From the NCBI GenBank assembly GCA_937139365.1, contig CAKZPT010000062.1, forward strand, positions 5,422 to 69,421: DNA of 64,000 bases. Reading direction: 5' to 3'. How positions within the stretch are numbered: position 1 is the first letter of the stretch; each line of letters begins with the position of its first letter. The position numbers were made by a program, and so were the translations under genes. The stretch is from an uncultured bacterium. GTDB lineage: Bacteria > Verrucomicrobiota > Kiritimatiellia > PWTM01. Below are positions 1 to 64,000 of the stretch, one piece after another. The notes under the pieces were generated by a model. The model did no database searches. It was not told the origin of the DNA and worked only from the letters and a program-made list of their open reading frames with translations.

Positions 1-799
1 CGGACTCGGCCGCCTCGCGGAGAAACTCCTCCGTCGTGCGTTCCGGCGCATGGAGACCGAAGCGATCCTCCACGTAGTGACGCATGATGCGCGACAGCTC
101 GACGTAGACGTACTCGGAGCGTCCCGCCTCGATTGCGCCGCTGCGACGGAGGCGCTCGAGGGCGTCCAGCGCCGCCTGGTCGGGCGGAGGGGGGGGAGGG
201 GCGGGCGGCGGCGGGCGGCGGCGGATCCACCACGCCACGGCCCACGCCAGCGCGGCGGCGCCGGCGGGCACGACCAGAAGCGCCCAGACCCAGGGCGGCA
301 CGCGCGCCGGCCAGTCCAGAGGACTAGGTGGCGGCCGCAGCGCAGCGTCGCCGTTGGTCACCGAGGGCACGATGGCTACCTCCAGCTCCGGCAGCGGCAC
401 GCGCCACGGCTCATTGGAGACCGTTATGACCGTGACCTCGCCGGTCCAGACGCGGTGCGACCCCAGCTCGAACGACGCGATCTCCCACTTGCGCTCCGTA
501 GCCGTCTGGCCGCGCCTTGCCGACGTGGTTAAGGTGTCGGCACGCCGGACGCGGAACTCATTGCTGCGGCCGGGCTCCTCGAACGCCACGGTGGCCCCGG
601 CGGGATGGTCGACGCGGAGTTGAAGGCGAACGACCGCGCCGACGGGCGCGGCGTTGGTGGACAGCCGCACCTCGACGCGGACCGGACCGTTCGAGGCCCC
701 GGCGACTACGGGAGGAAGGGAAGGGCGGCAGCCGGCGGCCAGGGCGGCAGCGGCCAGGGCGGCGGCGCCGGGGCCGTGGCGCCGGATGCCGCGCGACAC
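1..799 (-). CDS. Partial (3' end outside window) lipoprotein with a transmembrane segment and a DUF4381-like C-terminal region; downstream member of the Bat/MoxR operon
   Basis: Manual minus-strand translation from a GTG at 799: VSRGIRRHGPGAAALAAAALAAGC (lipobox LAAGC), then a TM helix WVWALLVVPAGAAALAWAVAWWI, a poly-Pro stretch and ...YVYVELSRIMRHYVEDRFGLHAPERTTEEFL, which resembles DUF4381. Absent from the ORF track because the stop lies left of position 1. Sits 20 nt downstream of the DUF58 stop. Confidence 0.45.
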   Translation of the reverse strand, partial: MSRGIRRHGPGAAALAAAALAAGCRPSLPPVVAGASNGPVRVEVRLSTNAAPVGAVVRLQLRVDHPAGATVAFEEPGRSNEFRVRRADTLTTSARRGQTATERKWEIASFELGSHRVWTGEVTVITVSNEPWRVPLPELEVAIVPSVTNGDAALRPPPSPLDWPARVPPWVWALLVVPAGAAALAWAVAWWIRRRPPPPAPPPPPPDQAALDALERLRRSGAIEAGRSEYVYVELSRIMRHYVEDRFGLHAPERTTEEFLREAAES

Positions 800-819
800 T
801 GACCGGCCGTGGTGCACGA

Positions 820-1704
820 TCAGATCCCGATGCGCCGCTCCCGTTCCCGAAAGAAGCGCAGCAACGCCCGATCGTAGGGCTCGCCGGTGGAGGCCTCGAT
901 TACATCCACACCGGCGCGGCGAAAGCGGTCCAGCAAGTCGCGCCGCCGTTCGAGGGCGAGCTCGGCCAGCCGACGACGGGTGGCCGGATGCGAGGTGTCG
1001 AGCACTTGGCGTCGGCCGGTCTCGGCGTCCTCCCATTCCACTAGACCTGCGGGCGGCCAGGCCTCCTCGCGCCGGTCGCCGACGACCACGGCGATCAGAT
1101 CGTGGTGACGGGCGGCCGTCGCGAGCCGGCGGGCCGGGAATTCCGGGAGGAAAAAGTCGCTCAACAGAAAGCAGACGGCCCGCCGGCGGATCGCGTGCTG
1201 GAGGAACTCCAGCGCCGGGGCCAAGTCCGTCCCCGGCCTGGCCGGCTCGAAGGCCAGGACCTCCCGGATCACGCGCAGGCCGTGACCGAGCCCTTTGCGA
1301 GGGGGAACGAACCGCTCGATGCGGTCCGTAAAGAGCCCCAGCCCCACGCGGTCGCCGTTCCGGATGGCGGAGAAGGCCAGCACCGCGGACAGCTCGGCGA
1401 CGAGATCTTTCTTCAATTGGGACCGGCTGCCGAACCGGTGCGAGGCGCTCACGTCAGCCAACAGTAAGACGGTCAGCTCCCGTTCCTCGACGAACTTTTT
1501 GACGTACGGGTGGCCCATCCGGGCCGTGACGTTCCAGTCGATCGAGCGAACGTCGTCGCCGGGCTGGTAGTCGCGGACCTCGTCGAACTCCATGCCGCGG
1601 CCCTTGAAGACGCTGTGGTAGCTGCCGGCGAAGACATCATTGACGAGCCGCCGGGAGCGGATTTCGATGCGGCGGACCTTGCGGAAGACCTCGACCGGGA
1701 TCAT
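820..1704 (-). CDS. DUF58 domain protein (MoxR-associated, VWA-like)
   Basis: ORF 820..1845, trimmed to the ATG at 1704 (MIPVEVFRKVRRIEI...). Motifs VFKGRGMEFDEVRDYQPGDDVRSIDWNVTAR and LLLADVSASHRFGS are classic DUF58. The ATG forms an ATGA overlap with the upstream ORF stop. Confidence 0.85.
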   Translation of the reverse strand: MIPVEVFRKVRRIEIRSRRLVNDVFAGSYHSVFKGRGMEFDEVRDYQPGDDVRSIDWNVTARMGHPYVKKFVEERELTVLLLADVSASHRFGSRSQLKKDLVAELSAVLAFSAIRNGDRVGLGLFTDRIERFVPPRKGLGHGLRVIREVLAFEPARPGTDLAPALEFLQHAIRRRAVCFLLSDFFLPEFPARRLATAARHHDLIAVVVGDRREEAWPPAGLVEWEDAETGRRQVLDTSHPATRRRLAELALERRRDLLDRFRRAGVDVIEASTGEPYDRALLRFFRERERRIGI

Positions 1705-2087
1705 CGCCCGCCCCCGCCGCGGCGGCGCGGGGCCGGCCGGCGCACGGCGGATTGCCTGCGGGATTTGGCCACGGCATCGGCGAACGCTTTGCCGTGGGCG
1801 AGGATCTGCAGCACGCGCGGCGGGTGCAACATCTGCGTGCGCCACAGGAGTTCAATCAGGCGAAGGCATTCCGCGGTGGACTTCTCCACCTGGGCCCACG
1901 TGGCCGGCGTGCCCTTCGCTGCACCGCCCAGGTCCTTCCATGCCTCGAGGAACCGGCGGTGGGCGTACTCCAGCTCGACGCTCAGGGCCTGGCCGGCGAG
2001 GTCGTCGCGCGGCAGCACCTCGACAAGGTCGCGAACCCGACTGGTGAATCGTTCCGCCGCTCTGTCCAGATCCACGATTTCGTACAT
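1701..2087 (-). CDS. Hypothetical helical protein (128 aa) encoded between MoxR and DUF58
   Basis: ORF 1701..2087. A strong SD (GGAAGGAG) lies 6 nt upstream of the ATG. Protein-like composition. Translationally coupled to the DUF58 gene. No recognisable domain. Confidence 0.55.
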   Translation of the reverse strand: MYEIVDLDRAAERFTSRVRDLVEVLPRDDLAGQALSVELEYAHRRFLEAWKDLGGAAKGTPATWAQVEKSTAECLRLIELLWRTQMLHPPRVLQILAHGKAFADAVAKSRRQSAVRRPAPRRRGGGGR

Positions 2088-2111
2088 ATCGTCGCTCCTT
2101 CCCGCCGCCGG

Positions 2112-3158
2112 TCAGGGGACCGGCAGCTCGTTGAGAATCCGAGAGATCACCGCGTCGGTGGTGATCTCCTCCGCCTCGGCTTCGTAGGTCAGCAGGATGC
2201 GGTGGCGCAGGACGTCCGGCGCCACGCTTTTCACGTCCTGCGGTGTGACGTATCCGCGCCCCTCCAGAAAGGCGTGGGCGCGCGCCGCAAGGGCCAGGCA
2301 GATCGTCGCCCGGGGGGAGGCCCCGTACCGAACGTACGGGGCGATGTCGAGCCGGAACGCCCTCGGGTCCCGCGTCGCGCCGACCATGTCGAGGATGTAC
2401 TCGCGGATTTTCGGGTCCATGTAGATTTCGTCGACGACACGCCGGGCAGCGAGAATCCGGTCGGGATCGACGACGGGCCGGACGTTGCGCACGATCCGGG
2501 TGCGCGCCTCCGCGTCGAGAATCCGCCGCTCGTCGTCGCGGGCCGGGTATCCGACGCGGACCTTAAGCATAAACCGGTCCACCTGCGCCTCGGGCAGCGG
2601 GTAGGTGCCCTCCTGCTCGATCGGGTTCTGAGTAGCCAACACCAGGAACGGAGACGGCAGGGGATGGGTCTCGCCGCCGATCGTCACCTGCCGCTCCTGC
2701 ATCGCCTCCAACAGCGCGCTCTGAACCTTCGCGGGTGAGCGGTTGATCTCGTCGGCCAGGATCACGTTGGCGAAGATAGGGCCGGTCCGAACCGTGAACG
2801 TTCCGTCGCGGGGGTTGTACACCTGCGTCCCGGTCAGGTCGGCCGGCAACAGGTCGGGGGTGAACTGAATGCGCCGAAACGACGTGTTCAACGCCGCGGC
2901 CAACGTCCGCACCATCAGGGTTTTAGCTAGTCCCGGCACCCCCTCCAGAAGGGCATGCCCGTCGGCCAGCAGGGCGATCAGCAGACGGTCGATCAACCCG
3001 CGCTGCCCAATGACGACCTTTTCGATCTCACCGCGCAGCTCGCCGACAAACGCCGAGTGCTCCCGTACCTGTTCGTTGATCCAGCCAATTCCGCTATTCA
3101 TCCCGTTGCCGCCGTTCCCGCCCGGCCGCGGCGCACCTCCTCGTTCCGCCGCCGCCAC
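2112..3158 (-). CDS. MoxR-family AAA+ ATPase
   Basis: LLEGVPGLAKT (Walker A), ILADEINRSPAKVQSALLEAMQERQVTI (Walker B/sensor) and VLATQNPIEQEGTYPLPEAQVDRF are present. The start may instead be the internal ATG at 3101 (MNSGIGW...). Confidence 0.9.
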   Translation of the reverse strand: MAAAERGGAPRPGGNGGNGMNSGIGWINEQVREHSAFVGELRGEIEKVVIGQRGLIDRLLIALLADGHALLEGVPGLAKTLMVRTLAAALNTSFRRIQFTPDLLPADLTGTQVYNPRDGTFTVRTGPIFANVILADEINRSPAKVQSALLEAMQERQVTIGGETHPLPSPFLVLATQNPIEQEGTYPLPEAQVDRFMLKVRVGYPARDDERRILDAEARTRIVRNVRPVVDPDRILAARRVVDEIYMDPKIREYILDMVGATRDPRAFRLDIAPYVRYGASPRATICLALAARAHAFLEGRGYVTPQDVKSVAPDVLRHRILLTYEAEAEEITTDAVISRILNELPVP

Positions 3159-3235
3159 CCCGGGCTTGCGAGCGTTCCACCAGCCGCCGCCCGTGGGCCG
3201 GATGACGACTTCGCCGCTGATTTGGACTTCGATCT

Positions 3236-3345
3236 CTTGACAACGTTCAGAGACAGTCTAACGCTTTTTTGCAAAAAGCTCCAGATATATTTTATAACTA
3301 CCTCTATATCAATGCCTTATAAAATAACTTCTTCTTGCCTTTCTC
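3236..3345. promoter_or_regulatory. AT-rich intergenic tract (likely promoter region of the moxR operon; possible island boundary)
   Basis: A sequence such as tatattttataactacctctatatcaatgccttataaaataacttcttc stands out in a roughly 70% GC background. It lies immediately 5' of moxR on the minus strand. Confidence 0.35.
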
Positions 3346-3441
3346 GCATTACTCCTTCACTGTTCGTCGAAAAAGTGGGCTCGCCCTCCTGCGCGAAGAA
3401 GTCGGCACCTTAACCCTATTCACGGCGCGGTTCGACACCCA

Positions 3442-4238
3442 TCAGGTGCCGCACGAAAAAGTCCGCCCGCCGCCGCGGCCGTACTCGCTCTCGCCCGCGC
3501 CGTGGCCTTCGCTAGGAAACACGATGAGCTCGAAGTCCTCATCGGCGTGGATCGGCGCGTCGACCACCTGCATCGTCGACGCCGGATCCACGTTGCGATC
3601 ATCCATCGCGCCGACCGTGAGCAGGAGTGCTCTGCGAAGGCGGTGGGCGTGGGTCACGTTGGACCGCTCGGCGTAGTGCGGCCCGACCGGCCAGGCCATC
3701 CACTGCTCGTTCGACCAGATCTTGTCCATCCGGTTGTCATGGCAGCCACAATCGCGGCCGCCTTGTAGAAATCGCCGTGCCACAGCAGCGCGGCCAGCGC
3801 GCTCTGCCCGCCGGCGGAGCCCCCGTAGATGCCCACGCGTTCAAGGTCCATCCACGGTCGGCCGGCGGGCGACGCCCGCAGCCATGCGATCCGGTCGGGC
3901 AGTCCCGCATCCGCGAGGTTCTTCCAGCACACGTCGCGAAAGGCCTTGGAGCGGTGCGAGGTGCCCATGCCGTCGATCCGCACCACCACGAAGCCCAGTT
4001 CCGCGAGTTCGCGGTCGTGCGAATGGACGGCCCACTCCTTTGGCACGAACGCGCCATAGGGACTGGCATAGATGTGTTCGACCACGGGGTAACGGCGGGT
4101 GGAGTCAAAGTTTGTGGGCACGATCAGGATGCCATGGATGTCCGTGGTTCCGTCGCGCCCCTTGGCGACGAACCGCTCGGGCGGGCGCCATCCGGTCGTC
4201 AGCAGCGCGGCCGTGTCGGCACGTTCGAGAACGCACAC
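3442..4238 (-). pseudogene. S9-family serine peptidase (DPP-IV/prolyl-oligopeptidase-like) catalytic domain: N-terminally truncated and frameshifted
   Basis: Two minus-strand ORFs in different frames (3654..4238 and 3442..3783) together give ...[31 protein letters not shown] / [26 protein letters not shown]...[35 protein letters not shown]. That is the Ser-Asp-His region of an S9 peptidase. The frame breaks near 3780. The roughly 400-aa beta-propeller N-terminus is absent. Confidence 0.7.
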
Positions 4239-4262
4239 CAGGGCCCCGTCCTTCCCCTGTTT

Positions 4263-4288
4263 GGGGTCACGTCTCCAGATTCAAATAT
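4263..4288. repeat. 26-bp repeat copy A (inverted relative to copies B and C): GGGGTCACGTCTCCAGATTCAAATAT
   Basis: Its reverse complement ATATTTGAATCTGGAGACGTGACCCC matches copy B at 22 of 26 positions. Confidence 0.6.
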
Positions 4289-4811
4289 CTCAGAACCTCT
4301 CGCAACGCCGAGCGGGCTTCGAGGCGCGGAAGCCAGCGGTGTCGAAAGTGGCGCACCGCCTCGCTCACCGCGGAGTAGTCCATCCCGCCGACCGCATCTC
4401 CGAGTGCGCGGAGGGTCAGGCCGCAATGACGGCGCCCCGCCCATAGCGCGAGGTCCCGCCCTCAATCTCCGTACCGGTCGCGACCCCCCCAGGGCTCCCC
4501 CTTGACTCGCTCCACCCCGCACGGACCACGTCCGGCCAGCTCGCCTCTGCGCGCAGCGATCGCCGCCCCGCGGTTTCCCGCCCGATATGCATGCCCCCTC
4601 GCAGGGCGTCCGCAAACGCCTCGCCCCCCAGCGCCGCGCCCCAGCGAAGCCGTGTCCAGACCGGCTCCGGCGTCCCCTGCCTCAGCCGGTCTTCCGGTAA
4701 ATGCGCTGGCGGCTATGACCGCGCGCCGTGAGGTGATACCGCCCGCCGGCCACGTTCACGCGTAAGGGTCGTGCCACGTCCACCCTTTCTCACACAGCGC
4801 CCCGACGGTCA

Positions 4812-4837
4812 ATGTTTGATTCCGGAGACGTGACCCC
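4812..4837. repeat. 26-bp repeat copy B: ATGTTTGATTCCGGAGACGTGACCCC (followed by tandem CCCCAATCAC x2)
   Basis: Direct copy of repeat C and inverted copy of repeat A. The shared core is GGAGACGTGACCC. Confidence 0.6.
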
Positions 4838-5140
4838 AATCACCCCCAATCACTTCATGGCCGTAAAGACCTTCAGCGAGAGGCGAGGTGGGAGGAGGTC
4901 GTGAAGGCGGTTGAGCGTGTAAAAGGCGAGCGTTGGGAGCAGTTTGCGGATCGGTAGGGCGATTGGGGCTGGGACTTGGTCCTGTGGATTGCACGCGGGC
5001 CCGGGGGGATGACATTGAGTGAACTCAGAGAGAGGGCCGGTGGTTTGGATTACTCGGCCGTCAGCGAGTCTCTGCGCCGATTCGATCGAAAGATGATTCG
5101 TCATCGGCAGAGCCGCTCCGCCGTGAAGAATACCCTGCAA

Positions 5141-5164
5141 ATGTTGAATATGGAGACGTGACCC
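5141..5164. repeat. 24-bp repeat copy C: ATGTTGAATATGGAGACGTGACCC
   Basis: Third copy, 329 bp to the right of copy B in the same orientation. It overlaps the stop of a small HTH-like ORF at 4976..5161. Confidence 0.55.
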
Positions 5165-5498
5165 ACGACCGCCCATGACCGCATGAGTGGCGCGTCAGGC
5201 CTCCACCAGCAGGTGGGCCGTGCCGCCGCCTGAACCGAGCCGGCTGCCGGCCAGGTCGCAGGCGGCAAACCACGGCGGACACGGACGCTGTTCGAGCCGC
5301 CCGAATTCCGCTGCCATCCGCGGGGGCAGCGACAGTAGATATTGGCAACACAGTTCGGTCATGATTCGGCTTCAGAGAGCTTTTGCGGAATCTCGCGAGC
5401 GGCAAGGAAAAACCGGCCATCGCCCGTCACGCCGTCAGGCGAAATGTTGCAGCGGAGACTGCCGCGCGCGTCGAAATTGTGCCGGCGCGCCATTCCGC

Positions 5499-7826
5499 TC
5501 ACCGCACCCGGATCGCCAGCGAGCCACTGCCGGGGTACTCAAATGGCCCGGCGGTGGGACGCGTCCGATTGCGGCGTTTGCCCAGGTAATCGGTGTCAAT
5601 CTGGAGCGGCATGCCATCGCGGTTCACATACGGAAGCTTGGGGATTTTTGCTTCGCCCAGCAAAGTCGTGGTCACGAATGGGGTCTCCGCTGTGTGGAGG
5701 CGCTCGTCCAATTTCAAGTGGAGGATCATCCGGTCCTGCTCGGCAACGAGCCGCACCGCGGGATTGTCATTGGTCAGGATGAGCGGCCGCGTTTCGTTGG
5801 CGCAAGGCAGCGCGCCCCAATAATAGACGTTGCCGCCGGCCAGCACCGGAAATTCGCGGCCATCATAGCCCCACAACCCGTAACTGCTGATCCAGCGCAG
5901 CTCCTTTAAGTCACCTTTCTGTTCCGCAGTGGGGACTTCGCCGTTGCCAATAAAAATGTTGTTGAAAAACCGGTTGTCCCCGCCGCGGATGACGGCCAAC
6001 CCGGCCACCGTGGTGGAATGGGCCGAATGGTAAGGCGTCTCGCGACTGGGGTCGGGGCGGTTGGTGATCTTGCCGGCGAACAAATTGTGGGCGTAGGCGC
6101 CGCCTTGCGACATGTCCTGCACGCTGGTCGGGGACAGGAAGATATTGTTGTCCACGACAAACGGGCCGTGATTCACCTCGACGAGCAGGTCCGGCCCGAC
6201 GTTGTCGTGGCACAGGTTTCGCGAGACGCGCGTGCCCTGCGTCATCCAATCCAGCCACAAGCCCATGTTGGCGCGGTAGATGTGGTTATTGCAGATCACG
6301 GTGTTTATCGCGCCGTGGAATTTGATGCCGGCCATCTCCGCGCCGGTGAACAGACGGCGCACGTGGATGTCGTGGATGACGTTGTTCTCGACGATGCAGA
6401 AGATCGGACCCAGACTGCCGACGATGCCCGCCTGTTCGCAGTGCGAGATGGTGTTGTTGCGGACGATGTGATGGCCGATGTGCTCAGACGTCCAAGGGAT
6501 GCGAAATGCGTGAGCGCGCTCGATGGTCTTGACGTAGCCCTCGGCGGTGTCGCCGGAGGTGTTGTCATACTCGTCGCCATGTTTGCCCAGCGTGATGCCC
6601 GTGCACATCGAGTGGCTGATGACGTTGTTCTCAATGATCCAGCCCTTGCTCCAATGCGTGCCCAGCAAACCGATCTGCTCGGCCGTCGGCGGCGCCCAGG
6701 GCGTGGCCGCGTGCCGCATCGTGAATCCCCGCACGGTGATGTAGTTGCGGCCCGGTTGGCTGGGATAGAACACGCTTTGGCGAACGTTGATTTCGACGAG
6801 TTGTTCGTTGGGATTCACGCCCTCGAACTGCGCCCAGATTGTGGTGTTCGAGCCGTCAACTTGGGCAAACCACAACTGCGGATTCAGGGCACCGACATGC
6901 GCCTTGCGGAAGATGAGATACAACGTCTTTACGCCGTTGACGGGTTTGAGCCGGGCCGGCAACGTCGTCCAAGATTGCCAGCCGCCCGTGTTCGGCACCA
7001 TGCAGGTGCCAAGCAACTCGCCGTCCGGCGCGTCCAAGCGCAGTTCAATGATGCCGCCTTGCGAGGCCGATGCGGCGCGAATTTCCATCTGCTCGGTGCG
7101 AGGGCCGAAGTCAAATCGGTCGTAGCGCACCCAGTCGCCATGCACAATGTACCCGACGCACTCGCCGCCTTCCGAGCAAGGCGCGTTTTGCGTGCCGCGT
7201 TTTTCAGCAAAATCCGTCGCCGGCACGCGCGGCCGGTTTTCTGTTTCCTTGCCCGCCCGCAACCAGGCAACGTTCAGCAGATAACCCTGAGGACCAACCC
7301 TCAGCCAGGCGGGCTTTGCGCCGCCGGCCAACAGCACCTCGTCGAGGCTGGCCGCCTCCGTGAGCCAGTCACCGTCGAGGTAGACCGCGCCGGTGTGATG
7401 TTTGCGTCCCCTGCCGTCGAACCAGTCGCCGTGGATGACGTTGGTATAGGGATTGAAATCGCCAAAGAACGCGTTGGGCAGTGTCACCTTCCAAACGTCG
7501 TCCTGGACCTTCTCCCAGCCTTTGACCACTTCCGAGCCTTTGATTTCAACCCGCGCGCCGGGCGCGGCCTGATATACGATGCGTTGTTTGTCCGACGTGC
7601 CCCCGCGCGGCGGGTCGATCCGCTCGCGATACACCCCCTCATGCACCGTGATTACATCGCCCGGTTGGGCCAGGTCGGCGGCGCGTTGGATGGTACGCAG
7701 CGGGGCCTCGGGGGTGCCGGGATTGGAATCTTTGCCGGTGATGGCAACGTGCAATTCTGCGGCCGACAGCGTCGCGTGCGCCACGAGCAGCCCGCCGAGG
7801 GACAGTCGATGAATGCATAGCTTCAT
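5499..7826 (-). CDS. Secreted right-handed parallel beta-helix (pectin-lyase fold) protein with an inserted CBM6-like domain; putative polysaccharide lyase or glycosidase
   Basis: ORF 5499..8366, trimmed to the ATG at 7826 (MKLCIHRLSLGGLLVAHATLSA, a signal peptide). The N-terminus AAELHVAITGKDSNPGTPEAPLRTIQRAADLAQPGDVITVHEGVY is typical of beta-helix enzymes. The CBM6-like insert reads GDWVRYDRFDFG...IELRLDAPDGELLGTCMVPNTGGWQSWTT. Repeated NNVISH, NNTISH, NNVIHD, CNNHIY and DNNIF beta-helix rungs follow. The N-terminal 180 codons of the track ORF are antisense to the DUF59 fragment and were rejected. Confidence 0.8.
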   Translation of the reverse strand: MKLCIHRLSLGGLLVAHATLSAAELHVAITGKDSNPGTPEAPLRTIQRAADLAQPGDVITVHEGVYRERIDPPRGGTSDKQRIVYQAAPGARVEIKGSEVVKGWEKVQDDVWKVTLPNAFFGDFNPYTNVIHGDWFDGRGRKHHTGAVYLDGDWLTEAASLDEVLLAGGAKPAWLRVGPQGYLLNVAWLRAGKETENRPRVPATDFAEKRGTQNAPCSEGGECVGYIVHGDWVRYDRFDFGPRTEQMEIRAASASQGGIIELRLDAPDGELLGTCMVPNTGGWQSWTTLPARLKPVNGVKTLYLIFRKAHVGALNPQLWFAQVDGSNTTIWAQFEGVNPNEQLVEINVRQSVFYPSQPGRNYITVRGFTMRHAATPWAPPTAEQIGLLGTHWSKGWIIENNVISHSMCTGITLGKHGDEYDNTSGDTAEGYVKTIERAHAFRIPWTSEHIGHHIVRNNTISHCEQAGIVGSLGPIFCIVENNVIHDIHVRRLFTGAEMAGIKFHGAINTVICNNHIYRANMGLWLDWMTQGTRVSRNLCHDNVGPDLLVEVNHGPFVVDNNIFLSPTSVQDMSQGGAYAHNLFAGKITNRPDPSRETPYHSAHSTTVAGLAVIRGGDNRFFNNIFIGNGEVPTAEQKGDLKELRWISSYGLWGYDGREFPVLAGGNVYYWGALPCANETRPLILTNDNPAVRLVAEQDRMILHLKLDERLHTAETPFVTTTLLGEAKIPKLPYVNRDGMPLQIDTDYLGKRRNRTRPTAGPFEYPGSGSLAIRVR

Positions 7827-7943
7827 ATCGCGGGAGAGTACGGTCGTTGACGCCCAATTGGAAGTTCGGCGGACCGTCGCCGGCCAATGTTTTACTGCAC
7901 CGCAATATGAACGGCAATTCTGGTCCGCGACGTCGAGGCCTCC

Positions 7944-8261
7944 GTGGTGCCGGTCGACACCAAGGTTACGCTCATGAAAGGCGAAGCCGCTTACATCACG
8001 CAATCGCCGGGCGGCAGCTACACCGTCATCGTCAACGGCATCATGTTTCGCATTGCGGAACAGGACGCCAACGCGCCGGGCCTGGAGGTCGCGCCCAAGC
8101 CCGTTTCTGCGGCGTCCAGTGGCCCGGTGACACAGGAGCAATTGGACAAGCAGGTCTGGGACTCGCTCAAAACCTGTGACGACCCGGAGATCCCTGTGAA
8201 CATCGTGGACCTCGGGTTGATTTACGATTGTCATCTTACGCTCCTTGGCGAAAACTCCTGA
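7944..8261 (+). pseudogene. Truncated DUF59 (MIP18/SufT-like Fe-S assembly) domain fragment with an unrelated N-terminal segment
   Basis: ...VTQEQLDKQVWDSLKTCDDPEIPVNIVDLGLIYDCHL matches the first third of a DUF59 domain and then stops. No continuation in other frames. The segment is lower in GC. Confidence 0.4.
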
Positions 8262-8437
8262 TAAGAAATCGCTTTTCAGGTCGCGCGGGCCCCCTGCCCG
8301 GGTGAGACCGTCCAGAATCGGCGTTTTCATGGCGGGGGATTTACCAGAGCACCGGATGGAGGCCAAGACCGAAAATCGGTGGGCGAGCGGACAGGATCCA
8401 GGCGCGATCGCGAAACGGACCGATCCCGCCGCGGGGC

Positions 8438-8815
8438 TCAGCCGTTCGCGGACGCCACGATTTGCTCGACATCGTAGTCGGGGAACGGGTCGTTGGGCCA
8501 GGGCTCGGTGACCCGTGCTGCAGGCTCGGACGGAGCCCTCGCCGAACTCACGCGCACGCCCAGCTCCCAGAGGCCGAGGTGGCGGAGGATGTGCTCAATC
8601 ACGGTGCGGTCGTCGATGAGCGCGACGATCTTCATCTCTCGCGAGCACCACGAGCACAGCAGCGAATCGGCTTCCCAGACTTTCTTGATGAGTTCGCGCC
8701 ATTTCGCGAAGGTATACGGCGCGGTTTGTGCCAGGAGACGTCGAGGACCTGGACGGCCTGCACCTCCGCGGCACGGGCCTCTTCGGCGGCGCGCTTGTCG
8801 CGTTGACCACGCATT
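8438..8815 (-). pseudogene. Transposase C-terminal relic (zinc-ribbon tail; tentatively IS91/Y2-transposase-like). No N-terminal catalytic region and no ATG
   Basis: Manual extension of ORF 8438..8635 upstream to the stop at 8816 gives ...TAPYTFAKWRELIKKVWEADSLLCSWCSREMKIVALIDDRTVIEHILRHLGLWE... I recall the pattern [CxxC...M(K/R)I(I/V)A.I.D..VI..IL.HLGLW] as a transposase C-terminal tail. Only about 125 codons of open frame remain. The family is uncertain. Confidence 0.4.
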
Positions 8816-8908
8816 TTATATTCTAATCTGCTCAGGTAGCTGCTTCAAAGCGGGCGGTTACCTGAGAGAGGTTGGCGGGTGGCACGGATCTGGCGCGTGG
8901 GGCAAGGA

Positions 8909-9145
8909 TCACGAGGTGTTGGCCGTCGGCACAAAGGGGTTGCCTCTGGAGGGCAGAGATAAGGAATTCGGTTGTCCCTTCACAGTCCGCCCGACGAGAC
9001 AGCCGTCCTCGATCCGGAATTCCGGTTTGCCGCCCCGAAGGATCCATCCGTTCGTCGAAGCCCCCTCGAACAGCGGCGGAAGATCTCCGGCGCCAGACAC
9101 CCCCGCACCGACCGCCGCCAGGGCCATCCACACGTGTAGTTTCAT
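8909..9145 (-). pseudogene. N-terminal fragment (signal peptide plus about 55 aa) of a DUF1080 (3-keto-disaccharide hydrolase-like) protein
   Basis: MKLHVWMALAAVGAGVSGAGDLPPLFEGASTNGWILRGGKPEFRIEDGCLVGRTV matches the start of DUF1080 domains (compare the intact paralog at 47575..48965). It stops after 79 aa. Confidence 0.5.
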
Positions 9146-9328
9146 GGTGCCATCCTTTCGTTCCGAACTCTGAAGGCGCTGGGCAGGACATGGCAAGGCG
9201 TTTCGAGGTGACCGGGCGGGGTGGCGCCACGTCGTCGCGCCGCCCTCCGCGCCCCTCCGCAGCCCAACCGGGGAAATTCTCCCTGACCGGCGGGCCACAG
9301 CCGGCAGACGAGACCGGAGGAGATGCCC

Positions 9329-9404
<76 letters not shown>

Positions 9405-9826
9405 ACGGGTCGCGGTCCGGACCAATAGAGACCGGACAAACTCGGAGCATACTCCGCGGGCACCGGCAGTCAAGAGAACCGCCGCGCCCCCCCGAGTCCG
9501 GCGGCACCGCCCGGACGGCGAACCGACCCGTCAACGCGCCGCGGCGGCGATCGCAAGGGACCACCAGCGACAGCCCGCCACGGAAGGACGCCGTTCCTTG
9601 TGGTGGATGCAACGTCGGGCCTTGCGAAATGTGAAGCGACGGGGCCGAGCCGGACCGGCCGGCCCTGCTCCCGCCGCGGGCCCAGACGGGGGCGCCAAAG
9701 GCCATCTCCCTGCAGTCCGCCTTTCGGCGTTGGAGTCCGGCGTCCGGCGAACCCGGGCGCGCGGCGGCTTGCGGAGCGCCAGGTTGTGCGGTTGAGTACC
9801 CCGGCGATGCGCCGGAGAAAACCATC

Positions 9827-10999
9827 ATGAGCCCGGAGATCAGCGAAGCCCGAGCGCTGGACCACCTGATGGCGTTGCTGCGAATCGAGGGGTTGAGCGG
9901 CGACGAGGGGGCGGTGGCCGACGAGGTCCGCCGCCGCCTGATCGAAGCCGGATGGCCGGCCTCCGCCATCCGACACGACGGGGCCGCGCGACGCCTCGGC
10001 CCGAACTTCAAGGTCGGCAACCTGATCGCCCGCCTGCCCGGCCGCGCCGGTGGGGCGCGGCGGATGTTCGTCGGCCACATGGACACCGTGCCGCTGTGCC
10101 GCAGAGCCGTGCCGGTGCGGAAGGACGGGCGGATCGTCGCGCGCGGCGCGACGGCGGTGCGGGCGGACAATCGAACCGCCGTGGCCGCGATCGTCACCGC
10201 CGCCGAGGCGCTGCGGACCTCCGGCGCGCGCCATCCACCGCTGACGCTCCTGTTCACCATCGCCGAGGAGATCGGGTTACATGGCGCCAAGGAGGTGCGG
10301 CCAGCGGATCTCGGCCGGCCGGCAATGGCGTTCAACTTCGACTCCGGCGATCCCGCGCGGATCATCGTTGGGGCGATCGGCGCGACGCGATGGGAGGCGG
10401 TACTCCATGGCCGGTCGAGCCATGCCGGCATGCATCCCGAGGAGGGGGTGTCCGCGATGCTGGCGGCCGGCCGCGCCATCGCGGAGCTGGGCGACCGCGG
10501 CTGGTTCGGCCGGATCCGGCGCGGTCGCCAGGCCGGCACCGCGAACGTTGGCATCATCCGAGGCGGGGAGGCGACCAACCAGGTGACCGACCTCGTCACG
10601 GTGCGCGGCGAATGCCGCAGCCATCGGGCCGCGTTTCTGACCCGCATCACGGCGGCGTACGAGGCGGCCTTCCGGCGGGCGGCGCGGTCGGTGCGGAACG
10701 TCCGCGGGCAGCGGGCGTCGGTCGAGTTCCGGACGCAGTCGGACTATCGCGCCTTCCGTCTCCCGGAGAGTCATCCGGCGGTGTGCACGGCCCTTCGGGC
10801 GGCTCGGGACCTCGGGTTACATCCCGTGACCGAGGTCGTGGACGGCGGGCTGGATGCCAACCCGCTGGTCGAAAAAGGCATTCCGACGGTGACGCTGGGC
10901 GCCGGCCAACACGGGGCGCACAGCGTGGACGAGTACGTGGACATCGCCGAATACCTTGCGGGCTGCCGGTTGGCGCTCCGGTTGATGACCGCCGATTGA
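9827..10999 (+). CDS. M20/M42-family metallopeptidase (peptidase T/ArgE/DapE-like)
   Basis: FVGHMDTVP metal-binding motif, TIAEEIGLHGA, and GGEATNQV...HS in the dimerisation-domain region; 390 aa. Confidence 0.8.
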   Translation: MSPEISEARALDHLMALLRIEGLSGDEGAVADEVRRRLIEAGWPASAIRHDGAARRLGPNFKVGNLIARLPGRAGGARRMFVGHMDTVPLCRRAVPVRKDGRIVARGATAVRADNRTAVAAIVTAAEALRTSGARHPPLTLLFTIAEEIGLHGAKEVRPADLGRPAMAFNFDSGDPARIIVGAIGATRWEAVLHGRSSHAGMHPEEGVSAMLAAGRAIAELGDRGWFGRIRRGRQAGTANVGIIRGGEATNQVTDLVTVRGECRSHRAAFLTRITAAYEAAFRRAARSVRNVRGQRASVEFRTQSDYRAFRLPESHPAVCTALRAARDLGLHPVTEVVDGGLDANPLVEKGIPTVTLGAGQHGAHSVDEYVDIAEYLAGCRLALRLMTAD

Positions 11000-11026
11000 T
11001 TTGCCGCCGGCACGGGGCGGGAAACA

Positions 11027-11638
11027 TCAGCGGGGCGGCGGGTCGCGGGCAAGCGCGGTCTCGACGACCGGGCCAATCACCGCCGCGGCTTCGGCCGAGG
11101 GATGCAGGCCGTCGGGAACCAGCGCCGCAAAGTGCGCCGGCTCGCCGCGAAGGAGGCCCATCCAGACCGGCTCCAGGTCCACCAGCAGGCACCCGCGGCG
11201 CAGGGCGGTCTGCCGCCACAGGGCATAATGCTCAGCCAGACAGGGCCGCTGCCGGGCGTACGGGCCGGCCACGGGATGCGTGATCATCACCGCCGCCCGC
11301 GCGGCCGGCCGCGAGGCCGCCAGGGCATCCAGCATCACCTCGAGGTTGCGCGTCGAACGCTCCACCGGGCAGTTCCGCCGGGCGTCGGCGTCGTTGACGG
11401 CAAACTCGAAGAGCACCAGATCGGGTTGGAGGGCCAACACGCGCGGGCCAAACGCGCGGACGGCATCATCGGAGGTCCAGCCCCACGCCGAGCGGTTGAG
11501 AAGCCGCACCACCCCACCCATCCGCCGCCGCAGCTCGCCGACCCAGGCCCCACCGCAGCGACGCCATGGCCAGCGCGAAGACTCTGCCGAGAGGCTGCTG
11601 CCGTAGACGACCCAAACGGGCGCGGCGGGGCCGTTCAT
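11027..11638 (-). CDS. SGNH/GDSL-family hydrolase
   Basis: The C-terminal 203 aa of track ORF 11027..12784 starting at MNGPAAPVWVVYGSSLS (GDS-type block I), with DLVLFEFAVNDA (block III) and DGLHPS (block V). The ATG at 11638 overlaps the stop of the upstream permease (ATGA). Confidence 0.75.
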   Translation of the reverse strand: MNGPAAPVWVVYGSSLSAESSRWPWRRCGGAWVGELRRRMGGVVRLLNRSAWGWTSDDAVRAFGPRVLALQPDLVLFEFAVNDADARRNCPVERSTRNLEVMLDALAASRPAARAAVMITHPVAGPYARQRPCLAEHYALWRQTALRRGCLLVDLEPVWMGLLRGEPAHFAALVPDGLHPSAEAAAVIGPVVETALARDPPPR

Positions 11639-12912
11639 CGCCAGATCCACCACAGCACGGCCCCGCCCGCCGCAACGGCGGCCAGGGTGAACGGCAGTCC
11701 GACGCGGACGAACTCTCCGAACCCGACGGGGTACCCCTCGCGGCGGAGCAGCCCGATGGCGACGACGTTGGCCGAGGCGCCGATGGGCGTGATGTTTCCG
11801 CCGAGGCACGATCCGACCAGCAGCCCGAAGAGCAGGAGCGCCGGCTCGGCGGCGCCGACATGCCCGGCGATGGACCGGGTGACGGGGATCATCGCCGCAA
11901 GGAAAGGCACGTTGTCCACGAACCCCGACACCGCGACGCTGAGGCCGAGGATCAGCAGAAATGCGCGTCCGAGGCTGCCGCCCGCCCAGCCGGCCATCGC
12001 CTCGGCCAATCGTTCGAGCCAGCCCGAGCGGCCGAGGCAGCCGACGAGGACGAAGACGCCGGCCAGGAAGAAGGTCGTGTCCCAGTCCAGCGTCCGGACG
12101 AGGTCGCCTACGCGCCCCCAGTGGGGCACTCTCCGGTACCAGAGCACGCCGACCAGGCCGAGGCCCATGGCCAGGGCGCCGGCCATCCAGCGGAAATCGG
12201 GGTCGAACCGGTGCGTCGTGGTCAGGCCGAGCACCAGCATCGCCAGCAGGACGGTGGGCACGAGGGATCGGGGCCGTTCCACGGCGACAACGTCCATGGG
12301 GGCGCGGTGGCGGCGGAGCAGAAACGCGGCGATGGCGAATGAGGCCACGGCGCCGGCCTGGACGACGAAGAAGATCGAGGGACGGCCGCGGTGAATGAAG
12401 AAGTCGTTGAACGAGAGTTTCATCGAGCCGGCGAGGATCATGCTTGGCGGATCGCCGATCAGCGTGGCGGTGCCCTGGAGGTTGGAACAGATGGCGATCA
12501 GGATCAGCAGGCGCACGGGGGACACGCCAAGCTTCCGGCAGAGGCTGAGGGCGACGGGGGCCACCAGCAAAACGACGGCGACGTTTTCGAGGACGATGGA
12601 CATCGCCGACGCGAGCGCGCAGATGGCCAGCATCGCGCCGGTGCCGGTCCGCGCGCGGACCAGCATCCACTCGGCGAGGACGGCGGGCATCCGCGACTGC
12701 ATGAACAGCTCGGCCAGCACCAAGGTCCCGAAGAACAGCAGGAGGACGTTCCAGGAGATGTACTCGACGAGCGCAGCCCGCCACGGCGCGGCGCCGGTCG
12801 CGACGGCGAGGGCGGCGGCCGCGACGGCGACGACGGAGCGCCGGCGGGGAAACAGGACGAACAGTGCGTAGGCGCCGGCGAAGAGCGCTAGGGCCAGCCA
12901 GGAGGGGGCCAT
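11635..12912 (-). CDS. ArsB/NhaD-superfamily anion permease (YbiR/citrate-transporter-like)
   Basis: ORF 11635..12960, trimmed to the ATG at 12912 (MAPSWLALALFAGAYALF). A polytopic membrane protein with duplicated halves (GDPPSMILAGSM / GGNITPIGASANVV). Confidence 0.8.
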   Translation of the reverse strand: MAPSWLALALFAGAYALFVLFPRRRSVVAVAAAALAVATGAAPWRAALVEYISWNVLLLFFGTLVLAELFMQSRMPAVLAEWMLVRARTGTGAMLAICALASAMSIVLENVAVVLLVAPVALSLCRKLGVSPVRLLILIAICSNLQGTATLIGDPPSMILAGSMKLSFNDFFIHRGRPSIFFVVQAGAVASFAIAAFLLRRHRAPMDVVAVERPRSLVPTVLLAMLVLGLTTTHRFDPDFRWMAGALAMGLGLVGVLWYRRVPHWGRVGDLVRTLDWDTTFFLAGVFVLVGCLGRSGWLERLAEAMAGWAGGSLGRAFLLILGLSVAVSGFVDNVPFLAAMIPVTRSIAGHVGAAEPALLLFGLLVGSCLGGNITPIGASANVVAIGLLRREGYPVGFGEFVRVGLPFTLAAVAAGGAVLWWIWR

Positions 12913-13008
12913 GGCGTCCTCAACCCCCCGCCCGGCGGAACATCCGGTCCCGCCCGCCAACGGCCCGCTCGTGCGCGCGCCGCGCGGTCCTTCGAGGCAT
13001 GCGCGGGG

Positions 13009-13398
13009 TCACGCCGACTGCAACACCATGTTGGCGTAATGGATCGTGTCGCCGGTGCGGATCAGGCCCACGGCGGCCGGGACGCGACGCTTGAGTTCGA
13101 CGTGTGGTTCGTAGATCACGGGCATGCCCTCCAACGCCCGGGCGAACCGCTCGCGCACCTCGGCAGTGTTCTCGCGGAGGAATTCCTCGGCCATCCACGC
13201 CTGCCCGATGACGAAGTTGGGGCGGAGGGCCCTTAGGACGTCGAGCACGGTTGGGATGTCGTCCACCAGCGAGAGGTCCACGGTCTCCAGGCCGGGCCAG
13301 GAGGGAAAGCCGCGGTCGGCGATGACCAGGGTGTTGGTGTGGCGGACGCGGCTGAGCAGGGAGTTGACGTGCGGGTTGAGGATGCCGCTTTTCCACAT
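13009..13398 (-). CDS. RbsD/FucU-family sugar mutarotase/pyranase
   Basis: GILNPHVNSLLSRVRHTNTLVIADRGFP and the C-terminal HYANMV match the RbsD/FucU family; 129 aa. Confidence 0.75.
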   Translation of the reverse strand: MWKSGILNPHVNSLLSRVRHTNTLVIADRGFPSWPGLETVDLSLVDDIPTVLDVLRALRPNFVIGQAWMAEEFLRENTAEVRERFARALEGMPVIYEPHVELKRRVPAAVGLIRTGDTIHYANMVLQSA

Positions 13399-13422
13399 AA
13401 CGTCGGCCTCCGGCGGACCGGC

Positions 13423-13785
13423 TCAGGTGGCGGCGGGGGGGGCGTCGCCGGCGGAGGGCGGCGGGTCGTCGATCGGGGCCGGCGGTTCGACGGGCCGGCG
13501 GTCGTCGGGGCGGAACTCGCGGCGCCGGTCGCGGTGGCGCCGGTGACGTCCGCCGCCCTGGAAATTTCCGCGGTTGCGGAACTCCTGGCCGGACCGCTGG
13601 TTGCCGTACCCCTGGCCGTACGCTTGGCCGTAGCCGCCATAGGTGCCATAGCCAGTCTGACCATAGCCGGTGGCGCGGTTGTAACCGCTGGCACCGCCGT
13701 TGCCGCGCTGTTGGAGTTCGTTGGCGATGTCGCGCAGGAGGCGCGCCAGTTCGGCCATCGGCATGTGACGAAGGTCCATTCTCAC
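13423..13785 (-). CDS. Hypothetical Gly/Tyr-rich, Arg-rich low-complexity protein (120 aa)
   Basis: A strong SD (GGAAGGAG) precedes the ATG. N-terminal helix MRMDLRHMPMAELARLLRDIANELQQRG, then GYNRATGYGQTGYGTYGGYGQAYGQGYGN and an RHRRHRDRRREFRPDDRR tail. It sits between fabF and rbsD in the same orientation. Confidence 0.45.
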   Translation of the reverse strand: MRMDLRHMPMAELARLLRDIANELQQRGNGGASGYNRATGYGQTGYGTYGGYGQAYGQGYGNQRSGQEFRNRGNFQGGGRHRRHRDRRREFRPDDRRPVEPPAPIDDPPPSAGDAPPAAT

Positions 13786-13846
13786 TGTCCGTCTCCTTCC
13801 CCTCCCCGTGGCCGCGCCGCCGCCCGCCGGCGGGGCGCGCGGGGCG

Positions 13847-15091
13847 TCAGACGGCCTTGAAGCACAACGTGGCGTTGTGCCCGCCGAACCCGAGCGAGTT
13901 CTTCAGGCAGACGCGCACACGGGCCTCGCGGGCCTGGTTGGGCACGTAGTCGAGGTCGCACTCCGGATCGGGGGTCTGCTGGTTGATCGTCGGCGGCACG
14001 GCGCCGCGGTGGATCGCCAGCGCACAGGCGGCCGACTCGACGCCGCCGGCGGCGCCCAGCAGGTGGCCGATCATGGACTTGGTCGAGCTGATCATCGTCC
14101 GCCGCGCGGCCGACTCGCCGAGGGCGGCCTTGATCGCGAGGGTCTCGCACCGGTCGTTGAGCTGGGTGCTGGTGCCATGGGCGTTGATGTAGTCCACCTC
14201 GTCGGGCGAAACGCCCGCCGTAGCCATCGCGCGGCGCATCGCCTCGGCGGCGCCGGCCCCCCGCTCATCCGGCGCGGTGATGTGGAAGGCGTCGCAGGTG
14301 GCGCCGTAGCCGGCGACCTCGCAGTAGATGCGGGCACCCCGGCGCGCGGCGCGGCCGTACTCTTCGATCACGAGCGCGCCGGCGCCCTCACCGATCACGA
14401 AGCCGTCCCGGTCGCGGTCAAAGGGCCGGCTGGCGCCGACGGGATCGTCGTTGCGGGTGCTGAGGGCCTTCATCGCGCAGAAGCCCCCGAGGCCCAGCTC
14501 CATCACGGCGGCCTCGCTGCCGCCGGCGATGATGATGTCCGCCTCGTCTTCCCGGATCGCCCGCAGCGCCTCGCCGATCGAGTGAGTGCCGGTGGCGCAG
14601 GCGGAGACGACGGCGAAATTCGGTCCGCGAAGCCCGAACTCGATGGCCACCAGCCCGGGGAGCATGTTGGTGATCATCTGCGGGATCATGAAGGGCGAGA
14701 AGCGCGACGGGCCGCGCTCATGGTAGAGGCGGGTCTGCTGAAACAGGATGTAAAGGCCACCGATCCCGCTGCTCATCAACACGCCGGCCCGCCACGGATC
14801 CTCGCGGGAAAAATCGAGCCCGGCGTCGGCGACCGCCATTTTCGCGGCCGCTAGCCCGTAATGGCAAAACGGGTCCATCCGCCGCTGCTCCTTGCGGGGG
14901 ATGAACCGGTCCACGTCGAAATCCGCGACCTCGCCGGCGATGCGTGAATCGAAGGCGGAGGCGTCGAACTTCGAGATTGGGCGAACGCCGGACTCGCCGC
15001 GGAGCATGCGCGCCCAAACGGTGTCGAGGTCGCACCCCAGGGGGGTGACCCACCCCAACCCCGTGACGACGGCCCGGCGTCCTTCCGCCAC
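13847..15091 (-). CDS. fabF: Beta-ketoacyl-ACP synthase II
   Basis: 414 aa with a KAS II signature throughout ([12 protein letters not shown], the active-site Cys region [13 protein letters not shown], and [17 protein letters not shown]). Confidence 0.95.
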
Positions 15092-15143
15092 TGGTCGCTC
15101 CCGAAGGCCCGGCCCGCCGCCGTGGGGGGCGGGCCGCGCCGCG

Positions 15144-15386
15144 TCACTCGTCCTTGAAGCCCTTCTCGCGCAGGTAGTTGATCACCGCGCCGACGGTCGT
15201 GAGCTTCTCGGCGTCCTCGTCCGGGATCTCGGCCTTGAAGGCCTCCTCGAATGCCATGATCAGCTCGACCGTGTCGAGCGAGTCGGCGCCGAGATCCTCG
15301 ATGAACGACGCCTCCGGCGTGACCTGCTCAGGGTTGACGTCGAGTTGGTCCACGATGATCTTCTTCACCTTTTCTTCGAGTGACAT
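15144..15386 (-). CDS. acpP: Acyl carrier protein
   Basis: 80 aa, [18 protein letters not shown] (phosphopantetheine-attachment Ser). Confidence 0.95.
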
Positions 15387-15417
15387 GTCGTGTGTCTCCT
15401 TCGCTCTGCCTGGCGGA

Positions 15418-16164
15418 TCACGCCATCACCATGCCTCCGCACACCGAGATCACCTGGCCGGTGATGTAGGCCGACTCGTCGCCGGCCAGAAACAGCACCG
15501 TCCGGGCGACGTCATCCGGCTCGCCGAACCGCCCCAACGGAATCGCGCCCAGCATCCGCTGGCGCGCCTCCTCGGGCAGCTTGTCGGTCATCGCCGTCCG
15601 GATGAACCCCGGCGCGACGGCGTTGACCCGCACGTTGCGCGACGCCAGCTCCCGGGCCGCGGTCTTCGTCAGGGCGATCACCCCGCCCTTGGATGCCGCG
15701 TAATTCGCCTGCCCGGCGTTGCCCATCAGCCCGATGACCGAGGCGATGTTCACGATCGACCCCGAGCGCTGCCGAATCATCGTCCGAGCGACGGCCTTTG
15801 TAAACAGGAATACGCCCTTCAGGTTGATGTTCAACACGGCGTCCCAGTCGGTCTCGCTCATCCGCACCAGAAACGTGTCGCGGGTGATGCCGGCATTGTT
15901 GACCAGCACATCGAGGCGCCCCAGCGCCTCCACGACGCGGTCCACCCCCGCCTGCACCTGGTCGGCGCGGCTGACGTCGCAGGCGAACACCTCCGCCCGC
16001 CGCCCCGTCTGGCGGATGCGACCGGCGGTCTCTTCCAGCCATCCGGCCTCCAGGTCGCAAACGGCGACGTCGGCCCCCGCGGCGGCCAAGCGCGCGGCGA
16101 TGGCCTGTCCGATGCCGCGCGCCGCGCCCGTGACGAGGGCGACCCTGCCATCCAGCAAACCCAT
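15418..16164 (-). CDS. fabG: 3-oxoacyl-ACP reductase
   Basis: ORF trimmed to the ATG at 16164 ([23 protein letters not shown]). SDR motifs NNAG and YAASKGG; 248 aa. Confidence 0.9.
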
Positions 16165-16207
16165 AAAATGATGCGTCTTTCGACCGAGAGGTTCCCGCCC
16201 CCGGACG

Positions 16208-17131
16208 TCAAAGGGCCGGGGCGACCGACTCCAGCCCCGGAAGGTCCGAGATGGTATGAACTTCGGCGGCTTTGTCAATGCGGCGCAACAGCCCGGCCAG
16301 CACGCGGCCCGGACCGCATTCGACGTGGCGGCGCACGCCGAGGTCCCGCAAGGCGGTGACGCAGTCCACCCAGCGGACGGGGGAGGTCACCTGTTCGACC
16401 ATCCGCCGGCGGATGGCCGCGGGATCGGCGTCGTGGGGCTGCCCGGTGACGTTCGAAATCACGGGGTGCGAGGGCGGGTTGAAGCGCACCGGCCCGAGAA
16501 ACTCCTCCAGCCGCGCCGCGGCGGGGGCCATCAGGGAGGAATGGAACGCCCCGGCGACCTGCAGCGGGATGACCCTTCGGGCGCCCCGTTCGGCGGCCAG
16601 ACGGGCGGCGGCGGCGACCGCCTCCTTCGGGCCGGACAGGACCGTTTGTTCCGGGGAGTTGAAGTTGGCCAGCTCCACGCCCGCCTCGCGCGCCAGCGCC
16701 GCGAGGGCGGCCGGCTCCATGCCGATGACGCTGACCATCCCGCCCGGCGTGCGCTCGCACGCCTCCTGCATGAACCGCCCCCGGGCCTCCAGCACGCGCA
16801 CGGCATCCTCGAACGAGAGCACGCCGGCCGAATGGAGCGCGGCCCACTCGCCCGAACTCAGCCCGGCGGCCGCCGTCCATTTGAGGCTGGGGTGAGCGGC
16901 GAGCAGGGCGGTTTCGCAAATGACGCTGACGACGAAGATCGCCGGCTGTGCGCGGTCGGAGCGGGTCAGTTCCTCTGCAGGCCCCTCGGCGCAGAGGCGG
17001 GCCAGGTCGAAGCCGAGCACGTCGGAGGCGCGGCGGAACAGCACGGCGGAGTCCGGCCGCGACGCGAAATCGGCCCCCATGCCCACGGTTTGCGCGCCTT
17101 GACCGGGAAACAACGCGGCGGTCGGTGTCAT
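16208..17131 (-). CDS. fabD: Malonyl-CoA:ACP transacylase
   Basis: The C-terminal 307 aa of track ORF 16208..18364 from [14 protein letters not shown], with [10 protein letters not shown] (active-site GxSxG). The ATG at 17131 overlaps the fabH stop. Confidence 0.9.
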
Positions 17132-18162
17132 GTCGGTTGGATCCATTCCAACACGCTCGCCCCCCACGTGAAGCCGGCGCCGAAGGCGACCATCAGCACG
17201 AGGTCGCCGTCGCGGATCCGGCCGTCGCGGACGGCCTCGTCCAACGCCAGCCCGATCGAGGCGGCCGAGGTGTTGCCGTAGCGTTCGACGTTGATGATGA
17301 AGCGGTCGGCGGGACATCCCAGCCGTTCGCCGATGGCGGCGATGATGCGCAGGTTGGCCTGGTGGGGGATGACCCAACGTATGTCCTGGATGCCCAGGCC
17401 GGCGCGATGGAGCGCAGTCCGGGCCGCCTGGGCCATGTGGGTGACAGCATGCCGGAAGACCTCGCGCCCCCGCATGCGCAAATAATGCTCCCCTGCGGCG
17501 ACGGTGGCGGCGCTCGCAGGGCGGCGCGAACCACCGGCGGGAAGATAGAGGAGGTCGGCGAGGGAGCCGTCGGATCCCAGCACGGTGGAGAGGATGCCGC
17601 GGCGGCCGGCCGGAGCGGGTTTGAGCACCGCCGCGCCGGCCCCGTCGCCGAACAGCACGCAGGTGGAACGATCCTTCCAGTCGAGAATCGCGCTCATCTT
17701 TTCCGCCCCGATCACCAGCGCATTGGGGACTGCGCCAGTCTCGACCAGGCGGCGAGCCATCTCGAGGCCGTACAGAAACCCCGAGCAGGCGGCCTCGAGG
17801 CCGACGCAGAAGGCGTGGCGGGCGCCGAGGCGGCTCTGAACGAGGCAAGCGGTGTTCGGGAAGGGATGGTCGGGGGTGATGGTGGCGACCGCGATCATCC
17901 CGACGTCGGCCGGCGCCAGACGGGCCGACTGCAGGGCCTTCCGCGCGGCCTCGAGGGCGAGGTCCGAGGTGGCCTCGTGGTCCGCGGCGATACGCCGCTC
18001 CCGCATCCCGGTGCGCTCGACGATCCACTCGTGGGAGGTCTCCACCATCCGCTCCAGGTCGCGGTTGGTCAGCACCCGGGCCGGCACATGCGCGCCGCAG
18101 CCGGCGATGGCGACGGGCCGTGCCGGCGGCGGCGGACGGGACGGGTGGGGCGGGCTGCTCAC
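17128..18162 (-). CDS. fabH: Beta-ketoacyl-ACP synthase III
   Basis: FabH body VAIAGCGAHVPARVLTNRDLERMVETSHEWIVERTGMRERRIA...CSGFLYGL...HQANLRI...GNTSAAS. There is no in-frame ATG near the N-terminus. The proposed GTG at 18162 overlaps the plsX stop (GTGA) and gives a Pro-rich 16-aa leader. The start is uncertain. Confidence 0.8.
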   Translation of the reverse strand: MSSPPHPSRPPPPARPVAIAGCGAHVPARVLTNRDLERMVETSHEWIVERTGMRERRIAADHEATSDLALEAARKALQSARLAPADVGMIAVATITPDHPFPNTACLVQSRLGARHAFCVGLEAACSGFLYGLEMARRLVETGAVPNALVIGAEKMSAILDWKDRSTCVLFGDGAGAAVLKPAPAGRRGILSTVLGSDGSLADLLYLPAGGSRRPASAATVAAGEHYLRMRGREVFRHAVTHMAQAARTALHRAGLGIQDIRWVIPHQANLRIIAAIGERLGCPADRFIINVERYGNTSAASIGLALDEAVRDGRIRDGDLVLMVAFGAGFTWGASVLEWIQPT

Positions 18163-19163
18163 GCCGCGCCGAGCTCCGCGACGCCGGCCTGAACCTTGCC
18201 GGGCACCTCGCGCCGCACCGATTCCACCGCGACGCGGATGCCGTTGGCCACGGCCCGCGCATTCGAGGCGCCGTGGGCGATGATGCAGACACCGTTGACG
18301 CCCAGCAGCGGCGCGCCGCCGTACGAGGAGGCATCGGCGCGCCGCCGCAGGTCGGCCAGACCATGCCGGATCAGCCATGCGCCGATCCTGCGGGGCAGGT
18401 TGAGGGTCAGCGTCTCCCGGAGCAGATGGCCGAAGTAGTGAGCCACGCTCTCGCTGGTCTTGAGCACCACGTTGCCGACGAAACCGTCGCAAACGACGAC
18501 GTCCACCCGCTCCGTGAACAGATCGTGGCCCTCGACGTTGCCGGCGAAGTCGAGGCGGGAGGCGCGCAAGCGGCCAAAGGCCTCCCGCGTGATCTCGTTG
18601 CCCTTGGTCTCCTCCCCGCCGATGCTCATCAGGCCGACGCGCGGGCGCGGAATGCCGAGGACTTCGCGGGCGTAGACGGTGCCCATCACCGCGAATTGGA
18701 ACAACAGCTCCGGCGAGCAGTCCGTCGTGGCGCCCGCGTCGATCAGCACCCACGGCCGGCGGCCGCGGCCGGGCATGGAGGTGGCGATCGCCGGACGCAG
18801 CACGCCGCCGAGCGTCCGCAGCTTCAGCGTCGCCGCCGCCACCATCGCGCCGGTGTTGCCGGCGGAAAATACGGCGTCCGCCTCGCCCTGCTTGACCAGG
18901 TCCACCGCGCGGCTGATGGACGAGTCTTTTTTGCGTCGGATGGCGGCGGCGGGCGATTCGCCCATCTCGATCACCTCTCCGGCCGGCTCGACGCGCACCG
19001 TCGGCGGTAGGGAGGTTCCGCGGGGCAGCGCGGCGAGGATCTCGGGCTCGCGGCCGACCAGGATCAGCTCGACGTCCGGCGAAGTGGCTGCGGCCTGCAG
19101 CGTGCCGGCGACGACCTCCTGCGGAGCGTAGTCCCCGCCCATCGCGTCAATCGCAATGCGCAT
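18159..19163 (-). CDS. plsX: Phosphate acyltransferase PlsX
   Basis: Trimmed to the ATG at 19163 (MRIAIDAMGGDYAPQEVV). Canonical PlsX N-terminus. Confidence 0.9.
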   Translation of the reverse strand: MRIAIDAMGGDYAPQEVVAGTLQAAATSPDVELILVGREPEILAALPRGTSLPPTVRVEPAGEVIEMGESPAAAIRRKKDSSISRAVDLVKQGEADAVFSAGNTGAMVAAATLKLRTLGGVLRPAIATSMPGRGRRPWVLIDAGATTDCSPELLFQFAVMGTVYAREVLGIPRPRVGLMSIGGEETKGNEITREAFGRLRASRLDFAGNVEGHDLFTERVDVVVCDGFVGNVVLKTSESVAHYFGHLLRETLTLNLPRRIGAWLIRHGLADLRRRADASSYGGAPLLGVNGVCIIAHGASNARAVANGIRVAVESVRREVPGKVQAGVAELGAA

Positions 19164-19179
19164 GGCGCGCAACCGGGAC

Positions 19180-19365
19180 TCACTCCGCCGTCGACAGCGT
19201 TTCCACCTGCCGACCGGCATAGTAACCGCAGGCCGGACACACCCGGTGCGGCTGCGCCCACGCCTTGCACTTGGGGCACTTCGAGAGGGCCGGCTTGGGG
19301 CGCCGATGCGACCGGACCCGCATCTGCTTGCGGCTCTTCGACTTTCTGCGTTTCGGTACAGCCAT
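19180..19365 (-). CDS. rpmF: 50S ribosomal protein L32
   Basis: MAVPKRRKSKSRKQMRVRSHRRPKP...CPKCK...CPACGYY. Confidence 0.9.
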   Translation of the reverse strand: MAVPKRRKSKSRKQMRVRSHRRPKPALSKCPKCKAWAQPHRVCPACGYYAGRQVETLSTAE

Positions 19366-19391
19366 GTCCACTTTCTCCCATCGCCGGCCGC

Positions 19392-19871
19392 TCAGTCATC
19401 CGCCGGATGGCCGAGCCGGTCCAATGCCTCCCACGGCCCGGCATCTACGCCGCCGGCCGGGGGACAGCCGCAGGGGCCCTCGTTGAGGTCCCGGCCGCAC
19501 CGGGGGCACAGCCCCCTGCACGACTCCGCGCACAAGGGATGCAGCGGGATCCGCAGCCACAGCGCATCCCTCAGGTCGGGCGTCACGTCCACGTCCCGCT
19601 GGCCCTCGGCCGGCGAATATTCGCACAAGAATGCCGAATCTTCCACGAATGTCGAGAAGTTCCGGCCGCACCTCCGGCAATCCGCCCTCAGCGCGAGTCC
19701 GATCCGGCCGGCGACCACCAGCCGCGCGCCGACCCGGCGGGCGACCAGCCGGTAGCGGATGGCCCCGGCCGGCGTGCAGAGATCGGACGCCTTGAGGCCG
19801 AGGATCGCCGCATCTTCCTCCCCCTCAAAAAGGGATCCTTCGGCCGAAACACTGGAGACCTCAATGCGCAT
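19392..19871 (-). CDS. yceD: YceD/DUF177 family protein (large-subunit rRNA accumulation, commonly upstream of rpmF)
   Basis: Trimmed to the ATG at 19871. Paired Cys motifs CRRCGRNF and CPRCGRDLNEGPCGC in the conserved position. Confidence 0.75.
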   Translation of the reverse strand: MRIEVSSVSAEGSLFEGEEDAAILGLKASDLCTPAGAIRYRLVARRVGARLVVAGRIGLALRADCRRCGRNFSTFVEDSAFLCEYSPAEGQRDVDVTPDLRDALWLRIPLHPLCAESCRGLCPRCGRDLNEGPCGCPPAGGVDAGPWEALDRLGHPADD

Positions 19872-20379
19872 CCGACCGCCCCTCTCCCGTCGACCCGAGA
19901 GAGGCCGTCCGCCGCTGCAGCGCGGCCCACGCGGCGGGCGGCACGAAGCTCTGCGCGTCGCCGCCAAGCTCGGCGATCTGCCGCACGGTGCTGGAGCTGA
20001 CGTAGCTGAACTCCTCGCTGGGCATCAGAAACAACGTCTCGATGTCCGGCGCCAGCTTGCGGTTGGTCAGGGCCATCTGGAACTCGAACTCGAAGTCCGA
20101 AAAGGCCCGTAGCCCTCGCACGAGGACGCGCACCCCCCGCCGCCGCGCGTGCTCGACGAGGAGGCCGTCGAAGGGTTCCACCTCCACGTTCGGCAGGTGA
20201 GCCAGCGCCTCGCGGGCGATCGCGACGCGTTCGTCCACGTCGAACAGCGTCCGCTTCGGCGGATGCCGCGCCACGGCGAGGATCAACCGGGGGAAGATGC
20301 CAGCCGCCCGGCTAATGAGGTCCACGTGGCCAAGCGTGATCGGGTCGAAGGTTCCCGCGTACATCGCCGAAGGGTTCAT
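19861..20379 (-). CDS. coaD: Phosphopantetheine adenylyltransferase
   Basis: Trimmed to the ATG at 20379 (MNPSAMYAGTFDPITLGHVDLI). HxGH-type motif and the SSTVRQIA (ISSTxxR) motif. Confidence 0.9.
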   Translation of the reverse strand: MNPSAMYAGTFDPITLGHVDLISRAAGIFPRLILAVARHPPKRTLFDVDERVAIAREALAHLPNVEVEPFDGLLVEHARRRGVRVLVRGLRAFSDFEFEFQMALTNRKLAPDIETLFLMPSEEFSYVSSSTVRQIAELGGDAQSFVPPAAWAALQRRTASLGSTGEGRSDAH

Positions 20380-20408
20380 CGTTCGTCTCCGCCCGGGTCG
20401 TGGTCGAT

Positions 20409-20933
20409 TCAGAGCGCAAGCGGCGCGAACACCGCTCGCCCGCCCAGCCGTTCCCGACCGCGCAGGCCGCACAACTCCACCAAAAAATCGAACTCGACCA
20501 CGCGTCCGCCGAGCGCCTCCACCAGCCCGCCCGCGGCCGCCGCGGTGCCCCCCGTCGCCAGCAGGTCGTCGAAGACCACCACCCGCGCCCCTCTCGCAAC
20601 CGAATCCGCGTGGATTTCCAGCGAGGCCGAGCCGTATTCGAGCAAGTACTCCACCGACTGCGTCCTCCAGGGGAGTTTGCCCTTTTTCCGGATGGGGACC
20701 AGCGGCAGGCCCAGTTCGGCCGCGATGGCTCCGGCGAACAGGAAACCGCGGGCCTCGACGGCCGCGATCGCGTCCGCCCCTCCACGGCGATGCCGGTCGA
20801 CAAAAAGCCCCACCGCCGCGCGGAACAGCGCCGGATCGCCCAGAATCGGCGTCAGGTCCCGAAACAGGATCCCCGGTTTGGGAAAGTCCGGGACGTCGCG
20901 GATCGCACGCCGAAGCCGTTCAACGACGTCCAT
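20409..20933 (-). CDS. apt: Adenine phosphoribosyltransferase
   Basis: Trimmed to the ATG at 20933 ([31 protein letters not shown]), with VVVFDDLLATGGTAAA (PRPP-binding motif). Confidence 0.9.
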   Translation of the reverse strand: MDVVERLRRAIRDVPDFPKPGILFRDLTPILGDPALFRAAVGLFVDRHRRGGADAIAAVEARGFLFAGAIAAELGLPLVPIRKKGKLPWRTQSVEYLLEYGSASLEIHADSVARGARVVVFDDLLATGGTAAAAGGLVEALGGRVVEFDFLVELCGLRGRERLGGRAVFAPLAL

Positions 20934-22002
20934 GACCGCCCTTTCGCCGCCGACGGCCGGCGGCTCGCCGTTGACGCTTCGCCGAAACGGACCGCCGGCG
21001 CGGCGTCCCTGCCGTTTTCGCCGGCCGCCGCGCGGCGCGTTGTCGGGCCCGCCGCGGCCGGCGGGCAGTTTTGGCGTGGCGGGGAGCCATAGCCGTCGTG
21101 TTATCGCCGTCGGCCGACGGGGCCGCCGCGGCCGCCGCCATCTCCTCCGGCGCGAACGGCGCCTCCGGCGGCGGGTAGTTCGGCCGCGGGACTTTTTCCT
21201 CGAGCAGGTCCCGCAGCTTCGACAGGGCGCTGTTTTGGAGCTGCCGCACGCGCTCGCGGGTGATGCGAAACCGCTTGCCGACATCCTCGAGCGTCTCGAT
21301 GGGGGCGCCCTGCAGGCCGAAGCGGTATTTCAGAATCTCGCGCTCGCGCAGCGGCAGATAGCGCAGCAGCCGCGTTGCCTCGCTCTTCAACTGGGCGTCG
21401 TTGATCTCCTCGAACGGCGTGCGCGCGCGCTCGTCCCCGATGATGTCGCCGAACGTGCCGCCGTCGTCGTCGCCGATCGGCGCGTCGAGCGACGCGGGCC
21501 GAATGGCGACCGTCTGCCAGTGGCTGACGGTGGACTCTTCCACCCCCAGCTCCGCCGCCAGCTCGGCGTCGGTGGGGTCCCGCCCGAGTTCCTCCGAGAG
21601 CTTGCGCTCCGCCTTTCGCATCCGTGAAATCTTGTCCACCAGGTGGGCCGGCAGGCGGATCGTCTTGCTCTGGTTGGCCAGCGCCCGCTTGATCGCCTGT
21701 TTGATCCACCAAGCGGCGTAGGTGCTGAGCTTGCCGCCCTTTTTCGGGTCGAACCGCTCGACGGCCTTGACCAGCCCGATGTTGCCTTCGGAGATCAAAT
21801 CCAGCAGCGGCAGGCCGTACCGGGCGTAATCCTGCGCGATTTTGACCACCAGCCGGAGGTTGGCGGCGATCATCTGCTGGCGGGCCTCCCGGTCGCCACG
21901 CCGGATGCGCGCCGCCAGCTTGACCTCCTCCCTGGGGGTCAGCAGATCCACCTCGCCGATCTCCTGCAGATAGAGGCGGATCGTCTTGTCGCTTTCGCCC
22001 AT
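20920..22002 (-). CDS. RNA polymerase sigma factor, sigma-70 (RpoD/SigA) family, with an unusual Ala/Arg-rich C-terminal tail of about 95 aa
   Basis: Regions 1.2 to 4 are recognisable ([38 protein letters not shown], and the region-4 [30 protein letters not shown]). An extension rich in R, A and P follows. Start candidates are the ATG at 22002 (SD GGGAG upstream) or 22056. The stop overlaps apt by 14 nt. Confidence 0.85.
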
Positions 22003-22143
22003 GATCTCGCCTGTCTCCCACCCCACGCGGCCGACCGCCGCCCCGGGAAGGCTCATGATGGCACATTCCGGACCCGTGCGGAAGGCGGATTTGCCTTATC
22101 CGCCCGACACCCCTACCATCGGCGGCCGTCCGATGCACCGGCG

Positions 22144-24318
22144 ATGACGCGCGAGTCCCCAACCATCCTGTTCGTCTGCACCGGCAACACCTGCCGCAGC
22201 CCGATGGCCGAAGCGCTGTTCCGCCTGCGGGCCGGACTCGGCAGCCGATGGCGGGCCGTCTCTGCCGGCGTCGCCGCCATGGGGGGCCTGCCCGCCACCC
22301 CGGAAAGCGTCGAGGTCGTTCGCGAAGCCGGCGGCGACCTCTCGGGCCACCGGACCCGCCGACTGACGGCCGAGCTGGTCGCGCAGGCCGACATCATCGT
22401 CGCGATGAGCCGCTCGCACGCCCGCCAGGTGGCCGACGCCTTTCCTGAGGCCGCCGGCCGCATCCGGCTGCTCTCCTCCTACCGGGTCGGCGGGGTCGAG
22501 CAGGACATCGCCGACCCCGTCGGCCAGTCTCTGTTTGTCTATCGGAAAATTCGGGACGAAATTGACAGCGCCATCGCCGACCTCCTGATCGAGCTGCATC
22601 GGCCGACACAGCCGGCGGAGGCGCCACGGAGGGCCACGATGAGGATCGCGATCGGTTCGGATCATGGCGGATGGGAGATGAAACGGCGGGCGGTCGAGTG
22701 GCTGACGGCCCGTGGGCACGAGGTGCTCGATCTGGGCCCGGAGACCGCCGAGCCGGTGGATTACCCCGACTACGCCGCGGAGGTCGCCCGGCGCGTCGCG
22801 TCGGGTGGCGCAGAGACGGGCATCGTGCTGTGCACCAGCGGCATCGGGGCCTCGATCGCGGCCAACAAGGTGCCGGGCGTGCGCGCAGCCCTCTGCCTGA
22901 CCCCCCACATGGCCGAAATGGCCCGCCGCCACAACAACGCCAACGTGCTGGCCCTCGGCGGCGAGACGGTTCCCGCCGACCAGCTCGGGCCCATTCTCGA
23001 GGCATGGCTGGGTGCGGGGTTCGAAGCGGGCCGCCACGAACGCCGCGTCGGAAAGATCGCGCGCATCGAGCGGGAGGAGGCCGCCATGGCCGCGCTGGCC
23101 GCCACCGATCCCGAGGTGGCCGCCGCCATCGCCGTCGAGGCCCGCCGGCAGACGGACAACCTCGAGCTGATCGCCTCGGAAAACTACACCAGCCCCGCCG
23201 TGCGCGAGGCGGTGGGGTCGGTCCTCACCAACAAGTACGCCGAGGGCTATCCGGGCCGGCGGTGGTACGGCGGCTGCGAGCACGTGGATGTCGTCGAGCG
23301 CCTGGCCATCGAGCGCGCCAAAGCCCTGTTCGGCGCCGAGCACGCCAACGTCCAACCCCACTCCGGCAGCACGGCCAACATGGCCGTCTATTTTGCCCTC
23401 CTCGAGCCCGGCGACACGCTAATGGCGATGAGCCTGGCCGACGGCGGCCATCTCACCCACGGCCACCCAATGAACTTCTCCGGCCGCTTCTTCCGCATTG
23501 TGCCCTACGGCGTCTCACGCGAGACGGAGCGGATCGACTACGACGCCCTTGAGCGGCTGGCCACCGAACACCGTCCGAAGATGATCTGCGCCGGCGCCAG
23601 CGCCTACCCGCGCATCATCGACTTCGAACGGCTGCGGGCCATCGCCGACTCGGTCGGCGCGCTGCTGATGGTGGACATGGCCCACATCGCCGGTCTGGTC
23701 GCCGGCGGCGCACATCCCAACCCCGTGCCGTGGTGCGACGTGGTCACGACCACCACCCACAAGACCCTGCGCGGCCCCCGGGCGGGGCTGATCCTCTGCC
23801 GCGAAAAGCACGCCGCCGCCATCGACAAACAGTGCTTCCCCGGCATCCAGGGCGGTCCCCTGATGCACGTGATCGCCGGCAAGGCCGTCTGCCTTCGGGA
23901 GGCCGCCGCGCCGGAGTTTCGCGACTACGCCGCCCGGATCGTCCGCAACGCCCAGGTGCTCGCCCGCGTCCTCGTCGAAGGGGGACTGCGCATCGTGTCG
24001 GGAGGCACCGACAACCACCTGATGTTGGTGGACGTCACCCCCTTCAAGCTTACCGGCAAGGACGCCGCCGCCGCCCTCGACCGCGCCTGCATCACGGTCA
24101 ACAAGAACGCGATCCCGTTCGACACGCGCAGCCCATTCGTCACCTCCGGCATCCGCATCGGCACCCCCGCCGTCACCACCCGCGGCATGGGCGAGGCGGA
24201 GATGGAGGTCATCGGCCGGTGCATCCTCGGGGTCCTTCGCGCTCCATCCGACGAGACCGCAATCGCGCGCGTCCGCGAGGAGGTCCTCGCCCTCACCCGC
24301 CGCTTCCCGGTGCCCTGA
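22144..24318 (+). CDS. In-frame fusion ORF: low-molecular-weight protein-tyrosine phosphatase (22144..about 22608), ribose-5-phosphate isomerase B (ATG 22639), and serine hydroxymethyltransferase GlyA (ATG 23086..24318)
   Basis: PTP: [19 protein letters not shown] (CX5R P-loop). RpiB: [22 protein letters not shown]...[21 protein letters not shown]. GlyA: [14 protein letters not shown]...[11 protein letters not shown]...[16 protein letters not shown]. There are no stop codons between the three modules. Each internal ATG has its own SD (GGAGG 9 nt and GGGAGGAGG 7 nt upstream). The track ORF 21643..24318 is a single 891-aa frame. Confidence 0.8.
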
Positions 24319-24686
24319 GCGCCGGTCCCGGCATCGTGAAGGCCGCCGGCGCCCGATCGCCGAGTCCGGCACCGCCGGAGTTCCAACCCTTGGACAAACG
24401 GCCACCGGCGGGTTCCAAGGTTTGGACAGTATGCCGTCTGTAGGTGCCCATGGTTGGACACGCCGGCGGCTCGCCACTGCCGGCATCGTCAGGAACTCGG
24501 AGCAGAAGGCCACGGAGGCGGCTGCGCGCAGCCCCTCCGCCCGGGGAGCACGAGCCATCTTCCCATCGGGCCCGGGCGCGTCGCCTACCGGCGGCACACG
24601 GGCCGGCTGGCCACCGGCGCCGCCGTCGGTTAACCTGCCGGCGCGCCCGCCGACGGGGTTGGGTGCCACGTTTGAAAGGGGGTCGC

Positions 24687-25947
24687 ATGAAAGCGCGGAG
24701 TGTCGCGGCCTGGGCGGTGGCCTGGGCGGCGGCATGGAGTGGGGCGCGGGAGGAGACGGCCGCCCGATGGCCGTGATGGCGCGGCCCGGCGGACAACGCG
24801 GTCGTCGCGCAGGACCTGCCGATCCATTGGAGCGCCGATTCGAACGTCACATGGAGCGCGGCTCTGCCCGGCCGCGGCGCCTCGACGCCGGTCGTGTGGG
24901 ACGGTCGCATCGTGCTCACGCGCCGGTGGAGGGCCACGATGGCGTGCTGGCGTTCGACCTGGCGGGCCGTGAGCTTTGGCGGCGGACGTTCGGACCCGCC
25001 CGCCGCGCCACCGGTCGGCCTCCAGTTGCAACCCCTCGCCGGTCACCGACGGCCGCCTCGTCTGGGTGTATTTCAAGAGCGGTACGCTGGCAGCCCTCAC
25101 GTTGGACGGCACAACGGTGTGGGCCCGTTCGGTCGAGGAGGAGTTCGGGCCTGACCATCTGGTTTGGGACGTCGGCACCTCGCCGGTGCTGACCTCCAAC
25201 CACGTGGTGCTCTCGGTGATGAACGGGCCGGCGTCCCACCTGGCCGCGTGGGACCGGGCGACGGGTCGGCTTGCCTGGCGGGTGCCGCGGGCCTGGCCCT
25301 GTGCATACGAGGCCGATCAGGGATACACGACGCCGATGGTTCTATCCCACCGCGGCCGTGAGGCCGTGCTGGTCTGGAACGCGGAACACGTGACGTTGCA
25401 CGACGCGCGGGACGGCTCGGTGATCTGGGACTGCGGCGGGCTGAACCCCGAAGGCCGCAGCAACTGGCCGCCGGTCGCATCGCCGGCGCTGGCCGACGGC
25501 ATGATCCTGGTGCCCTACGGACGCGGCCAGCGCCTGTTCGGCCTGGCGCTCGAAGGCGAGGGCGACGTCACCGCCACCGCGCACCGGTGGATGCGATCCG
25601 ACACCGGCAGCTACGTCCCCACGCCGCTGGTCTGGCGCGGCCGGCTGATCCTGCTGCGCGATCGGCACGAAGCCGAATGCATCGAGCCGGCGACCGGCCG
25701 CACGCTGTGGACCGGCCGGCTCGAGCGCAGCCCAACGCCCTTCTACGCCTCGCCGTTGATCGCGGCCGATCGCCTCTACGCGGTGCGCGAGGACGGCATG
25801 GTGTTCGTCGCGGCGTTGGACCCGGAGTTTCGGGTGCTGGCCCGGAACGCGATGGGCGAGCCGATCTGGGCCTCGCCGGTGCCCCTCGGGCGCCGCCTGT
25901 TGCTGCGCGGCGAGCGGCATCTATTCTGCATCGGGCCGCCGATCTGA
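24687..25947 (+). pseudogene. PQQ-like beta-propeller repeat protein (secreted): in-frame TGA after the signal peptide plus two frameshifts
   Basis: Signal peptide MKARSVAAWAVAWAAAWSGA, then TGA at 24774. The coding signal then hops frame 0 (WSADSNVTWSAALPGRGASTPVVWDGRIVLT), frame 2 (EGHDGVLAFDLAGRELWRRTFGP) and frame 1 (ORF 24976..25947: SPVTDGRLVWVYFKSGTLAALTLDGTTVWARS...). These are typical PQQ/BamB-like blades. The frame switches lie near C-runs at about 24900 and about 25000. Confidence 0.6.
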
Positions 25948-26403
25948 GCGGTGGGCCTGCGGGATCGGGGCGCCAGCGGCGCGCCCCCGCGCCCGCTCGT
26001 CCAGGTCGGCCAGCGTGAAGCGCACGCTTCGAATGTACGGGGGGCGGCCCGCATCCCATGTCCCGTAGGTCGTGACGACGATCGTGCCGTCGGGCAGAAC
26101 CTCGACGCCGGGGTAGGTCGTGTCCCACCCGCGTCGGTTGTCCAGCAGCCGGATATAGTACTGGCCGGGCCGGCCGAGGACGAGGTCGTCCCACGAGCCC
26201 GCCCATGCGACGCAGTCGCCCTCGAACGGACTGCCGACGCCGGCCTTGTCGACGTCCTCGTCCACGCCGAACGGCCGTCCGCGCGCGTCCGCCGGCGTGA
26301 CGGCGCGGAACACACAGACCACCCGTCCGTCCGGCGCGCGGCGCGCGCTTGGCCGGACATGTACGGCGCTGCGGCCCGCTGTGCAGGAGTGGCGCGCAGG
26401 CAT
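25921..26403 (-). pseudogene. C-terminal fragment of a BNR/sialidase-like beta-propeller protein (N-terminus missing)
   Basis: ...GDCVAWAGSWDDLVLGRPGQYYIRLLDNRRGWDTTYPGVEVLPDGTIVVTTYGTWDAGRPPYIRSVRFTLADLDE resembles the last blade and C-terminus of exo-sialidase-like proteins. No upstream body. It butts against tRNA-Lys. The track ORF start is probably artefactual. Confidence 0.4.
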
Positions 26404-26446
26404 TTGACCGCGCGCCCCGCCATCCGTACGATGAGCGTCTGGCGGC

Positions 26447-26522
26447 GGGCCGGTAGCTCAGTCGGCAGAGCACGACACTTTTAATGTTGGGGTCGCGGGT
26501 TCGATTCCCGCCCGGCTCACCA
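26447..26522 (+). tRNA. tRNA-Lys (anticodon TTT)
   Basis: GGGCCGGTAGCTCAGTCGGCAGAGCACGACACTTTTAATGTTGGGGTCGCGGGTTCGATTCCCGCCCGGCTCACCA. Acceptor GGGCCGG/CCGGCTC, anticodon loop CTTTTAA, T-loop TTCGATT. The CCA end is encoded. Confidence 0.9.
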
Positions 26523-26566
26523 GAACGTCCCGGAGCGTTCCCCCGCCCCATCCCAGGAAATGCCAG

Positions 26567-27550
26567 GTGCCGGGCCGACACCCAATCCGCAGCGTGTTCG
26601 AGCTGGCCGCCACCCGCGCCGCCCGGGTCGTCGTCCCCGGTCTGCCGCGGTCGGCCGTGGTGCGGATGGCGCACGCCTTGGGCCGCGCCGCGGCGGCCAC
26701 GCCCTCGCATGTCCGGCGGGTCGCCCTGGCCAACCTGCGCCTGGCGTTCGGGGATGGCATGACGGCCGCAGAGCGGCAGGCGACGGTCCGAACCTCGTTC
26801 CAGAGTTTCGCGCTGGCGCTGTTGGACGTGCTCTGGTTCAGCCGCAATCCCTTCGAACGCCTGGCCCGTCACGTCCGGTGGGACCCTGCCGTGCTGGACC
26901 TCCTGCGCGCCCCCGGCCCGCAGGTGCTGCTGACCGGCCACGTCGGCAACTGGGAGACGCTGGGCCAGTCGCTGGCCGCCACCGGCGTGCCGCTGATGAG
27001 CGTGGCCGCGCCGTTGGCCAATCCGGCGGTGGACCGCCTTCTGCTCGAGATGCGCCGCGCCTCGGGCCAGGTCATCGTGGCCCAGCGGGGCGCCGTACTG
27101 CGCCTGATCCGCCACCTGCGCGCCGGCGGCAAGGTCGCGATGCTCCTGGACCAGAACGTGAAACCGGAGGAGGGCGGGGTGTTCGTGCCCTTCTTCGGCC
27201 TGCCGGTGCCCGTCTCCGCCGCCGCCGCCGCCCTGGCGTTGCGGCTGCGGTGCCCGCTTCGATCGGCGCATCTGCTGGCCGACGAGGCCGGGGACTACCA
27301 AGTGGTCGGTTTTCTTTCGCTCGAGCCCGTGGATGCGTCCGCGCCCGGCGCTGTCGAGACGCTCACCGCCCGCCTCACCGCCCACTGCGAGTCCGTGGTC
27401 CGGAGCCATCCCGGCCACTGGCTGTGGAGCTACAAGCGATGGAAGCATGTCCCGCCCGGCGAGGATCCCCGCCGGTTCCCCTTCTACGCAAAACCCTATG
27501 TCCCTCCTGCATTACACCGGACTCCGATCCGGGACGCTTCTCCTGTTTGA
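26567..27550 (+). CDS. Lipid A biosynthesis lauroyl/myristoyl (LpxL/HtrB/MsbB-family) acyltransferase
   Basis: LLTGHVGNWE (HX4D-type LPLAT motif in the HtrB variant), KVAMLLDQN and FFGLPVPVSAAAAALALR; 327 aa. Confidence 0.75.
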   Translation: MPGRHPIRSVFELAATRAARVVVPGLPRSAVVRMAHALGRAAAATPSHVRRVALANLRLAFGDGMTAAERQATVRTSFQSFALALLDVLWFSRNPFERLARHVRWDPAVLDLLRAPGPQVLLTGHVGNWETLGQSLAATGVPLMSVAAPLANPAVDRLLLEMRRASGQVIVAQRGAVLRLIRHLRAGGKVAMLLDQNVKPEEGGVFVPFFGLPVPVSAAAAALALRLRCPLRSAHLLADEAGDYQVVGFLSLEPVDASAPGAVETLTARLTAHCESVVRSHPGHWLWSYKRWKHVPPGEDPRRFPFYAKPYVPPALHRTPIRDASPV

Positions 27551-27596
27551 AGACGCGTCGGGCCCGACGTAGAGTCCGTGTGACCCGGCATCGCCG

Positions 27597-28349
27597 ATGA
27601 GGTTTCTTCTCTACAACATCCGCTACGGCACCGGCGGCGTCCCGGGGCGGGGCCCCTTTCAGTTTTTCCGCACCACCGGCCGCCATCTCGAACGGATCGT
27701 GGAGTTCATCCGCGAGGTCAACCCCGACGTCGCCGGCCTGGTCGAGGTGGACGCCGGATCGTACCGGTCGTTCCGTCGAAACCAGGCCCACGTGATCGCC
27801 GAACGCCTGGGCCATCATCACGCCTATTGCTCGAAGTATGCCGTCGGTTCGCTCACCTCCCGTCTTCCCATCCTAAGCAAGCAGGGCAACGCCTTCGTGG
27901 TCCGCGACAGCCGCCGCAGCGTTCGCGCCCACTACTTCCGGCGGGGCGTCAAGCGGATGGTGCTCGAACTCGAGCTGTCCGAGGTGGTGTTCTTTCTCGT
28001 CCACCTCGCGCTGCGCGGGCACGTCCGCACCCACCAGCTCGAAGACCTCTACCACCTCATCCGCCACGTGCGGAAACCGATGATCGTCGCCGGCGACTTC
28101 AACGCGTTCTGGGGGCCTCAGGAGATCGCGTTGTTCCGCGCAGCGCTCGAACTCAAAAGCGCTGACGCCCTGGACCGGCCCACCTGGCCCAGTTGGCAGC
28201 CGCACCGCCAACTCGATTTCATCCTCCACAGCGCCGGCATCGTCGTGGACCGGCTCGAGGTGCCGAATGTGCTGCTCTCCGACCACCTCCCCGTGATCTG
28301 TGATTTTCACCTCCAGCCTGGCCGCCACACGCCCCACAAACACGCCTGA
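27597..28349 (+). CDS. Endonuclease/exonuclease/phosphatase (EEP) family protein
   Basis: MRFLLYNIRYGTGG...VAGLVEVD, IVAGDFNAF and LDFILHS...SDHLPVICDF are EEP catalytic motifs. Confidence 0.8.
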   Translation: MRFLLYNIRYGTGGVPGRGPFQFFRTTGRHLERIVEFIREVNPDVAGLVEVDAGSYRSFRRNQAHVIAERLGHHHAYCSKYAVGSLTSRLPILSKQGNAFVVRDSRRSVRAHYFRRGVKRMVLELELSEVVFFLVHLALRGHVRTHQLEDLYHLIRHVRKPMIVAGDFNAFWGPQEIALFRAALELKSADALDRPTWPSWQPHRQLDFILHSAGIVVDRLEVPNVLLSDHLPVICDFHLQPGRHTPHKHA

Positions 28350-28400
28350 CCCCTTTTCCTGGGCCCTCTTGCCGTCCCCACCCATCCTCGTTCAGCCGCT

Positions 28401-29987
28401 TTGTCCAATCGAATGTACACGCCGTTGACATTTGTATTTCCATCCTCGAGAATGGCCATTGAACCCGTGCCTGTCCCCATGCGGGCCCCCGGTCGGTCCC
28501 ATCGGACGGGCGCAACTGAGGAGCAGGATGTCGTGAGAGAGTTGAAGCCCATTCCCATGGCGGTCGTGCCGCCGCTCGATCCCGATTTCGTGCCCGCCGC
28601 ACTCTGGCACCGCGCCTTCGACGAGGCCGCCCACCGGTTGGATGGTCCAGTCCTCGAGTTTGCGTTCGTCCGCCCCGACGGCACGTGTTTCCGCCATTCG
28701 ATGCGCATTCTGCCCCATCGCTCCGACACCGCGTCCCTGAACCTGCGCGCCGTGGAACGGACATTGAAATTCCTGCTGTGGATGAAAGGCGCGTCGCGGA
28801 TCCTCGTGGCGGGCTGCCCGCAGTTGGCCGTGGAACTCGGGCGCATCTACAGCCCGACCGGTGCTCGCGCCTTCGACGACGACCTGATCGGCCGCCGTGT
28901 GTTTTTAGAGCACCTGTCGGTCGAAGCGACCGACGCCCGTGCCCTCCCGCCGCCCAACGAGCCGGTCGTCGCCCTCGGTCGGAACCTCGACGGCTGCCGT
29001 ATCGGCTTCGACCTTGGCGGCAGCGACCGGAAATGCGCCGCCGTCATCGATGGCCAGGTCGTCCACTCCGAAGAGGTTCCCTGGAGCCCGTATTTCGAAA
29101 AGGACCCTATCTACCACATCGAAGGCGTGCGCGATTCTCTTCGCCGCGCGGCGGCCCACCTGCCGCGGGTGGATGCGATCGGCGGCAGCGCAGCGGGGGT
29201 ATACATCCAGAACGAGCCGCGCGTCGCCTCGCTTTTCCGCGGCGTCTCGCCGGAGGAGTTCGAGCGGTCGATCCGTCCGATGTTCCACCGCCTCCGCGAC
29301 GAGTGGAACGGCGTGCCGTTCGTCGTCGCCAACGATGGCGAGGTGACGGCGTTGGCCGGCTCGATGGCGTTGGGGGAGAACGCCGTCCTCGGCGTCTCGA
29401 TGGGCACCAGCGTCGCGGCGGGATGGTGCGACGCGGCCGGCCACATCACGACCTGGCTTAACGAGCTGGCGTTCGTTCCGGTGGACTATCGCGACGGCGC
29501 TCCCGCCGACGAGTGGTCGGGCGACGTCGGTTGCTGTGTGCAGTACTTCAGCCAGCAGGGCGTCGCTCGGCTCGCGGCGAAGGCCGGGATCTCCTTCCCC
29601 GACGCCACACCCGCAGCCGAGCGGCTGGTCGAGGTGCAGCGGCGCATGGCGGCGGGCGACGAGGCGGCGCTGCGCATCTTCGAGACCATCGGCGTGTGCT
29701 TCGGGTACGCGCTGGCGCGGTTCGCGGAGTTCTACCCGATGCGCCACGTCCTGGTCCTGGGCCGCGTGACGTCGGGGGCTGGCGGCGCGGTGATCCTGGA
29801 GCGCGCGACGGACGTCTTGCGCCGTCAGTTCCCGGAGCTGGCCGAGCGCCTGCGCCTGCACACGCCGGACGAACAATCGAAGCGGCACGGGCAGGCGATC
29901 GCCGCCGCGAGCCTGCCGGCGATCCCGTGCGCCCCCGCCTCGACGGAGGAGGCGTTGAGGCTTCTGTCCCCACGGCCTTTCTCGTAA
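28401..29987 (+). CDS. ASKHA-superfamily sugar kinase-like protein (ROK or BadF/MurK-like) with a roughly 190-aa N-terminal extension
   Basis: RIGFDLGGSDRKCAAVIDGQVVH (phosphate-1 motif), ENAVLGVSMGTSVAAGWCDAAGHI (ROK-like glycine-rich motif) and VLVLGRVTSGAGG (adenosine motif). The N-terminal 190 aa have no recognised domain. The start is uncertain (528 aa from 28401). Confidence 0.55.
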   Translation: MSNRMYTPLTFVFPSSRMAIEPVPVPMRAPGRSHRTGATEEQDVVRELKPIPMAVVPPLDPDFVPAALWHRAFDEAAHRLDGPVLEFAFVRPDGTCFRHSMRILPHRSDTASLNLRAVERTLKFLLWMKGASRILVAGCPQLAVELGRIYSPTGARAFDDDLIGRRVFLEHLSVEATDARALPPPNEPVVALGRNLDGCRIGFDLGGSDRKCAAVIDGQVVHSEEVPWSPYFEKDPIYHIEGVRDSLRRAAAHLPRVDAIGGSAAGVYIQNEPRVASLFRGVSPEEFERSIRPMFHRLRDEWNGVPFVVANDGEVTALAGSMALGENAVLGVSMGTSVAAGWCDAAGHITTWLNELAFVPVDYRDGAPADEWSGDVGCCVQYFSQQGVARLAAKAGISFPDATPAAERLVEVQRRMAAGDEAALRIFETIGVCFGYALARFAEFYPMRHVLVLGRVTSGAGGAVILERATDVLRRQFPELAERLRLHTPDEQSKRHGQAIAAASLPAIPCAPASTEEALRLLSPRPFS

Positions 29988-30016
29988 AGTAACGCCGATT
30001 CCGCGGGAGCCATTCG

Positions 30017-30937
30017 ATGCCCAACCACGAAACCCTGGTGGTGCTGGCGGCGGGGATCGGCAGCCGGTACGGCGGCTTGAAGCAACTCGACCCGGTCGGA
30101 CCCAACGGCGAGGTCATTCTGGATTATTCGGTGTACGACGCGGTGCGCGCCGGCTTCGGACGCGTCGTCTTCATCATCCAGCGCGCCTTCGAGGCGGCCT
30201 TTCGCGATCGGATCCTGAGCCGCTACGAAGGGCACATCTCGGCCGCGCTGGCGTTCCAGGAGCTGGACATGCTGCCGGAGGGCTTCGCGGTGCCGGAGGG
30301 CCGGCAAAAGCCGTGGGGCACGGCGCATGCGGTGCTCTGCGCGGCGTCCGCCCTCGGCGAGGCGCCGTTCGCGGTGATCAACGCCGACGACTTCTACGGA
30401 CGCGGCGCGTACGAGCTGTTGATCGAATTTCTGCGCGCCCCGCAGCCGCCGGGGCCCCCGACCTACGCGCTGGTCGGCTACCGGCTGCGCAACACCCTCT
30501 CCGACCACGGCGCCGTCGCGCGCGGCGTTTGCACCGTCAACGCCGGCCTGGAGCTGGTCGCGGCCGAGGAGCTCACCGCCATTGAGGCGCTACCCGGCGG
30601 CCGGGCGCGCAACCGTTATCCCGACGGTTCGGTGCACGAGCTGACGGGCGACGAATTCGTCTCGATGAACCTGTGGGGCTTTTTGCCCTCCGCGCTCCCG
30701 CTGATCCGCGCCGGGTTCGAGCGGTTTCTCCGCGAGCACGGCGGCGATCCGAAGGCGGAGTTCTACATCCCCACCGTGGTCACGGAGTGGCTGCGCGCCG
30801 GCCGCGCGCGGTGCCGCGTGCTGCCGACCTCCGAGACGTGGTTCGGAGTGACCTACCGCGAGGACAAGCCCCGCGTCGTGGAGAGCCTGCGCGCCCTGGT
30901 CGCCGCTGGCGTCTACCCCGAACGCCTCTGGAGCTGA
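30017..30937 (+). CDS. Sugar-1-phosphate nucleotidyltransferase (MurU-like N-acetylhexosamine/MurNAc-1-P uridylyltransferase candidate)
   Basis: LAAGIGSRYGGLKQLDPVGPNGEVILDYSVYDAVRAGF (NTP-transferase G-loop), KPWGTAHAVL and VINADDFYG; 306 aa. Confidence 0.7.
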   Translation: MPNHETLVVLAAGIGSRYGGLKQLDPVGPNGEVILDYSVYDAVRAGFGRVVFIIQRAFEAAFRDRILSRYEGHISAALAFQELDMLPEGFAVPEGRQKPWGTAHAVLCAASALGEAPFAVINADDFYGRGAYELLIEFLRAPQPPGPPTYALVGYRLRNTLSDHGAVARGVCTVNAGLELVAAEELTAIEALPGGRARNRYPDGSVHELTGDEFVSMNLWGFLPSALPLIRAGFERFLREHGGDPKAEFYIPTVVTEWLRAGRARCRVLPTSETWFGVTYREDKPRVVESLRALVAAGVYPERLWS

Positions 30938-30942
30938 CCGCC

Positions 30943-32079
30943 GTGCGCCCCCCTCCGCCGCCGGACCGCCTGCGCGAGATCGTCGGCCGGTTCCGCATTT
31001 CGGGCGACGTCGGCGACATCCGCCCGTACGGCAGCGGCCACATCAACGACACGTTCGTCGTCGAGGTCGACCAGGCCGGCGCGCCGGTCCGCTACATCCT
31101 GCAGCGTCTGAATACCGACGTGTTCCGCGACCCCGCCGCGGTGATGCGCAACATCGGCCGAGTCACCCGCCACCTCGCCGACCGCCTTCGCCGCGCCGGC
31201 GTGCGCGACGCCAGCCGCCGCGCCCTGACGCTGATCCCGACGCTCGACGGTGCGGACTGGTTGGACGAACCCGACGGTGCCTGGCGGGTCTACCTCTTCA
31301 TCGAGCGCGCCCGCACCTACGACCAGATCGAGCATCCCGGCCAGGCGGAGGCCGCCGCCCGAGCGTTCGCCCGCTTCCAGCTGGAACTGGCCGACCTGCC
31401 CGTCGGGTCGCTCGCCGAGACCATCCCCGACTTCCACCACACCCGCCGCCGCTTCGAGGCGCTGCGCGAGGCCGTCCGGGCCGATCCCCTCGGCCGCGCC
31501 TCCGGATGCCGCCCGGAGATCGAGTTCGCCTTCGCCCGCGAGGGCATCGTGGACACGTTGCTCGACGCCCGCGCCGCCGGCCTCTTGCCTGACCGCGTCA
31601 CGCACAACGACACCAAGCTCAACAACGTGATGCTGGACGACGCCACCGGCGAGGGGGTCTGCGTGATCGACCTCGACACCGTGATGCCCGGCCTCGTCCT
31701 GTACGACTTCGGCGACATGTGCCGCACCGCGACCCGCCCCACCCCCGAGGACGAACGCGACCTCGGGCGGGTCCGGATGCGGCCGGACATGTTCGAGGTC
31801 CTCGCCCGCGGCTACCTCTCCGCCGCCGCCGACTTCCTCCTCGATGCCGAGGTCGAACGGCTCGCGTTTTCGGCCCGGCTGATCACCTTCGAGATCGGCA
31901 TCCGGTTTCTGGCCGACTACCTCCTCGGCGACGTCTATTTCAAAACCCACCGCCCCGGCCACAACCTCGACCGGTGCCGCGTCCAGTTCCGGATGGTCGA
32001 GTCGTTCGAGGCGAACGAAGACCGGATGCGGGAAATCGTCGACGCGCTGTGGCGCCGCGCGAGGGAGGCCCGACCATGA
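30943..32079 (+). CDS. APH-fold anomeric sugar kinase (AmgK/NahK-like N-acetylhexosamine or MurNAc/GlcNAc 1-kinase)
   Basis: Body of track ORF 30673..32079 from a GTG at 30943 (VRPPPPPDRL...), 6 nt after the nucleotidyltransferase stop. PYGSGHINDTFVV (glycine loop), HNDTKLNNVMLD (the HNDTKxNN catalytic motif I recall as NahK/AmgK-specific) and VIDLDT (DxD). Confidence 0.75.
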   Translation: MRPPPPPDRLREIVGRFRISGDVGDIRPYGSGHINDTFVVEVDQAGAPVRYILQRLNTDVFRDPAAVMRNIGRVTRHLADRLRRAGVRDASRRALTLIPTLDGADWLDEPDGAWRVYLFIERARTYDQIEHPGQAEAAARAFARFQLELADLPVGSLAETIPDFHHTRRRFEALREAVRADPLGRASGCRPEIEFAFAREGIVDTLLDARAAGLLPDRVTHNDTKLNNVMLDDATGEGVCVIDLDTVMPGLVLYDFGDMCRTATRPTPEDERDLGRVRMRPDMFEVLARGYLSAAADFLLDAEVERLAFSARLITFEIGIRFLADYLLGDVYFKTHRPGHNLDRCRVQFRMVESFEANEDRMREIVDALWRRAREARP

Positions 32080-34061
32080 ACATGTCCGGACTTGACGTCG
32101 CGATCGTGATCGCCTTTCTGGCTTCGGTGGTCGTCGTCGGCTCGCTGGCCGCGAAGCGGGCCGGACGCAGTTCGGCGGACTTCTTCCTTTCCGGCCGCTC
32201 GATGCCGTGGTGGCTGTTGGGCGTCTCGATGGTCGCCTGCACGTTTTCGTGCGACACGCCGAACCTCGTCACCGACATCGTCCGCACCGGCGGCGTGGCG
32301 GGAAACTGGGCGTGGTGGGCGTTCCTGCTGACCGGCATGCTGACGGTGTTCGTCTACGCCAAGCTCTGGCGGCGATCGGCGCTCGACACGGACCTCGGCT
32401 TCTACGAGATCCGCTACAGCGGCCGTCCCGCCGCCGTACTGCGCGGCTTCCGCGCCCTCTACCTCGGTGTGCTGTTCAACGTGCTGGTGATGGCGACCGT
32501 CTCGCTGGCGGCGATCAAGATCGGACAGGTGATGTTCGGCCTTCGGCCGGGCGAGACCCTCTTCTACGCTTCCGCCGGCGTGGCGATCTACTCCGTCCTG
32601 GGCGGCCTGACGGGCTCGATTTGGGCGGACTTTTACCAGTACTCGGTGGCGATGTTCGGCGCGATCGCGGCGGCCTGGTACGCGGTGACCTCGCCGGCGT
32701 TCGGCGTCGGCGGTCTCTCGAACCTCGTCGCGCACCCGAACCTCGCCGGGAAGCTGTCGTTCCTGCCGCCGGCGCCGTCGGCCGACGACCTCAGTCCGCT
32801 GGTGGGCCTCTTCGTCCTGCCGGTGGCGATCCAGTGGTGGAACGTCTGGTACCCCGGCGCCGAGCCGGGCGGGGGCGGATACGTCGCGCAGCGGATGCTC
32901 TCGGCCAAAAACGAGCGGCATGCCGTTGGCGCCACGCTGTTGTTCAACTTCCTCCACTACGCGGTGCGCCCCTGGCCGTGGATCCTCGTCGCCCTCGTTT
33001 CGCTGGTCGCCTTTGCGCCCGACCCGCCCGAGGTTCGCGACGCCGCCCGCGCCCGCCTGCAATCGCCGGAGCTGGCCGCGGAGGTGGCGAGGTACGACGC
33101 CGGACGAGCGGACGAGCTGCCCCCCGAGCGCCGGGCCGAGATCCGGCTGCTCAAGGCCCGCGCGGCGGGCGTGGGCCGTTTGGCCGAGGCCTTCCCGGTC
33201 GTCCACGACCAGTTCCTGCGCAACGACATCGCGTACCCCGCGATGATCGCCCGCCTGCCGAAGGGCCTGCTGGGGATCGTCGTCGCGTCGCTGATCGCCG
33301 CCTACATGTCCACCATCGCCACGCACCTCAACTGGGGCTCGTCGTACGTCGTGAACGACTTCTACCGCCGCTTCCTGCGGCCCGGCGCATCGGAGCGCGA
33401 GCTGGTCGCCGTCGGGCGTGCCACGATGCTGGCGCTGCTGCTGCTGTCGGCCTGGGTGGCGATCCAGATGACGAACGCCAAGGCCTCGTTCGACCTGCTG
33501 TTGGCCGTCGGGGCGGGGACGGGGCTGATCTACATTCTCCGCTGGTTCTGGTGGCGGCTGAACGCCTGGAGCGAGATCAGCGCGATGATCCTCTCGTTCG
33601 CGATCGCCTGCTTCTTCGCTTGGGGCGCGCCGCGCCTGGGCCTGGAGGCCGCAATGCGCGACGCCGGCTGGCTGAAGATCATGAGCTACGGTGACTGGAA
33701 ACTCCTCCTAGGCATCGCCGGCACGACCGCCGGCTGGCTGGCGGTCACCTGGATGACGCCGCCGGTGGATGGCCGCGTCCTGCGCGAGTTTTACCGCAAA
33801 GTGCAGCCCGGCGGCCCCGGCTGGCGGCCGGTCGTCGCTGCCGCGCGGGCGGAGGGCGAGGTGCTGGAACGGGAGACCGGATGGGACGTCCCGCTAGGCC
33901 TGGTGTGCATGATGCTCGGCTGCCTCGCGGTCTGGGGTGCGCTCTTCTCGATCGGAAGCTGGCTGTACGGTCGCCGCATCGGCGCGCTCGCGCTGGCGGC
34001 CGTCGCCGCCGTTTCGCTCGCCGCCCTGCTCCGGCTCAGCCGCCGCCTCCGCTTCCGCTGA
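32076..34061 (+). CDS. Sodium:solute symporter family (SSF) transporter
   Basis: The MNMSGLDVAIVIAFL start overlaps the kinase stop (ATGA). A polytopic SSF architecture of 661 aa (GGYVAQRMLSAKNERHA, NWGSSYVVNDFYRRF). Confidence 0.85.
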   Translation: MNMSGLDVAIVIAFLASVVVVGSLAAKRAGRSSADFFLSGRSMPWWLLGVSMVACTFSCDTPNLVTDIVRTGGVAGNWAWWAFLLTGMLTVFVYAKLWRRSALDTDLGFYEIRYSGRPAAVLRGFRALYLGVLFNVLVMATVSLAAIKIGQVMFGLRPGETLFYASAGVAIYSVLGGLTGSIWADFYQYSVAMFGAIAAAWYAVTSPAFGVGGLSNLVAHPNLAGKLSFLPPAPSADDLSPLVGLFVLPVAIQWWNVWYPGAEPGGGGYVAQRMLSAKNERHAVGATLLFNFLHYAVRPWPWILVALVSLVAFAPDPPEVRDAARARLQSPELAAEVARYDAGRADELPPERRAEIRLLKARAAGVGRLAEAFPVVHDQFLRNDIAYPAMIARLPKGLLGIVVASLIAAYMSTIATHLNWGSSYVVNDFYRRFLRPGASERELVAVGRATMLALLLLSAWVAIQMTNAKASFDLLLAVGAGTGLIYILRWFWWRLNAWSEISAMILSFAIACFFAWGAPRLGLEAAMRDAGWLKIMSYGDWKLLLGIAGTTAGWLAVTWMTPPVDGRVLREFYRKVQPGGPGWRPVVAAARAEGEVLERETGWDVPLGLVCMMLGCLAVWGALFSIGSWLYGRRIGALALAAVAAVSLAALLRLSRRLRFR

Positions 34062-34114
34062 ACCGCCGCCCCGCCACCTTGCAGCCAGGCAGATCCGCAC
34101 CACTTTCGCCATCA

Positions 34115-35930
34115 TCACCGACGCCCTGGATGTGCGCCGCGAAACCGATCCGGTCGAGGAGTAACCCAAGGTCGCTCTCGCGCCAGTCGAGGAGGTCGAG
34201 CCACACCGCCTCCGCGGGACGCGACCAGCCGAACGTTGCCCGATACCGCGCCACCCCGGAGAAGAACCGCACCGCGGCCTCCGGGTGATCGTCCAGCGGC
34301 ATCAACCGCTCGAGCCGGATCGCCTCGGGGCAGGTCCAACCCCTCAGGAAAGGCGACCGTCCACGGTCCCGTGATGTCGAGCGGAACCGGCGCCTCCAAC
34401 AACTCCTCATGCACCCGGCCATCTGATCAGACGAACCGATGGTGCCCGCCCTCGGCCGTCCACCACGCCCAACTCCGCCCGTCCCGCGCCAGACGGGGCA
34501 GGCCCAGCAGCAGGCGCTCCTCCCGCGACCGGCCCTCGTCGGCCAGCCGCGCGACCTCCGCCTCACTGAACCCCACTGACCACACCGCCCACACGCCGCT
34601 TTCGCCACGGAAGTCCTTCGGCGGACGGGACGGACCGCTCACCGAAGGATGAGCCGGCCGTGCGCCTTCCACCCCTTCAGCCACGGTTCGGCCATCCAGG
34701 CACAGGCGCGCCCGCCGCCGCTCCGGCGGGACCTGCTCCAACAAGCGGCCGACGAACTGACCGAAATGGTGCGTGGCCCAGCGGCGGTTCATCTTGTCCA
34801 CCTCGAGGCCGGTGCCTTCCTCGGAGGCCGGGTGGTTGCGGATCCCCGCGGGCGTCATGCCGATCCGGAACACGCGCCACTCGCCCGGCGGCGGCGTCCA
34901 GCGCAGTCGGCCGTCCGCGTCCAGCCGGCCGGTGAGGTCCACTACGCGGTCAGGCGGGCTCGCCCCGACCGGATCGTCCGCCATCGGCTGGGGCGCCCAC
35001 CGGTAGTGCTCCCAGGGCGGGAGGGGCTCGGGGAACATCTTGCCGAGCTGCTTTTCGATGTAGAACTCCAGCCGGGGCCCGCGAAAAGTTCGATCTCCCG
35101 CAGCGCCGCAGTGCCGGCCCTGGGCCGCAGCGTCACGCAAGCAAGTCGAGGTCGCCGGCGCGAAGGCGATCGCGATGGGGCCGGAGGTCGCAAATCCGAC
35201 AAGCAGATCGGGCTTCCGCAGTTCGAAAGCCGCGCGGCGAATCGGCCGCCAGCGGTCTCCGGCGCGCCTTCAGCTCCACCTCCGCGCGGTACGAAACCGC
35301 CGCCAGGTGCAACACACCAGCGCGCCACGAAGGGGTGGGCGCAGGTGAGCTCGATCTGCACCGGCCGGACGCCCAGCCCGACGGGCTCCGCCAGATCGCC
35401 GTCGGCCAGCCGCGAGACGTCCGAGACGGCCGGACGGATTTCCACGGCAGGACGGAAGGCGGCGATGGACACGTCGTCTTCCAGCTCCGCGGGCGCCGCC
35501 AGCAGGACGATGTCCTAAAACGGCTCGGCCGGCGGCGGCAGGACGATGTCGACGGGTGTGGGGCCGCGTACCCGGGCTTCCGCGATGGCGACCCGGCGCA
35601 TCGCCTGCGTCGCGGCGATCCACGGGCCGCCGGACTGGCTCCAGCCGAGGCAGTTGAACAGCCCGATGTCCCCCCCAGCCGCCCGGCTTCGAGCAGCGTG
35701 TGTTCGAAGGCCGCCCATCACCCGTCCGAGAACACGCGCACCGTGCCGGCAGTGGCGTCCCGGAGATAAATGTGGCCGATCAGCGCCGCTCCAATGCCCG
35801 CCCGCCGCATCGCCTCCAAGTCTCCCGTGATGCCGGAGGTGGGGACGTTATCGCTGATCCGGTACCGATGACACCACGGCCGCGTCTCGTCCGGCGGTTC
35901 CCTGAAACCCGCGGCCAGCGGCAGCCCCAA
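34115..35930 (-). pseudogene. Glycoside-hydrolase-like gene shattered into at least 5 frame fragments
   Basis: Minus-strand pieces 35718..35930 (ISDNVPTSGITGDLEAMRRAGIGAALIGHIY), 35515..35721 (GGDIGLFNCLGWSQSGGPWI), 34942..35472, 34427..35140 (LEFYIEKQLGKMFPEPLPPWEHYRW...TPPPGEWRVFRIGMTP), 34036..34608 and 34115..34414 lie in three different frames. The family is not resolved. A 15-bp local duplication CGGCAGGACGATGTC lies at 35497-35552. Confidence 0.5.
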
Positions 35931-36039
35931 CGAACGCCGCTAACCCCGCCGTCAGGCATGCCGACCCCAGCAGGGTGGCCCCCGGCCGTCGTCGCGCAAG
36001 TCGCGCCATCTCCGGCCTCCTTGGATTCGATCGGGTCGC

Positions 36040-36408
36040 TCAATCCGGCATGGCGGCCGGGAGGGACAGCGGCACCCACACGTCACAGACGTGCGACGAG
36101 CGGTTTGCCGACACCAACCGCCAGCGCTCCCAAAGTTCCTCCCGCCGCCCGTCGCCGGCGCGACGTTCCTCGCGCGCCATCGACACGGAGCTTGGCGGGC
36201 AAAATCCTGTGGAATTGGTCAAGGAAAGAACCCGCACAACGGTCATCGAATGCAGCCCCAGCGAGAGGTCCGCGGCGTCGGACGTCAAACGCCCGGCGAC
36301 CCCGGCATGGAACAGCGCAGCCGCGACCGCGCCCGTCAGCGCTGCCGCCACCGCCAGCGCCACGAGCACCTCGATCAGGGTAAACCCCAACCCGCGGCCG
36401 TCGCGCAC
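36040..36408 (-). CDS. Prepilin-type N-terminal cleavage/methylation domain protein (minor pseudopilin)
   Basis: ...RGLG|FTLIEVLVALAVAAALTGAVAAAL. A GTG start at 36408 (SD GGAGGG 14 nt upstream) gives an 8-aa leader. The track ORF starts at the ATG at 36486 (34-aa leader), which is less likely. Confidence 0.6.
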   Translation of the reverse strand: MRDGRGLGFTLIEVLVALAVAAALTGAVAAALFHAGVAGRLTSDAADLSLGLHSMTVVRVLSLTNSTGFCPPSSVSMAREERRAGDGRREELWERWRLVSANRSSHVCDVWVPLSLPAAMPD

Positions 36409-36757
36409 GCGGCCGAAGCGCGCCCTCCGCCGAATCTCCGGCCTCCTTGCACGTCCCGAACCCCGCATTTCGGGCGCTTGTACCATGCCCGGCGGCGCGG
36501 CTCAAGAACGGATGGGCGGGCGCAAGCCGGCGATCCTGGGCCTGCAGGCGCTCAACCGCGGCAACTCCCCCGCGATGCCGTTGAGCGGTTGCAGGGTTCA
36601 AGTTTGCCCCAGCCGCAGCCATGCCCATCCGCAAACGGTCTACGCTCGTCTTCACCCTTCGGGCTACGCCAGGCCTTCGGCAAGCCGAGGCCCTGGGGAA
36701 GGCATGCGTGCGGCATGCCGAAATCGTAGGGTTCGACCTTGCTCGAGCCGCCGGCGG

Positions 36758-37219
36758 CTACAGGTCGGCCGAGGAAATATCGGCGGCGTCGCCGGTCCCC
36801 CCCGGCCGTCCGTCGGCGCCGTAGCTGAGGATTTCGTATGGCAACCCGTCCCGGCCGGGTACGGCGTACACGAATTCCCGTCCCCACGGGTCGCGGGGGA
36901 GCTTGCGGCTGCTGAGGTAGCCTTCGGGCGGATACGTTTCGGGGGCCGGCGGGACCGCCGGTTTGCGCACGAGGGCCTCCAACCCCTGCTCCATCGTCGG
37001 GTAGCGGCCCTGTTCGATCTGATAGTGCGACAGCGCGTTTTGCAGCTCGCGAATCTGCAGCTTCGCCGTGTCCACACGGGCCTTGCGCTGCTGGCCGATC
37101 ACGTTGACGGTGACCAGCGTCGCCAACCCCATCAGGATGGCAAGTACGACGAGGACCTCGATCAGGGTGAAACCGGCCGAAGCGCGCCGGCGCGCGCCAT
37201 GGCGGTGGTCTCCGCTCAT
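36758..37219 (-). CDS. gspG: Type II secretion system major pseudopilin GspG
   Basis: AG|FTLIEVLVVLAILMGLATLVTVNVIGQQRKARVDTAKLQIRELQNALSHYQIEQGRYPTMEQGLEALV...DPWGREFVY...YEILSYGADGRPGGTGDAADI is a canonical GspG sequence along its whole length. Confidence 0.85.
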   Translation of the reverse strand: MSGDHRHGARRRASAGFTLIEVLVVLAILMGLATLVTVNVIGQQRKARVDTAKLQIRELQNALSHYQIEQGRYPTMEQGLEALVRKPAVPPAPETYPPEGYLSSRKLPRDPWGREFVYAVPGRDGLPYEILSYGADGRPGGTGDAADISSADL

Positions 37220-39480
37220 GTCTCAGCCTCCTTCTTGCGGGAGCGGCCGCGGCGGGCCGGCGGGGGATCGTTCTCTTCGACGCCGACGGCCTTCAACCGG
37301 TCGATCAGATCCTCCAGCCGGGCCACGTAATAGGCGACGTTCTCGTCGCGCCGTTCGGGGTCCCAGTCGGCGACCCGGCGCGCATGGGCGTGAATGGGCA
37401 CGGACTTCCTGTCGCCGGTGACGTAGTACGAAATCGTGTCGCCGGCCCGGTACGGCCGCCCAGAGGCCAGGGCCAGCTCGCAGGCGGCGTCGCGCGGGCC
37501 ACCGCTGGCCTGCCGGCGCGCGGCATAGGTTTCGGGCGACTGGGCCAGCCGCTCGGTGCGGGCGAGCCGCTGGATCGGCCATTCCCGTCGCACGAGCGCC
37601 CGGCGGTACCGATCGGCCAGCGCATCCAACTCATCGTCCCGCCCGGCCAGCTTCAAGCCGATCCATTCCCGGATGAAATCCCGCAGGTACGGCTCCAGGC
37701 CGCGGGATCGCAACGCCGCGCCGGTGATCAGAATCTCCCCGTCGGAGGTCATCAACGCGTAGTTTTTTCGGCGGTAGCTGAACATGGCCTCGTAGGTCGC
37801 GTCGAACTCCAGGTCGACGCCCTCCGGCAGGACCGACCGGACCCGATCGCGGAACCGCGCCAGGTCCTCATCGCCGCCCGGCGGGGGGATGAAAAAGATG
37901 CCGTCGGTGTCCACCTCGACCGGCCGGCCACCGGCGGCCCGCACGGCCTCGACCATCGCGCGCAGCAGTTCCCGGCCTCGCGCGGCCACCCGCTCCGCGG
38001 CGTCGAAGTCGTTGAACCGCGCCGCCTCGAAGCCCAAGTATCCGTAGAAGGAGTTGATGAGGATCTTGAAGGCGCTTTGCATCGCCTCCTCGAACGCACG
38101 CTCGGCGCCCGCGGCCGCCGCCATCCGCGCGCGGGCCTCGAAGCGGACGTCGCGGAGCCGTTCGAGCAGCCGCAGAAAGAACCCCAGCGAATCCGACGCC
38201 GGGCCGATGCGGTCCACGAGCATGATCGACGGATACAGCGACCGCACATCGCAGTGGTGGACCGGCCGGACGACGCCTGTTTCGTAGACCTCCGTCAGGC
38301 CGCCCTCGAACGGGCGCGCCGGCTGCGGGCGCGGGATCGCGGCGCGCGCAGCGAGGTAGCCCCGCAGCATCACCGCATCGATCTTCGCGGCCGCGCCGCG
38401 CAGCACGACGTTCTGCAAGCTCATCGGCACCATGCGGGCCTGGGCCACGTACACCGGCCCCAGGCGCGCGGCCAGGCCGGCCGTCTCCTGTAAGTCCGCC
38501 GCCAGGTAACGCAGCACGCGATCGGGGTCGCGGTCGAACGTCCGTCCGATCTCCGACCCCTCGATGTATTCGCGCCCCTCCCTCGCGAAACCGAAATGGC
38601 GGGCCGCCTCCTTCAGCCCCAGGCCGGGCAGGGTGCGGTGGACGACGTCGTAGAGCTGCGCCAGGAAATAGGTGTCCACCACCGTCCGTCCGAAGAGGTC
38701 GGCCCGCGGATAACTGACGGCGCGGTCGGCGGCGACGAAGCGGCCAGGGCGGATCGCCATCGGTCGGTCGAGCCGGCCCAGTCGCAGCTCGATCCCGTGG
38801 CGAGCCGCGCGGCGCGCCAGATAGTCGAGGTCGAAGGCGAAGATGTTGTGTCCCTCGACGAGGTCAGGATCGCGCTCGCGGACCAGCTCGACCATCCGGC
38901 GGATCAGGGAGGGCTCGTCGTGCTCGCCGGCGTGCAGGAGCGCGCTCCAGCCGGTGTTGTCGGACAGCCCGATCGCGAGAATCCGGTCCTCCTCGCGGTC
39001 TGGGTTGGAGAACTCGAAGCCTTCGGCGGTCCGAGTTTCGATGTCGAGCTGGAGCCGCCGGAGATCGCCGAACGACAGACCGTCGAACAGGGTCCGGCCC
39101 CGCTCCATCAGGTGCTGTTGGACGGCATCGTTGATGAAGAAATACGGGGCCTCCCGGTCGAACGGGGTCCGGCCGCTGGCCTTCTGCAACCAGCGGACGG
39201 CTGTTTCCAGCGCCGCCCACGTGGGGCACCGGACCAGGATGCGCAGGTCGCCGGGGCCCTCCAGCGGCTCGACCTCATGGGGGGCGGGGCAGCCGCGCAC
39301 CAGCTCCGCCGACTCGGCCCAGAGGAACGGACGGAACGGCTCTTCGGCCGTGCGCACGCGGCCGCCCTCGCGCCGGAAGAGGACCGCGACATCGCCGCCC
39401 GGCCGCGGTTCGCATTCCACCGCGACCAGGCCCGGAATCGGGTCGTGCCCGTGGAGCAGCGCGCGGTCGGCGGCGTCCAT
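37216..39480 (-). CDS. polB: Family-B DNA polymerase (Pol II-like)
   Basis: ORF 37216..39996, trimmed to the ATG at 39480. Exo motifs FDIET/LDIETR and YNIFAFD are present. Polymerase motifs are KILINSFYGYLGF (motif B) and VEVDTDGIFF (motif C, DTD); 754 aa. Confidence 0.85.
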   Translation of the reverse strand: MDAADRALLHGHDPIPGLVAVECEPRPGGDVAVLFRREGGRVRTAEEPFRPFLWAESAELVRGCPAPHEVEPLEGPGDLRILVRCPTWAALETAVRWLQKASGRTPFDREAPYFFINDAVQQHLMERGRTLFDGLSFGDLRRLQLDIETRTAEGFEFSNPDREEDRILAIGLSDNTGWSALLHAGEHDEPSLIRRMVELVRERDPDLVEGHNIFAFDLDYLARRAARHGIELRLGRLDRPMAIRPGRFVAADRAVSYPRADLFGRTVVDTYFLAQLYDVVHRTLPGLGLKEAARHFGFAREGREYIEGSEIGRTFDRDPDRVLRYLAADLQETAGLAARLGPVYVAQARMVPMSLQNVVLRGAAAKIDAVMLRGYLAARAAIPRPQPARPFEGGLTEVYETGVVRPVHHCDVRSLYPSIMLVDRIGPASDSLGFFLRLLERLRDVRFEARARMAAAAGAERAFEEAMQSAFKILINSFYGYLGFEAARFNDFDAAERVAARGRELLRAMVEAVRAAGGRPVEVDTDGIFFIPPPGGDEDLARFRDRVRSVLPEGVDLEFDATYEAMFSYRRKNYALMTSDGEILITGAALRSRGLEPYLRDFIREWIGLKLAGRDDELDALADRYRRALVRREWPIQRLARTERLAQSPETYAARRQASGGPRDAACELALASGRPYRAGDTISYYVTGDRKSVPIHAHARRVADWDPERRDENVAYYVARLEDLIDRLKAVGVEENDPPPARRGRSRKKEAET

Positions 39481-39491
39481 CTGTGTGGCCC

Positions 39492-41807
39492 TCACCCCCC
39501 GAGGCGCACGGAGGAGTACGGCATGGCCAGCAGCCACAACTGGATCCAGCCGCTGATGTCGTCGTCGCGTCCGTCGTAGCCGGGCTCGTGCCGGAGGCCA
39601 ACACCCCAGCCGATGCAGTCCATCTTGTGCTGCAGGAAATACGAATGCTCCTCCAACCGGCCGTCCTGGACGTTGTAGCGGGCGTAGGCGCCCCAGCTCC
39701 ACTTCGCCTTCGGGTAGAGGCGGAGTTGGGCCGCGACCAAGTCGCGCCGTTCGGCCTGATAGAGGTAGTTGACCGACACCGACCACGCGTCGCCTGAGGC
39801 CCACGAGAGCTGACCGTCGAAGAGCGTCAACCCTTCCCCGTAGAAGTCGAACAGCGACTTGAAGTCGAACCGAAAGGCGCGGACGGGCCAGAGGCGGGCG
39901 TTCACGTAGAGAGGGCCGAACTCGTCCTCGTCCTCGTCTGCGTCGAGGCGGACCACGGTGCCGATGTCGCTGTTGACCAGGTCGTGGACGGACCACGCCT
40001 CGGGAGAGGGCATCTCGCCCAGCCGGGTCTGGTCCATGCCCTCGGTCTCGCGGCTCAGCGGGTCGGTCTCGCGCTCGAAGGAATGGTCCACGTAGAGGAC
40101 GCTTCGCCGGCGGGTCTGGAGCTTGTTGCGCATGCCAAAGCCGATGGTATGGCCGCCGTCGAGCCGGTCCACGCCGTCGAACTGGGGCACCCGCTTCGAC
40201 AGGAGGTCGGGTTCGGGGACGTAGGTGTGGAGCGCGTAGGGCTCGGCGACGTGTCGGAGGCCGCGGCCGAAGACGTTCTCCGCCTCGTCAAGGACTTTGT
40301 AAGCCTTAAAGGAGGTTTCGAAGCCCACTTCCGGCATCGAGCGCAGGTCGCCGCCGAGTTCGCGCTGTGTGGAGAGGATCTTCTCGACAGTGGTCGGCAC
40401 GCCGTTGGAGTCGACCTGCGTGACGACGTTGGTGACGCTAACGGGGGCATCGTACGTGGTCGAGTAGTACGTGCCTCTCCAGCCGGCCCGGGGCGTCAGG
40501 GCGAGGAAGCCGAAGAAGCGCTGCGGCAGGTAGAGCATGTGCCGCGTGTCGATCCGCAAAGCGTCGTAGTCCTCACGGTCAGAGGTCTCGGGGTACACGC
40601 GGCGGAGGGCGGAGGCGGCGGTCCGGCTTTCGTAGTAGAGCGGCAGGTCCCCAAGGCGGAGGGCGGGGATGGTCAGCGTCGCCTCCGGCAGCCGGTCCAC
40701 GTTCTCGTAGAAATCGTTGAGACGGCCGCTGGCAAGGATCGAGAACAGGAAACGGTCGCCGCGGTGGAGCCAGGCTGCCCGGTTCTCGGGCTGGACGCTT
40801 TCGCGGTAGTCGCGGCGGAAGAAGTCCTCCTCGACGAAGGGATCGCTCATCACGGTCGCCTGCGCGAAAAGCGAGCTGCGCTCACCGGCGCGCGACTGGT
40901 GGCGGAGCCGAACGCGGTACCGGTTCTCGTCGTCGAGAGTGTCCCTGCGCTCCTCCTCCTCGCGCTCGTTTCGGTAGAGCTTCCGGTCGGAAACGTAGAA
41001 CCCCTCGAGGTTGCCGCGCAAGCCGACCTCGGGGTTGCGCCAGAGGATGTTCTGGCCGGCGCCGACACCGCGTTCGGAGTAGAGGTTGACGGACGTCCGT
41101 CCCAACAGGGAACCGGTGTCGTTGAGCCCGTAGTTGTACGTCATCAGCAGGAAGCCGCCGAGCCGGGAACTGTAGCCGGGCACGACGTCCCAGCGGCCGG
41201 GTTCGCCCTGCAGGTCGCGCCGGTAATAGGGCACCCACATGATCGGCACCGGCCCGAGGTAGGCGACGGCGTGGTGCAGCGTCGCGTACCGCTGCTGCTC
41301 GAGCGTCGCGCGGGGGGCGCGGATCTCGAATTCGCGGTCGTCGCCCTCGCAGGTGGTCAGCACGACGTCCTCCAGCTCGATCCGGTCGTGACCGACCATG
41401 CGGAACCGCCCGCCGTAAAGGTAGTACGGGTGATGGAAGAGGAGGAACCGTCCGAAATCTCCCTCGCCGGTCTTGTAATTGTAGACGAGGCGTTCGCCCT
41501 TCCAGAGGGTGCCGTCCCACCGGACGAACACGACGCGGCCGCTGGCGACGATTTGGCCGGTCTCGGTGTCGATCTCGACGCGCTCGGCGGCCAGGGTCTG
41601 CCGTCCCTGGCGGATCAGCACGCCGCCCTCGGCGATCTGGAAGCGGCCGTTCTGGCGGCTCTCGATTCGGCCGGCGCGCACATCGTACGGCAGCCCCGCG
41701 TCGGGGTTGGCCCGCTGCAGGGTTCGCGCGGGATCCGCAGCCATCGCCGACGCTGTGATCGCGGCCGCCGCCAGCCGCCTCCAACCTCTTGCCCATCCAC
41801 TTCGCAT
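39492..41807 (-). CDS. lptD: LPS-assembly protein LptD (OstA family)
   Basis: Signal peptide, then an OstA N-domain ([40 protein letters not shown]) and a large C-terminal beta-barrel body; 771 aa. Confidence 0.85.
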
Positions 41808-41895
41808 GCGTCGGTCTCCGCCGCGCGCCCGCGCGTTGCGGTCACGCTAACACAGCGGCCCCGCCGCTCCAAGTTTTCCCTCTCCGCCGCCTTTT

Positions 41896-41941
41896 CCCAA
41901 AAACGTTGGGGTCTTCGGCGGCCAGGCCGTCGAAGACCCCG
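41896..41941 (-). terminator. Rho-independent terminator downstream of hppA
   Basis: On the minus strand, the GGGGTCTTCGACGGCCTGGCCGCCGAAGACCCC hairpin (10-bp stem) is followed by CAACGTTTTTGGG (T-tract). Confidence 0.55.
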
Positions 41942-41958
41942 TGTCCGTCCGCTCCGCC

Positions 41959-44043
41959 TTACTTTAACAACGGCTGGACGGCCTTGAGCACCGGCGCGAT
42001 GACCAGCGACACGACGCTCATCAGCTTCATCAGGATGTTCAGCGAGGGGCCGGCCGTGTCCTTGAAGGGATCGCCGACCGTGTCGCCGACCACCGCCGCC
42101 TTGTGAGCAGGCGACCCCTTTCCGCCGTGGGCGCCACCCTCGATGTGCTTTTTCGCGTTGTCCCAGGCACCGCCGGCGTTGGCCATGAACAGCGCCATCA
42201 TCACGCCCGACACCGTCACGCCCGCCAGCAGGCCACCGAGCATCTCCTTGCCGAACACGAAGCCCACCACGACCGGCGTCACCACGCCCAGCAGCGCCGG
42301 CACCGTCATCTTCCGAATCGCCGCCGCGGTGGAGATGTCCACGCAGCGCGCGTAGTCGGCCCGAACGCCAGGCTTGCCCTCGAGCAGTCCGGCGATCTCG
42401 CGGAACTGCCGGCGGACCTCCTCGACCATGGAGAAGGCCGCCTGCCCGACCGCCTGCATTGCGAACGCCGAGAACAGGAAGGGCATCATCGCCCCCACCA
42501 GAAGCCCCGCGCACACCTTCGGGTCCATCACGTCGATCTTTTCCAACCCGACCGTCTGGCCGAACGCCGCGAACAACGCCAGGGCAGTCAGCGCCGCCGA
42601 GCCGATCGCGAAGCCCTTGCCGATGGCTGCGGTCGTGTTGCCGCAGGCGTCGAGCTTGTCCGTCCGTTGGCGGACCTCCTTTTCGAGGTGCGACATCTCC
42701 GCCACGCCGCCGGCGTTGTCGGCGATCGGGCCGTAGGCGTCCACCGCCAACTGGATGCCGGTGGTGGCCAGCATGCCCAGGCCGGCGATCGCGATGCCGT
42801 ACAGGCCGGCCGTGTGGTAGGCCAGCACCAGCGCCGCGCCGAGCACCACGGCGGGGATCGCGGTCGAGATCATTCCGTTCCCGAGGCCCGCGATGACGTT
42901 GGTCGCCGCGCCGGTCGTCGAGGCGTCGGCGATGCGGTTCGACGGCCCCTTCCCCTCGGCCGTGTAGTACTCCGCCAGCAAGCCGATCGCCACCCCAGAC
43001 ACCAAGCCCGCGACGGTGGCGTAGAACACGCCGATGGAGCGGTAGACCTGGCCGCCCATCGTGTATTCGGCGGGGCAGAACCGACGGATTACAAAGAAGG
43101 AGACAACCGCCGTCGCGATGGCGGCCGCGAACGTGCCGGCGTTGAGCGCAGCCTGGGGGTTGCCGCCCTCGCGCGTTTTCACGAAGAACGTCCCGCTGAT
43201 CGAGAAGAGGATGCCCACCGCCGACAGCAGGATCGGGAGCGTGACCAGTCGCAGCTCGCTGGTGTTGGTCGCGGTCGCCGCCAGCACCATCGCGCTGACG
43301 ATCGCGCCGATGTACGACTCGAACAGGTCTGCGCCCATGCCGGCCACGTCGCCGACGTTGTCGCCGACGTTGTCCGCGATCACCGCGGGGTTGCGCGGAT
43401 CGTCCTCCGGAATGCCCGCCTCAACCTTGCCGACGAGGTCGGCCCCGACGTCCGCCGCCTTCGTGTAGATGCCCCCCCCGACGCGCGCGAACAGAGCGAT
43501 CGAGCTGGCCCCCATCGAGAATCCCGCCAGGATCGGAAGCACGGTCTGGTTGAGCACCTGCACCTCGACGCCGAACACCTTCATATAGACAAGCGCCAGC
43601 GCCGACAGGCCCAGCAGCCCGAGGCCCACGACGCACATCCCCATCACCGACCCGCCGGCGAAGGCGACCTCGAGGGCCGGCGACAGGCCCTTGCGGGCCG
43701 CGTTGGTCGTCCGCGTGTTTGCCGCCGTGGCCACGCGCATCCCGAAGAAGCCCGCCAGCGCCGAGCAGAAGGCGCCGATCACAAACGACACGGCGACCAG
43801 CCGAACCGGTCCCCGGTTGATCGCCGCCAGCACCGCCGCGACGATCACGACGAACACCGCCAGCACCTTGTACTCGCGGCCCAAGAATGCCATCGCGCCC
43901 TCCCGGACCGCCGCGCCGATCTCCCGCATGCGTTCCGTGCCCGGGTCCAACCGGTTGATCCACGTGGTCTTCCAGAAGGCGTACAGCAGCGCCAGCACGC
44001 CGCAACCCACGCCCGCATACAACGCCATCATGCTCGCATTCAC
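41959..44043 (-). CDS. hppA: Membrane-bound H+-translocating pyrophosphatase (V-PPase)
   Basis: 694 aa. Conserved V-PPase motifs [20 protein letters not shown] and [10 protein letters not shown]. Confidence 0.95.
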
Positions 44044-44201
44044 TTAGACAACCGCCTTTCTTGCCTTTGGGTTTTCGACGCAAGCGACCCGCGGTCGGCC
44101 GAGCGCCGAAAAAACGTCGGAACAGGATATCGGGACGCTCTGCGGTGGTCAACCTCCTTGACCCTGGGCGTCGACGGTGTTTTGCTGGTTCCGCACCGGC
44201 C

Positions 44202-44606
44202 ATGTCGCGGGGCGTCCTCTGGTTGCTTCTGACCGCAATTGCCGCCGGTGCCGGCTCGGCTGGCCCCTCGGGCGCCGCGCCCCCTTCCGTTCGTGCGCCG
44301 GCGGCGCAACCCGTGGATCCGATGTCCCTCCGCCTGCCGGACATGAATTTTCGGCAGGCGAGGCTGGCCGACATCTTGGACTGGATTCGCGACCGCAGCG
44401 CCGCCGCCGATCCCGTCGGCGTTGGCGCCAACCTGATCTTCAAGGACGACGGCCGGGTGGGCGGCATTTCGCTGACGATCCGGTTAAAACAGCCAACCGT
44501 CGGGGAGGCGTTGGCGCTGTTGTCCTCCGTCGCGCCGTTGTACATTCGGCGGGACCCCCGGGCGATCGTGATCGAGCGGTCCGCCTCTCCGGTCCCGGCC
44601 CGATGA
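44202..44606 (+). CDS. Small secreted protein with an STN/FecR-C-like beta-domain
   Basis: Signal peptide MSRGVLWLLLTAIAAGAGSAG, then LRLPDMNFRQARLADILDWI...ISLTIRLKQPTVGEALALLSSVAPLYIRRDPRAIVI. The ATG at 44202 was chosen within ORF 44061..44606. Confidence 0.5.
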   Translation: MSRGVLWLLLTAIAAGAGSAGPSGAAPPSVRAPAAQPVDPMSLRLPDMNFRQARLADILDWIRDRSAAADPVGVGANLIFKDDGRVGGISLTIRLKQPTVGEALALLSSVAPLYIRRDPRAIVIERSASPVPAR

Positions 44607-44677
44607 CCGGCATGGCCGGCCGCCGTCGGACACCGCCGCCTTGACGGTCTATCGCGCGGGTGTTAGGAAGTGCTCGG

Positions 44678-45478
44678 ATGGACCGGTCTCTCCCAACCGT
44701 TCTGTTTCCTGTTGTCGCGGCCGCGATGGCGGTGGTCCTTGGCATCGCCGGTTGCGGCGGCCGGCCGACGTTGGGCGGCGAAAATCGGGAGGAGACCCAT
44801 CCGATGATGCGCCGGGCCGCCGCCCTGCGGAAGGCCAACGACCTCGACGGCGCCATCGAAGCCTACGAGCGGGTGTTGGACCGGTACCCCAACGCGGCCC
44901 GCGCCCATTTGCACCTGGGCACGCTGTTCGACCAGGAACCCAAGGAAAATTATGCCCGCGCGATCTACCACTACGAGCGCTACCTTGCGCTGAGCCGGGA
45001 CGAAAAGACCAAGCGGATCGCCTCGGAACTGCTGACCCGTGCGCGCTGGTCGCTGGCCGCTTCGTTGGCGGAGCGCGCGCCGGAGGCCGCCGTGCTCATC
45101 GGCGAGCTGAAGCGTGAGAACAAGGCGTTGCGCGAGGAAATCGCGGCCCTGCAGGCGAAGCTGGCCGGCGCGGCGCGACCGGTATCCCCGCCGGTGCCCG
45201 CCTCCCGGACCGCCGCCGTCACCGCAGCCGCGCCCCGCGTGGCCACAGTCTCCACCTCCGTTGCCCTCCGAACCGCCCCCCTTCCCCGCCCCACGCCGGA
45301 GCCCGCCGTTGTCCAAGCGCAAACCCACACCGTTCAGTCCGGCGAAACGCTCTCGATCATCGCCCACAAGGTCTACGGCGACGCCAACGCCTGGCGCCGC
45401 ATCTACGAAGCGAACAAGGCGACTCTGCCCAGCCCCGGCAGCGTGCGGCCCGGGCAGGTGTTGATCATCCCGCGCTAG
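44678..45478 (+). CDS. Lipoprotein with a TPR-like region, a coiled coil and a C-terminal LysM domain
   Basis: Lipobox VVLGIAGCGG, TPR-like AIEAYERVLDRYPNAARAHLHLGTLF and LysM HTVQSGETLSIIAHKVYGDANAWRRIYEANKATLPSPGSVRPGQVLIIP. Confidence 0.7.
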   Translation: MDRSLPTVLFPVVAAAMAVVLGIAGCGGRPTLGGENREETHPMMRRAAALRKANDLDGAIEAYERVLDRYPNAARAHLHLGTLFDQEPKENYARAIYHYERYLALSRDEKTKRIASELLTRARWSLAASLAERAPEAAVLIGELKRENKALREEIAALQAKLAGAARPVSPPVPASRTAAVTAAAPRVATVSTSVALRTAPLPRPTPEPAVVQAQTHTVQSGETLSIIAHKVYGDANAWRRIYEANKATLPSPGSVRPGQVLIIPR

Positions 45479-45490
45479 GAGGACACCCCC

Positions 45491-46228
45491 ATGCCCAACC
45501 GCGACTTCATAGACCGGGACCTGTACGCCCCACGCGACGAGATTCCCCGCGTGAAGATGGGTCCCGGCGACGAACCCCCGCCGCCTCACGTGGAGACGCT
45601 GGGCCCCGACGCTGCGCGGTCTGTCTCCGACCTCAACCTGCCCTTGATGGTCCGCCAACGGCAGGCGCTCGACCAGCAGGCCGCCGCCAGCGCCCGGCAG
45701 ATGGAGGAGCTGCGGCTGCTCCAAGAGCAGCTGGAACGCGAGAAGCGTGAGATCGAGGAGGCGCGGCGCGCGCAGGATGATTTCATCACGGGGCGGAAGG
45801 AACTCACGGACCGCTTGACCCAGAGCCTGGTGGCCATCGAGCGCCACGAGGCACGCGCCACGCAGCTGGCGGAGCTGCTCCAGGCCACCCGCCAGCGCTT
45901 CCGGGCGATGCTGGACGAGCTGTCCATGATCCGCGAGGACGAGTGGGCCGAACAGGAGATCCGGGACCGGGTGCGCGAATCCCTGGCCCGCATGGATGAC
46001 ATCCGCATGGAGTTCAACAAGGCGATGGCCCGCGTCGAGGCTGCGATGGGGACGGACGCGCGGCCGGCCGACAGCGCGTCGATGCGGATTGAATCCCACC
46101 CCACCGCCGCGACTGCCGAACGCACGCTCGGCCGGTGGTTCGTAATCGGCCTCATGGTGAGCCTGCCGGGCATCGTCACGGCCGTCCTCATCACGGCCCT
46201 GTTGTGGTTTCGCGCCCACGCGTTCTGA
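45491..46228 (+). CDS. Coiled-coil protein with a C-terminal transmembrane anchor (hypothetical)
   Basis: Long heptad-like region (QMEELRLLQEQLEREKREIEEARRAQ...) and a C-terminal TM helix WFVIGLMVSLPGIVTAVLITALLWF. Confidence 0.55.
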   Translation: MPNRDFIDRDLYAPRDEIPRVKMGPGDEPPPPHVETLGPDAARSVSDLNLPLMVRQRQALDQQAAASARQMEELRLLQEQLEREKREIEEARRAQDDFITGRKELTDRLTQSLVAIERHEARATQLAELLQATRQRFRAMLDELSMIREDEWAEQEIRDRVRESLARMDDIRMEFNKAMARVEAAMGTDARPADSASMRIESHPTAATAERTLGRWFVIGLMVSLPGIVTAVLITALLWFRAHAF

Positions 46229-46237
46229 TTGCCCGCG

Positions 46238-46666
46238 ATGCCCCCCACGAGCCCCCCCTCCCCGCGCCGGCCGTACGACGAGCGGCTGGACGAGATCGAG
46301 CAGCGCCTTCGCGAGGTCCGCAAGGCCATAAAGGAGGCCGCCCGCGGCCGACCGGTCGATCTTCCGCACCTCCGCGCGGCAGAGGCGGGCGCCAGCCCGG
46401 CCCCCGACGAGACCTCCGCTCCGGCGCCGGCGACCCCCGAACGTCCCCGGGCCGCTGCGCCACCCCATGCCTCCACCCCAACCGACGCGCGCGCCCGCCC
46501 CGTACCACCGCCCGACCGCGAACGGTTCGCCCAGTATTTCAGCGGCAGCTTCCTCGGCGGCCGGCCCGAAGCGGAGGTCCGGAGGCTCCAGCGCAACCGC
46601 GCCCTGTTTATGCTGGCGCTGGCCGTTGTCCTCGGCTACGTCCTCTGGCACCTGCTGTCGCGCTGA
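46238..46666 (+). CDS. Pro/Ala-rich protein with a C-terminal transmembrane anchor (hypothetical)
   Basis: The track ORF starts at a TTG at 46229. The ATG at 46238 is preferred. C-terminal TM helix LFMLALAVVLGYVLWHLL. It starts 10 nt after the previous stop. Confidence 0.45.
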   Translation: MPPTSPPSPRRPYDERLDEIEQRLREVRKAIKEAARGRPVDLPHLRAAEAGASPAPDETSAPAPATPERPRAAAPPHASTPTDARARPVPPPDRERFAQYFSGSFLGGRPEAEVRRLQRNRALFMLALAVVLGYVLWHLLSR

Positions 46667-46697
46667 ACCACGGGATGGGCCGGCCAGAAAATGTCGA

Positions 46698-46726
46698 TTT
46701 GGTCTGCTTGACCCGCACCCCCGCAG
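46698..46726 (+). promoter_or_regulatory. Sigma70-like promoter (TTGACC-N17-CAGTAT) with an embedded 6-bp inverted repeat GCACCC-N5-GGGTGC
   Basis: Located 84 bp upstream of the pilin-like gene. The SD GGAAGAGGAAAGGAA precedes its ATG. Confidence 0.3.
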
Positions 46727-46809
46727 GGTGCAGTATGTTGTATGGCGGAGGGCCGGGCGATCATCGCCGCGGCGGACCGCATGGGTTGGAAGAGGAAAGG
46801 AATCGAGCG

Positions 46810-47496
46810 ATGAAAGCGTGGCGCAGGCGGATCGGTCGGGGCTTCACCCTGGTGGAAATGCTCGTGGTCATCACCATCATCGGCATCCTGATGGGCCTGC
46901 TGGTGCCGCAGATCAGCAACGCCATCCTCCAGGCACGGCTGACGGGTACGATGAACAACGGCAAACGGATCATCGAGGCCATCATTCAGCAGCAGAGCGA
47001 CACCGTCTACACCGCCCGGATCGTCGGCTTTCCGAAGTACGGCGCGACGACCGTGGTGACCAACAACCAGTTCCGTAACGTCGCAGATTATTTCCGCTAC
47101 CTCGTCACCGGCGAGGTGATGGCGGTGAACTGGGCGTTCTTCGTCGCCCCCGGCATTCCGCCGGCCACCGGCGCGGATACCTTACAGGGCACTAACCATG
47201 CATGGCGCATGGTCGCCGACGTCACCGAGAGCTACCCCGAGACGGCGCCGGTCTTGTGGACGAAGAACCTGAGCCTCACGACGATCGGCGAACCGATCAC
47301 GCCTCGGCCCAACGGGCTCCCACATAAGCTCGAGGACATCAACCCATATGGCACCAAGGGGTTGGTCCTCATTGCCAAAGGCGCTAGCGCCCAGAAACTG
47401 GTCAAGGACGATCTGAAGATGATGGCGTTCACGAACATCTTCAACCGGGCCACGCTGGACGGGACAGTTCTAACCAACCGCGTGCTCGAGCCGTAA
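46810..47496 (+). CDS. Prepilin-type N-terminal cleavage/methylation domain protein (type IV pilin-like)
   Basis: MKAWRRRIGRG|FTLVEMLVVITIIGILMGLLVPQISNAI; 228 aa. GC is locally lower (about 60%) than the flanks. Confidence 0.75.
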   Translation: MKAWRRRIGRGFTLVEMLVVITIIGILMGLLVPQISNAILQARLTGTMNNGKRIIEAIIQQQSDTVYTARIVGFPKYGATTVVTNNQFRNVADYFRYLVTGEVMAVNWAFFVAPGIPPATGADTLQGTNHAWRMVADVTESYPETAPVLWTKNLSLTTIGEPITPRPNGLPHKLEDINPYGTKGLVLIAKGASAQKLVKDDLKMMAFTNIFNRATLDGTVLTNRVLEP

Positions 47497-47574
47497 CGGC
47501 GAGCGGGCACGGCACAACGGTGCCCCGCCTCTTCAAGGTGGGGCGCCGTTGTTTTTTGCGGCCGTTCCGTCGCC

Positions 47575-48965
47575 TTAGGGCAGGCGCTTGACCCGGACGT
47601 TCTGGAATTCCACCGGGTCGTTGTGGCCCGCGAACCCGATGTGGCCGCTTCGCCGCTCCAATCCCTTCGGCACCACGGACAATTTCGAGCGGTCCACCTT
47701 GTCGAGGTCCGCGTCGAGGATTCTCGTCCCGTTCAACGTCACGCGAACGCGCTGGCCCTCGACACGAATCTCCTGAGTATTCCACTGCCCCGCCGGCCGG
47801 AGGTACCCGCGCTTGGCCCCGACACAGTGGCAGATCGAGCCGTGGTATTGGTAGTCCTTCAACGGCCGGCCGGTTTTCGCGATGTACCCTTCGTCGTCGA
47901 GCACCTGGATCTCCAGGCCCTCTGACGCCGACCGTCCCGAAGGGGGTGTCCGGATGGCGATCCCGCTGTTGCCGGCCGGCGGCAGGCGAAACTCGAACCG
48001 CAGGATCATGTCGCCGAACTCCTCGCGGCTGAGCAGGTCGCCGCCACAGCCGGGCTTGCAGACGATGCAACCGTCCCGCACCTCGTAACTGTCCACCGCG
48101 CCCTGCCAGTTGGAAAGGTCCCGGCCGTTGTCGAGCCGGAGGAACCCCTGCTCGTCCGCCGCCGGCCAAGCGTTGGCTTCGTCAGAGCCGATCTCCCGGA
48201 TGAAGACGTTCCGCCACCGGATCTCGCTGCCGTGGCTTTGGAGCTGGATGGGTCCGCGGAGCCGGACGGGGTCGGGAAAATCGTTCGGGTCAATCAGCGC
48301 GCCTTCCTTCCGCGGCTTCTGAGACGCGATGCGCGAAACATAGTTTCCCAACCGGGCGCGGTCCACCACCGTCACGTCGTTCAATACGACGGTCACCAGT
48401 TCGCCCACCATCGTGATGCGGAAGGAGTTCCATTCGCCGAGCGGCCGGTCGGCCTTGGCCAGCGGATCCTTGCCGGGGGCGCCGGGGCTGTTGTTTCACA
48501 GACCGCCCGAACCCTTGTCCGGCCCTATACCCCGCGGGTCCCCCCGGATGCTGTCCCAGATCTGGACCTGCGGATAGCCCCGAAGGTATAGACGCCGCTG
48601 TCTTCGCCGGGCAGGGCCTTGTATTCGAGCCGGCGCTCGAAGTCGCCGAAGTCCCGGTCGGTGGTCAGGTACAGGCCACGTCCGTCGTTGACTAGCTCCC
48701 CGTCTTCGACCCTCCAGTGGGCGAGGACGTGTTGCGGTCCGTGGCGGCCCTCCGGCAGCCCGCCTTCGACCGATGCCCGCTTGTATGCGGCCAGTTCCTC
48801 CGGCGACATCCGCGCCAGTTCGGCCGGATCACGGGTCGGCCATCCGTACCAGCCCGTCAGGTCTCGCCCGTTAAACAAGGCCATGAAACCCGGCGGCGGA
48901 GACTGCGCCCAAGCCGCCATGGCAACCCATGCCACCCCGATCCTCACCGCCGCTCGCGCGTTCAT
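47575..48965 (-). pseudogene. Tandem-DUF1080 (3-keto-disaccharide hydrolase-like) secreted protein with a frameshift near 48411-48525
   Basis: ORF 48525..49001 (signal peptide plus ALFNGRDLTGWYG...HWRVEDGELVNDGRGLYLTTDRDFGDFERRLEYK...) and ORF 47575..48411 (second domain, ...GHIGFAGHNDPVEFQNVRVKRLP) are in different frames. The gap lacks the middle of domain 1. Confidence 0.7.
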
Positions 48966-49538
48966 GTCCACCGCCCCTTTGTCCACCGGCCGGACCGACA
49001 CCTATTCTAACCCAACTCAATCGTAGTACGACCTTGCTGCCCTGCTCGCCACGGTATGCGTTTCCTGTTCACGGGAAGACCATCTGGCTGTCTTTTTTTT
49101 CGCTGCCACTGGGAAGACGGCCAGCAACGGGTCGCTCTGGGGCGCAGTCTGTGCCAGCCCCAAGTCACCGTCCCGTCAGGGTGCAGCGCATGCAACGGTT
49201 GCAGGCTACTCATTTGCACGCCGTCGCGTAAAGACTCTGGGCCACGCGCCAGCGCCTGATGACAGCTCCTTTCGACTGCACGTACACGTTACCCGAGTCC
49301 ACTGGCCAAGCCCCAAAAACAGCGTGATGTTGCAGGGGCGCTCTGGCCGGGAAAAGCCTCATATGCGCCTCCACTCTTCCGCATGAGCACGACTCCCCAA
49401 ATCCGCCTCGCCACCACCACGACAGGTCAGCGGGATCAGGGTTCGCCCAACTGAACCGGCCCGTTCGGCCCCTCCCGCGAAACAAACCGTGGGGCTCGAC
49501 GGCGGACCGGCTTTTCCCCTCGGCGGCTTTGCGCCAGA

Positions 49539-50411
49539 ATGAAGGACATGAAGACATTGACGATCGTATGGCTCTGTGGGACGGTCGCGGCGTTTGCGGC
49601 CGCGGCGGAACAGCGGGCCGTGGGCACCGGCCCTTCCTTCGCCGGTCCGCTTGGTCTCCAGCTTTACAGCCTTCGGGACGGCTTCAAGTCCGACGTGGAC
49701 AAGACGCTGGACGAGGTCAAGGCCTTCGGGTTCCGGTACGTCGAGCTGGCCGGTACGTATGGGCTGTCCGCGGAGGAATTTCGAACAAAACTCGACGCGC
49801 GCGGGCTGGTGGCCATCGCGGGGCTTTTCCCGATGGAGCGGTACCTCAAAGACCCGGACGGGCTGGCGAGGGACGCGAAGACCCTCGGGCTGCAGTACGT
49901 CGGAGTCGCCTGGTACCCGCACCAGCCGCCTTTCGACGAGGCCCAGTGCCGTAAAATGGCCGCGGACTTCAACGCCGCCGGCCGCGCGATGGCGGAGCGA
50001 GGCCTGAAGTTCTTCTACCACAACCATGGCTACGAGTTTCACCCATGGAAGGAGGGGACGCTGTTCGACCTGCTGGCATCGGAAACCGATCCCAACCTCG
50101 TCGCGTTCGAAATGGACGTGCTGTGGACCGTCTTCCCCGGCCAGGACCCCGTTGCACTGCTCCGCAAGTACGGGCGCCGGTGGGAGCTGATGCACCTAAA
50201 GGACCTGCGCGAGGGCGTAACCGGCGACCTCAGCGGGAAGACCTCCGTCACCAACGGCGTCGTCCTCGGCACGGGGCAGACGGACTTTGCCGCGTTGCTG
50301 AAGACCGCGCAGGAGGTCGGCGTCCGATGGTACTTCATCGAAGACGAGTCGCCGACCGCCCGGGAGCAGATCCCGGCCAGCCTGCGCTTCCTCGAGCAGC
50401 TTCGCTGGTGA
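49539..50411 (+). CDS. Secreted sugar-phosphate isomerase/epimerase (xylose-isomerase-like TIM barrel)
   Basis: Signal peptide MKDMKTLTIVWLCGTVAAFAAAAEQ. GFRYVELAG, FFYHNHGYEF and FEMDVLW are hallmarks of the AP-endonuclease-2/xylose-isomerase TIM fold. Confidence 0.8.
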   Translation: MKDMKTLTIVWLCGTVAAFAAAAEQRAVGTGPSFAGPLGLQLYSLRDGFKSDVDKTLDEVKAFGFRYVELAGTYGLSAEEFRTKLDARGLVAIAGLFPMERYLKDPDGLARDAKTLGLQYVGVAWYPHQPPFDEAQCRKMAADFNAAGRAMAERGLKFFYHNHGYEFHPWKEGTLFDLLASETDPNLVAFEMDVLWTVFPGQDPVALLRKYGRRWELMHLKDLREGVTGDLSGKTSVTNGVVLGTGQTDFAALLKTAQEVGVRWYFIEDESPTAREQIPASLRFLEQLRW

Positions 50412-50428
50412 TCGGCCCGGCGCGAGCA

Positions 50429-50671
50429 TCAACCCGACCACGGACACGCGCCGCCCGCGCAGCCTCCGGACGCGCCGGCGGACGATGCCGAACAGGCGCC
50501 GCCGGCGCAGGAGGGCGGGGAGGGCGCGGCGCTCCGCGGTGCGAAGGTCGAAAGCTTCCTCGTCAATGCCCGCGACCCGCAGGCGGGGCACGCCGGCCGT
50601 TCGCCGGCCGAACGGATCAGCAGCTCGCTCTCCGCGCCGCAATTGCGGCAGGCATATTCGTGCAACGGCAT
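50429..50671 (-). CDS. FmdB-family zinc-ribbon regulatory protein
   Basis: MPLHEYACRNCGAESELL...CPACGS (CxxC...CxxC) followed by a Gly/Ala/Cys-rich tail. Confidence 0.7.
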   Translation of the reverse strand: MPLHEYACRNCGAESELLIRSAGERPACPACGSRALTRKLSTFAPRSAAPSPPSCAGGACSASSAGASGGCAGGACPWSG

Positions 50672-50678
50672 GGCGTCC

Positions 50679-50996
50679 TCACGCGTTCTCGATCAGCGCG
50701 GCGAGCTTCGCCTCGCTCTGGACGCCGATCAACTGCTGCACGACCTGGCCGTCCTTCATCAACAGCAGCGTCGGGATGCTGCGAACGCCGTAGCGCATCG
50801 CCAGCTCCGGCTCCTCGTCCACGTTGACCTTGGCGATCTTCGCCCGGCCTGCGACCCGCGCCGCCAGCCTCTGGAGAATGGGCGTCTGCATGCGACAGGG
50901 GCCGCACCATGGCGCCCAGAAATCCACCAGCACCACGCCATTGCGTGTCTCGGCCTCGAAATCGGCCACCGTCAGGTCTTTCAGCCCTTCGCTCAT
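50679..50996 (-). CDS. trxA: Thioredoxin
   Basis: VLVDFWAPWCGPCRMQTPIL (WCGPC active site); 105 aa. Confidence 0.9.
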   Translation of the reverse strand: MSEGLKDLTVADFEAETRNGVVLVDFWAPWCGPCRMQTPILQRLAARVAGRAKIAKVNVDEEPELAMRYGVRSIPTLLLMKDGQVVQQLIGVQSEAKLAALIENA

Positions 50997-51095
50997 TGTT
51001 GGATTCCTTTCAAATTCGCCGGCGGGGGAAACAACGGATCGCCCCGATGACGAACACAGTGCCCCGCCCGGCGCGGTGGCGCGAGCCGCGCGGCC

Positions 51096-51284
51096 TCAGC
51101 GGCCACAGCCCAGCCGCTGCAGCGCCTTTTCCGCCGGACACCAGCCGGTGAAGGCCGACTGCAGCAGGTTTGCGCCGACGAAGCCGGCCAGCAATAGCCA
51201 CGCCTCGTGGTGAACCCGGCTGAGCAGCAGCGCCACCAACACCATCGTGCCCGCGAGGGCCCGCACGCACTGTTCCACCTTCAT
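51096..51284 (-). CDS. DUF2892 (YgaP-like) small membrane protein
   Basis: MKVEQCVRALAGTMVLVALLL...GANLLQSAFTGWCPAEKALQRLG follows the DUF2892 pattern. Confidence 0.65.
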   Translation of the reverse strand: MKVEQCVRALAGTMVLVALLLSRVHHEAWLLLAGFVGANLLQSAFTGWCPAEKALQRLGCGR

Positions 51285-51576
51285 TCGACCCCTCTCGTCA
51301 TGGCCCCATCGCCGCTCGCACGAACGCGCGCGGATCGGCGTCCACCGACCCGCCCATGACGCGGGCGATCGTTCCGCCGAACCGGCGGCCGAAAAGGCCG
51401 GCGTTCATCGAGGCGATCCGCACGCCGTCCGCTGTTTCGTACACGGCCATCGAACAGGGCATCCGGACCGAGGCGACGCAGGCGCCGCCGTGGCGCCGCC
51501 AGCGCCACCGCGGCCAGCGCCCACAGAACGCCGGCCGGCCCGCCCCACAGAAAACGGTTCATTCCGCGTCCCTTTC

Positions 51577-51726
51577 TCATCGCGGAGCCGCGAGCAGTGC
51601 GCCGATCAAGCCCCACCAGATCATCGAGGTCCAGGGGTTCGACGTCAGCGGGCAAGCGCCCGTGCGGCAGCCGACAAACCGGTAGTACGCCCAGCCCAGC
51701 GCCGCCCCGACCGCCGCGCCCGTCAC
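51577..51726 (-). CDS. Small membrane protein with a C-x-x-G-x-C motif (DUF6132-like), 49 aa; not in the ORF track
   Basis: Manual translation from a GTG at 51726: VTGAAVGAALGWAYYRFVGCRTGACPLTSNPWTSMIWWGLIGALLAAPR. The pattern (GA.GY.YY.FVGC..G.C.ITSNP) matches small proteins I recall co-occurring with thioredoxin/DUF2892 loci. Confidence 0.4.
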   Translation of the reverse strand: MTGAAVGAALGWAYYRFVGCRTGACPLTSNPWTSMIWWGLIGALLAAPR

Positions 51727-51743
51727 GCTGCGCCAAACGGCGC

Positions 51744-52034
51744 TCACAGCCGTCCCTCCACCGGCAGCACGAACGCCCGGACGCCCTCGCCGGGATAGAG
51801 GGTACGGCGGAAGGTGTCGATCGCCCCCCGAAGCTCGTCGAGCTTAGGGTCCTCCACGACGGTGAAGATCATCACCGAACGGCCCGGAAACACCGGCGTG
51901 CCGAGACGGGCGCCGGTTGCCCCCTCGCCTACGATGTTCCGAAACTCCGAGTAGGCGTGGACCTCGTGACGGGTGATCAGGGCGCGCAGGTCCTCCTCGC
52001 GACCCTCGGGTCCGATCAGCACGAGCATCTTCAT
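51744..52034 (-). CDS. Small PII-like/DUF3240-like protein translationally coupled to czcA
   Basis: The C-terminal 96 aa of track ORF 51744..52592 from MKMLVLIGPEGREEDLRALITRHEVHAYSEF... The ATG at 52034 overlaps the czcA stop (ATGA). Confidence 0.55.
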   Translation of the reverse strand: MKMLVLIGPEGREEDLRALITRHEVHAYSEFRNIVGEGATGARLGTPVFPGRSVMIFTVVEDPKLDELRGAIDTFRRTLYPGEGVRAFVLPVEGRL

Positions 52035-55000
52035 GGCGCGCCCTCCTGCCGGCCGGCGGCCGGCGCGTGGAGCAGGTGATAGGTGGCCGGGATCACGACC
52101 AACGTGAACGCCGTTGAGACGAACAGGCCGAAGATCAGCGCCCAGGCCAGCCCGCTGAAGATCGGATCGAACGTGATCGGCCAGGAGCCGAGCATCGTCG
52201 TGCCCGCCGTCAGGAAGATCGGACGCAGGCGGACTGCCCCCGACTCGAGGATCGCCTCGCGCAGCGGCCGGCCGCGCTCGACGGCCGTCCGGATGAAGTC
52301 GATCAGCAACACCCCGTTGCGGATCACGATGCCCGCCAGGACGATCATGCCGATCATCGCGGTCGCGGTGAAGAAGACGGGGTTGTCGTAGCCGGCGACC
52401 GGCCGGTTCACCACGGCATTGAGGAGACCGAACCCCGGCGCGATGCCGATCAGCGTCAGCGGGATGGAAAGCATCACCACCAACGGCAAGACATACGATT
52501 GGGTCTCGTAGACCAGCAACACGTAAATTACCAGCAACGCCGCCGCAAAGGCGATCCCCAGATCCCGGAACACGTCCAGCGTGATCTTCCACTCGCCCTC
52601 GCCGCGCCAGTCGACGCGGATCCCGTCGGGCAGCGGATGGTCACGGAAATGCCGCTGCAACGCCAAGATCGCGTAGGCCGGCCCGCGGCCCGCGGCCTCG
52701 GCCGTGACGAACACCACCCGCTCCTGGTTTTTGTGGTAGATGGAGATTTCATCCGGTTCCTCGCGGAACCGGCCCAGTTCGCCGACCTGGACCAGCTGGC
52801 CGCGCCCGCCGCGCACCGGCAGCGAGCGGACGCGTTCGAAGTCTGCGCGCGCCTCCCGCGGCAGCCGCACGACGATCGGCCACTCGTTCTGCTCCGAGGG
52901 TTCGTGCACCACCCCCGCCGGCATCCCGTCCAGCGCCAGCCGCACCGTCTGCGCGATCGTCTCCGTCGACACCCCGTTCAACGCCGCCTTCTCCCGGTCC
53001 ACCTCGAACACCCACCGCGTCCGCTCGGCCTCGACCATATCGTCCACGTCCACGACGCCGGGCTCGCGCTCCATCCGGGCCCGCACAATGCGCGCGGCCG
53101 CGACGAGGTCGGCGTAGGGCGTGTCCGGCCGTCCGTAGACCTCGGCGACGATCGTCGAGAGCACCGGCGGTCCGGGGGGCGTCTCGACCAGCTTTAGCGA
53201 TGCGCCGGTGCGCCGGGCGATCGCGTCCAGCTCCGGCCGCAGCCGAAGGGCGATCGAGTGGCTGTCGGCCTGGCGGTGGCGTCGGTGGAGGAGATTGATC
53301 CTCACGTCGGCCACGTGGGACCCCTCCCGCAGGTAGTAGTGGCGGACCAGGCCGTTGAAGTCCATCGGGGACGCCGTGCCGACGGTCGTTGTGAAGTCCA
53401 CGACCTCCGGCACGGTGCGCACGAGATGTTCGATCTCCCGTGCGACCGCGTCGGTGGTTTCCAGCGTCGAGCCCTCCGGCAAGTCGATGACCACCTGCAG
53501 TTCGTTCTTGTTGTCAAAAGGGAGCATCTTGAGCGGCACGACGGCCAGGGCCAGCCAGCCGGCCCCGACGAACAGGGCCGCGAGCGCGGCCAGCAGGGCC
53601 AGCGTGCGGCCGCGGGAGGCGATCAGGGGCCGCATCAACCGGCTGTAGATGCGGTAGGCCGCGCCGCCGGCGGCCCCGCCGTCGCTGGCCTCCTCGAGCC
53701 GGAGCGCGTGGCGTCCGGCCAGGAGCCGTCGGGCCGTCCACGGGGTGATGGCCGCGGCGACCAACAGCGAACTGAGCATCGCCAGCGGGACGTTGAGGGC
53801 CATCGGCCGCATGTAGGGCCCCATCATCCCGGTGATGAAAAACATCGGGACGAACGCCGCGATGACCGACAGCGTCGCCAGGACCGTCGGAGGCAACACC
53901 TCGCCCATCGCCGTCTCGATCGCGTCGTCCGGCGGCAGCCGCCGGCGGGCTAGGTGCCGGTAAATGTTCTCCACGGAGACGATCGGGTTGTCCACCAGCA
54001 GGCCGAGCGCCAGGATCAGCGCGAACAGGGTGACGCGGTTGATCGTGTAGCCGGCCAGCAGGTTCACCAGCAACGTCAGCGAGTACGTCACCGGCACCGC
54101 CAGCGCGACGACCGCGCCGACGCGGACGTTCATCGTCAGCGCGATCAGCCCGATCACCGTCACCATCGCCAGCCCGAGCGAGCGGACCAGCTCGTTGACC
54201 TTGTCGTTCGCCGTCTCCCCGTAGTTGCGGGTGATGCGAGTGCGGACCTCGCCGGGGATCAGGGTGCCGCGCAGACCGGCCAGCGTCCGTTCGATGTCCC
54301 GCGCCACCCACACCGCGTTGCTTCCCTTCTTTTTCGCGACGGCGATCGTCACGGCCTCGAGCGAGTGGTCCGGCGGCCCGCCGACACCGCCGTCGGCCGG
54401 GCCGAAGCCGATCCGGGTGTAGGTGCGCACCTCGTCGGGGCCATCCACGACGTCCGCCACGTCGCGCAGGTAGACGGGCCGGTCGCCGTGAACGCCGATC
54501 ATCAGTCCGCGCACCTCGTCGGCGCTGCGGAGGAACGGCCCGGCGTGCACGGCGTATTCGCGGTTGGCGACGTCGACCCGACCGGCGCCGAGGTGGCGGT
54601 TGGCCGCCTGCAGCGCGCCGGCGACCTCGATCGGGGAGAGGTGGTGGGCCGCTAGCCGCTCCGGATCGATCAACACCCGGATGGTGCGCGGCTCGCCGCC
54701 GTGAATCGTTACCCGCGCGCTGTCGCGCACGTGCTGCAGCCGCGCCGCCACCTCCTCCGCGACCCGCCGTAGCTCGTGCGTGCCATACCGGTCCGAGTAG
54801 AGCGTGACTGCGACGATCGGCACGTCGTCGATCTCGATCGGCTTGACCACCCAGCCGGCGATCCCCGGCGTCGTCCGGTCCACGTTCTGGAAGATCTTGT
54901 TGTACAGCTTGATCAAGCTGGCCTCGCGATCCTCGCCCACGTGAAATCGCACGGTGACCACCGCCTGGCCCGGCATGGACATCGAGTACACGTACTCGAC

Positions 55001-55255
55001 GCCGTCGATCTGGTAGAGCAGGCGCTCGAGGCGCGAGGCCACCCGCCGCTCGATCTCCTCCGCGCTGCCGCCGGGGTACGAGATCAAAACGTCGGCCAGC
55101 GGAACCACGATCTGCGGCTCCTCCTCGCGCGGGGTCAGCACCAGCGCGACCACGCCGGCGGCCAGGCTGATCAGGATCAGCAGCGCCGCCATCCGCCCCC
55201 GCAAAAAGGCTCGGACCACGCCGGTCAAACGGCCTGCAGTCGCCGTCATCTTCAT
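52031..55255 (-). CDS. czcA: Heavy-metal efflux RND transporter, CzcA/CusA family
   Basis: 1074 aa. Conserved HME-RND features along its length (IAVAKKKGSNAV, the A..xDxxxV-type TM4 region, and the large periplasmic loops). Confidence 0.9.
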   Translation of the reverse strand: MKMTATAGRLTGVVRAFLRGRMAALLILISLAAGVVALVLTPREEEPQIVVPLADVLISYPGGSAEEIERRVASRLERLLYQIDGVEYVYSMSMPGQAVVTVRFHVGEDREASLIKLYNKIFQNVDRTTPGIAGWVVKPIEIDDVPIVAVTLYSDRYGTHELRRVAEEVAARLQHVRDSARVTIHGGEPRTIRVLIDPERLAAHHLSPIEVAGALQAANRHLGAGRVDVANREYAVHAGPFLRSADEVRGLMIGVHGDRPVYLRDVADVVDGPDEVRTYTRIGFGPADGGVGGPPDHSLEAVTIAVAKKKGSNAVWVARDIERTLAGLRGTLIPGEVRTRITRNYGETANDKVNELVRSLGLAMVTVIGLIALTMNVRVGAVVALAVPVTYSLTLLVNLLAGYTINRVTLFALILALGLLVDNPIVSVENIYRHLARRRLPPDDAIETAMGEVLPPTVLATLSVIAAFVPMFFITGMMGPYMRPMALNVPLAMLSSLLVAAAITPWTARRLLAGRHALRLEEASDGGAAGGAAYRIYSRLMRPLIASRGRTLALLAALAALFVGAGWLALAVVPLKMLPFDNKNELQVVIDLPEGSTLETTDAVAREIEHLVRTVPEVVDFTTTVGTASPMDFNGLVRHYYLREGSHVADVRINLLHRRHRQADSHSIALRLRPELDAIARRTGASLKLVETPPGPPVLSTIVAEVYGRPDTPYADLVAAARIVRARMEREPGVVDVDDMVEAERTRWVFEVDREKAALNGVSTETIAQTVRLALDGMPAGVVHEPSEQNEWPIVVRLPREARADFERVRSLPVRGGRGQLVQVGELGRFREEPDEISIYHKNQERVVFVTAEAAGRGPAYAILALQRHFRDHPLPDGIRVDWRGEGEWKITLDVFRDLGIAFAAALLVIYVLLVYETQSYVLPLVVMLSIPLTLIGIAPGFGLLNAVVNRPVAGYDNPVFFTATAMIGMIVLAGIVIRNGVLLIDFIRTAVERGRPLREAILESGAVRLRPIFLTAGTTMLGSWPITFDPIFSGLAWALIFGLFVSTAFTLVVIPATYHLLHAPAAGRQEGAP

Positions 55256-56301
55256 CCCTCCCTGCCGCCGGCGGACCAGGCCACGACCTCGCCGTCCTCA
55301 AGGCCGGCCAGGATCTCCACCACGCCGCCCTCGCGCCGGCCCGTGCGCACCAGCCGCCGGACGAGGCGGCCGTCGCGGAGTACGCCAACCAGCTCAAGCT
55401 GGCCGACCCGTCGGACCGCCACCTCGGGCAGGAGGATCTGCTCCGTGGGCTCGGTCCCGATCACTAGCCGACCGAACGCGCCGGGTCGAAGGCCCGTTGG
55501 ATCCTCCAGCCGCACCTTGACCTTCTGCGTCCGGCTAGCCGGATCGATCTCCGACACGATCTCACTCACCGTGCCCCGGCGCCGCCCCGCCGGATGCGTC
55601 AGGACCACCTCGACCGTCCGGCCTGTCGCCACCCGGTCGATCAAGCGCACCGGCACGGGCGCCTCCAGCCGCATGCGGGTCGGGTCGTACACCGACATCA
55701 GCACCATGCCCGGCGCGGCCAGGTCGCCCTCCTCCACCCGCCGGTCGGTGACGATGCCGTCGATCGGCGAGACGATGCGGGCGTACGAGAGCATGACCTT
55801 CACCCGCTCCACCTGCGCGGCGGCGGCGGCGCGCGCCGTCTCGGCGGCGAGCATCTGCTGTTCGGTGGCGGCCTTGGACTCGAAGAGGCTCCTCGTCCGG
55901 CGGTACTCGGCCTCCGCCTGCCGGGCCTGCGCCTCGGCGGCGGCGAGCTGTTCGCGGATCTCGCGGTCGTCCAGCAGTACCAGTTCCTGGCCCGCCTTCA
56001 CCTCCGAGCCGGCCGCGACGAGCACGCGGCGGACGTGCGCGGGGATCTTCGCGCTGATCTGGATGCGCGACTCCGACTCGAAGGTGCCCGGCACCTCCGC
56101 CCGTCCGGGACGCGCAACGCGCCGCACGACTTGGGTGACGACGTTGTCCGGCAAGGGCTCCCCGGCGGGCGCCTCGACGCGGCCGGGCGGGGTCTTTGGG
56201 GCGCATCCCCCGGTCGAGTACGCGGTGATCGCCGCCATGCCGGCGACCGCAGCGACCGGTTTCCAGAGTCGGCGAAACCATAGGGCCGTGCCAGCGTTCA
56301 T
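55252..56301 (-). CDS. czcB: Efflux RND periplasmic adaptor subunit (CzcB-like) lipoprotein
   Basis: The C-terminal 349 aa of track ORF 55252..56880 from MNAGTALWFRRLWKPVAAVAGMAAITAYSTGGC (lipobox). Coiled-coil hairpin plus a beta-barrel MFP body. Stop and start overlaps on both sides (ATGA). Confidence 0.85.
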   Translation of the reverse strand: MNAGTALWFRRLWKPVAAVAGMAAITAYSTGGCAPKTPPGRVEAPAGEPLPDNVVTQVVRRVARPGRAEVPGTFESESRIQISAKIPAHVRRVLVAAGSEVKAGQELVLLDDREIREQLAAAEAQARQAEAEYRRTRSLFESKAATEQQMLAAETARAAAAAQVERVKVMLSYARIVSPIDGIVTDRRVEEGDLAAPGMVLMSVYDPTRMRLEAPVPVRLIDRVATGRTVEVVLTHPAGRRRGTVSEIVSEIDPASRTQKVKVRLEDPTGLRPGAFGRLVIGTEPTEQILLPEVAVRRVGQLELVGVLRDGRLVRRLVRTGRREGGVVEILAGLEDGEVVAWSAGGREG

Positions 56302-57653
56302 TGGGGAGTCCTTTCCGTGGTTCGGGTGGTAGATGGGGCGGCGCCCAGCCGTCCGCGGGCGCGCTCCAGATTCGATAGGGCGGTCAGGTAATCGTACCGC
56401 GCGGCGATCCGGCGCGCGCGGATCGAGGCCAGGCCAACATCGGCGGAGAGCAGTTCGGCCAGGTCGGCCGCGCCCTGCTCGTAACGGGCGCGCGTCATCC
56501 GCAGGGCCTCGTCGGCGCTGGCCTCGGCCTGTTCGGTCACCTGCCAGCGCTCGAACGCCTCCCGGACCTGGATGGCCGCCTGGCGCAGATCGAGGCGGAG
56601 CTGGTCGCGCGCGCGGCGCGCCTCCGCCTCGGCGGCCTCGAGTTCGGCGCGGGCCTCGGCGGCCGCGGCCTCGCGCCGGCCCCCCGAAAACAGCTCCAGC
56701 TCCGCCGTCACGCCGGCCAGGTAGCTGCCTTCGAACCCGTCGCCGTCCTCGCTGTCCCAATCCCGGGAGGCGAAGGCGTTGACCGTGGGACGGAACTCGG
56801 CGCGTGCGCGCCGCCACGCGGCCCGGCGCGCCTCCACGGCGGCCTCCGCCGCCCGCATCGCGGGATGCCGGCGCAGGCATTCCTCGTCGGCCTCGCAGGG
56901 CGGCAGGGCGGGAATCGGACCGGAGCTGGCGGCCGGCAGGCCGGAGGTCGGCATCAGGTCTCGCCCAACGACGGTGTTCAGCGCGGCGATCGCCAGCGCC
57001 ACACCGTTGCGCGCCCGCACCTCGTCCTCCCGGGCCTCCGCCAGCCGCACCTCCAGCGAAAGCACGTCGCTGTGGACCGCCGCCCCCTGCTCCAACCGCG
57101 CGCGCGCGATCCGGAGGCTTTCCTCCAGCGAGGCGATCTGCGCGGCCCGGACGCGCACCATCTCCTGCGCCTGCAGCACGCCGTGGTAAGCTCGGGTCAC
57201 CTCGAACACCAACTGGTTGCGCACCGCCTCGGCCGCCCGCTCCCGCGCCGCGGCGATCGCGTCGGCCGCCGCCACGCCCGCGCCCCGCCGGCCGAAGTCC
57301 AGCAGCGCGTACCGCAGCCCTAGCGAAAGCCGCAGGTTGCCGGTGTCGTCGGGCTCGTTCGGGTTGAACGCCGGGTCCCGCATGTCCAGCGCCCGCTGGT
57401 TGAGCGTCATCATGAACGCCTGCGGAGGATTGTCGGTCCGGGCGTAGCCGGCCTGCGCGCCGAGCATCGGCCAGCCGGCCGCCCGCGCCTGCCGCGCGGC
57501 CGCCCGCGCCGCCGCGATCCGGGCCCCGGCCGCTTGGATGTCCGGATTACTCTCCAACGCCGCGGCGATCATCCGCTCGAGCATCGGCTCCGTCTCCGCC
57601 ACGGCAACGGCGGCGCCCGCCGCCGCGATCCACATCCACGTCCACCGCCTCAT
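56298..57653 (-). CDS. czcC: Outer-membrane efflux protein (CzcC/TolC family)
   Basis: 451 aa. Signal peptide plus OEP repeats (LERMIAAALESNPDIQAAGARIAAARA...). Confidence 0.85.
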   Translation of the reverse strand: MRRWTWMWIAAAGAAVAVAETEPMLERMIAAALESNPDIQAAGARIAAARAAARQARAAGWPMLGAQAGYARTDNPPQAFMMTLNQRALDMRDPAFNPNEPDDTGNLRLSLGLRYALLDFGRRGAGVAAADAIAAARERAAEAVRNQLVFEVTRAYHGVLQAQEMVRVRAAQIASLEESLRIARARLEQGAAVHSDVLSLEVRLAEAREDEVRARNGVALAIAALNTVVGRDLMPTSGLPAASSGPIPALPPCEADEECLRRHPAMRAAEAAVEARRAAWRRARAEFRPTVNAFASRDWDSEDGDGFEGSYLAGVTAELELFSGGRREAAAAEARAELEAAEAEARRARDQLRLDLRQAAIQVREAFERWQVTEQAEASADEALRMTRARYEQGAADLAELLSADVGLASIRARRIAARYDYLTALSNLERARGRLGAAPSTTRTTERTPQ

Positions 57654-57991
57654 CGTTCACCTCCCTGGGCATCCCGGCACGGGACTTCCGAGCAAATGCA
57701 CCGGAGAAGCTTCAGCGCGCGCCGGTCCGCCACGCGGTACCAGACCTCCCGTCCGCGCCGCTCGGCCGCCAGCAGGCCCTCGCGCCGCATCCGGTTGAGA
57801 TGTTGTGAGGACGCCGCCGCCGCCAGGCCGATCGCATCGGCCACCTCGCCGACCGGCGCCTGCCGCCGCTCCCGCAGGACCTCGAGGATCCGAAGCCGCA
57901 GCGGGTGGGCCATCAACCGCAGCGTCTCCGCCACCCGCGCCAGCTCCCCCGCCGGGATAACCGCGCATCCGCCTGAATGTGCACGTATCAT
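57650..57991 (-). CDS. ArsR/SmtB-family metal-responsive transcriptional repressor
   Basis: LRLMAHPLRLRILEVLRERRQAPVGEVADAIGLAAAASSQHLNRMRREGLL (wHTH). The stop overlaps the czcC start. Confidence 0.8.
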   Translation of the reverse strand: MIRAHSGGCAVIPAGELARVAETLRLMAHPLRLRILEVLRERRQAPVGEVADAIGLAAAASSQHLNRMRREGLLAAERRGREVWYRVADRRALKLLRCICSEVPCRDAQGGER

Positions 57992-58001
57992 GATATCATT
58001 A
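57983..58001. promoter_or_regulatory. Overlapping palindromes GTATCATGATATCATTATA (ATCATGAT / TGATATCA) in the AT-rich arsR promoter region; candidate ArsR operator
   Basis: A perfect 8-bp palindrome ATCATGAT (57987-57994) overlaps TGATATCA (57992-57999). It covers the arsR ATG and sits in the only AT-rich stretch between arsR and the divergent tRNA-Pro. Confidence 0.35.
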
Positions 58002-58084
58002 TATCTCTATCTTTGAAGATGTCAAATGCGCGCGCATCGGGCTTGAATCGCGGCTCGAGGCGGGCTAGGCTTGGTGCCTTGGAT

Positions 58085-58161
58085 CGGGGCGTAGCGCAGA
58101 CTGGTAGCGCGTTTGGTTCGGGACCAAAAGGTCGTGGGTTCAAATCCCACCGCCCCGACCA
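58085..58161 (+). tRNA. tRNA-Pro (anticodon CGG)
   Basis: CGGGGCGTAGCGCAGACTGGTAGCGCGTTTGGTTCGGGACCAAAAGGTCGTGGGTTCAAATCCCACCGCCCCGACCA. Acceptor CGGGGCG/CGCCCCG, anticodon loop TTCGGGA, T-loop TTCAAAT. The CCA end is encoded. Confidence 0.9.
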
Positions 58162-58367
58162 GCCTTCGCCGGCCGCCCGCGCGACGGGTGGGTCGGCGGC
58201 ATGCGCGCGGCCGGGTCATGCGCAGGCCGCAAACAGAGCGGCGTCGATCCCGCAAGATGGACGAGAATCGCCCCTCGGAAAAACAGCCCTCTCCGGGCCC
58301 CTGGCGACGCTTGCCCCGCCTCGCTCGGAGCGGTAAAAAGTAGGTCGCCGCCGGGACGGGCGTCACC

Positions 58368-58865
58368 ATGCGCATCATCTTCATGCGACACGGAATCGCC
58401 GCCGACGCCTCTGAGCAGCCAGCCGACGAGCTTCGGCCGTTGACCTCCGAAGGCGAGGAGCGCACCCGCCAGGTGGCGCGGGGCCTGGCCGCGATCGGCG
58501 TCCGGCCGGCCCTGGTCGCCACCAGCCCCCTGCTGCGCGCCCGCCAGACCGCCGAAATCGTCGCCGAGGAGCTGGCGGAGGACGCCGAGGTCGCGGACCT
58601 CGCTTGCCTGCGGCCGGGCGGCAACTACGCCGAGTTCATGCACTGGCTCGAACACCTCGACCGCGACGAGCTGTTGGTCGTCGGCCACATGCCCGACATC
58701 GCCGAATTTGCCCAACGGTGCCTGACGGGCCGGGTCCTGTTTTCGATGACGTTCAAAAAGGCGGCCGCCTGCTGCGTGGAGTTCGAAGGGGAACCGGCGG
58801 CCGGCCGCGGCTGCCTCGAATGGCTGATGCAGCCGTCCGCGCTGCGGCGACTCGCCCGAAAGTAG
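58368..58865 (+). CDS. sixA: Phosphohistidine phosphatase SixA (histidine-phosphatase superfamily)
   Basis: MRIIFMRHGIAAD...LTSEGEERTRQ (the RHG catalytic motif); 165 aa. Confidence 0.8.
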   Translation: MRIIFMRHGIAADASEQPADELRPLTSEGEERTRQVARGLAAIGVRPALVATSPLLRARQTAEIVAEELAEDAEVADLACLRPGGNYAEFMHWLEHLDRDELLVVGHMPDIAEFAQRCLTGRVLFSMTFKKAAACCVEFEGEPAAGRGCLEWLMQPSALRRLARK

Positions 58866-58871
58866 ACGCCG

Positions 58872-60386
58872 ATGACCCCCGCTTTGGTTGAGCGCGAGGT
58901 CAAACTCGCCGCGCCGACGGCCTCGAGGTTGCTCTCGTTGCCGGACCGCCTCCGCGAACTGGGCCTGCAGCCGGGTCCCGGCCGCGTGCGGCAGTTTCAT
59001 GACCTGTACCTCGATACGCCGGACCGTTGGCTGGCCCGCGCCGGTCTCGGCTTCCGGTTGCGCCGTGGGCATCGCCGGTGGGTCGCTGCGCTCAAGTCGT
59101 CAGCCCGCAGCCCGGACCGCGTCGAACGATTTCAAATGGAGGAGGCCATCCCCTCGCCGCCGCGCGCCTGGCCCTCGCCGGCGCCGGGACGCCGCCTTCG
59201 CGCCTGGCTACGCGCGGCCGGCGCCGGTGACGCGCGGCTGTCGCCCGTGGCGGAACTGAAGGTCCGGCGCGCCGAATGGCCCTGCCGCGACGACGATAAC
59301 CGGCGCTACCTCGTCTGCGCCGATTCGGTGCTCGCGGTCGTCGGCGGTCACCGCGTCCGGTTCGCGGAAGCGGAGATCGAGGCCGTCTCGCCCGCCGTTC
59401 CGCTGCGACGGATCGCCCGCCGCCTGTCCCGCGAGACCGGCTGGCCGATCGTGACGGCGTCGAAGCTGGAACGCGCGCTGGCGGCCGCCGACGCGCTGCC
59501 CGCCCTGCTGAAGCCCGCACGACCAGAGGTCCGCCCGGACGATCCCCCCGTACGCGCGGCGGCCGCCTTCCTCGAGGCATACTGGCGTCAGTATCTCCGC
59601 AACGTTCCCGGCGCCGGCGCGGGGGCGGACCCCGAATATCTACACGACTTGCGCGTGGCCATCCGCCGACTGCGGGCGGCGTACGCGGCTTTTCGCCCGC
59701 GGTTGCCGCCGCGGTTTCGGCCGCTGTTCTGCGATCTGCGTCGGGTGGCCCGGGCGGCCGGCGCGGTGCGTGACCTCGACGTCGCCATCGAACAGCTGGC
59801 CGATGTGGCGCCCAAACTGCGCCGGCCACATCACCGCGCCGCCGCCCGGCTGATCGGCGAGCTTTGGGCCGCGCGGGCCCGCCGTCATGCACGCCTCCGC
59901 CGGCTGCTGGCGGGCGTCGACCACCGGCAGCTCGTGCGCCGTTTCGAGCGCGCGCTCCTTTTCCTGCGCCGCGCAGACGACAATACGGCGGACGAAACCC
60001 TGATCACGTACCTCACCGCGGTGGCGACGTCCGCCGGGCGCAAGGCGTCCAAGGCCGTGGCGCGACTGCACAAGCGGAGTCCGGACGTGGAGTTCCACTC
60101 CGCACGCATCCGCTGCAAGAAATATCGCTACCTCCTCGAATTCCTTGCCGCGGCCGTGGACCGCAGGTCGTTGCGAAAGGACCTCGCCCGCCTGGTGAGG
60201 CTTCAGGACACCTTCGGGCAACTGCAGGACGCCGCGGTGCTGCGGCGGTTGCTGGAGGACCTCGGCGCGGGAACCCGCTCGCGTCGCCGGCGCGCGTTGA
60301 CGGTGGCGTTCGGCCGCCGGGTCGAACGCCGGATCCGCCGCGCGCGACGCAAAGCGCTCAAACTGGCCGCCCTCGGGGTCCCCTGA
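58872..60386 (+). CDS. CYTH-domain plus CHAD-domain protein (inorganic triphosphatase-like)
   Basis: N-terminal CYTH (VEREVKLAA...FHDLYLDTPD, the ExExK motif). The C-terminal CHAD is Arg-rich helical (HDLRVAIRRLRAAYAAF...KKYRYLLEF). Confidence 0.8.
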   Translation: MTPALVEREVKLAAPTASRLLSLPDRLRELGLQPGPGRVRQFHDLYLDTPDRWLARAGLGFRLRRGHRRWVAALKSSARSPDRVERFQMEEAIPSPPRAWPSPAPGRRLRAWLRAAGAGDARLSPVAELKVRRAEWPCRDDDNRRYLVCADSVLAVVGGHRVRFAEAEIEAVSPAVPLRRIARRLSRETGWPIVTASKLERALAAADALPALLKPARPEVRPDDPPVRAAAAFLEAYWRQYLRNVPGAGAGADPEYLHDLRVAIRRLRAAYAAFRPRLPPRFRPLFCDLRRVARAAGAVRDLDVAIEQLADVAPKLRRPHHRAAARLIGELWAARARRHARLRRLLAGVDHRQLVRRFERALLFLRRADDNTADETLITYLTAVATSAGRKASKAVARLHKRSPDVEFHSARIRCKKYRYLLEFLAAAVDRRSLRKDLARLVRLQDTFGQLQDAAVLRRLLEDLGAGTRSRRRRALTVAFGRRVERRIRRARRKALKLAALGVP

Positions 60387-60404
60387 GCGGGGCGGAGCGG
60401 TCGT

Positions 60405-62228
60405 TCACGGCTCCCGTGGCACGTGGAGCCGGGCGGCGGCGGGGTCGAGCCGCAACGCCCGCTCATACGCGGCGCGCGCGGCCGCCGGGTCGCCCAACCG
60501 CTGGTAGGCAATGCCGAGGTTGTGCCATGCGGGCGCGTGCTCCGGCTGCAGCCTCACCACTCGTTCCAGCCGCTCTTGCGCCTCCTTGACATCGCCAAGG
60601 CGCAAGAGCACCGTGGCCAGATTGTAGTCCGCGTCGACCAACTCCGGCCGGGCAGCCAGCGCGGCGCGATAGCCGGCGATGGCGTCGTTCGTCCGGCCGG
60701 CGGCGAGGTCGAGGTTGGCCCGGCCGAGCAGCGCGCCGGCGTGGTTCGGGGCCATGGCTAGGACGGCGTCGAATTCGCGTCGGGCCTCCTCGGCCTGGCC
60801 GAGCCGTCCGAGCAGCGTGGCGCGTCCGGCGAGCGGCCCCGGCAGGGCGGGGTCGGCCTCGACGGCCGCGGTGAAATGCTCCAGCGCGCCAGCCGGGTCG
60901 CCGGCCTCCTCGAGGGCGTGGGCGAGGTTGTTGTGCGCGATCGCGCAGTCCGGATACAAGCTCAGCACATGCCGCCACAGCGTCAGGCTGTCGCGCCAGA
61001 CCGCGATCTGGTCGCGCGTCCGCGCGGCGCAGATGCCGAGCACAATCAGCACGGCGGTGAAGCCGAGGGTCCGGGTCAGCCGGCCGGCCGCCTCGCGTGC
61101 GCGCCCGCGACGGCCCAGCCTCAGCAGCCCCGCCGCCACGGCCGCGGCCACTGGCCAAGCGGCCAGATAGGTGTACCGATCGGCGACGAACTGCGGTCCG
61201 GCCTGCGCGATCCCCAGCACGGGCGCCAGCGACACCACGCTCCATCCGGCCGCGGCGGCGGCCGGCGGATGGCGACGCGCCACGATCGCTACGCCGGCCA
61301 GCCCTGCCACCGCCACCAACGCCGGGATCCAGTGGCCCGGCACCGCCGGATCGTACGGCCGCGGCAGGGGATAAAGCGGAGAAAGACGAAACGGCGCGAG
61401 GGTGCGCCCCGCGTACCACCCCAGCGCGTGCCCCGCCTGCACCAGCCGCGCCATCGCTCCATGGACGGACCACGGGATCATCGCCCCCGACGACAGGGCC
61501 GCCACGGCCGACACCGACGCCACGGCCGCAGCCGCCAGCCACAGCCACCAGGTGGCCCGCCAGCGCCGCCGCCAGCCGCCGCCCGGCCGCGCCACGGCGT
61601 CGACGATCATCAGCAGCGCCGGCAGCACCATCGCCTGGGCCTTGGCGAGCATCGCGCCCAGGGCCCAGGCGGTCGCCCCGGCGCGCCGCCACGGCCCCGG
61701 CGGCGCCGACGGCTCCGGCCCGAGCCAGACGAACACCGCCGCCGCCGCCGCCGCGGCCGACAACGCATCGCGGCGCGCGGTCGCCCACGCCACCACCTCG
61801 ACCCGTTGCGGATGAAGCGCCCACAGCAGCGCGCCGGTCGCGCAGGCGATCTCCAACGCCGGGGAGGAATTCCCGCCGCGGCGCAGCCACCGCATGAGGA
61901 TTCCCGTCAGGAGCGCCGTGGTCACCGCATGAAGCACCGCGTTGCCGAGGTGGACGCCGGCCGCATTGAGGCCCCACAATGCGTGGTCGATGGCGTAGGA
62001 CATCCATGTCAACGGCTGATAGTGGCCGAGCCGGAACGAGGTCCACATCCACCGCAGGTGGTCCGGCCCCAGCCCCCGCCATTGGGCGTGCTCGAGGAGC
62101 AGCTCGGCGTCGTCCCAGTTGGTCCAGCCGTTCCGGATCACCGGCAGGACGACGACGAAGGCCACTAGGGCGGCCAAGGCGGCGGCCAGTCGGCGGCGGC
62201 CGCCGGCGTCCGGCGGTACGCCGCTCAT
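60405..62228 (-). CDS. GT-C-fold membrane glycosyltransferase (PMT/ArnT/TMTC-like) with C-terminal TPR repeats
   Basis: ORF 60405..62456, trimmed to the ATG at 62228 (MSGVPPDAGG..., ATGA overlap with the GT2 stop). About 11 TM helices with a DE-type loop (NWDDAELL) typical of GT-C enzymes, then four or more TPR motifs (AHNNLAHALEEAGD..., AWHNLGIAYQRLGD...). Confidence 0.75.
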   Translation of the reverse strand: MSGVPPDAGGRRRLAAALAALVAFVVVLPVIRNGWTNWDDAELLLEHAQWRGLGPDHLRWMWTSFRLGHYQPLTWMSYAIDHALWGLNAAGVHLGNAVLHAVTTALLTGILMRWLRRGGNSSPALEIACATGALLWALHPQRVEVVAWATARRDALSAAAAAAAVFVWLGPEPSAPPGPWRRAGATAWALGAMLAKAQAMVLPALLMIVDAVARPGGGWRRRWRATWWLWLAAAAVASVSAVAALSSGAMIPWSVHGAMARLVQAGHALGWYAGRTLAPFRLSPLYPLPRPYDPAVPGHWIPALVAVAGLAGVAIVARRHPPAAAAAGWSVVSLAPVLGIAQAGPQFVADRYTYLAAWPVAAAVAAGLLRLGRRGRAREAAGRLTRTLGFTAVLIVLGICAARTRDQIAVWRDSLTLWRHVLSLYPDCAIAHNNLAHALEEAGDPAGALEHFTAAVEADPALPGPLAGRATLLGRLGQAEEARREFDAVLAMAPNHAGALLGRANLDLAAGRTNDAIAGYRAALAARPELVDADYNLATVLLRLGDVKEAQERLERVVRLQPEHAPAWHNLGIAYQRLGDPAAARAAYERALRLDPAAARLHVPREP

Positions 62229-62938
62229 GTCAACGGCTCCGCCGGCGGCGAGCGCAGGCGGCGGCTGCGGTACCAGCAGAACCCGAACAGGTCGAATACA
62301 GTGCGCGGCAGCCGGCGCAGGTTTGTGTACTTCGACGCGCCGCGGGTCCGCGGACGGTGGTCCACGGGCAGCTCGATCACCCGGCGGCCGTGGAGGCGAA
62401 AATAGGCCGGCATGAAGCGGTGAACGCCGTTGAGCGGCGGCAGGTCGGCCCGGCATTCGTTCCGAAAGGCCTTCAGGCTGCAGCCGGTGTCGCGGACGCC
62501 GTCATGGGTGAACCGGTTCCGAACGGCGTTGCCGATCCGCGAGGCGACGCGACGCGACCACGAGTCGCGGCGGCGGGCGCGGTAGCCGCAGACGACATCG
62601 GCCTCGCGCAGGGCCTCCACGAGGCGGGCGATGTCGGCCGGGTTGTTCTGCAGGTCGCCGTCCATCGTGACGAGCACCTCGCCGCGGGCGGCGGTCAGGC
62701 CGGCCAGCATGGCTGCGCTCTGCCCCTGGTTCGTCGGGAAGCGCAGGCCTCGCACGAAGGGATAGCGCGCGGCAGCCTCGCGGACGCGCGCGGGGGTCTC
62801 GTCCGTGGAGCCGTCGTCCACGAAGATCGCCTCGATCGGTCCGAGGGCGGCTTCCACGGCTGCCAATTCTTCGGCCAGCGGCAGGACGTTGTCGGCCTCG
62901 TTGTAGACGGGCACGACGATGGACAATCGCAGCGGCAT
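62225..62938 (-). CDS. GT2-family polyprenyl-phosphate glycosyltransferase (DPM1/ArnC/GtrB-like)
   Basis: LSIVVPVYNEADN, DDGSTDET and VTMDGDLQNNP (the DxD region) are canonical for Dpm1/ArnC-type GT2 enzymes; 237 aa. Confidence 0.85.
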   Translation of the reverse strand: MPLRLSIVVPVYNEADNVLPLAEELAAVEAALGPIEAIFVDDGSTDETPARVREAAARYPFVRGLRFPTNQGQSAAMLAGLTAARGEVLVTMDGDLQNNPADIARLVEALREADVVCGYRARRRDSWSRRVASRIGNAVRNRFTHDGVRDTGCSLKAFRNECRADLPPLNGVHRFMPAYFRLHGRRVIELPVDHRPRTRGASKYTNLRRLPRTVFDLFGFCWYRSRRLRSPPAEPLT

Positions 62939-63080
62939 GTGCGGGTTGTCACCAGATCGTAGGGGTGGCGCGCGAGCGCGGCAAGGCCGATGACAGGGCG
63001 CGACGGCGGCGGAGCCTCATTTGTCGCGAGCGGAAGGGCCGTGGTAGGCTGAGCGGCAACACATCGCCATCGGGCTATGC

Positions 63081-64000
63081 CATGCCAAACACCGGCCAAT
63101 TTCCGGTCCTGGTGGTGGACGATGAGCCGTCCGTCGCCGAGGTAATGCGGCGTCACCTGGCCGCCGGCCTGCCGGAGCGGGAGATTCTGACCTGCACCCG
63201 CGCGGACCTCGCAATTGAGCTGGTGACGACGATGTCGTTTTCCGTGGTGCTCTGCGACCTGCAGATGCCGGGCCTCACCGGCATTGAGATCCTGGCCGAG
63301 GCGCGTCGGCGAAACCCCGCGACGGTGGGCATCCTCGTCACCGGCCAGGCGACGAAGGAGGCGCTGGTCCAGGCGGTCAATCAGGCGCAGGTGTGGAAGG
63401 TCATCGAGAAGCCGTGGGCGCCGGAGGCCCTGGTGGGATGGGTGCGGGACGCTTGTCGTCTGCACGACGAACGGCGGTCGGCGGAGGCGCCAGCGGAAAA
63501 GGCCGGACCGGTCGAGAAGAAGCCGGCCGAGGCGGCGGCACCGAAGAAGGTGGTGCGATTGCCGCCGCCTAAGAAGGCGGCGGTGATTCGGCCGCCAAAG
63601 ATCGAGCGCCCCGCGGCGGCCGTGCCGGCGGGGGTGCATCCGACGTTCGCGCCGCCGATCCCGATCCCCAAGGTGGCCGCCCGCTACGTGGACCTCAAGT
63701 TGGTCCACCCCGGCGGTCTGGGGGCCGTGTATCGTGCCCGCGACACGGCGGCCGGGCGGATGGTCGCGCTCAAGGTGATCGCGGCGCGACTGGCGGCCGA
63801 CGAAACGCTCCTCGAGCAAATGACCGCCGAGACCACGACCGCCTCCCGGTTGAACCATCCAAATCTCGCGAGGGTCCTCGGCCTCGAGCGGAACGGACCG
63901 GTGGCCTATTTGGTCGAGGAATACGTCGAAGGCCAGAACCTTCGCCGTGTCGTCGCCCGCCACCGCGGTCTGCCGGCCACGGCGGTGGCCGTGGTCGCTT
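63081..64000 (+). CDS. Partial (3' end beyond window) response-regulator receiver domain fused to a Hanks-type Ser/Thr protein kinase domain
   Basis: Manual translation from the ATG at 63081: MPNTGQFPVLVVDDEPSVAEVMRRHL...VLCDLQMPGLTGIEIL...KPW (receiver: DD, D, T, K). A Pro/Lys-rich linker follows. Then the kinase: LVHPGGLGAVYRARD (G-loop), RMVALKVI (VAIK), and NLARVLGLERNG...YLVEEYVEGQNL. Absent from the ORF track because there is no stop within the window. Confidence 0.8.

Follow-up and report, generated by a model that had tools for sequence, protein, structure and literature searches.

The three repeats and the gene remnants around them

The window, by which we mean the whole 64-kb stretch of DNA that was analysed, contains a repeat in three copies, all at one locus: A (4263-4288), B (4812-4837) and C (5141-5164). 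The sequence-only reading of this DNA had placed them at these positions and all three proved to be real. A core 13-mer, GGAGACGTGACCC, is common to the copies and occurs exactly three times in the window when up to one mismatch is allowed, against a chance expectation of 0.25 per window; none of 100 dinucleotide shuffles reached three. The inverted match between A and B stands, with the earlier count of 22 of 26 positions revised to 23 of 26, and when extended the inverted arms reach 31 nt at 87% (4258-4288 and 4812-4842). C is identical to A at 20 of 24 positions and to B at 18 of 24. The tip of A is GGGGTCAC (4263-4270), which recurs in reverse complement at 4830-4837 and places the tip of B at 4837; the tip of C is TGACCC and has three C only (GGGTCAC on the other strand).

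The interval between A and B had been described as non-coding. This was refuted by tblastn and by translation, which revealed on the minus strand the pseudogene of a TIRYT, a Y1 HUH transposase with an HTH resembling domain IV of DnaA. Pseudogene 1 occupies 4270-4777 and has a GTG start at 4777. When the 342-aa protein P0006 was used as the tblastn query, positions 4777-4697 corresponded to aa 1-27, 4694-4527 to aa 201-256 and 4515-4270 to aa 260-342. The region encoding aa 28-200, which includes the HUH and Tyr motifs, has been deleted at a junction that joins ATTTAC to CGGAAGACC, and there are also frameshifts and an in-frame TGA. The translation begins at the GTG with ARPLRVNVAGGRYHLTARG and ends with GLTLRALGDAVGGMDYSAVSEAVRHF followed by LRYLNLET and a TGA stop inside repeat A. 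The terminal inverted repeats (TIRs) have both been kept, giving an element, element 1, of 575 bp (4263-4837, minus strand). Its 3' TIR is A (4263-4288, minus strand), recognised from the repeat search and the pseudogene translation, which shares the stop (4267-4269) and the final codons (YLNLET) with the gene. Its 5' TIR is B, which as a TIR spans 4807-4837 on the minus strand, reads GGGGTCACGTCTCCGGAATCAAACATTGACC on the gene strand and has its tip 60 nt from the GTG start. As element 1 is frameshifted and its catalytic motifs went with codons 28-200, it cannot transpose by itself.

Repeat C had been regarded as a third copy of one MITE. This view had to be abandoned, as C (5141-5164, plus strand) closes, as 3' TIR, a second element that has lost its 5' part and belongs to another subfamily (49% amino acid identity, lower GC). 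Here tblastn placed the C-terminal 100 residues (aa 243-342, the HTH domain) at 4859-5158, and the resulting TIRYT gene fragment 2 (4859-5161, plus strand) contains an in-frame TAG at 4955-4957 and a TGA stop at 5159-5161, inside repeat C. Its translation ends with MTLSELRERAGGLDYSAVSESLRRF and then LQMLNMET, so that C overlaps the residues MLNMET and the stop. The tails of pseudogene 1 and fragment 2 are homologous (49% identity, E 5e-19). The 61-aa open reading frame with an HTH noted previously at 4976-5161 does exist and is the HTH tail of element 2, and the B-C interval is indeed lower in GC, at 0.58 versus 0.70 for A-B and 0.694 for the window. The remnant of element 2 adjoins the tip of B, with the boundary of homology somewhere within 4838-4859.

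No intact TIRYT gene is present in the 64-kb window. Neither further TIRYT copies nor solo TIRs were found there by tblastn with nine family members and a regular expression for the tip, which elsewhere in the window matched GGGGTCA at 13005, 17124 and 55131 only, all chance matches. A second repeat in the window, GGACGCTGTTCGA, occurs five times with unrelated flanks and was rejected as a coding coincidence. A consensus scan of 4200-5300 gave no sigma-70 promoter and no terminator. A TTGAC(A) box in the 5' TIR is conserved among relatives and offers a promoter hint only.

On the other side of A lies the remnant of an S9 (DPP-IV-like) serine peptidase gene (3419-4262, minus strand), which was found by tblastn with P0151 (78% identity) and retains the C-terminal catalytic domain only. 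The alignment comprises aa 148-317 at 4262-3753, aa 319-410 at 3753-3475 and aa 414-429 at 3466-3419, with two frameshifts, near 3753 and 3470. DPP-IV chains in the PDB align to the remnant from about residue 448-480 of about 700-740. The gene is truncated about two thirds of the way along. The suggestion that the element abuts the point where this gene is broken was exact, as the homology extends up to 4262, immediately adjacent to the tip of A. The N-terminal part (aa 1-147 of P0151) gave no tblastn match anywhere in the window; the search also covered the 334 nt separating C from the gene that follows.

Assignment to the TIRtron class

A word-index protein search with an 89-aa fragment returned one match only and an exhaustive HMMER search was needed. 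Run with a profile of the tail, the latter gave 560 relatives, nearly all aligned at their extreme C-terminus, and the full-length proteins among these are 331-348 aa long. The full-length relatives score 38-44 bits (E about 1e-10) against the Pfam model Y1_Tnp, above its cut-off of 23 bits. Against the NCBIfam model REP_Tyr_transpos, relatives score 48-58 bits (E 1e-15), which is below the 80-bit equivalog cut-off, and against transpos_IS200 they score about 15 bits (E 0.01-0.04), far from the cut-off of 55 bits. The C-terminal domain, as profile A2, matches DnaA domain IV (PDB 1j1v) with E 3e-5; the corresponding Pfam model, Bac_DnaA_C, matches the family weakly and below its cut-off (E 6e-4 to 0.014). 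The motifs NHYH, FQGRF, Y[LIV]H[FL]NP and RWSSY are invariant in alignment A2, and they match the motif table for TnpA_REP subclass 2.1 (Quentin et al. 2018, PMC6006769). The full-length relatives thus count as Y1 HUH proteins; both window copies are without the HUH/Tyr motifs. A plasmid collection contained distant relatives only (<40% identity), annotated as 'transposase'.

These proteins belong to a class that has already been described and is little studied, and of which the locus holds two decayed members. A RAYT-like gene flanked by TIRs, not by REP hairpins, has been named a TIRYT and the whole unit a TIRtron (Di Nocera, De Gregorio & Rocco 2013, PMC3733652). The same source gives GGGGWSAS (GGGG[AT][CG]A[CG]) as the consensus of the TIR tip, which GGGGTCAC fits exactly, and states that the 3' TIR overlaps the end of the gene. 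TIRYTs are subclass 2.1 (2.1.2) of TnpA_REP in the scheme of Quentin et al. (PMC6006769) and correspond to RAYT group 1 of Bertels. A TIRtron is roughly 1.0-1.1 kb long and consists of one TIRYT gene between TIRs of 25-30 bp that start with GGGGTCA; in the protein, a Y1 HUH nuclease/transposase domain of RAYT descent at the N-terminus is combined with an HTH at the C-terminus that resembles DnaA domain IV. The elements described here are alike in having a gene between TIRs for a RAYT-like Y1 HUH protein with a Bac_DnaA_C-like HTH, in the GGGGWSAS tip, in the 3' TIR lying across the gene end and in the occurrence of TIRs also as solo copies, dimers and clusters. They differ in that the window copies are dead, one being internally deleted and the other 5'-truncated, and in the host, which to judge from relatives appears to be a member of the PVC group (Kiritimatiellia, Verrucomicrobiota or Planctomycetota).

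Dispersal of the repeat family, as supposed for a mobile element, was observed in related genomes, the 22-mer TTGAATNTGGAGACGTGACCCC being present at 14 loci in Kiritimatiellia/Verrucomicrobiota MAGs. It was also present in one MAG binned as Ignavibacteriales. Related MAGs carry the exact 22-mer on 2-3 contigs each, and for most copies the distance to a contig end is no more than about 200 nt, as is expected of a multicopy repeat that breaks assemblies. Among TIRtrons in general, some but not all have TIRs that form a repeated DNA family of the host genome. Three of the 22-mer loci, L003, L006 and L015, are intact elements in which the 5' TIR is GGGGTCACGTCTCCAGATTCAAGAATTGAC, with its tip 60-61 nt upstream of the ATG, and the 3' TIR spans the codons for ILNLET and the stop. 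A metagenome scan gave 80 further loci. The metagenome and MAG loci together include about 35 complete elements of 0.9-1.13 kb, in which the 5' TIR precedes the start by about 20-57 nt and the 3' TIR extends 3-12 nt beyond the stop. Among the tips of 32 relatives GTCA is invariant and the preceding three G are near-invariant.

Target-site duplications, for which the sequence-only reading had proposed to look, were absent. None is present here, where the element is bordered by CCCCTGTTT on one side and AATCAC on the other, and visual inspection of about 33 intact relatives revealed none either; on both sides of the elements the 3-4 bases adjoining the tips are A/T-rich. This absence fits HUH/Y1 transposition rather than that of DDE-type MITEs. 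It is also a feature of the IS200/IS605 elements (IS608, ISDra2), which are likewise small and have a single gene for a Y1 HUH transposase. They differ in having no TIRs, their left and right ends carrying different subterminal hairpins, whereas TIRs are present here.

Taking these results together, we consider it probable, at about 0.85, that 4263-5164 is the wreckage of two TIRtrons and that the three repeats are their TIRs. An insertion had been thought to have truncated the neighbouring peptidase gene. The position of the element at the break supports this, but insertion alone does not account for the truncation as the N-terminal part is missing from the window, which indicates a deletion or rearrangement after the insertion. 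Element 1 has the peptidase remnant on one side and the middle of element 2 on the other. One of the elements may have landed in the peptidase gene and the other in or beside it, after which at least one deletion next to the elements would have removed the 5' part of element 2 together with the N-terminal part of the peptidase gene. A possible route for such a deletion would be recombination between TIRs of the same orientation: on the plus strand, repeat A would have read in the same direction as the 5' TIR of element 2.

Alternative accounts of the repeats

The repeats had been described as MITE-like terminal inverted repeats. They are the TIRs of a mobile element, as this description implied; the MITE label itself is not proven. 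The A-B unit has the anatomy of a nascent MITE, with 575 bp, both TIRs and no working gene, and resembles the MITEs derived from DDE insertion sequences in being short, TIR-bounded, without a working transposase and the product of internal deletion. It differs from them in the lack of a target-site duplication, in having a HUH rather than a DDE parent and in its still recognisable coding remnants. One could go further and suppose that A-B is a working MITE-like deletion derivative that an intact TIRYT at another site in the genome still mobilises in trans and that reached the peptidase gene already deleted. This is compatible with the two-TIRtron reading, to which it adds current or recent mobility. 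Both TIRs are intact (23/26), and when the A-B unit was folded as single-stranded DNA, A paired with B. Short TIR-bounded units and TIR dimers do occur in the family, locus L048 carrying a perfect TIR-loop-TIR hairpin (370-414). There is also a related copy in a metagenome contig, L096, with about 88% nucleotide identity (estimated from the alignment) in a different genomic context, adjoining MvaI/BcnI-type restriction-modification genes, and the right end of its internal deletion agrees with that of the window copy to within 3 nt. However, L096 shares no other lesion with the window copy, the left ends of the two deletions differ (L096 keeps aa 28-84) and the 5' TIR of L096 is degenerate, while a deletion hot spot would account equally well for the common right end. 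The shared end could therefore reflect either descent from a deleted, mobilised ancestor or such a hot spot. Furthermore, the 64-kb window contains a single unit of this kind, and a search with the frameshifted product P0002 as query found 8 proteins only and did not uncover a swarm of identical derivatives. On balance, mobility of the deleted unit in trans appears rather unlikely.

Canonical REP or REPIN sequences served by a RAYT, that is, palindromic hairpins with a GTAG or CGTC tag, would be another way to place inverted repeats around such a gene. In its protein the element comes closest to the REP-associated tyrosine transposases, and inverted repeats flank the gene in REPtrons too (PMC3733652). 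REPtrons (RAYT/TnpA_REP, e.g. E. coli YafM, with REP/REPIN) share with the present elements the HUH, Y---NP protein lineage, a single gene between inverted repeat units that are also found dispersed, and a presumed action on single-stranded DNA. The repeats themselves are of a different kind. REPs are palindromic hairpins of 20-40 nt with a GTAG tag, whereas the single TIRs A, B and C are not palindromic, and folding of both strands as DNA gave no significant hairpin for any of them relative to shuffles (z -1.3 to +1.0). Since they fold no better than shuffles they do not qualify as REP hairpins. The GTAG and CGTC tags are absent, their place being taken by the GGGGTCA of the tip, the TIRYT has an additional HTH domain, and the NCBIfam score of 56 bits falls short of the equivalog cut-off. 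In addition, the genes of subclass 2.1 are described as being without REP-like structures (PMC6006769). A REP/REPIN system at this locus is thus very improbable.

The repeats might also be a coding by-product, in which gene tails sharing an LNxET peptide were duplicated locally and have no function as DNA. It is true that A encodes YLNLET and C MLNMET, each followed by the stop, and that the C-terminal ending LN[LMIV]ET is widespread across the protein family. Copy B is difficult to explain in this way as it is inverted and upstream of a gene start, with no HTH coding sequence running into it, and in L003, L006 and L015 the inverted copy likewise precedes the ATG by 60-61 nt. Many copies of the motif in MAGs have no open reading frame leading into them. 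In other subfamilies, moreover, a different TIR goes with a different C-terminal peptide (LNLET, NVET or HVKT before the stop), indicating that the peptide is dictated by the DNA element and not the reverse. Copy B and the solo copies already contradict the by-product account, which we regard as highly unlikely. A structured RNA gene or cis-regulatory RNA as the source of all three copies, for which only sequence conservation speaks, can be dismissed: a check set beforehand gave no Rfam match with E<=1 on either strand of 2900-5700, the whole window has at gathering thresholds three tRNAs only, all elsewhere, and the copies sit in coding remnants on opposite strands.

Transposition, duplications at the tips and significance of the locus

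The element anatomy, the family and domains of the protein, the absence of target-site duplications and the pairing of the TIRs in the single-stranded DNA fold allow a transposition route to be proposed for active TIRtrons. Its steps are taken by analogy from RAYT and IS608, where they are established. In active copies the two TIRs would pair in single-stranded DNA to form a panhandle or hairpin with GGGGTCA/TGACCCC at its base. The DnaA-IV-like HTH would help to bind the paired TIRs, and the HUH/Tyr domain would nick and rejoin single strands at the TIR tips. Such strand transfer would leave no target-site duplication, as in RAYT and the IS200/IS605 relatives. The window copies, lacking the catalytic region, are to judge from their sequence inert on their own.

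A tandem CCCCAATCAC x2 had been noted after copy B and was confirmed at 4834-4853 (plus strand). The duplicated unit is 10 nt long (d=10), 6 nt being flank (f=6) and 4 nt the GGGG with which the TIR tip begins (j=4). Tandem copies of flank plus tip of this sort, for which we use the term stutter, precede 21 of 120 TIRtron tips (17.5%) among the collected loci, compared with 16 of 2674 other GGGG sites (0.6%) and 0.5% of random positions. The low figure at control GGGG sites led us to reject slippage on the G-run as the sole cause. In 7-9 cases, depending on the scan, the copied unit stops after GGGG (position 4) and in 8-11 after GGGGTCA (position 7); it rarely extends deeper. The arrays contain up to five units (L001, L042) of 10-17 nt. 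As the units are shorter than assembler k-mers and the assemblies are independent, an assembly artefact is unlikely.

The stutter may be a new observation, the available text of PMC3733652 and PMC6006769 containing no description of it. It may mark positions of nicking, or it may be due to replication slippage specific to the tip. If it were made by the transposase, a nick followed by extension of the 3'-OH and faulty re-joining would give copies of flank plus tip. It is conceivable, though we would not expect it, that CCCCAATCAC x2 is one case of a family-wide signature left by the transposase, in which stutters mark nicking sites inside the TIR and a replicative step resembling rolling-circle replication. 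Tandem or partial duplications of ends occur in IS91/ISCR elements and Helitrons, where they are attributed to missed or repeated termination. These resemble the stutter arrays; however, IS91/ISCR and Helitrons use Y2 or Rep-helicase proteins, have no TIRs, are much larger and show no sequence relationship to the present elements.

For this genome the locus is ordinary wreckage and its importance is small: a truncated, frameshifted peptidase gene and two dead transposon copies are explained, and the region should be annotated as pseudogenes and mobile-element remnants, not as a 61-aa HTH gene. For the family, the locus illustrates clearly how a TIRtron is laid out in bacteria of the PVC group, with 60 nt from tip to start and the stop within the 3' TIR, and the survey shows this layout to be conserved across many diverged relatives. 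The survey also shows that short copies of flank plus tip are concentrated at the TIR tips, which provides a cheap, testable prediction of the site at which the HUH enzyme cuts.

The peptidase remnant and its flanks

The remnant of an S9/DPP-IV-like peptidase gene at 3419-4262, which adjoins a decayed TIRtron (a mobile element with a single TIRYT transposase gene between terminal inverted repeats, TIRs), is truncated at its 5' end and also carries two frameshifts, near 3753 and 3470. It is therefore a pseudogene, and became one either beforehand or since. A search for the N-terminal remnant of the S9 gene in the 334-nt stretch at 5165-5498, which runs from repeat C to the stop codon of the gene for a 955-aa beta-helix protein (5499-8366, minus strand), showed that it was absent, and recognisable homology was not found in this stretch. 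An AT-rich island lies at 3240-3400, where the S9 pseudogene ends on one side and a MoxR-like AAA ATPase gene on the minus strand (2112-3158) starts on the other; its GC is about 0.51 in 300-nt windows, and locally lower, in a genome of 69% GC.

The 13-mer GGACGCTGTTCGA occurs five times in the window, at 5283, 20240, 39083, 44919 and 50056, versus 0.17 copies expected. The flanks of the five copies are unrelated. The 13-mer was rejected as a repeat family, and its recurrence is a coding coincidence (G-T-L-F-D codons).

Duplications just outside the tips

Tandem 'stutter' copies were observed just outside TIRtron tips, the unit being the flank plus the first 4 (GGGG) or 7 (GGGGTCA) nucleotides of the TIR. 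They are present at 17.5% of TIRtron tips versus 0.6% of control GGGG sites, and the longest arrays reach five units. One lies at 4834-4853 in the window, and others were found at the related loci L001, L006, L011, L012, L015, L022, L033, L042, L045, L052, L055, L068, L078, L081, L084, L088 and L093.

A deletion derivative and a TIR dimer

A deletion derivative related to the window copy at 4263-4837 was found at 60-900 of locus L096, in a different genomic context where MvaI/BcnI-type restriction-modification genes adjoin it. The right ends of the internal deletions agree to within 3 nt and all other lesions differ between the two copies. At locus L048, a perfect TIR/loop/TIR hairpin (370-414) with 17-bp arms, GGGGTCAGGTCTGTCGT...ACGACAGACCTGACCCC, and a 13-nt loop lies upstream of a TIRYT gene; this hairpin is a REPIN-like TIR dimer.

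What the first reader, a model, noticed from the sequence alone, without database searches (positions are those of the whole stretch)
22144..24318. Single in-frame ORF fusing LMW protein-tyrosine phosphatase, RpiB and serine hydroxymethyltransferase
Three normally separate proteins are encoded in one uninterrupted 725-codon frame: an LMW-PTP/arsenate-reductase fold, ribose-5-phosphate isomerase B and GlyA. Short Pro/Ala-rich linkers ([17 protein letters not shown]) fall exactly at the domain boundaries. Each downstream module still carries its own ATG and a strong Shine-Dalgarno (GGAGG at -9, GGGAGGAGG at -7). This suggests that full-length fusion protein and internally initiated RpiB-GlyA and GlyA products are all possible. 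Two consecutive stop losses that both preserve frame are unlikely by chance (about 1 in 9). LMW-PTP and RpiB share a related Rossmann-like phosphate-binding fold and are often neighbours. Adding SHMT (one-carbon metabolism) to a pentose-phosphate enzyme is a coupling I do not recall being described.
Basis: seen in the sequence. Interest (0 to 1): 0.7.

Follow-up and report, generated by a model that had tools for sequence, protein, structure and literature searches.

The report
Conserved phosphatase–RpiB–SHMT fusion gene
The three-enzyme open reading frame is real and inherited, shared by many Kiritimatiellia and Verrucomicrobia relatives and first noted in a Verrucomicrobia genome in 2008; the new point is that the window's clade keeps a working-looking internal start signal, so the gene probably makes two proteins.

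Summary
Window 22144-24318 (+) is one 724-codon ORF with complete LMW-phosphatase, RpiB and SHMT domains and all catalytic motifs intact. It is not an artefact: a 723/724-identical copy exists in an independent metagenome, and more than 110 protein clusters (58-72% identity; Kiritimatiellia, Lentisphaerae, Verrucomicrobia MAGs) share the architecture. It is not a new coupling. Hou et al. 2008 described the same three-domain protein (Minf_1669) in Methylacidiphilum, and the fusion follows a widespread gene order (tsaC - ywlE-type phosphatase - rpiB - glyA). The two junctions differ. RpiB-SHMT is an old, PVC-wide, seamless join with a predicted continuous helix and no conserved internal Met. The phosphatase-RpiB join is a disordered tether that has opened and closed repeatedly; the window's nearest relatives have it as two overlapping genes. 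In the window's clade this tether keeps a start codon (10/10 genes with DNA) preceded by a Shine-Dalgarno motif. The motif is usually GAAAGG, encoded with the rare AGG codon that no other Glu-Arg pair in those genes uses. This supports internal initiation of RpiB-SHMT. The window's second internal ATG (Met315) has a strong SD but is not conserved. Interest is modest: a known architecture with an evolutionary and translational twist.

The parts
22144..24318 (+). Single ORF, 724 codons plus TGA: LMW phosphatase - RpiB - SHMT fusion
   Evidence: An identical product in two assemblies and a 723/724-identical product in an independent JGI contig.
22057..22143 (.). 87-nt divergent intergenic region between the sigma-70 gene and the fusion gene. 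No SD before ATG 22144, no sigma-70 consensus match and no Rfam match.
22165..22587 (+). LMW-PTP (YwlE-like) domain, residues 8-148. P-loop C12-T-G-N-T16-C-R18-S (Cys12 = 22177-22179); general acid D124-P-V-G.
   Evidence: Pfam PF01451, 120.6 bits. Best PDB hits are 4egs and YwlE 4kk3/1zgg/4pic. Motifs are invariant in the family.
22603..22638 (+). Linker 1, residues 154-165 ([12 protein letters not shown]): hypervariable in the family and predicted disordered
   Evidence: Alignment. AF2 pLDDT below 50 for residues 154-163.
22628..22632 (+). GGAGG Shine-Dalgarno-like motif 6 nt upstream of the internal ATG. It is built from CGG-AGG, and AGG is 2 of 69 Arg codons in this gene.
22639..22641 (+). 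Internal in-frame ATG (Met166), the first residue of the RpiB domain and the probable internal initiation site for an RpiB-SHMT product of 559 aa
   Evidence: Met in 106/117 family members. ATG, GTG or TTG in 10/10 clade genes with DNA.
22639..23076 (+). RpiB domain, residues 166-311. Motifs G-S-D173-H174-G-G, C230-T-S-G-I-G (Cys230 = 22831-22833), H263-N, R297-H-E-R-R.
   Evidence: Pfam PF02502 172 bits; TIGR01120 158 bits against cut-off 138.65. Motifs invariant.
23032..23157 (+). Junction 2: predicted continuous helix (residues 297-321) running from the RpiB C-terminus into the SHMT N-terminal helix (323-338), with no flexible linker
   Evidence: AF2 secondary structure, pLDDT about 70-74. 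About 12 variable residues in the family and no conserved Met.
23072..23088 (+). GGGAGGAGG (23072-23080) plus ATG Met315 (23086-23088): the strongest SD-like site in the gene but specific to this lineage
   Evidence: E = -13.8, top 0.2% of positions. Met absent in all other family members shown.
23098..24315 (+). SHMT (GlyA) domain, residues 319-724. PLP lysine K540 (23761-23763) in [12 protein letters not shown].
   Evidence: Pfam PF00464 543.8 bits; NF000586 635 bits. PDB SHMT hits at E about 1e-170. Motifs invariant.
20920..22056 (-). Divergently transcribed sigma-70 family (RpoD-like) gene. This is context only and is not part of the fusion.

Best explanation
This is a genuine, vertically inherited gene fusion of three neighbouring housekeeping genes, in the conserved bacterial order ywlE-type LMW phosphatase, then rpiB, then glyA (often preceded by tsaC). 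It encodes a polypeptide with three catalytically competent domains.

The two joins have different ages and natures. RpiB-SHMT is an old, seamless fusion shared across the PVC superphylum (Verrucomicrobiota, Kiritimatiellota, Lentisphaerota). It is connected by a helix and has no internal start, so it is an obligate bifunctional enzyme. It supplies ribose-5-phosphate (which leads to PRPP) together with glycine and one-carbon units, the inputs of purine and thymidylate synthesis. In the window's clade the gene usually sits in a purD-purE-(S41 peptidase)-tsaC-fusion cluster.

The phosphatase is attached through a disordered, hypervariable tether. This join has toggled repeatedly between three states: two genes overlapping by ATGA, two genes separated by one in-frame stop, and one ORF.

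In the window's clade the rpiB ribosome-binding site and start codon are preserved inside the fused ORF at the nucleotide level. The gene therefore most likely yields two products from one mRNA: the full-length phosphatase-RpiB-SHMT (about 78 kDa) and an internally initiated RpiB-SHMT (559 aa, about 60 kDa). The outer start has no SD and the inner one has a strong SD, so the shorter product is probably the more abundant.

What is shown: the ORF, the domains, the motif conservation, the recurrence, the labile junction, and the codon-level conservation of SD plus start. What is inferred: the enzymatic activities, the internal initiation itself, the product ratio, and the nucleotide-synthesis rationale.
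For: Reality and recurrence:
- the ORF and its domains.
- more than 110 clusters with the same architecture at 58-72% identity.
- independent copies of this exact gene.

Catalytic integrity:
- P-loop C/R and the DP Asp; RpiB D-H, Cys and R-H..R; SHMT PLP-Lys. All are invariant in about 120 sequences.

Conserved gene order and grades of fusion:
- Firmicutes and Opitutales have LMWPc | rpiB | glyA as separate adjacent genes.
- Many PVC loci have LMWPc | RpiB-SHMT.
- L007 (Akkermansia MAG), L010, L011 and 13 metagenome loci have the triple fusion.
- L003 has a four-domain TsaC fusion.

Labile junction 1:
- L004 and L006 have an ATGA overlap. L005 has a single in-frame TAG.
- In the tree, unfused members are nested among fused ones. 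The window's closest relatives (P0098 and P0101, 77% identity) are unfused.

Internal start:
- the codon at the RpiB start is ATG in 8, GTG in 1 and TTG in 1 of 10 clade genes.
- the linker Glu-Arg is GAA-AGG (6 genes) or GAA-AGA (1 gene), ending 9 nt before the start. All 45 other Glu-Arg pairs in the same genes are GAR-CGN. AGG is 2.5% of Arg codons, and in L165 and L166 the linker AGG is the only one in the gene.
- the same (T)GAAAGG lies 7-12 nt upstream of rpiB-glyA in unfused relatives.
- Met in 106/117 and 'ERxxxM' in 59/117 family proteins, within an otherwise hypervariable linker.
- ordinary genes in these loci carry GGAG, AAGGAG or GAAAGG upstream of their starts.

Structure: linker 1 has pLDDT below 50; junction 2 is a continuous helix.

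Context: purD-purE-S41-tsaC lies upstream in 8 of 10 clade loci.
Against: - There is no expression or biochemical data for any member. The literature searches found only the 2008 one-sentence description.
- Verrucomicrobiota-type triple fusions have no Met and no SD at the RpiB boundary. The full-length protein alone is therefore sufficient in those organisms, and internal initiation is not intrinsic to the architecture.
- The window's own internal SD (GGAGG, 6-nt spacer) differs from the clade's usual GAAAGG with a 9-nt spacer. Because its nearest relatives are unfused, the signal in this particular genome could be a young, not-yet-decayed relic.
- The ten DNA sequences are related, so the codon statistics are not fully independent.
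- The window lacks the purD-tsaC context of its clade.
- The phosphatase's substrate is unknown. The pArg-type Thr at P-loop position 5 is present in the window, but most of the family has Val or Ile.
Confidence: 0.7

Rival explanations
1. Sequencing or assembly artefact: one or two stop codons or a frameshift were missed, and the three genes are really separate.
For: The window's closest relatives (L004/P0098 and P0101) have the phosphatase as a separate gene overlapping rpiB-glyA by ATGA. A 1-2 nt indel error in the linker could in principle create the junction-1 fusion.
Against: The same 724-aa product appears in two assemblies. An independent JGI contig differs only by V611I and has identical junctions. 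More than 110 other clusters have the same architecture. The linker DNA is broadly diverged from L004 and is not a single-base difference. Junction 2 is fused in every PVC relative examined.
Confidence: 0.01
2. Only the full-length trifunctional protein is made. The conserved SD-like motif and Met in linker 1 serve another purpose, such as a translational pause at an SD-like sequence plus a rare AGG codon that lets the phosphatase domain fold before RpiB emerges. Alternatively they are relics that persist because the junction is re-created often.
For: Healed triple fusions without any internal start exist and keep all catalytic motifs, so the full-length protein is functional by itself. Junction 1 is gained and lost repeatedly, which could keep 'young' signals in view. 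A rare codon plus an SD-like motif at a domain boundary fits a pausing model (inference).
Against: A pause needs no start codon, yet the codon 9 nt downstream is ATG, GTG or TTG in 10/10 clade genes and Met in 106/117 proteins. The motif, spacing and start codon match the functional rpiB-glyA RBS of unfused relatives. The family has diverged to 58-72% protein identity, and the rest of the linker is already hypervariable, so unselected signals should have decayed as well.
Confidence: 0.22
3. Three nested products: full-length, RpiB-SHMT from Met166, and free SHMT from Met315.
For: In the window, ATG 23086 has the strongest SD-like sequence of the whole gene (GGGAGGAGG, 5-nt spacer, -13.8 kcal/mol, top 0.2%). 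It also lies where a stand-alone GlyA would start, 7 residues before the conserved D-P-E motif.
Against: Met315 is absent from all other family members shown, including the closest (P0078, P0098, P0101, P0002, P0003). The SD-like run is the by-product of Glu codons GAG-GAG in a Glu-rich connector. The site lies inside a predicted continuous helix. The RpiB-SHMT join is ancient with no trace of an internal start elsewhere.
Confidence: 0.1
4. The N-terminal domain is not a protein phosphatase. It would instead be an arsenate reductase or a small-molecule phosphatase acting on a metabolite of the fused enzymes, such as a sugar phosphate or a PLP-related compound.
For: The LMW-PTP and ArsC folds are related, with weak ArsC model hits. 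Direct LMWPc-SHMT fusions without RpiB (L136, L144, L151, L161), together with LMWPc-RpiB fusions (L016), show a persistent association with these metabolic enzymes whose reason is unknown. No arginine or tyrosine kinase partner was looked for or found.
Against: ArsC models score 53-61 bits against cut-offs of 174-215. The closest solved structures are YwlE-type phosphoarginine phosphatases, with an identical P-loop CTGNTCRS. Thr at P-loop position 5 is the reported pArg determinant (PMC8001253). Adjacency of the pArg phosphatase gene ptpB to glyA is also seen in S. aureus, where the enzyme acts on proteins.
Confidence: 0.12

Closest known systems
Minf_1669 of Methylacidiphilum infernorum V4 (Hou et al. 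2008, Biol Direct 3:26; PMC2474590)
   Same: It is described as one protein containing an SHMT domain plus domains homologous to LMW phosphatase and RpiB. It comes from the same superphylum (PVC). Verrucomicrobiota loci recovered here (L007 Akkermansia MAG, L010 Pedosphaera, L011) have the same domain order as the window.
   Different: The window protein belongs to a separate Kiritimatiellia/Lentisphaerae clade. In that clade junction 1 is labile and retains an internal SD plus start codon, whereas Verrucomicrobiota-type fusions lack both. The 2008 paper gives one sentence with no biochemistry, and the Minf_1669 sequence itself was not retrieved here.
Firmicutes gene cluster tsaC(ywlC) - ywlE/ptpB (LMW phosphoarginine phosphatase) - rpiB(ywlF) - glyA
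   Same: It has the same genes in the same order as separate cistrons (loci L028, L045, L068, L079, L025). S. aureus ptpB lies next to glyA (PMC8001253). The window's N-domain has the YwlE P-loop CTGNTCRS, and YwlE structures are its best-characterised PDB relatives.
   Different: These are separate polypeptides in Firmicutes. The window's family mostly has Val or Ile, not Thr, at P-loop position 5. Nothing shows that a McsB-type arginine kinase exists in this lineage.
Genes with in-frame internal translation starts giving two isoforms (E. coli infB IF2 alpha/beta, cheA long/short, clpB; from general knowledge, not checked here)
   Same: An in-frame start codon preceded by its own SD lies inside a longer ORF. 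The predicted result is a full-length product plus an N-terminally truncated product that shares the C-terminal domains.
   Different: Here the internal start is the retained original start of a formerly separate gene (rpiB-glyA), and the longer form adds a whole extra enzyme domain. Production of the short form has not been demonstrated.
Rosetta-stone fusions of operon neighbours (general phenomenon)
   Same: This is a fusion of adjacent, co-regulated genes. All pairwise combinations occur somewhere: LMWPc-RpiB (L016), RpiB-SHMT (many loci), LMWPc-SHMT (L136, L144, L151, L161) and TsaC-LMWPc-RpiB-SHMT (L003).
   Different: It is unusually deep (three to four enzymes), and one junction is held in a reversible state.

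Membership tests
LMW protein phosphatase family (Pfam PF01451 LMWPc) | Profile match above the gathering score over the whole domain | tested here: met
   120.6 bits against cut-off 23.2; profile positions 1-144 of 144
LMW protein phosphatase family (Pfam PF01451 LMWPc) | P-loop C-X5-R-(S/T) nucleophile motif and the general-acid Asp of the D-P motif | tested here: met
   C12-TGNT-C-R18-S and D124-P. C, R and D-P are invariant in all family members that include the region.
YwlE/PtpB-type phosphoarginine phosphatase | Thr at P-loop position 5 (Thr favours pArg, Ile favours pTyr; PMC8001253 citing Fuhrmann 2013) | tested here: met
   The window has T16 (CTGNTCRS, identical to YwlE). Across the family this position is Val in 38, Ile in 36 and Thr in 11 members, so it is not a family-wide property.
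YwlE/PtpB-type phosphoarginine phosphatase | Phosphoarginine phosphatase activity, and a cognate arginine kinase (McsB) in the genome | not testable with these tools
   No enzymology is available, and only 64 kb of the genome is at hand.
Thioredoxin-coupled arsenate reductase (ArsC, pI258 type) | Score above the NCBIfam cut-off for TIGR02691 or NF010053 | tested here: not met
   53.3 bits against 174.3, and 60.6 bits against 215
Ribose-5-phosphate isomerase B (TIGR01120 equivalog; Pfam PF02502) | Score above the equivalog cut-off | tested here: met
   158 bits against 138.65. PRK05571 gives 176.4 against 135. The LacA, LacB and DerI models all fall below their cut-offs.
Ribose-5-phosphate isomerase B (TIGR01120 equivalog; Pfam PF02502) | Catalytic and phosphate-binding motifs (D-H near the N-terminus, Cys in C-x-[ST]-G-[IV]-G, H-N, R-H-x-R-R) | tested here: met
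   D173-H174, C230, H263-N264 and R297-H298..R301 are present and invariant or near-invariant in 120 sequences. Assigning these residues to catalysis rests on general knowledge of E. coli-type RpiB.
Serine hydroxymethyltransferase (PF00464; NF000586) | Full-length profile match above cut-off, and the PLP-binding Lys in T-H-K-T-L-R-G-P-R | tested here: met
   543.8 bits (Pfam) and 635.1 bits against 335 (NCBIfam). K540 and its motif are invariant in 120/120 sequences. PDB SHMT hits are at E about 1e-170.
Minf_1669-type LMW phosphatase-RpiB-SHMT fusion proteins | All three domains in one uninterrupted ORF, recurring in related genomes | tested here: met
   The prior description is in PMC2474590.
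Genes with a functional in-frame internal initiation site | In-frame start codon with an SD at proper spacing, conserved beyond what protein coding explains | tested here: met
   A start codon in 10/10 clade genes. SD GAAAGG, GGAGG or AGGAG lies upstream. The linker Glu-Arg uses AGR in 7/7 cases against 0/45 elsewhere in the same genes.
Genes with a functional in-frame internal initiation site | Detection of the shorter polypeptide or of initiating ribosomes at the site | not testable with these tools
   No proteomic or ribosome-profiling data are available. The literature searches found none.

The most novel reading that the evidence does not exclude
In the Kiritimatiellia/Lentisphaerae clade the gene is a selected dual-output locus. 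One mRNA gives a low-abundance full-length phosphatase-RpiB-SHMT and a high-abundance, internally initiated RpiB-SHMT. Because RpiB and SHMT both oligomerise, the two isoforms would co-assemble, tethering a sub-stoichiometric regulatory phosphatase to a nucleotide-precursor enzyme complex. The repeated fusion and fission at junction 1 would then be nearly neutral switching between covalent and non-covalent delivery of the phosphatase. The recurrence of LMWPc-SHMT and LMWPc-RpiB fusions elsewhere would reflect a real, still unknown functional partnership between YwlE-type phosphatases and these enzymes.
Probability: 0.3. Interest if true: 0.55.

Novelty: new member of a known kind. Interest (0 to 1): 0.35.

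Why it matters
The fusion is a strong 'Rosetta stone'. It ties a YwlE-type LMW phosphatase, whose role outside Gram-positive stress biology is obscure, to RpiB and SHMT. It also ties RpiB to SHMT as a single bifunctional enzyme across a whole superphylum that includes Akkermansia. That gives a concrete, testable hypothesis for why the ywlE-rpiB-glyA gene order is conserved in bacteria: co-ordinated supply of ribose-5-phosphate, glycine and one-carbon units for nucleotide synthesis, possibly under phosphatase control.

The codon-level conservation of an internal ribosome-binding site is a clean natural example of a fused gene that keeps producing its unfused product. It also matters for annotation, because these genes are currently named only 'ribose 5-phosphate isomerase B' or 'glycine hydroxymethyltransferase'.

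None of this is a new kind of system, and the architecture itself was reported in 2008.

Tried and rejected
- Artefact hypothesis: rejected.
- Arsenate reductase identity for the N-domain: rejected on NCBIfam cut-offs.
- Riboswitch or other RNA element around the gene (ZTP, THF, glycine): no Rfam match at E <= 1 in 21500-24900.
- Sigma-70 promoter consensus: none found in 21900-24800. The four terminator-like hits lie inside the CDS and are weak.
- The first SD-energy script had a parsing bug in which secondary HMM hits overwrote the RpiB domain. It was discarded and redone.
- With the E. coli-type anti-SD tail, the GAAAGG motif scores only moderately. The argument therefore rests on codon choice and positional conservation, not on pairing energy. 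I could not obtain this lineage's 16S 3' end to test pairing with a ...CCUUUC tail.
- 5-mer enrichment upstream of 99 called gene starts was statistically uninformative, although many starts visibly carry GGAG, AAGGAG or GAAAGG.
- Literature: there is no follow-up on Minf_1669 and no paper linking LMW-PTP with RpiB, or Akkermansia with this fusion. The Fuhrmann 2013 paper was not held, so the Thr/Ile determinant is cited through PMC8001253.
The architecture counts are samples, not a census. The many 'rpiB-stop-glyA in the same frame' loci are a selection effect of the tblastn confirmation step.
- The NJ tree is crude (BLOSUM distances, no support values). I used it only to show that unfused members are interspersed among fused ones.
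- I did not run multimer modelling or a fold search, because the domain identities were already unambiguous.
Full report
OBSERVATION

The window carries one uninterrupted frame from ATG 22144 to TGA 24316-24318, 724 codons. Pfam matches three complete domains: LMWPc at residues 8-148, LacAB_rpiB at 168-305 and SHMT at 319-693, each covering essentially the whole profile. The NCBIfam rpiB equivalog and SHMT models pass their curated cut-offs. The arsenate-reductase, Wzb, LacA/B and DerI models do not.

Met166 is ATG 22639, with GGAGG at 22628-22632. Met315 is ATG 23086, with GGGAGGAGG at 23072-23080. Of the 20 in-frame ATGs, these two have by far the strongest predicted anti-SD pairing (top 3.1% and 0.2% of all positions in the gene). 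The annotated start has none.

The region is 70% GC, and long spurious ORFs abound on both strands. Openness of a frame alone therefore means little here. The domain content is what matters.

NOT AN ARTEFACT

The contig exists in two assemblies with the same product (MAG GCA_036845605.1 and ENA ERZ27245459). An independent JGI metagenome contig encodes a protein that is 723/724 identical, with identical junctions.

More than 110 clusters (clustered at 90% identity) at 58-72% identity and about 100% coverage have the same three Pfam domains. Where named, they come from Kiritimatiellia, Lentisphaerae and Verrucomicrobia MAGs and are labelled 'ribose 5-phosphate isomerase B' or 'glycine hydroxymethyltransferase'. 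About 26 members of 703-708 aa begin at the Met of the conserved S-P-M-A-E just after the P-loop, so they look like start-codon miscalls.

All catalytic motifs are invariant or nearly so across the family:
- Phosphatase: C-x-G-N-x-C-R-S and D-P.
- RpiB: D-H, the C-x-[ST]-G-[IV]-G cysteine, H-N, and R-H-x-R-R.
- SHMT: the PLP lysine in T-H-K-T-L-R-G-P-R, plus GGHLTHG.

PRIOR DESCRIPTION

A full-text search found Hou et al. 2008 (PMC2474590). [quoted passage not shown] No later paper in the library mentions it. The architecture is therefore known but uncharacterised.

WHERE IT COMES FROM

I then classified each locus by stop-to-stop ORFs and domain HMMs. This shows a graded series along one conserved gene order.

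- Firmicutes (Macrococcus, Marinococcus, Desulfoscipio, Syntrophomonadaceae) and an Opitutales MAG have LMWPc | rpiB | glyA as separate adjacent genes. S. aureus ptpB, the YwlE orthologue, also abuts glyA (PMC8001253).
- Many phyla have rpiB | glyA adjacent.
- PVC bacteria, plus one Eisenbacteria MAG, have RpiB-SHMT fused, either with a separate LMWPc gene just upstream (L004, L005, L006, L013, L017, L019, L089, L100, L102, L114) or without one.
- Triple fusions occur in the window's clade and in Verrucomicrobiota: L007 (an Akkermansia muciniphila MAG), L010 (Pedosphaera), L011 and 13 metagenome loci.
- A four-domain form adds TsaC/Sua5 at the N-terminus (P0047/L003; its cluster has 9 members from several sources).
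- LMWPc-RpiB only (L016) and LMWPc-SHMT without RpiB (L136, L144, L151, L161) also exist.

In the window's clade, 8 of 10 loci with DNA place the gene after purD-(purE)-S41 peptidase-(tsaC). The window itself, and L171, do not. The window gene instead faces a divergent sigma-70 gene.

THE TWO JUNCTIONS ARE DIFFERENT THINGS

Junction 2 (RpiB-SHMT) has about 12 variable residues between R-H-E-R-R-V-x-K-I and D-P-E, and no conserved Met. AlphaFold2, run with a 93-sequence alignment (mean pLDDT 88.4), predicts one continuous helix at residues 297-321 leading into the SHMT N-terminal helix. The junction is fused in every PVC relative examined. It is an old, seamless bifunctional enzyme.

Junction 1 (phosphatase-RpiB) is a 15-30 residue hypervariable tether with pLDDT below 50. 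It exists in three interconvertible states:
- two genes overlapping by ATGA (L004, L006);
- two genes in the same frame separated by a single TAG (L005);
- one ORF.

In a distance tree of the RpiB-SHMT part, unfused members are scattered among fused ones. The window's closest relatives (P0098/L004 and P0101, 77% identity) are unfused. The window's linker DNA differs from L004 throughout, not by a single base.

INTERNAL INITIATION

In 10 clade genes for which I obtained DNA, the codon aligned to the first RpiB residue is ATG in 8, GTG in 1 and TTG in 1. All three are bacterial start codons.

Seven genes have a linker Glu-Arg encoded as GAA-AGG (6) or GAA-AGA (1), ending exactly 9 nt before that codon. 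The other three have GGAGG (the window), AGGAG or GGAGGAG. All 45 other Glu-Arg dipeptides in the same genes are GAR-CGN. AGG is 2.5% of Arg codons overall, and in two genes the linker AGG is the only AGG.

Unfused relatives carry the same (T)GAAAGG 7-12 nt upstream of the rpiB-glyA ATG. At the protein level, Met is kept in 106/117 sequences and 'ERxxxM' in 59/117, in an otherwise unconserved linker.

This is nucleotide-level conservation of a ribosome-binding site plus a start codon inside an ORF. The simplest reading is that RpiB-SHMT is still translated from its own start, and that the full-length form is an additional product.

Verrucomicrobiota-type triple fusions have neither a Met nor an SD there. 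The full-length protein therefore works on its own, and the dual-output arrangement is clade-specific.

For Met315 there is no such support. It is unique to the window's lineage, and its SD-like run comes from Glu codons.

THE PHOSPHATASE

Its closest solved relatives are 4egs and the YwlE phosphoarginine phosphatases, with an identical P-loop CTGNTCRS. Thr at P-loop position 5 is the reported determinant of pArg over pTyr specificity (PMC8001253). The window has Thr, but the family mostly has Val or Ile, so substrate class cannot be assigned.

Why a phosphatase of this type travels with RpiB and SHMT remains unexplained. The independent LMWPc-SHMT and LMWPc-RpiB fusions argue that the association is not accidental.

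VERDICT

This is a real, conserved, multi-enzyme fusion. The architecture is already on record (2008) and common in PVC genomes, so the finding itself is a new member of a known kind.

What is new here is the contrast between the two junctions and the evidence that the window's clade keeps an internal start, together with repeated fusion and fission of the phosphatase. That is worth a simple expression experiment but is not a major surprise.

Noticed in passing
L136 (753-2549), L144 (2498-4198), L151 (2495-4198), L161 (2495-3784): Direct LMW-phosphatase-SHMT fusions with no RpiB domain. Only about 26-55 codons separate the domains, and the P-loop, DP and PLP-Lys (TTHKSLRGPR) motifs are intact. 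This is an independent link between this phosphatase type and SHMT. The lineage is unknown (metagenome contigs).
   Followed up: partly
L115, L118, L119 (e.g. L118 172-2394): A subgroup of triple fusions in which the RpiB domain has lost every catalytic motif: GSDHGG becomes GLAGDPSG, the catalytic Cys becomes Gly/Arg, RHNNAN becomes RERYHAN, and GGRHERR becomes GGKSEQR. The phosphatase and SHMT domains stay intact (TTTTHKGLRGPR). This suggests the RpiB fold is kept as a structural spacer or oligomerisation module.
   Followed up: partly
L085 (617-2941), 77% GC: A triple fusion with intact phosphatase and RpiB domains but a degenerate SHMT domain. The PLP lysine motif is replaced (GGTGATMRGPG), GGHLTHG is lost, ELIASEN becomes DLRAAAD, and the SHMT HMM score is 192 against about 700. 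It may be a pseudoenzyme paralogue.
   Followed up: partly
L003 8001-10679 (P0047 cluster, 892-927 aa): A four-domain fusion, TsaC/Sua5-LMWPc-RpiB-SHMT, with dUTPase and thyA nearby. In sister loci, tsaC overlaps the fusion gene by 4 nt (L169, L172) or ends 3 nt before it (L166). A second labile junction therefore exists upstream.
   Followed up: partly
L003, L165-L170, L172: A conserved cluster, purD-(purE)-S41 peptidase-(tsaC)-fusion, in the window's clade. The S41 (C-terminal processing) peptidase embedded between purine genes and tsaC is unexplained.
   Followed up: no
window 22057-22146: The annotated start ATG 22144 has no Shine-Dalgarno-like sequence (+0.3 kcal/mol), and the 87-nt divergent intergenic region has no sigma-70 consensus match. 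Initiation of the full-length form may be weak or SD-independent.
   Followed up: partly
L005 4060-4240 (Pontiella sp. MAG): The phosphatase and rpiB-glyA are in the same frame, separated by a single TAG (…GQK*KEGPIMKIAIG…). This is one substitution away from the fused state of its sister P0028. Stop-codon readthrough was not examined.
   Followed up: no
L016 1098-2072 (Halanaerobiales MAG, 33% GC): An LMWPc-RpiB two-domain fusion without SHMT in a Firmicutes-related lineage. It too has AGGAG about 11 nt upstream of the internal ATG of the RpiB part.
   Followed up: no
PDB 4egs: The best structural relative of the N-domain is deposited under the name 'Ribose 5-phosphate isomerase RpiB', although it aligns to the LMW phosphatase domain. 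This is probably a naming carry-over from the adjacency or fusion with rpiB.
   Followed up: no
window 22096-23361 (-) and other long ORFs in 20149-25947: Many long antisense or overlapping ORFs (up to 421-492 aa) overlap the real genes. They are a typical by-product of 70% GC and show no sign of being genes.
   Followed up: no

Follow-up and report, generated by a model that had tools for sequence, protein, structure and literature searches.

Four consecutive genes for two sugar kinases, a sugar-1-phosphate nucleotidyltransferase (NTase) and a transporter raise the question of which sugar they handle and where it is sent. A preliminary description of this DNA compared them with the AmgK/MurU shortcut by which N-acetylmuramic acid (MurNAc) is turned into a UDP-sugar. 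The four open reading frames are consecutive and co-directional in the window (the whole 64 kb stretch that was analysed), as could be read directly from the sequence (Table 1). Gene 1 ends with TAA at 29985–29987, followed after 29 nt by the ATG of gene 2 (30017); gene 2 ends with TGA at 30935–30937, followed after 5 nt by the GTG of gene 3 (30943); the stop of gene 3 and the start of gene 4 overlap in the ATGA at 32076–32079, and gene 4 ends at 34061. A GGAG-type motif (ribosome site) lies 7–9 nt 5′ of every one of the four starts, and third-position GC, scored for the ORFs holding genes 1, 2 and 4 and not separately for gene 3, was 0.85–0.91, which indicates coding. The four-gene operon is thus real, and its junctions are as first described. 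An identical cluster, its four genes ordered alike and NahK and SSF again overlapping by 4 nt, is present in a Kiritimatiellae MAG (L002) and in L085, whose gene 1 homologue is named Lentisphaerae by NCBI, so that the arrangement is beyond chance.

Table 1. Features of the operon and of its upstream region, in positions of the window.
Feature	Coordinates	Strand	Basis
Promoter-like, sigma-70-like site, TTGACA-17 nt-GAGAAT	28425..28453	+	consensus match, 10/12 positions
Imperfect palindrome CCATCCTCGAGAATGG, overlapping the -10 hexamer	28440..28455		sequence
Gene 1, 484 aa, two-domain protein, putative divergent ROK-fold (ASKHA) sugar kinase	28533..29987	+	fold, motifs
Gene 1 N-terminal domain, ~140-150 aa, alpha/beta	28533..28982	+	AF2 model, pLDDT 94.2
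Gene 2, 306-aa sugar-1-phosphate nucleotidyltransferase, putative UTP:HexNAc-1-P uridylyltransferase	30017..30937	+	3pnn homology
Gene 3, 378 aa, predicted N-acetylhexosamine 1-kinase (NahK family, APH fold), GTG start	30943..32079	+	NahK homology
Gene 3 catalytic loop HNDTKLNN, residues 221-228	31603..31626	+	alignment with NahK
Gene 4, 661-aa sodium:solute symporter	32076..34061	+	Pfam SSF

Gene 3 aligned over residues 9–374 with its only solved relatives, the Bifidobacterium NahK structures (PDB 4ocu, 4wh1 and 4ocj; E 5.4e-88 to 8.4e-86), with 43% identity across 350 aligned positions; Pfam APH matched at E 7e-24, and no NCBIfam model matched. Its residues D223, K225 and N228 align with D208, K210 and N213 of NahK, and D243, within IDLDT, corresponds to D228; we take Asp208 to be the base and Asp228 to bind Mg. 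The best homologues are anomeric HexNAc kinases rather than aminoglycoside or homoserine kinases, which upholds the anomeric-kinase assignment made at first sight, and gene 3 can be predicted to encode a NahK-type HexNAc 1-kinase with catalytic loop and Mg-site Asp intact. The HNDTKLNN motif had been put forward as a signature common to NahK and AmgK; it is the catalytic loop of NahK, but nothing links it to AmgK.

NahK/LnpB of Bifidobacterium longum (4ocu, 4wh1), a full-length homologue of gene 3 at E 5e-88 with identical catalytic loop and IDLDT Mg site, belongs to the lacto-N-biose/galacto-N-biose pathway, and its gene neighbours those for a GH112 phosphorylase, GalT and GalE. Here, in contrast, the genes that accompany NahK encode an NTase of pyrophosphorylase type, a ROK-like kinase and an importer of the SSF family. 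None of the LnpABCD partners (GH112 phosphorylase, GalT-type transferase, GalE) was found in the operon, and the only such partner seen was a GalE-like epimerase in related loci. Outside bifidobacteria, the NahK homologue BT4240 of Bacteroides thetaiotaomicron has been shown by experiment to be a kinase that prefers GalNAc and that the cells need in order to grow on this sugar; it acts on free cytoplasmic GalNAc after import, and its gene adjoins a sugar transporter gene (PMC11992087). It is reported as a 39%-identical Bacteroides homologue, a value that does not come from a direct alignment with gene 3 (PMC11992087). The PUL that contains BT4240 also encodes GH2, GH109 and an M60 peptidase, and what follows the kinase step there was not defined, whereas here the coupled NTase offers a next step. 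NahK-family enzymes are reported to be promiscuous (PMC6264712), so that homology does not fix the physiological sugar.

Gene 2 matched 3pnn_A, a Porphyromonas gingivalis 'conserved domain protein', over its full length (residues 5–304; E 3.8e-98) and GalU-type enzymes over the N-terminal 120 aa only (E 4e-9), while Pfam NTP_transferase scored 23.1 bits (cutoff 21.2). A profile of its family retrieved 3pnn at E 3.2e-127 and, against all PDB sequences at E<=1, yielded 3pnn, GalU-type enzymes, chance hits and nothing else. The N-terminal nucleotide-binding motif LAAGxGSRxGGxKQ is present, and L10–Q23 are invariant across the family except at positions 14 and 16. By these alignments gene 2 is a member of the 3pnn family and distantly GalU-like, with Glc-1-P uridylyltransferases as its nearest characterised relatives. 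We found no published function for 3pnn in the literature and, as far as found, neither an enzyme of the operon nor any protein from the families of genes 1 and 2 has been assayed. Gene 4 matched Pfam SSF (PF00474) with E 6.6e-28 and 98.1 bits (cutoff 22.8); SGLT1/2, vSGLT and the sialic-acid transporter SiaT are its nearest solved relatives, by which it is a sugar-type SSF symporter, and its homologues adjoin NTase/NahK in L002, L034, L039 and L085. These assignments agree with the gene set as first listed, in which an ASKHA-type kinase and an NTP-transferase are followed by an anomeric kinase of APH fold and an importer of the SSF family.

The linkage of these genes recurs. The comparison took in 82 loci that carry the NTase, 80 of them found by the genome scan and the other two being L001 and L002; in 24 of these, NTase is followed immediately by NahK, in Verrucomicrobiota, Victivallales, Acidobacteriaceae, Bacteroidales, one Deltaproteobacteria MAG and one Thiohalospira MAG. 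A GalE-like epimerase stands beside the NTase or the NTase/NahK pair in nine loci, four of which (L012, L023, L039 and L072) have it directly 3′ of NahK, and in other loci the NTase or the pair is adjoined by an SSF, MFS or Sugar_tr transporter or by a GH36-like hydrolase. GH36-like hydrolases and sugar transporters are adjacent in L069 and L077, and L023 and L039 each have NagB and PIG-L in the cluster as well. This recurrent linkage is established, as are the operon structure and the gene identities given by homology and fold.

We consider it fairly probable that the operon serves to import free HexNAc, either GlcNAc or GalNAc or both, which is then phosphorylated in two branches, one through a 1-kinase to UDP-HexNAc and one through a 6-kinase, which is in line with the exogenous N-acetylated amino sugar that the preliminary description had proposed for this tightly packed operon. 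The SSF symporter would import the N-acetylhexosamine, and the NahK-type kinase would convert HexNAc and ATP into HexNAc-alpha-1-phosphate, phosphorylated at the anomeric carbon. With UTP, the nucleotide that we infer for it together with these substrates, the 3pnn-family NTase would then yield UDP-HexNAc and bypass GlmS/GlmM/GlmU. A GalE-like epimerase, its gene lying elsewhere in the genome, would interconvert UDP-GalNAc and UDP-GlcNAc; in other genomes such a gene is adjacent. The scanned ORFs of the 64 kb window yielded neither an epimerase nor NagA/PIG-L nor NagB, which counts against the scheme.

The operon could instead serve mainly a catabolic, Leloir-like route (GalNAc -> GalNAc-1-P -> UDP-GalNAc -> UDP-GlcNAc -> GlcNAc-P -> Fru-6-P) rather than envelope salvage, which we regard as possible but somewhat less than even in likelihood. 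Such a route is implied for BT4240, required as it is for growth on GalNAc (PMC11992087), and would suit the epimerase genes right behind NahK, the GH36-like hydrolases and sugar transporters, and the clusters that also hold NagB and PIG-L. Nevertheless, the present operon has no epimerase, mutase, deacetylase or NagB, and a pyrophosphorylase route uses UTP for each sugar unless it is recycled via a transferase. Since both uses can coexist, the catabolic route refines the uptake and activation of HexNAc and is not an exclusive rival to it.

It is unlikely that gene 2 is a general UDP-hexose pyrophosphorylase ('GalY') in an operon handling galactose or another non-acetylated hexose. For some stand-alone NTases a role in forming UDP-sugars for salvage has been predicted or demonstrated: Amuc_0031, an NTP_transferase that clusters with galE, is the predicted GalT replacement GalY where GalK is present without GalT (PMC5583593), and GlmUCc (Ccan_15070) is a monofunctional GlcNAc-1-P uridyltransferase (PMC4358021), both possible relatives of gene 2. 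The Glc-1-P uridylyltransferase kinship of gene 2 also fits a hexose substrate, and with no NahK near the NTase in 58 of the 82 loci, this enzyme may act more generally as a UDP-sugar pyrophosphorylase, a point that also weighs against the HexNAc scheme. Against galactose as the sugar of this operon, gene 2 is only 5 nt away from the gene for a NahK-type kinase whose characterised relatives use HexNAc, no GHMP galactokinase gene is present in the operon, and the kinship of gene 2 with Amuc_0031 is presumptive.

The 6-kinase branch of the HexNAc scheme depends on gene 1, whose start had been placed too far upstream. TTG 28401 is merely the first possible start of the ORF, and the promoter-like site falls within the 5′ end drawn from it, so that GTG 28533, behind a GAGGAG at 28518–28523, is most likely the true start; public gene calls of a near-identical protein give 484 aa (GTG 28533) or 476 aa (ATG 28557), and homologues are ~465 aa long. 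The N-terminal domain would therefore measure ~140 aa and not the 190 aa of the extension claimed earlier. In the sigma-70-like consensus search this site was the one found against 0.4 expected, a match to consensus alone and no proof of function. The palindrome could conceivably be an operator; it is not conserved at the Kiritimatiellae locus with which it was compared.

No Pfam or NCBIfam family matched gene 1 at E<=0.01, and ROK family models (PF00480) fail on it. A Foldseek search with its AF2 model (pLDDT 90.7, pTM 0.88) gave matches to ROK glucokinases, NagK and NanK, with E from 7e-19 to 1e-12. More than 8000 homologues have 60–75% identity; DLGGS, NDGE, MGTS and LGRVTSGxGG are invariant or nearly so and align to the ROK motifs of 3r8e; the protein has the ROK/ASKHA fold together with the phosphate-1 (DxGGT), ND catalytic Asp, phosphate-2 (GTG) and adenosine (GGG) motifs. 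The C-terminal ~330 aa thus have a fold in common with the ROK sugar kinases NagK, GlcK and NanK (PDB 2qm1, 3vov and 7p7w) and ATP and catalytic motifs equivalent to theirs. Unlike those enzymes, however, gene 1 stands outside the Pfam/NCBIfam ROK models, has a conserved N-terminal domain of ~140 aa and is devoid of the zinc motif (GH ... CxCGxxGC), in place of which the family alignment reads NELAF ... EWSGDxGCxVQYFSQQ with one conserved Cys. With the zinc motif absent and the Pfam ROK model failing, the kinase activity is putative.

The N-terminal domain has invariant R47, D49, E75, R76, K79, W83, R112 and D115 and no match among solved structures (Foldseek best E 0.05, TM <0.3). A profile search with it retrieved 1076 cluster representatives; among the matches listed, the apparently complete proteins (~430–495 aa) have the domain N-terminal to a ROK-like part, and one gene 1-family representative (P0316) is a NagB fusion. 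A PIG-L deacetylase gene follows the gene 1 family member in L003, L004, L008, L009, L023, L039 and L087; in L087 NagB comes next and a separate AraC regulator is present.

Gene 1 could alternatively be not an enzyme but a regulator of ROK type that senses sugar and controls the operon, in the manner of NagC/Mlc, with the N-terminal domain as output. The ROK repressors Mlc and Lmo0178 among its fold matches, its first place in the operon, the extra domain and the missing zinc motif are compatible with this, but we hold it to be quite improbable: Foldseek gave the N-terminal domain no winged-helix or other DNA-binding match, the family shows no variation in the phosphate and adenosine motifs of the kinase or in the ND-motif Asp, identity of 60–75% across phyla suits an enzyme better, a NagB fusion exists, and the ROK-like/PIG-L/NagB operon of L087 already has its AraC regulator. 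Read from its modelled fold, gene 1 is probably a HexNAc or HexN 6-kinase, which would phosphorylate O6 of GlcNAc or GlcN and deliver its product to the deacetylase/NagB route that is linked to the gene 1 family in other PVC genomes.

The reading that fares worst, and that we judge very improbable, is an AmgK/MurU-type import of MurNAc (or GlcNAc) for conversion to UDP-MurNAc, bypassing MurA/MurB in peptidoglycan recycling: the two-step logic of anomeric APH-fold kinase and NTase in tightly coupled genes and the promiscuity described for NahK would allow it, but NahK alone is found among the solved relatives of gene 3, the NTase profile recovered 3pnn and GalU-type enzymes and not MurU, MurQ, MupP, AnmK, AmpG-like and NagZ genes were not found in the operon or among the scanned ORFs of the window, and linked genes elsewhere point to another sugar. 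MurU structures are in the PDB, and gene 2 was rejected as a MurU homologue, MurU being undetected in the profile search at E<=1, so that the MurU-like NTase of the preliminary description falls. No MurNAc-metabolism genes (MupP, AnmK, MurQ, AmpG, NagZ) were found in the related loci examined; GalNAc/GlcNAc is favoured over MurNAc because those loci hold a GalE-like epimerase, NagB, PIG-L and GH36-like hydrolases. What survives of the comparison is the logic of the pair. AmgK and MurU of Pseudomonas putida (MurNAc/GlcNAc anomeric kinase and MurNAc-1-P uridylyltransferase) take the same two steps and bypass de novo synthesis, whereas gene 3 is placed by its likeness to NahK and not by AmgK alignment; as judged from sequence, the resemblance would be functional and not one of family membership, with nothing pointing to MurNAc.

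Since the best named homologues are from Lentisphaerae and Kiritimatiellae, the PVC affiliation first suggested is plausible; the present results have no bearing on the atypical peptidoglycan joined to it there. Eukaryotic cells also bring free HexNAc to UDP-HexNAc, with the GalNAc kinase GALK2 or a GlcNAc kinase and the UDP-HexNAc pyrophosphorylase UAP1/AGX1, although these belong to unrelated families (GHMP kinase, UAP1-type pyrophosphorylase) and have neither an operon nor a dedicated importer. For the bacterium studied here, the HexNAc that would be phosphorylated at the anomeric carbon by one kinase and probably at O6 by the other may flow to envelope biosynthesis, to catabolism or to both.

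Four consecutive plus-strand genes, encoding a ROK-fold protein (gene 1), a nucleotidyltransferase (NTase) of the family of PDB entry 3pnn (gene 2), a kinase of the N-acetylhexosamine (HexNAc) 1-kinase (NahK) type (gene 3) and an SSF symporter (gene 4), form a real and conserved operon. The junctions, taken straight from the window sequence, are listed in the table; each start is preceded by a GGAG-type motif 7–9 nt upstream, GC at third positions reaches 0.85–0.91 in the ORFs of genes 1, 2 and 4, and the gene calls on a nearly identical ENA metagenome contig (the sister contig, ERZ27245459:k141_157643) give the same four genes. Direct reading and these calls thus bear out the operon and junctions of the preliminary description. 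Its start for gene 1, a TTG at 28401, is merely the first possible start codon in the ORF, and the added 5′ stretch contains a sigma-70-like site. Given this site, a GAGGAG motif upstream of the GTG at 28533, public calls of 484 or 476 aa, and homologues of about 465 aa whose alignment begins near residue 45–55 of the 528-aa ORF, gene 1 most likely starts at 28533, which would shorten the claimed 190-aa N-terminal extension to a domain of about 140 aa.

A possible operator, the 16-nt imperfect palindrome CCATCCTCGAGAATGG, coincides in part with the −10 hexamer of the promoter-like site; L002, a locus from a Kiritimatiellae MAG, does not conserve this palindrome, and no conserved regulatory element was found when the region upstream of gene 1 was aligned with that locus. 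An EEP-family gene and an LpxL-like gene lying upstream were considered as operon members and rejected, because a 183-nt separation containing the promoter-like site sets them apart and because they are absent from L002 and from L085, a contig whose gene 1 homologue is named Lentisphaerae by NCBI.

Gene 3 is a predicted anomeric HexNAc kinase of the NahK family. Its product has an APH fold (Pfam, E 7e-24), and its sole matches among all PDB sequences were the Bifidobacterium N-acetylhexosamine 1-kinases 4ocu, 4wh1 and 4ocj (E 5e-88 to 8e-86), aligned over nearly the whole protein with 43% identity to NahK across 350 positions. HNDTKLNN corresponds to the NahK catalytic loop (H206–N213 in 4wh1 numbering, including D208, K210 and N213) and the following IDLDT includes D228; all four residues are identical in gene 3, and we take them, as in the NahK structures, to have catalytic and Mg-related roles. 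The anomeric HexNAc kinase proposed earlier is therefore upheld by full-length NahK similarity and HNDTKLNN; of the joint NahK/AmgK label, the NahK part stands on the PDB matches, whereas nothing was found to link gene 3 to AmgK.

The product of gene 2 barely exceeds the Pfam NTP_transferase cutoff and gave only very weak GalU/GalF matches in NCBIfam. One PDB entry, 3pnn, a Porphyromonas gingivalis 'conserved domain protein', matched over the full length (E 3.8e-98), and for GalU-type UTP-glucose-1-phosphate uridylyltransferases the match (E 4e-9 at best) was confined to the N-terminal ~120 residues. A profile of 15 family members searched against the PDB at E ≤ 1 recovered 3pnn at 3e-127 and then GalU-type enzymes, with no MurU, RmlA or GlmU, so that the MurU-like assignment of this gene is not sustained. 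Members of this very large family bear generic names only. Literature searches found nothing relevant on 3pnn, nothing useful on the family under Leloir/GalT/Bacteroides, and for Amuc_0031/galY a 2017 prediction only. Amuc_0031 ('GalY'), an NTP_transferase, has been predicted to substitute for GalT in genomes with GalK and without GalT, and to cluster with galE (Ravcheev and Thiele, PMC5583593). Ccan_15070 was shown by Renzi et al. to be a monofunctional GlcNAc-1-P uridyltransferase, which makes Capnocytophaga need exogenous GlcNAc for peptidoglycan (PMC4358021).

Like AmgK/MurU, the operon is predicted from its genes to yield a UDP-amino-sugar by way of an anomeric kinase and an NTase, but gene 2 has no MurU homology and the characterised relatives of gene 3 are NahK. 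Judged from these comparisons, the operon does not appear to be a member of the AmgK/MurU system, and the likeness would be one of working logic. The MurNAc recycling suggested in the preliminary description also found no counterpart in the surroundings, as no MurNAc-related gene occurs with the operon or in the related loci examined. Its suggested relevance to PVC peptidoglycan biology is likewise unsupported, the window encoding ordinary Gram-negative envelope functions (LpxL-like, LptD-like and LysM proteins). Gene 4 is an SSF symporter by Pfam, and among solved structures it comes closest to transporters of sugars (SGLT1/2 and vSGLT) and of sialic acid (SiaT), not to proline or pantothenate carriers.

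Gene 1 had no match in Pfam or NCBIfam and one insignificant ROK match by sequence in the PDB (E 0.56). Because these searches were uninformative, its fold was assigned by AF2 and Foldseek. The model (28 sequences; pLDDT 90.7, pTM 0.88) places the C-terminal ~330 residues with ROK kinases and repressors (Foldseek E 7e-19 to 1e-12), including glucokinase 2qm1, hexokinase 3vov, NanK and NagK. The motifs RIGFDLGGSDRK, NDGEVTALAG, GxSMGTSxAxG and LGRVTSGxGG, invariant or nearly so in the family, align with the ROK phosphate-1, catalytic Asp, phosphate-2 and adenosine motifs, and the family alignment lacks the zinc motif of ROK proteins. The family comprises at least 8000 homologues of about 465 aa (whole protein, 90% clustering), and the best 120, at 61–75% identity, include Lentisphaerae, Kiritimatiellae, Verrucomicrobia and Akkermansiaceae MAGs.

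Modelled alone, the N-terminal 150 residues form an alpha-beta-beta-alpha-beta-alpha-alpha-beta domain (pLDDT 94.2) with no significant Foldseek match among solved structures (best E 0.05, TM < 0.3). A profile search of 1.84 billion cluster representatives (50% clustering) recovered 1076 at E ≤ 1e-3. In the listed matches that look complete (~430–495 aa) the domain lies N-terminal to the ROK-like part, and most other listed matches are shorter. Two cluster representatives are exceptions: P0316 (702 aa, metagenomic), with NagB fused upstream of the N-domain/ROK-like protein, and P0350, an SSF transporter reading through into a gene 1-type N-terminal domain. In L039, a Coraliomargaritaceae locus, NagB is fused to a PIG-L domain (1914–3824 of that locus), and the two NagB fusions connect both the gene 1 family and PIG-L with GlcN-6-P metabolism.

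The same four genes, in the same order and with a 4-nt NahK/SSF overlap, occur in L002 and L085. A profile scan for the NTase across one genome per species matched at least 600 stretches, with 599 of 600 confirmed to encode a relative, and the best 80 loci came from Verrucomicrobiota, Kiritimatiellia, Victivallales, Acidobacteriaceae, Bacteroidales, Porphyromonas, Firmicutes and others. Among the 82 NTase-carrying loci clustered, which comprise L001, L002 and these 80, 24 have a NahK homologue adjoining the NTase; in 23 it follows immediately on the same strand, and in the other it lies upstream on the opposite strand. Also linked to NTase loci were a GalE-like NAD epimerase (nine loci; immediately 3′ of NahK in L012, L023, L039 and L072), the gene 1 family (eight), PIG-L deacetylase (six), an upstream MFS transporter (five, in Bacteroidales-type MAGs), an SSF transporter (four) and NagB (three). 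The order in L039 is the NagB-PIG-L fusion, a ROK-like gene, PIG-L, NTase, NahK, epimerase and SSF. L077, from a Deltaproteobacteria MAG, carries epimerase, NTase, NahK, a Sugar_tr/MFS transporter and a GH36-like hydrolase, and L069 carries NTase, NahK and a GH36-like hydrolase. Taken by itself, the gene 1 family has PIG-L as its next gene in L003 and L004, and in L087 a sugar ABC transporter and an AraC regulator precede a gene 1 family member, PIG-L and NagB.

A further kinase-plus-pyrophosphorylase salvage system was seen in L086 (ENA ERZ19051573 scaffold_28, 192–7592), where an Fkp-type bifunctional fucokinase/GDP-fucose pyrophosphorylase gene, flanked by two epimerase/dehydratase genes, lies ~2.4 kb downstream of a ROK-like gene, with an unnamed ORF, NusG and the first epimerase in between. 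In the window itself, a single-frame ORF encodes an unusual triple fusion, called as 724 aa with all three Pfam domains on the sister contig. The short ORF convergent with the operon and immediately downstream of it (237 aa; 203 aa on the sister contig) aligns with no more than positions 195–294 of the 743 in the GH106 alpha-L-rhamnosidase model and is probably a gene remnant or pseudogene. A low-G+C stretch with a 955-aa ORF and a separate peptidase fragment may represent foreign DNA or a broken peptidase gene; a tRNA also lies there, and no rRNA was found in the 64-kb window. Two type II secretion pseudopilin-like genes (N_methyl/T2SSG) are followed directly, on one strand, by a gene for a family B DNA polymerase, annotated DNA_pol_B_exo1 and DNA_pol_B on the sister contig. 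A xylose-isomerase-like TIM barrel gene lies near a 3-keto-disaccharide hydrolase domain gene, AP_endonuc_2 genes flank the four-gene cluster of L002, and these TIM barrel/AP_endonuc_2 genes may be a further sugar-metabolic link. The MoxR/DUF58, H+-pyrophosphatase and CYTH-CHAD genes are ordinary and bear no relation to the operon.

Table. Positions of the operon, its upstream elements and other features in the window
Feature	Position	Strand	Remarks
MoxR AAA ATPase and DUF58/VWA partner	820–3158	−	
Peptidase_S9/S15 fragment	3654–4238		194 aa
Low-G+C stretch	4000–9800		G+C 0.62–0.66 vs ~0.70
955-aa ORF	5499–8366	−	in low-G+C stretch
tRNA	9332–9404		
LMWPc (low-molecular-weight phosphatase)–RpiB (LacAB_rpiB)–SHMT (serine hydroxymethyltransferase)	21643–24318	+	
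EEP-family gene	27597–28349		
Sigma-70-like site	28425–28453		TTGACA-17-GAGAAT
Imperfect palindrome	28440–28455		candidate operator
GAGGAG motif	28518–28523		
Gene 1, ROK-fold protein	28533–29987	+	most likely extent; TAA 29985–29987
Gene 2, 3pnn-family NTase	30017–30937	+	ATG, 29-nt gap after gene 1; TGA 30935–30937
Gene 3, NahK-type kinase	30943–32079	+	GTG, 5-nt gap after gene 2
Gene 3/gene 4 overlap	32076–32079	+	ATGA (TGA and ATG)
Gene 4, SSF symporter	32076–34061	+	
GH106-like short ORF	34427–35140	−	
Family B DNA polymerase and pseudopilin-like genes	36040–39996	−	
Membrane H+-pyrophosphatase	41959–44043	−	
3-keto-disaccharide hydrolase domain protein	47575–48411	−	
Xylose-isomerase-like TIM barrel protein	49539–50411	+	
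CYTH-CHAD protein	58872–60386	+	

GalNAc and GlcNAc are core sugars in mucins, chitin, glycosaminoglycans and bacterial envelopes. On the observed homologies, fold, operon structure and recurrent linkage, the SSF protein would import free HexNAc, NahK would convert it to HexNAc-1-P, and the 3pnn-family NTase could combine this with UTP to give UDP-HexNAc, while the ROK-fold protein would make a 6-phosphate, entering a deacetylase/NagB route encoded elsewhere. Which sugar is handled (GlcNAc or GalNAc), which nucleotide is used, at which position gene 1 would phosphorylate and whether the physiological direction is envelope salvage or catabolism are all predictions. The 1-kinase branch leans towards GalNAc, from the epimerases, the GH36-like hydrolases and the precedent of BT4240, and the 6-kinase branch towards GlcNAc or GlcN, from the PIG-L and NagB linkage. 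BT4240, a cytoplasmic kinase of Bacteroides thetaiotaomicron with 39% identity to B. longum NahK, prefers GalNAc ~275-fold, and a strain lacking it cannot grow on GalNAc; this NahK homologue was shown in 2025 to be the single gate to GalNAc use in that species, with the steps past phosphorylation left open (PMC11992087).

Our results raise the possibility that the NTase–NahK pair, often with a GalE-like epimerase, may constitute a widespread predicted bacterial 'Leloir-like' HexNAc pathway, which may fill the steps after BT4240-type kinases in gut Bacteroidales, Akkermansia-labelled MAGs and many environmental phyla. The conserved pairing nominates the crystallised 3pnn family as a candidate for the step after NahK-type kinases, and the operon enzymes could be useful for the chemoenzymatic synthesis of UDP-HexNAc analogues. 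The joint reading, combining this Leloir-like pair with a new gene 1 kinase family and a PIG-L/NagB route, is offered tentatively, as we lean slightly against its holding in full. Gene 1 represents a large PVC-wide ROK-fold family, overlooked by standard domain libraries and bearing a new N-terminal domain, which is structurally novel, has invariant charged residues and may contribute a new substrate-recognition or catalytic function, and it may be the founder of a new amino-sugar kinase family in PVC bacteria. Together with PIG-L and NagB, this family may replace the canonical NagK/NagA route, its repeated linkage to both suggesting that Verrucomicrobiota, Kiritimatiellia and Lentisphaerota have a non-canonical route of amino-sugar catabolism.
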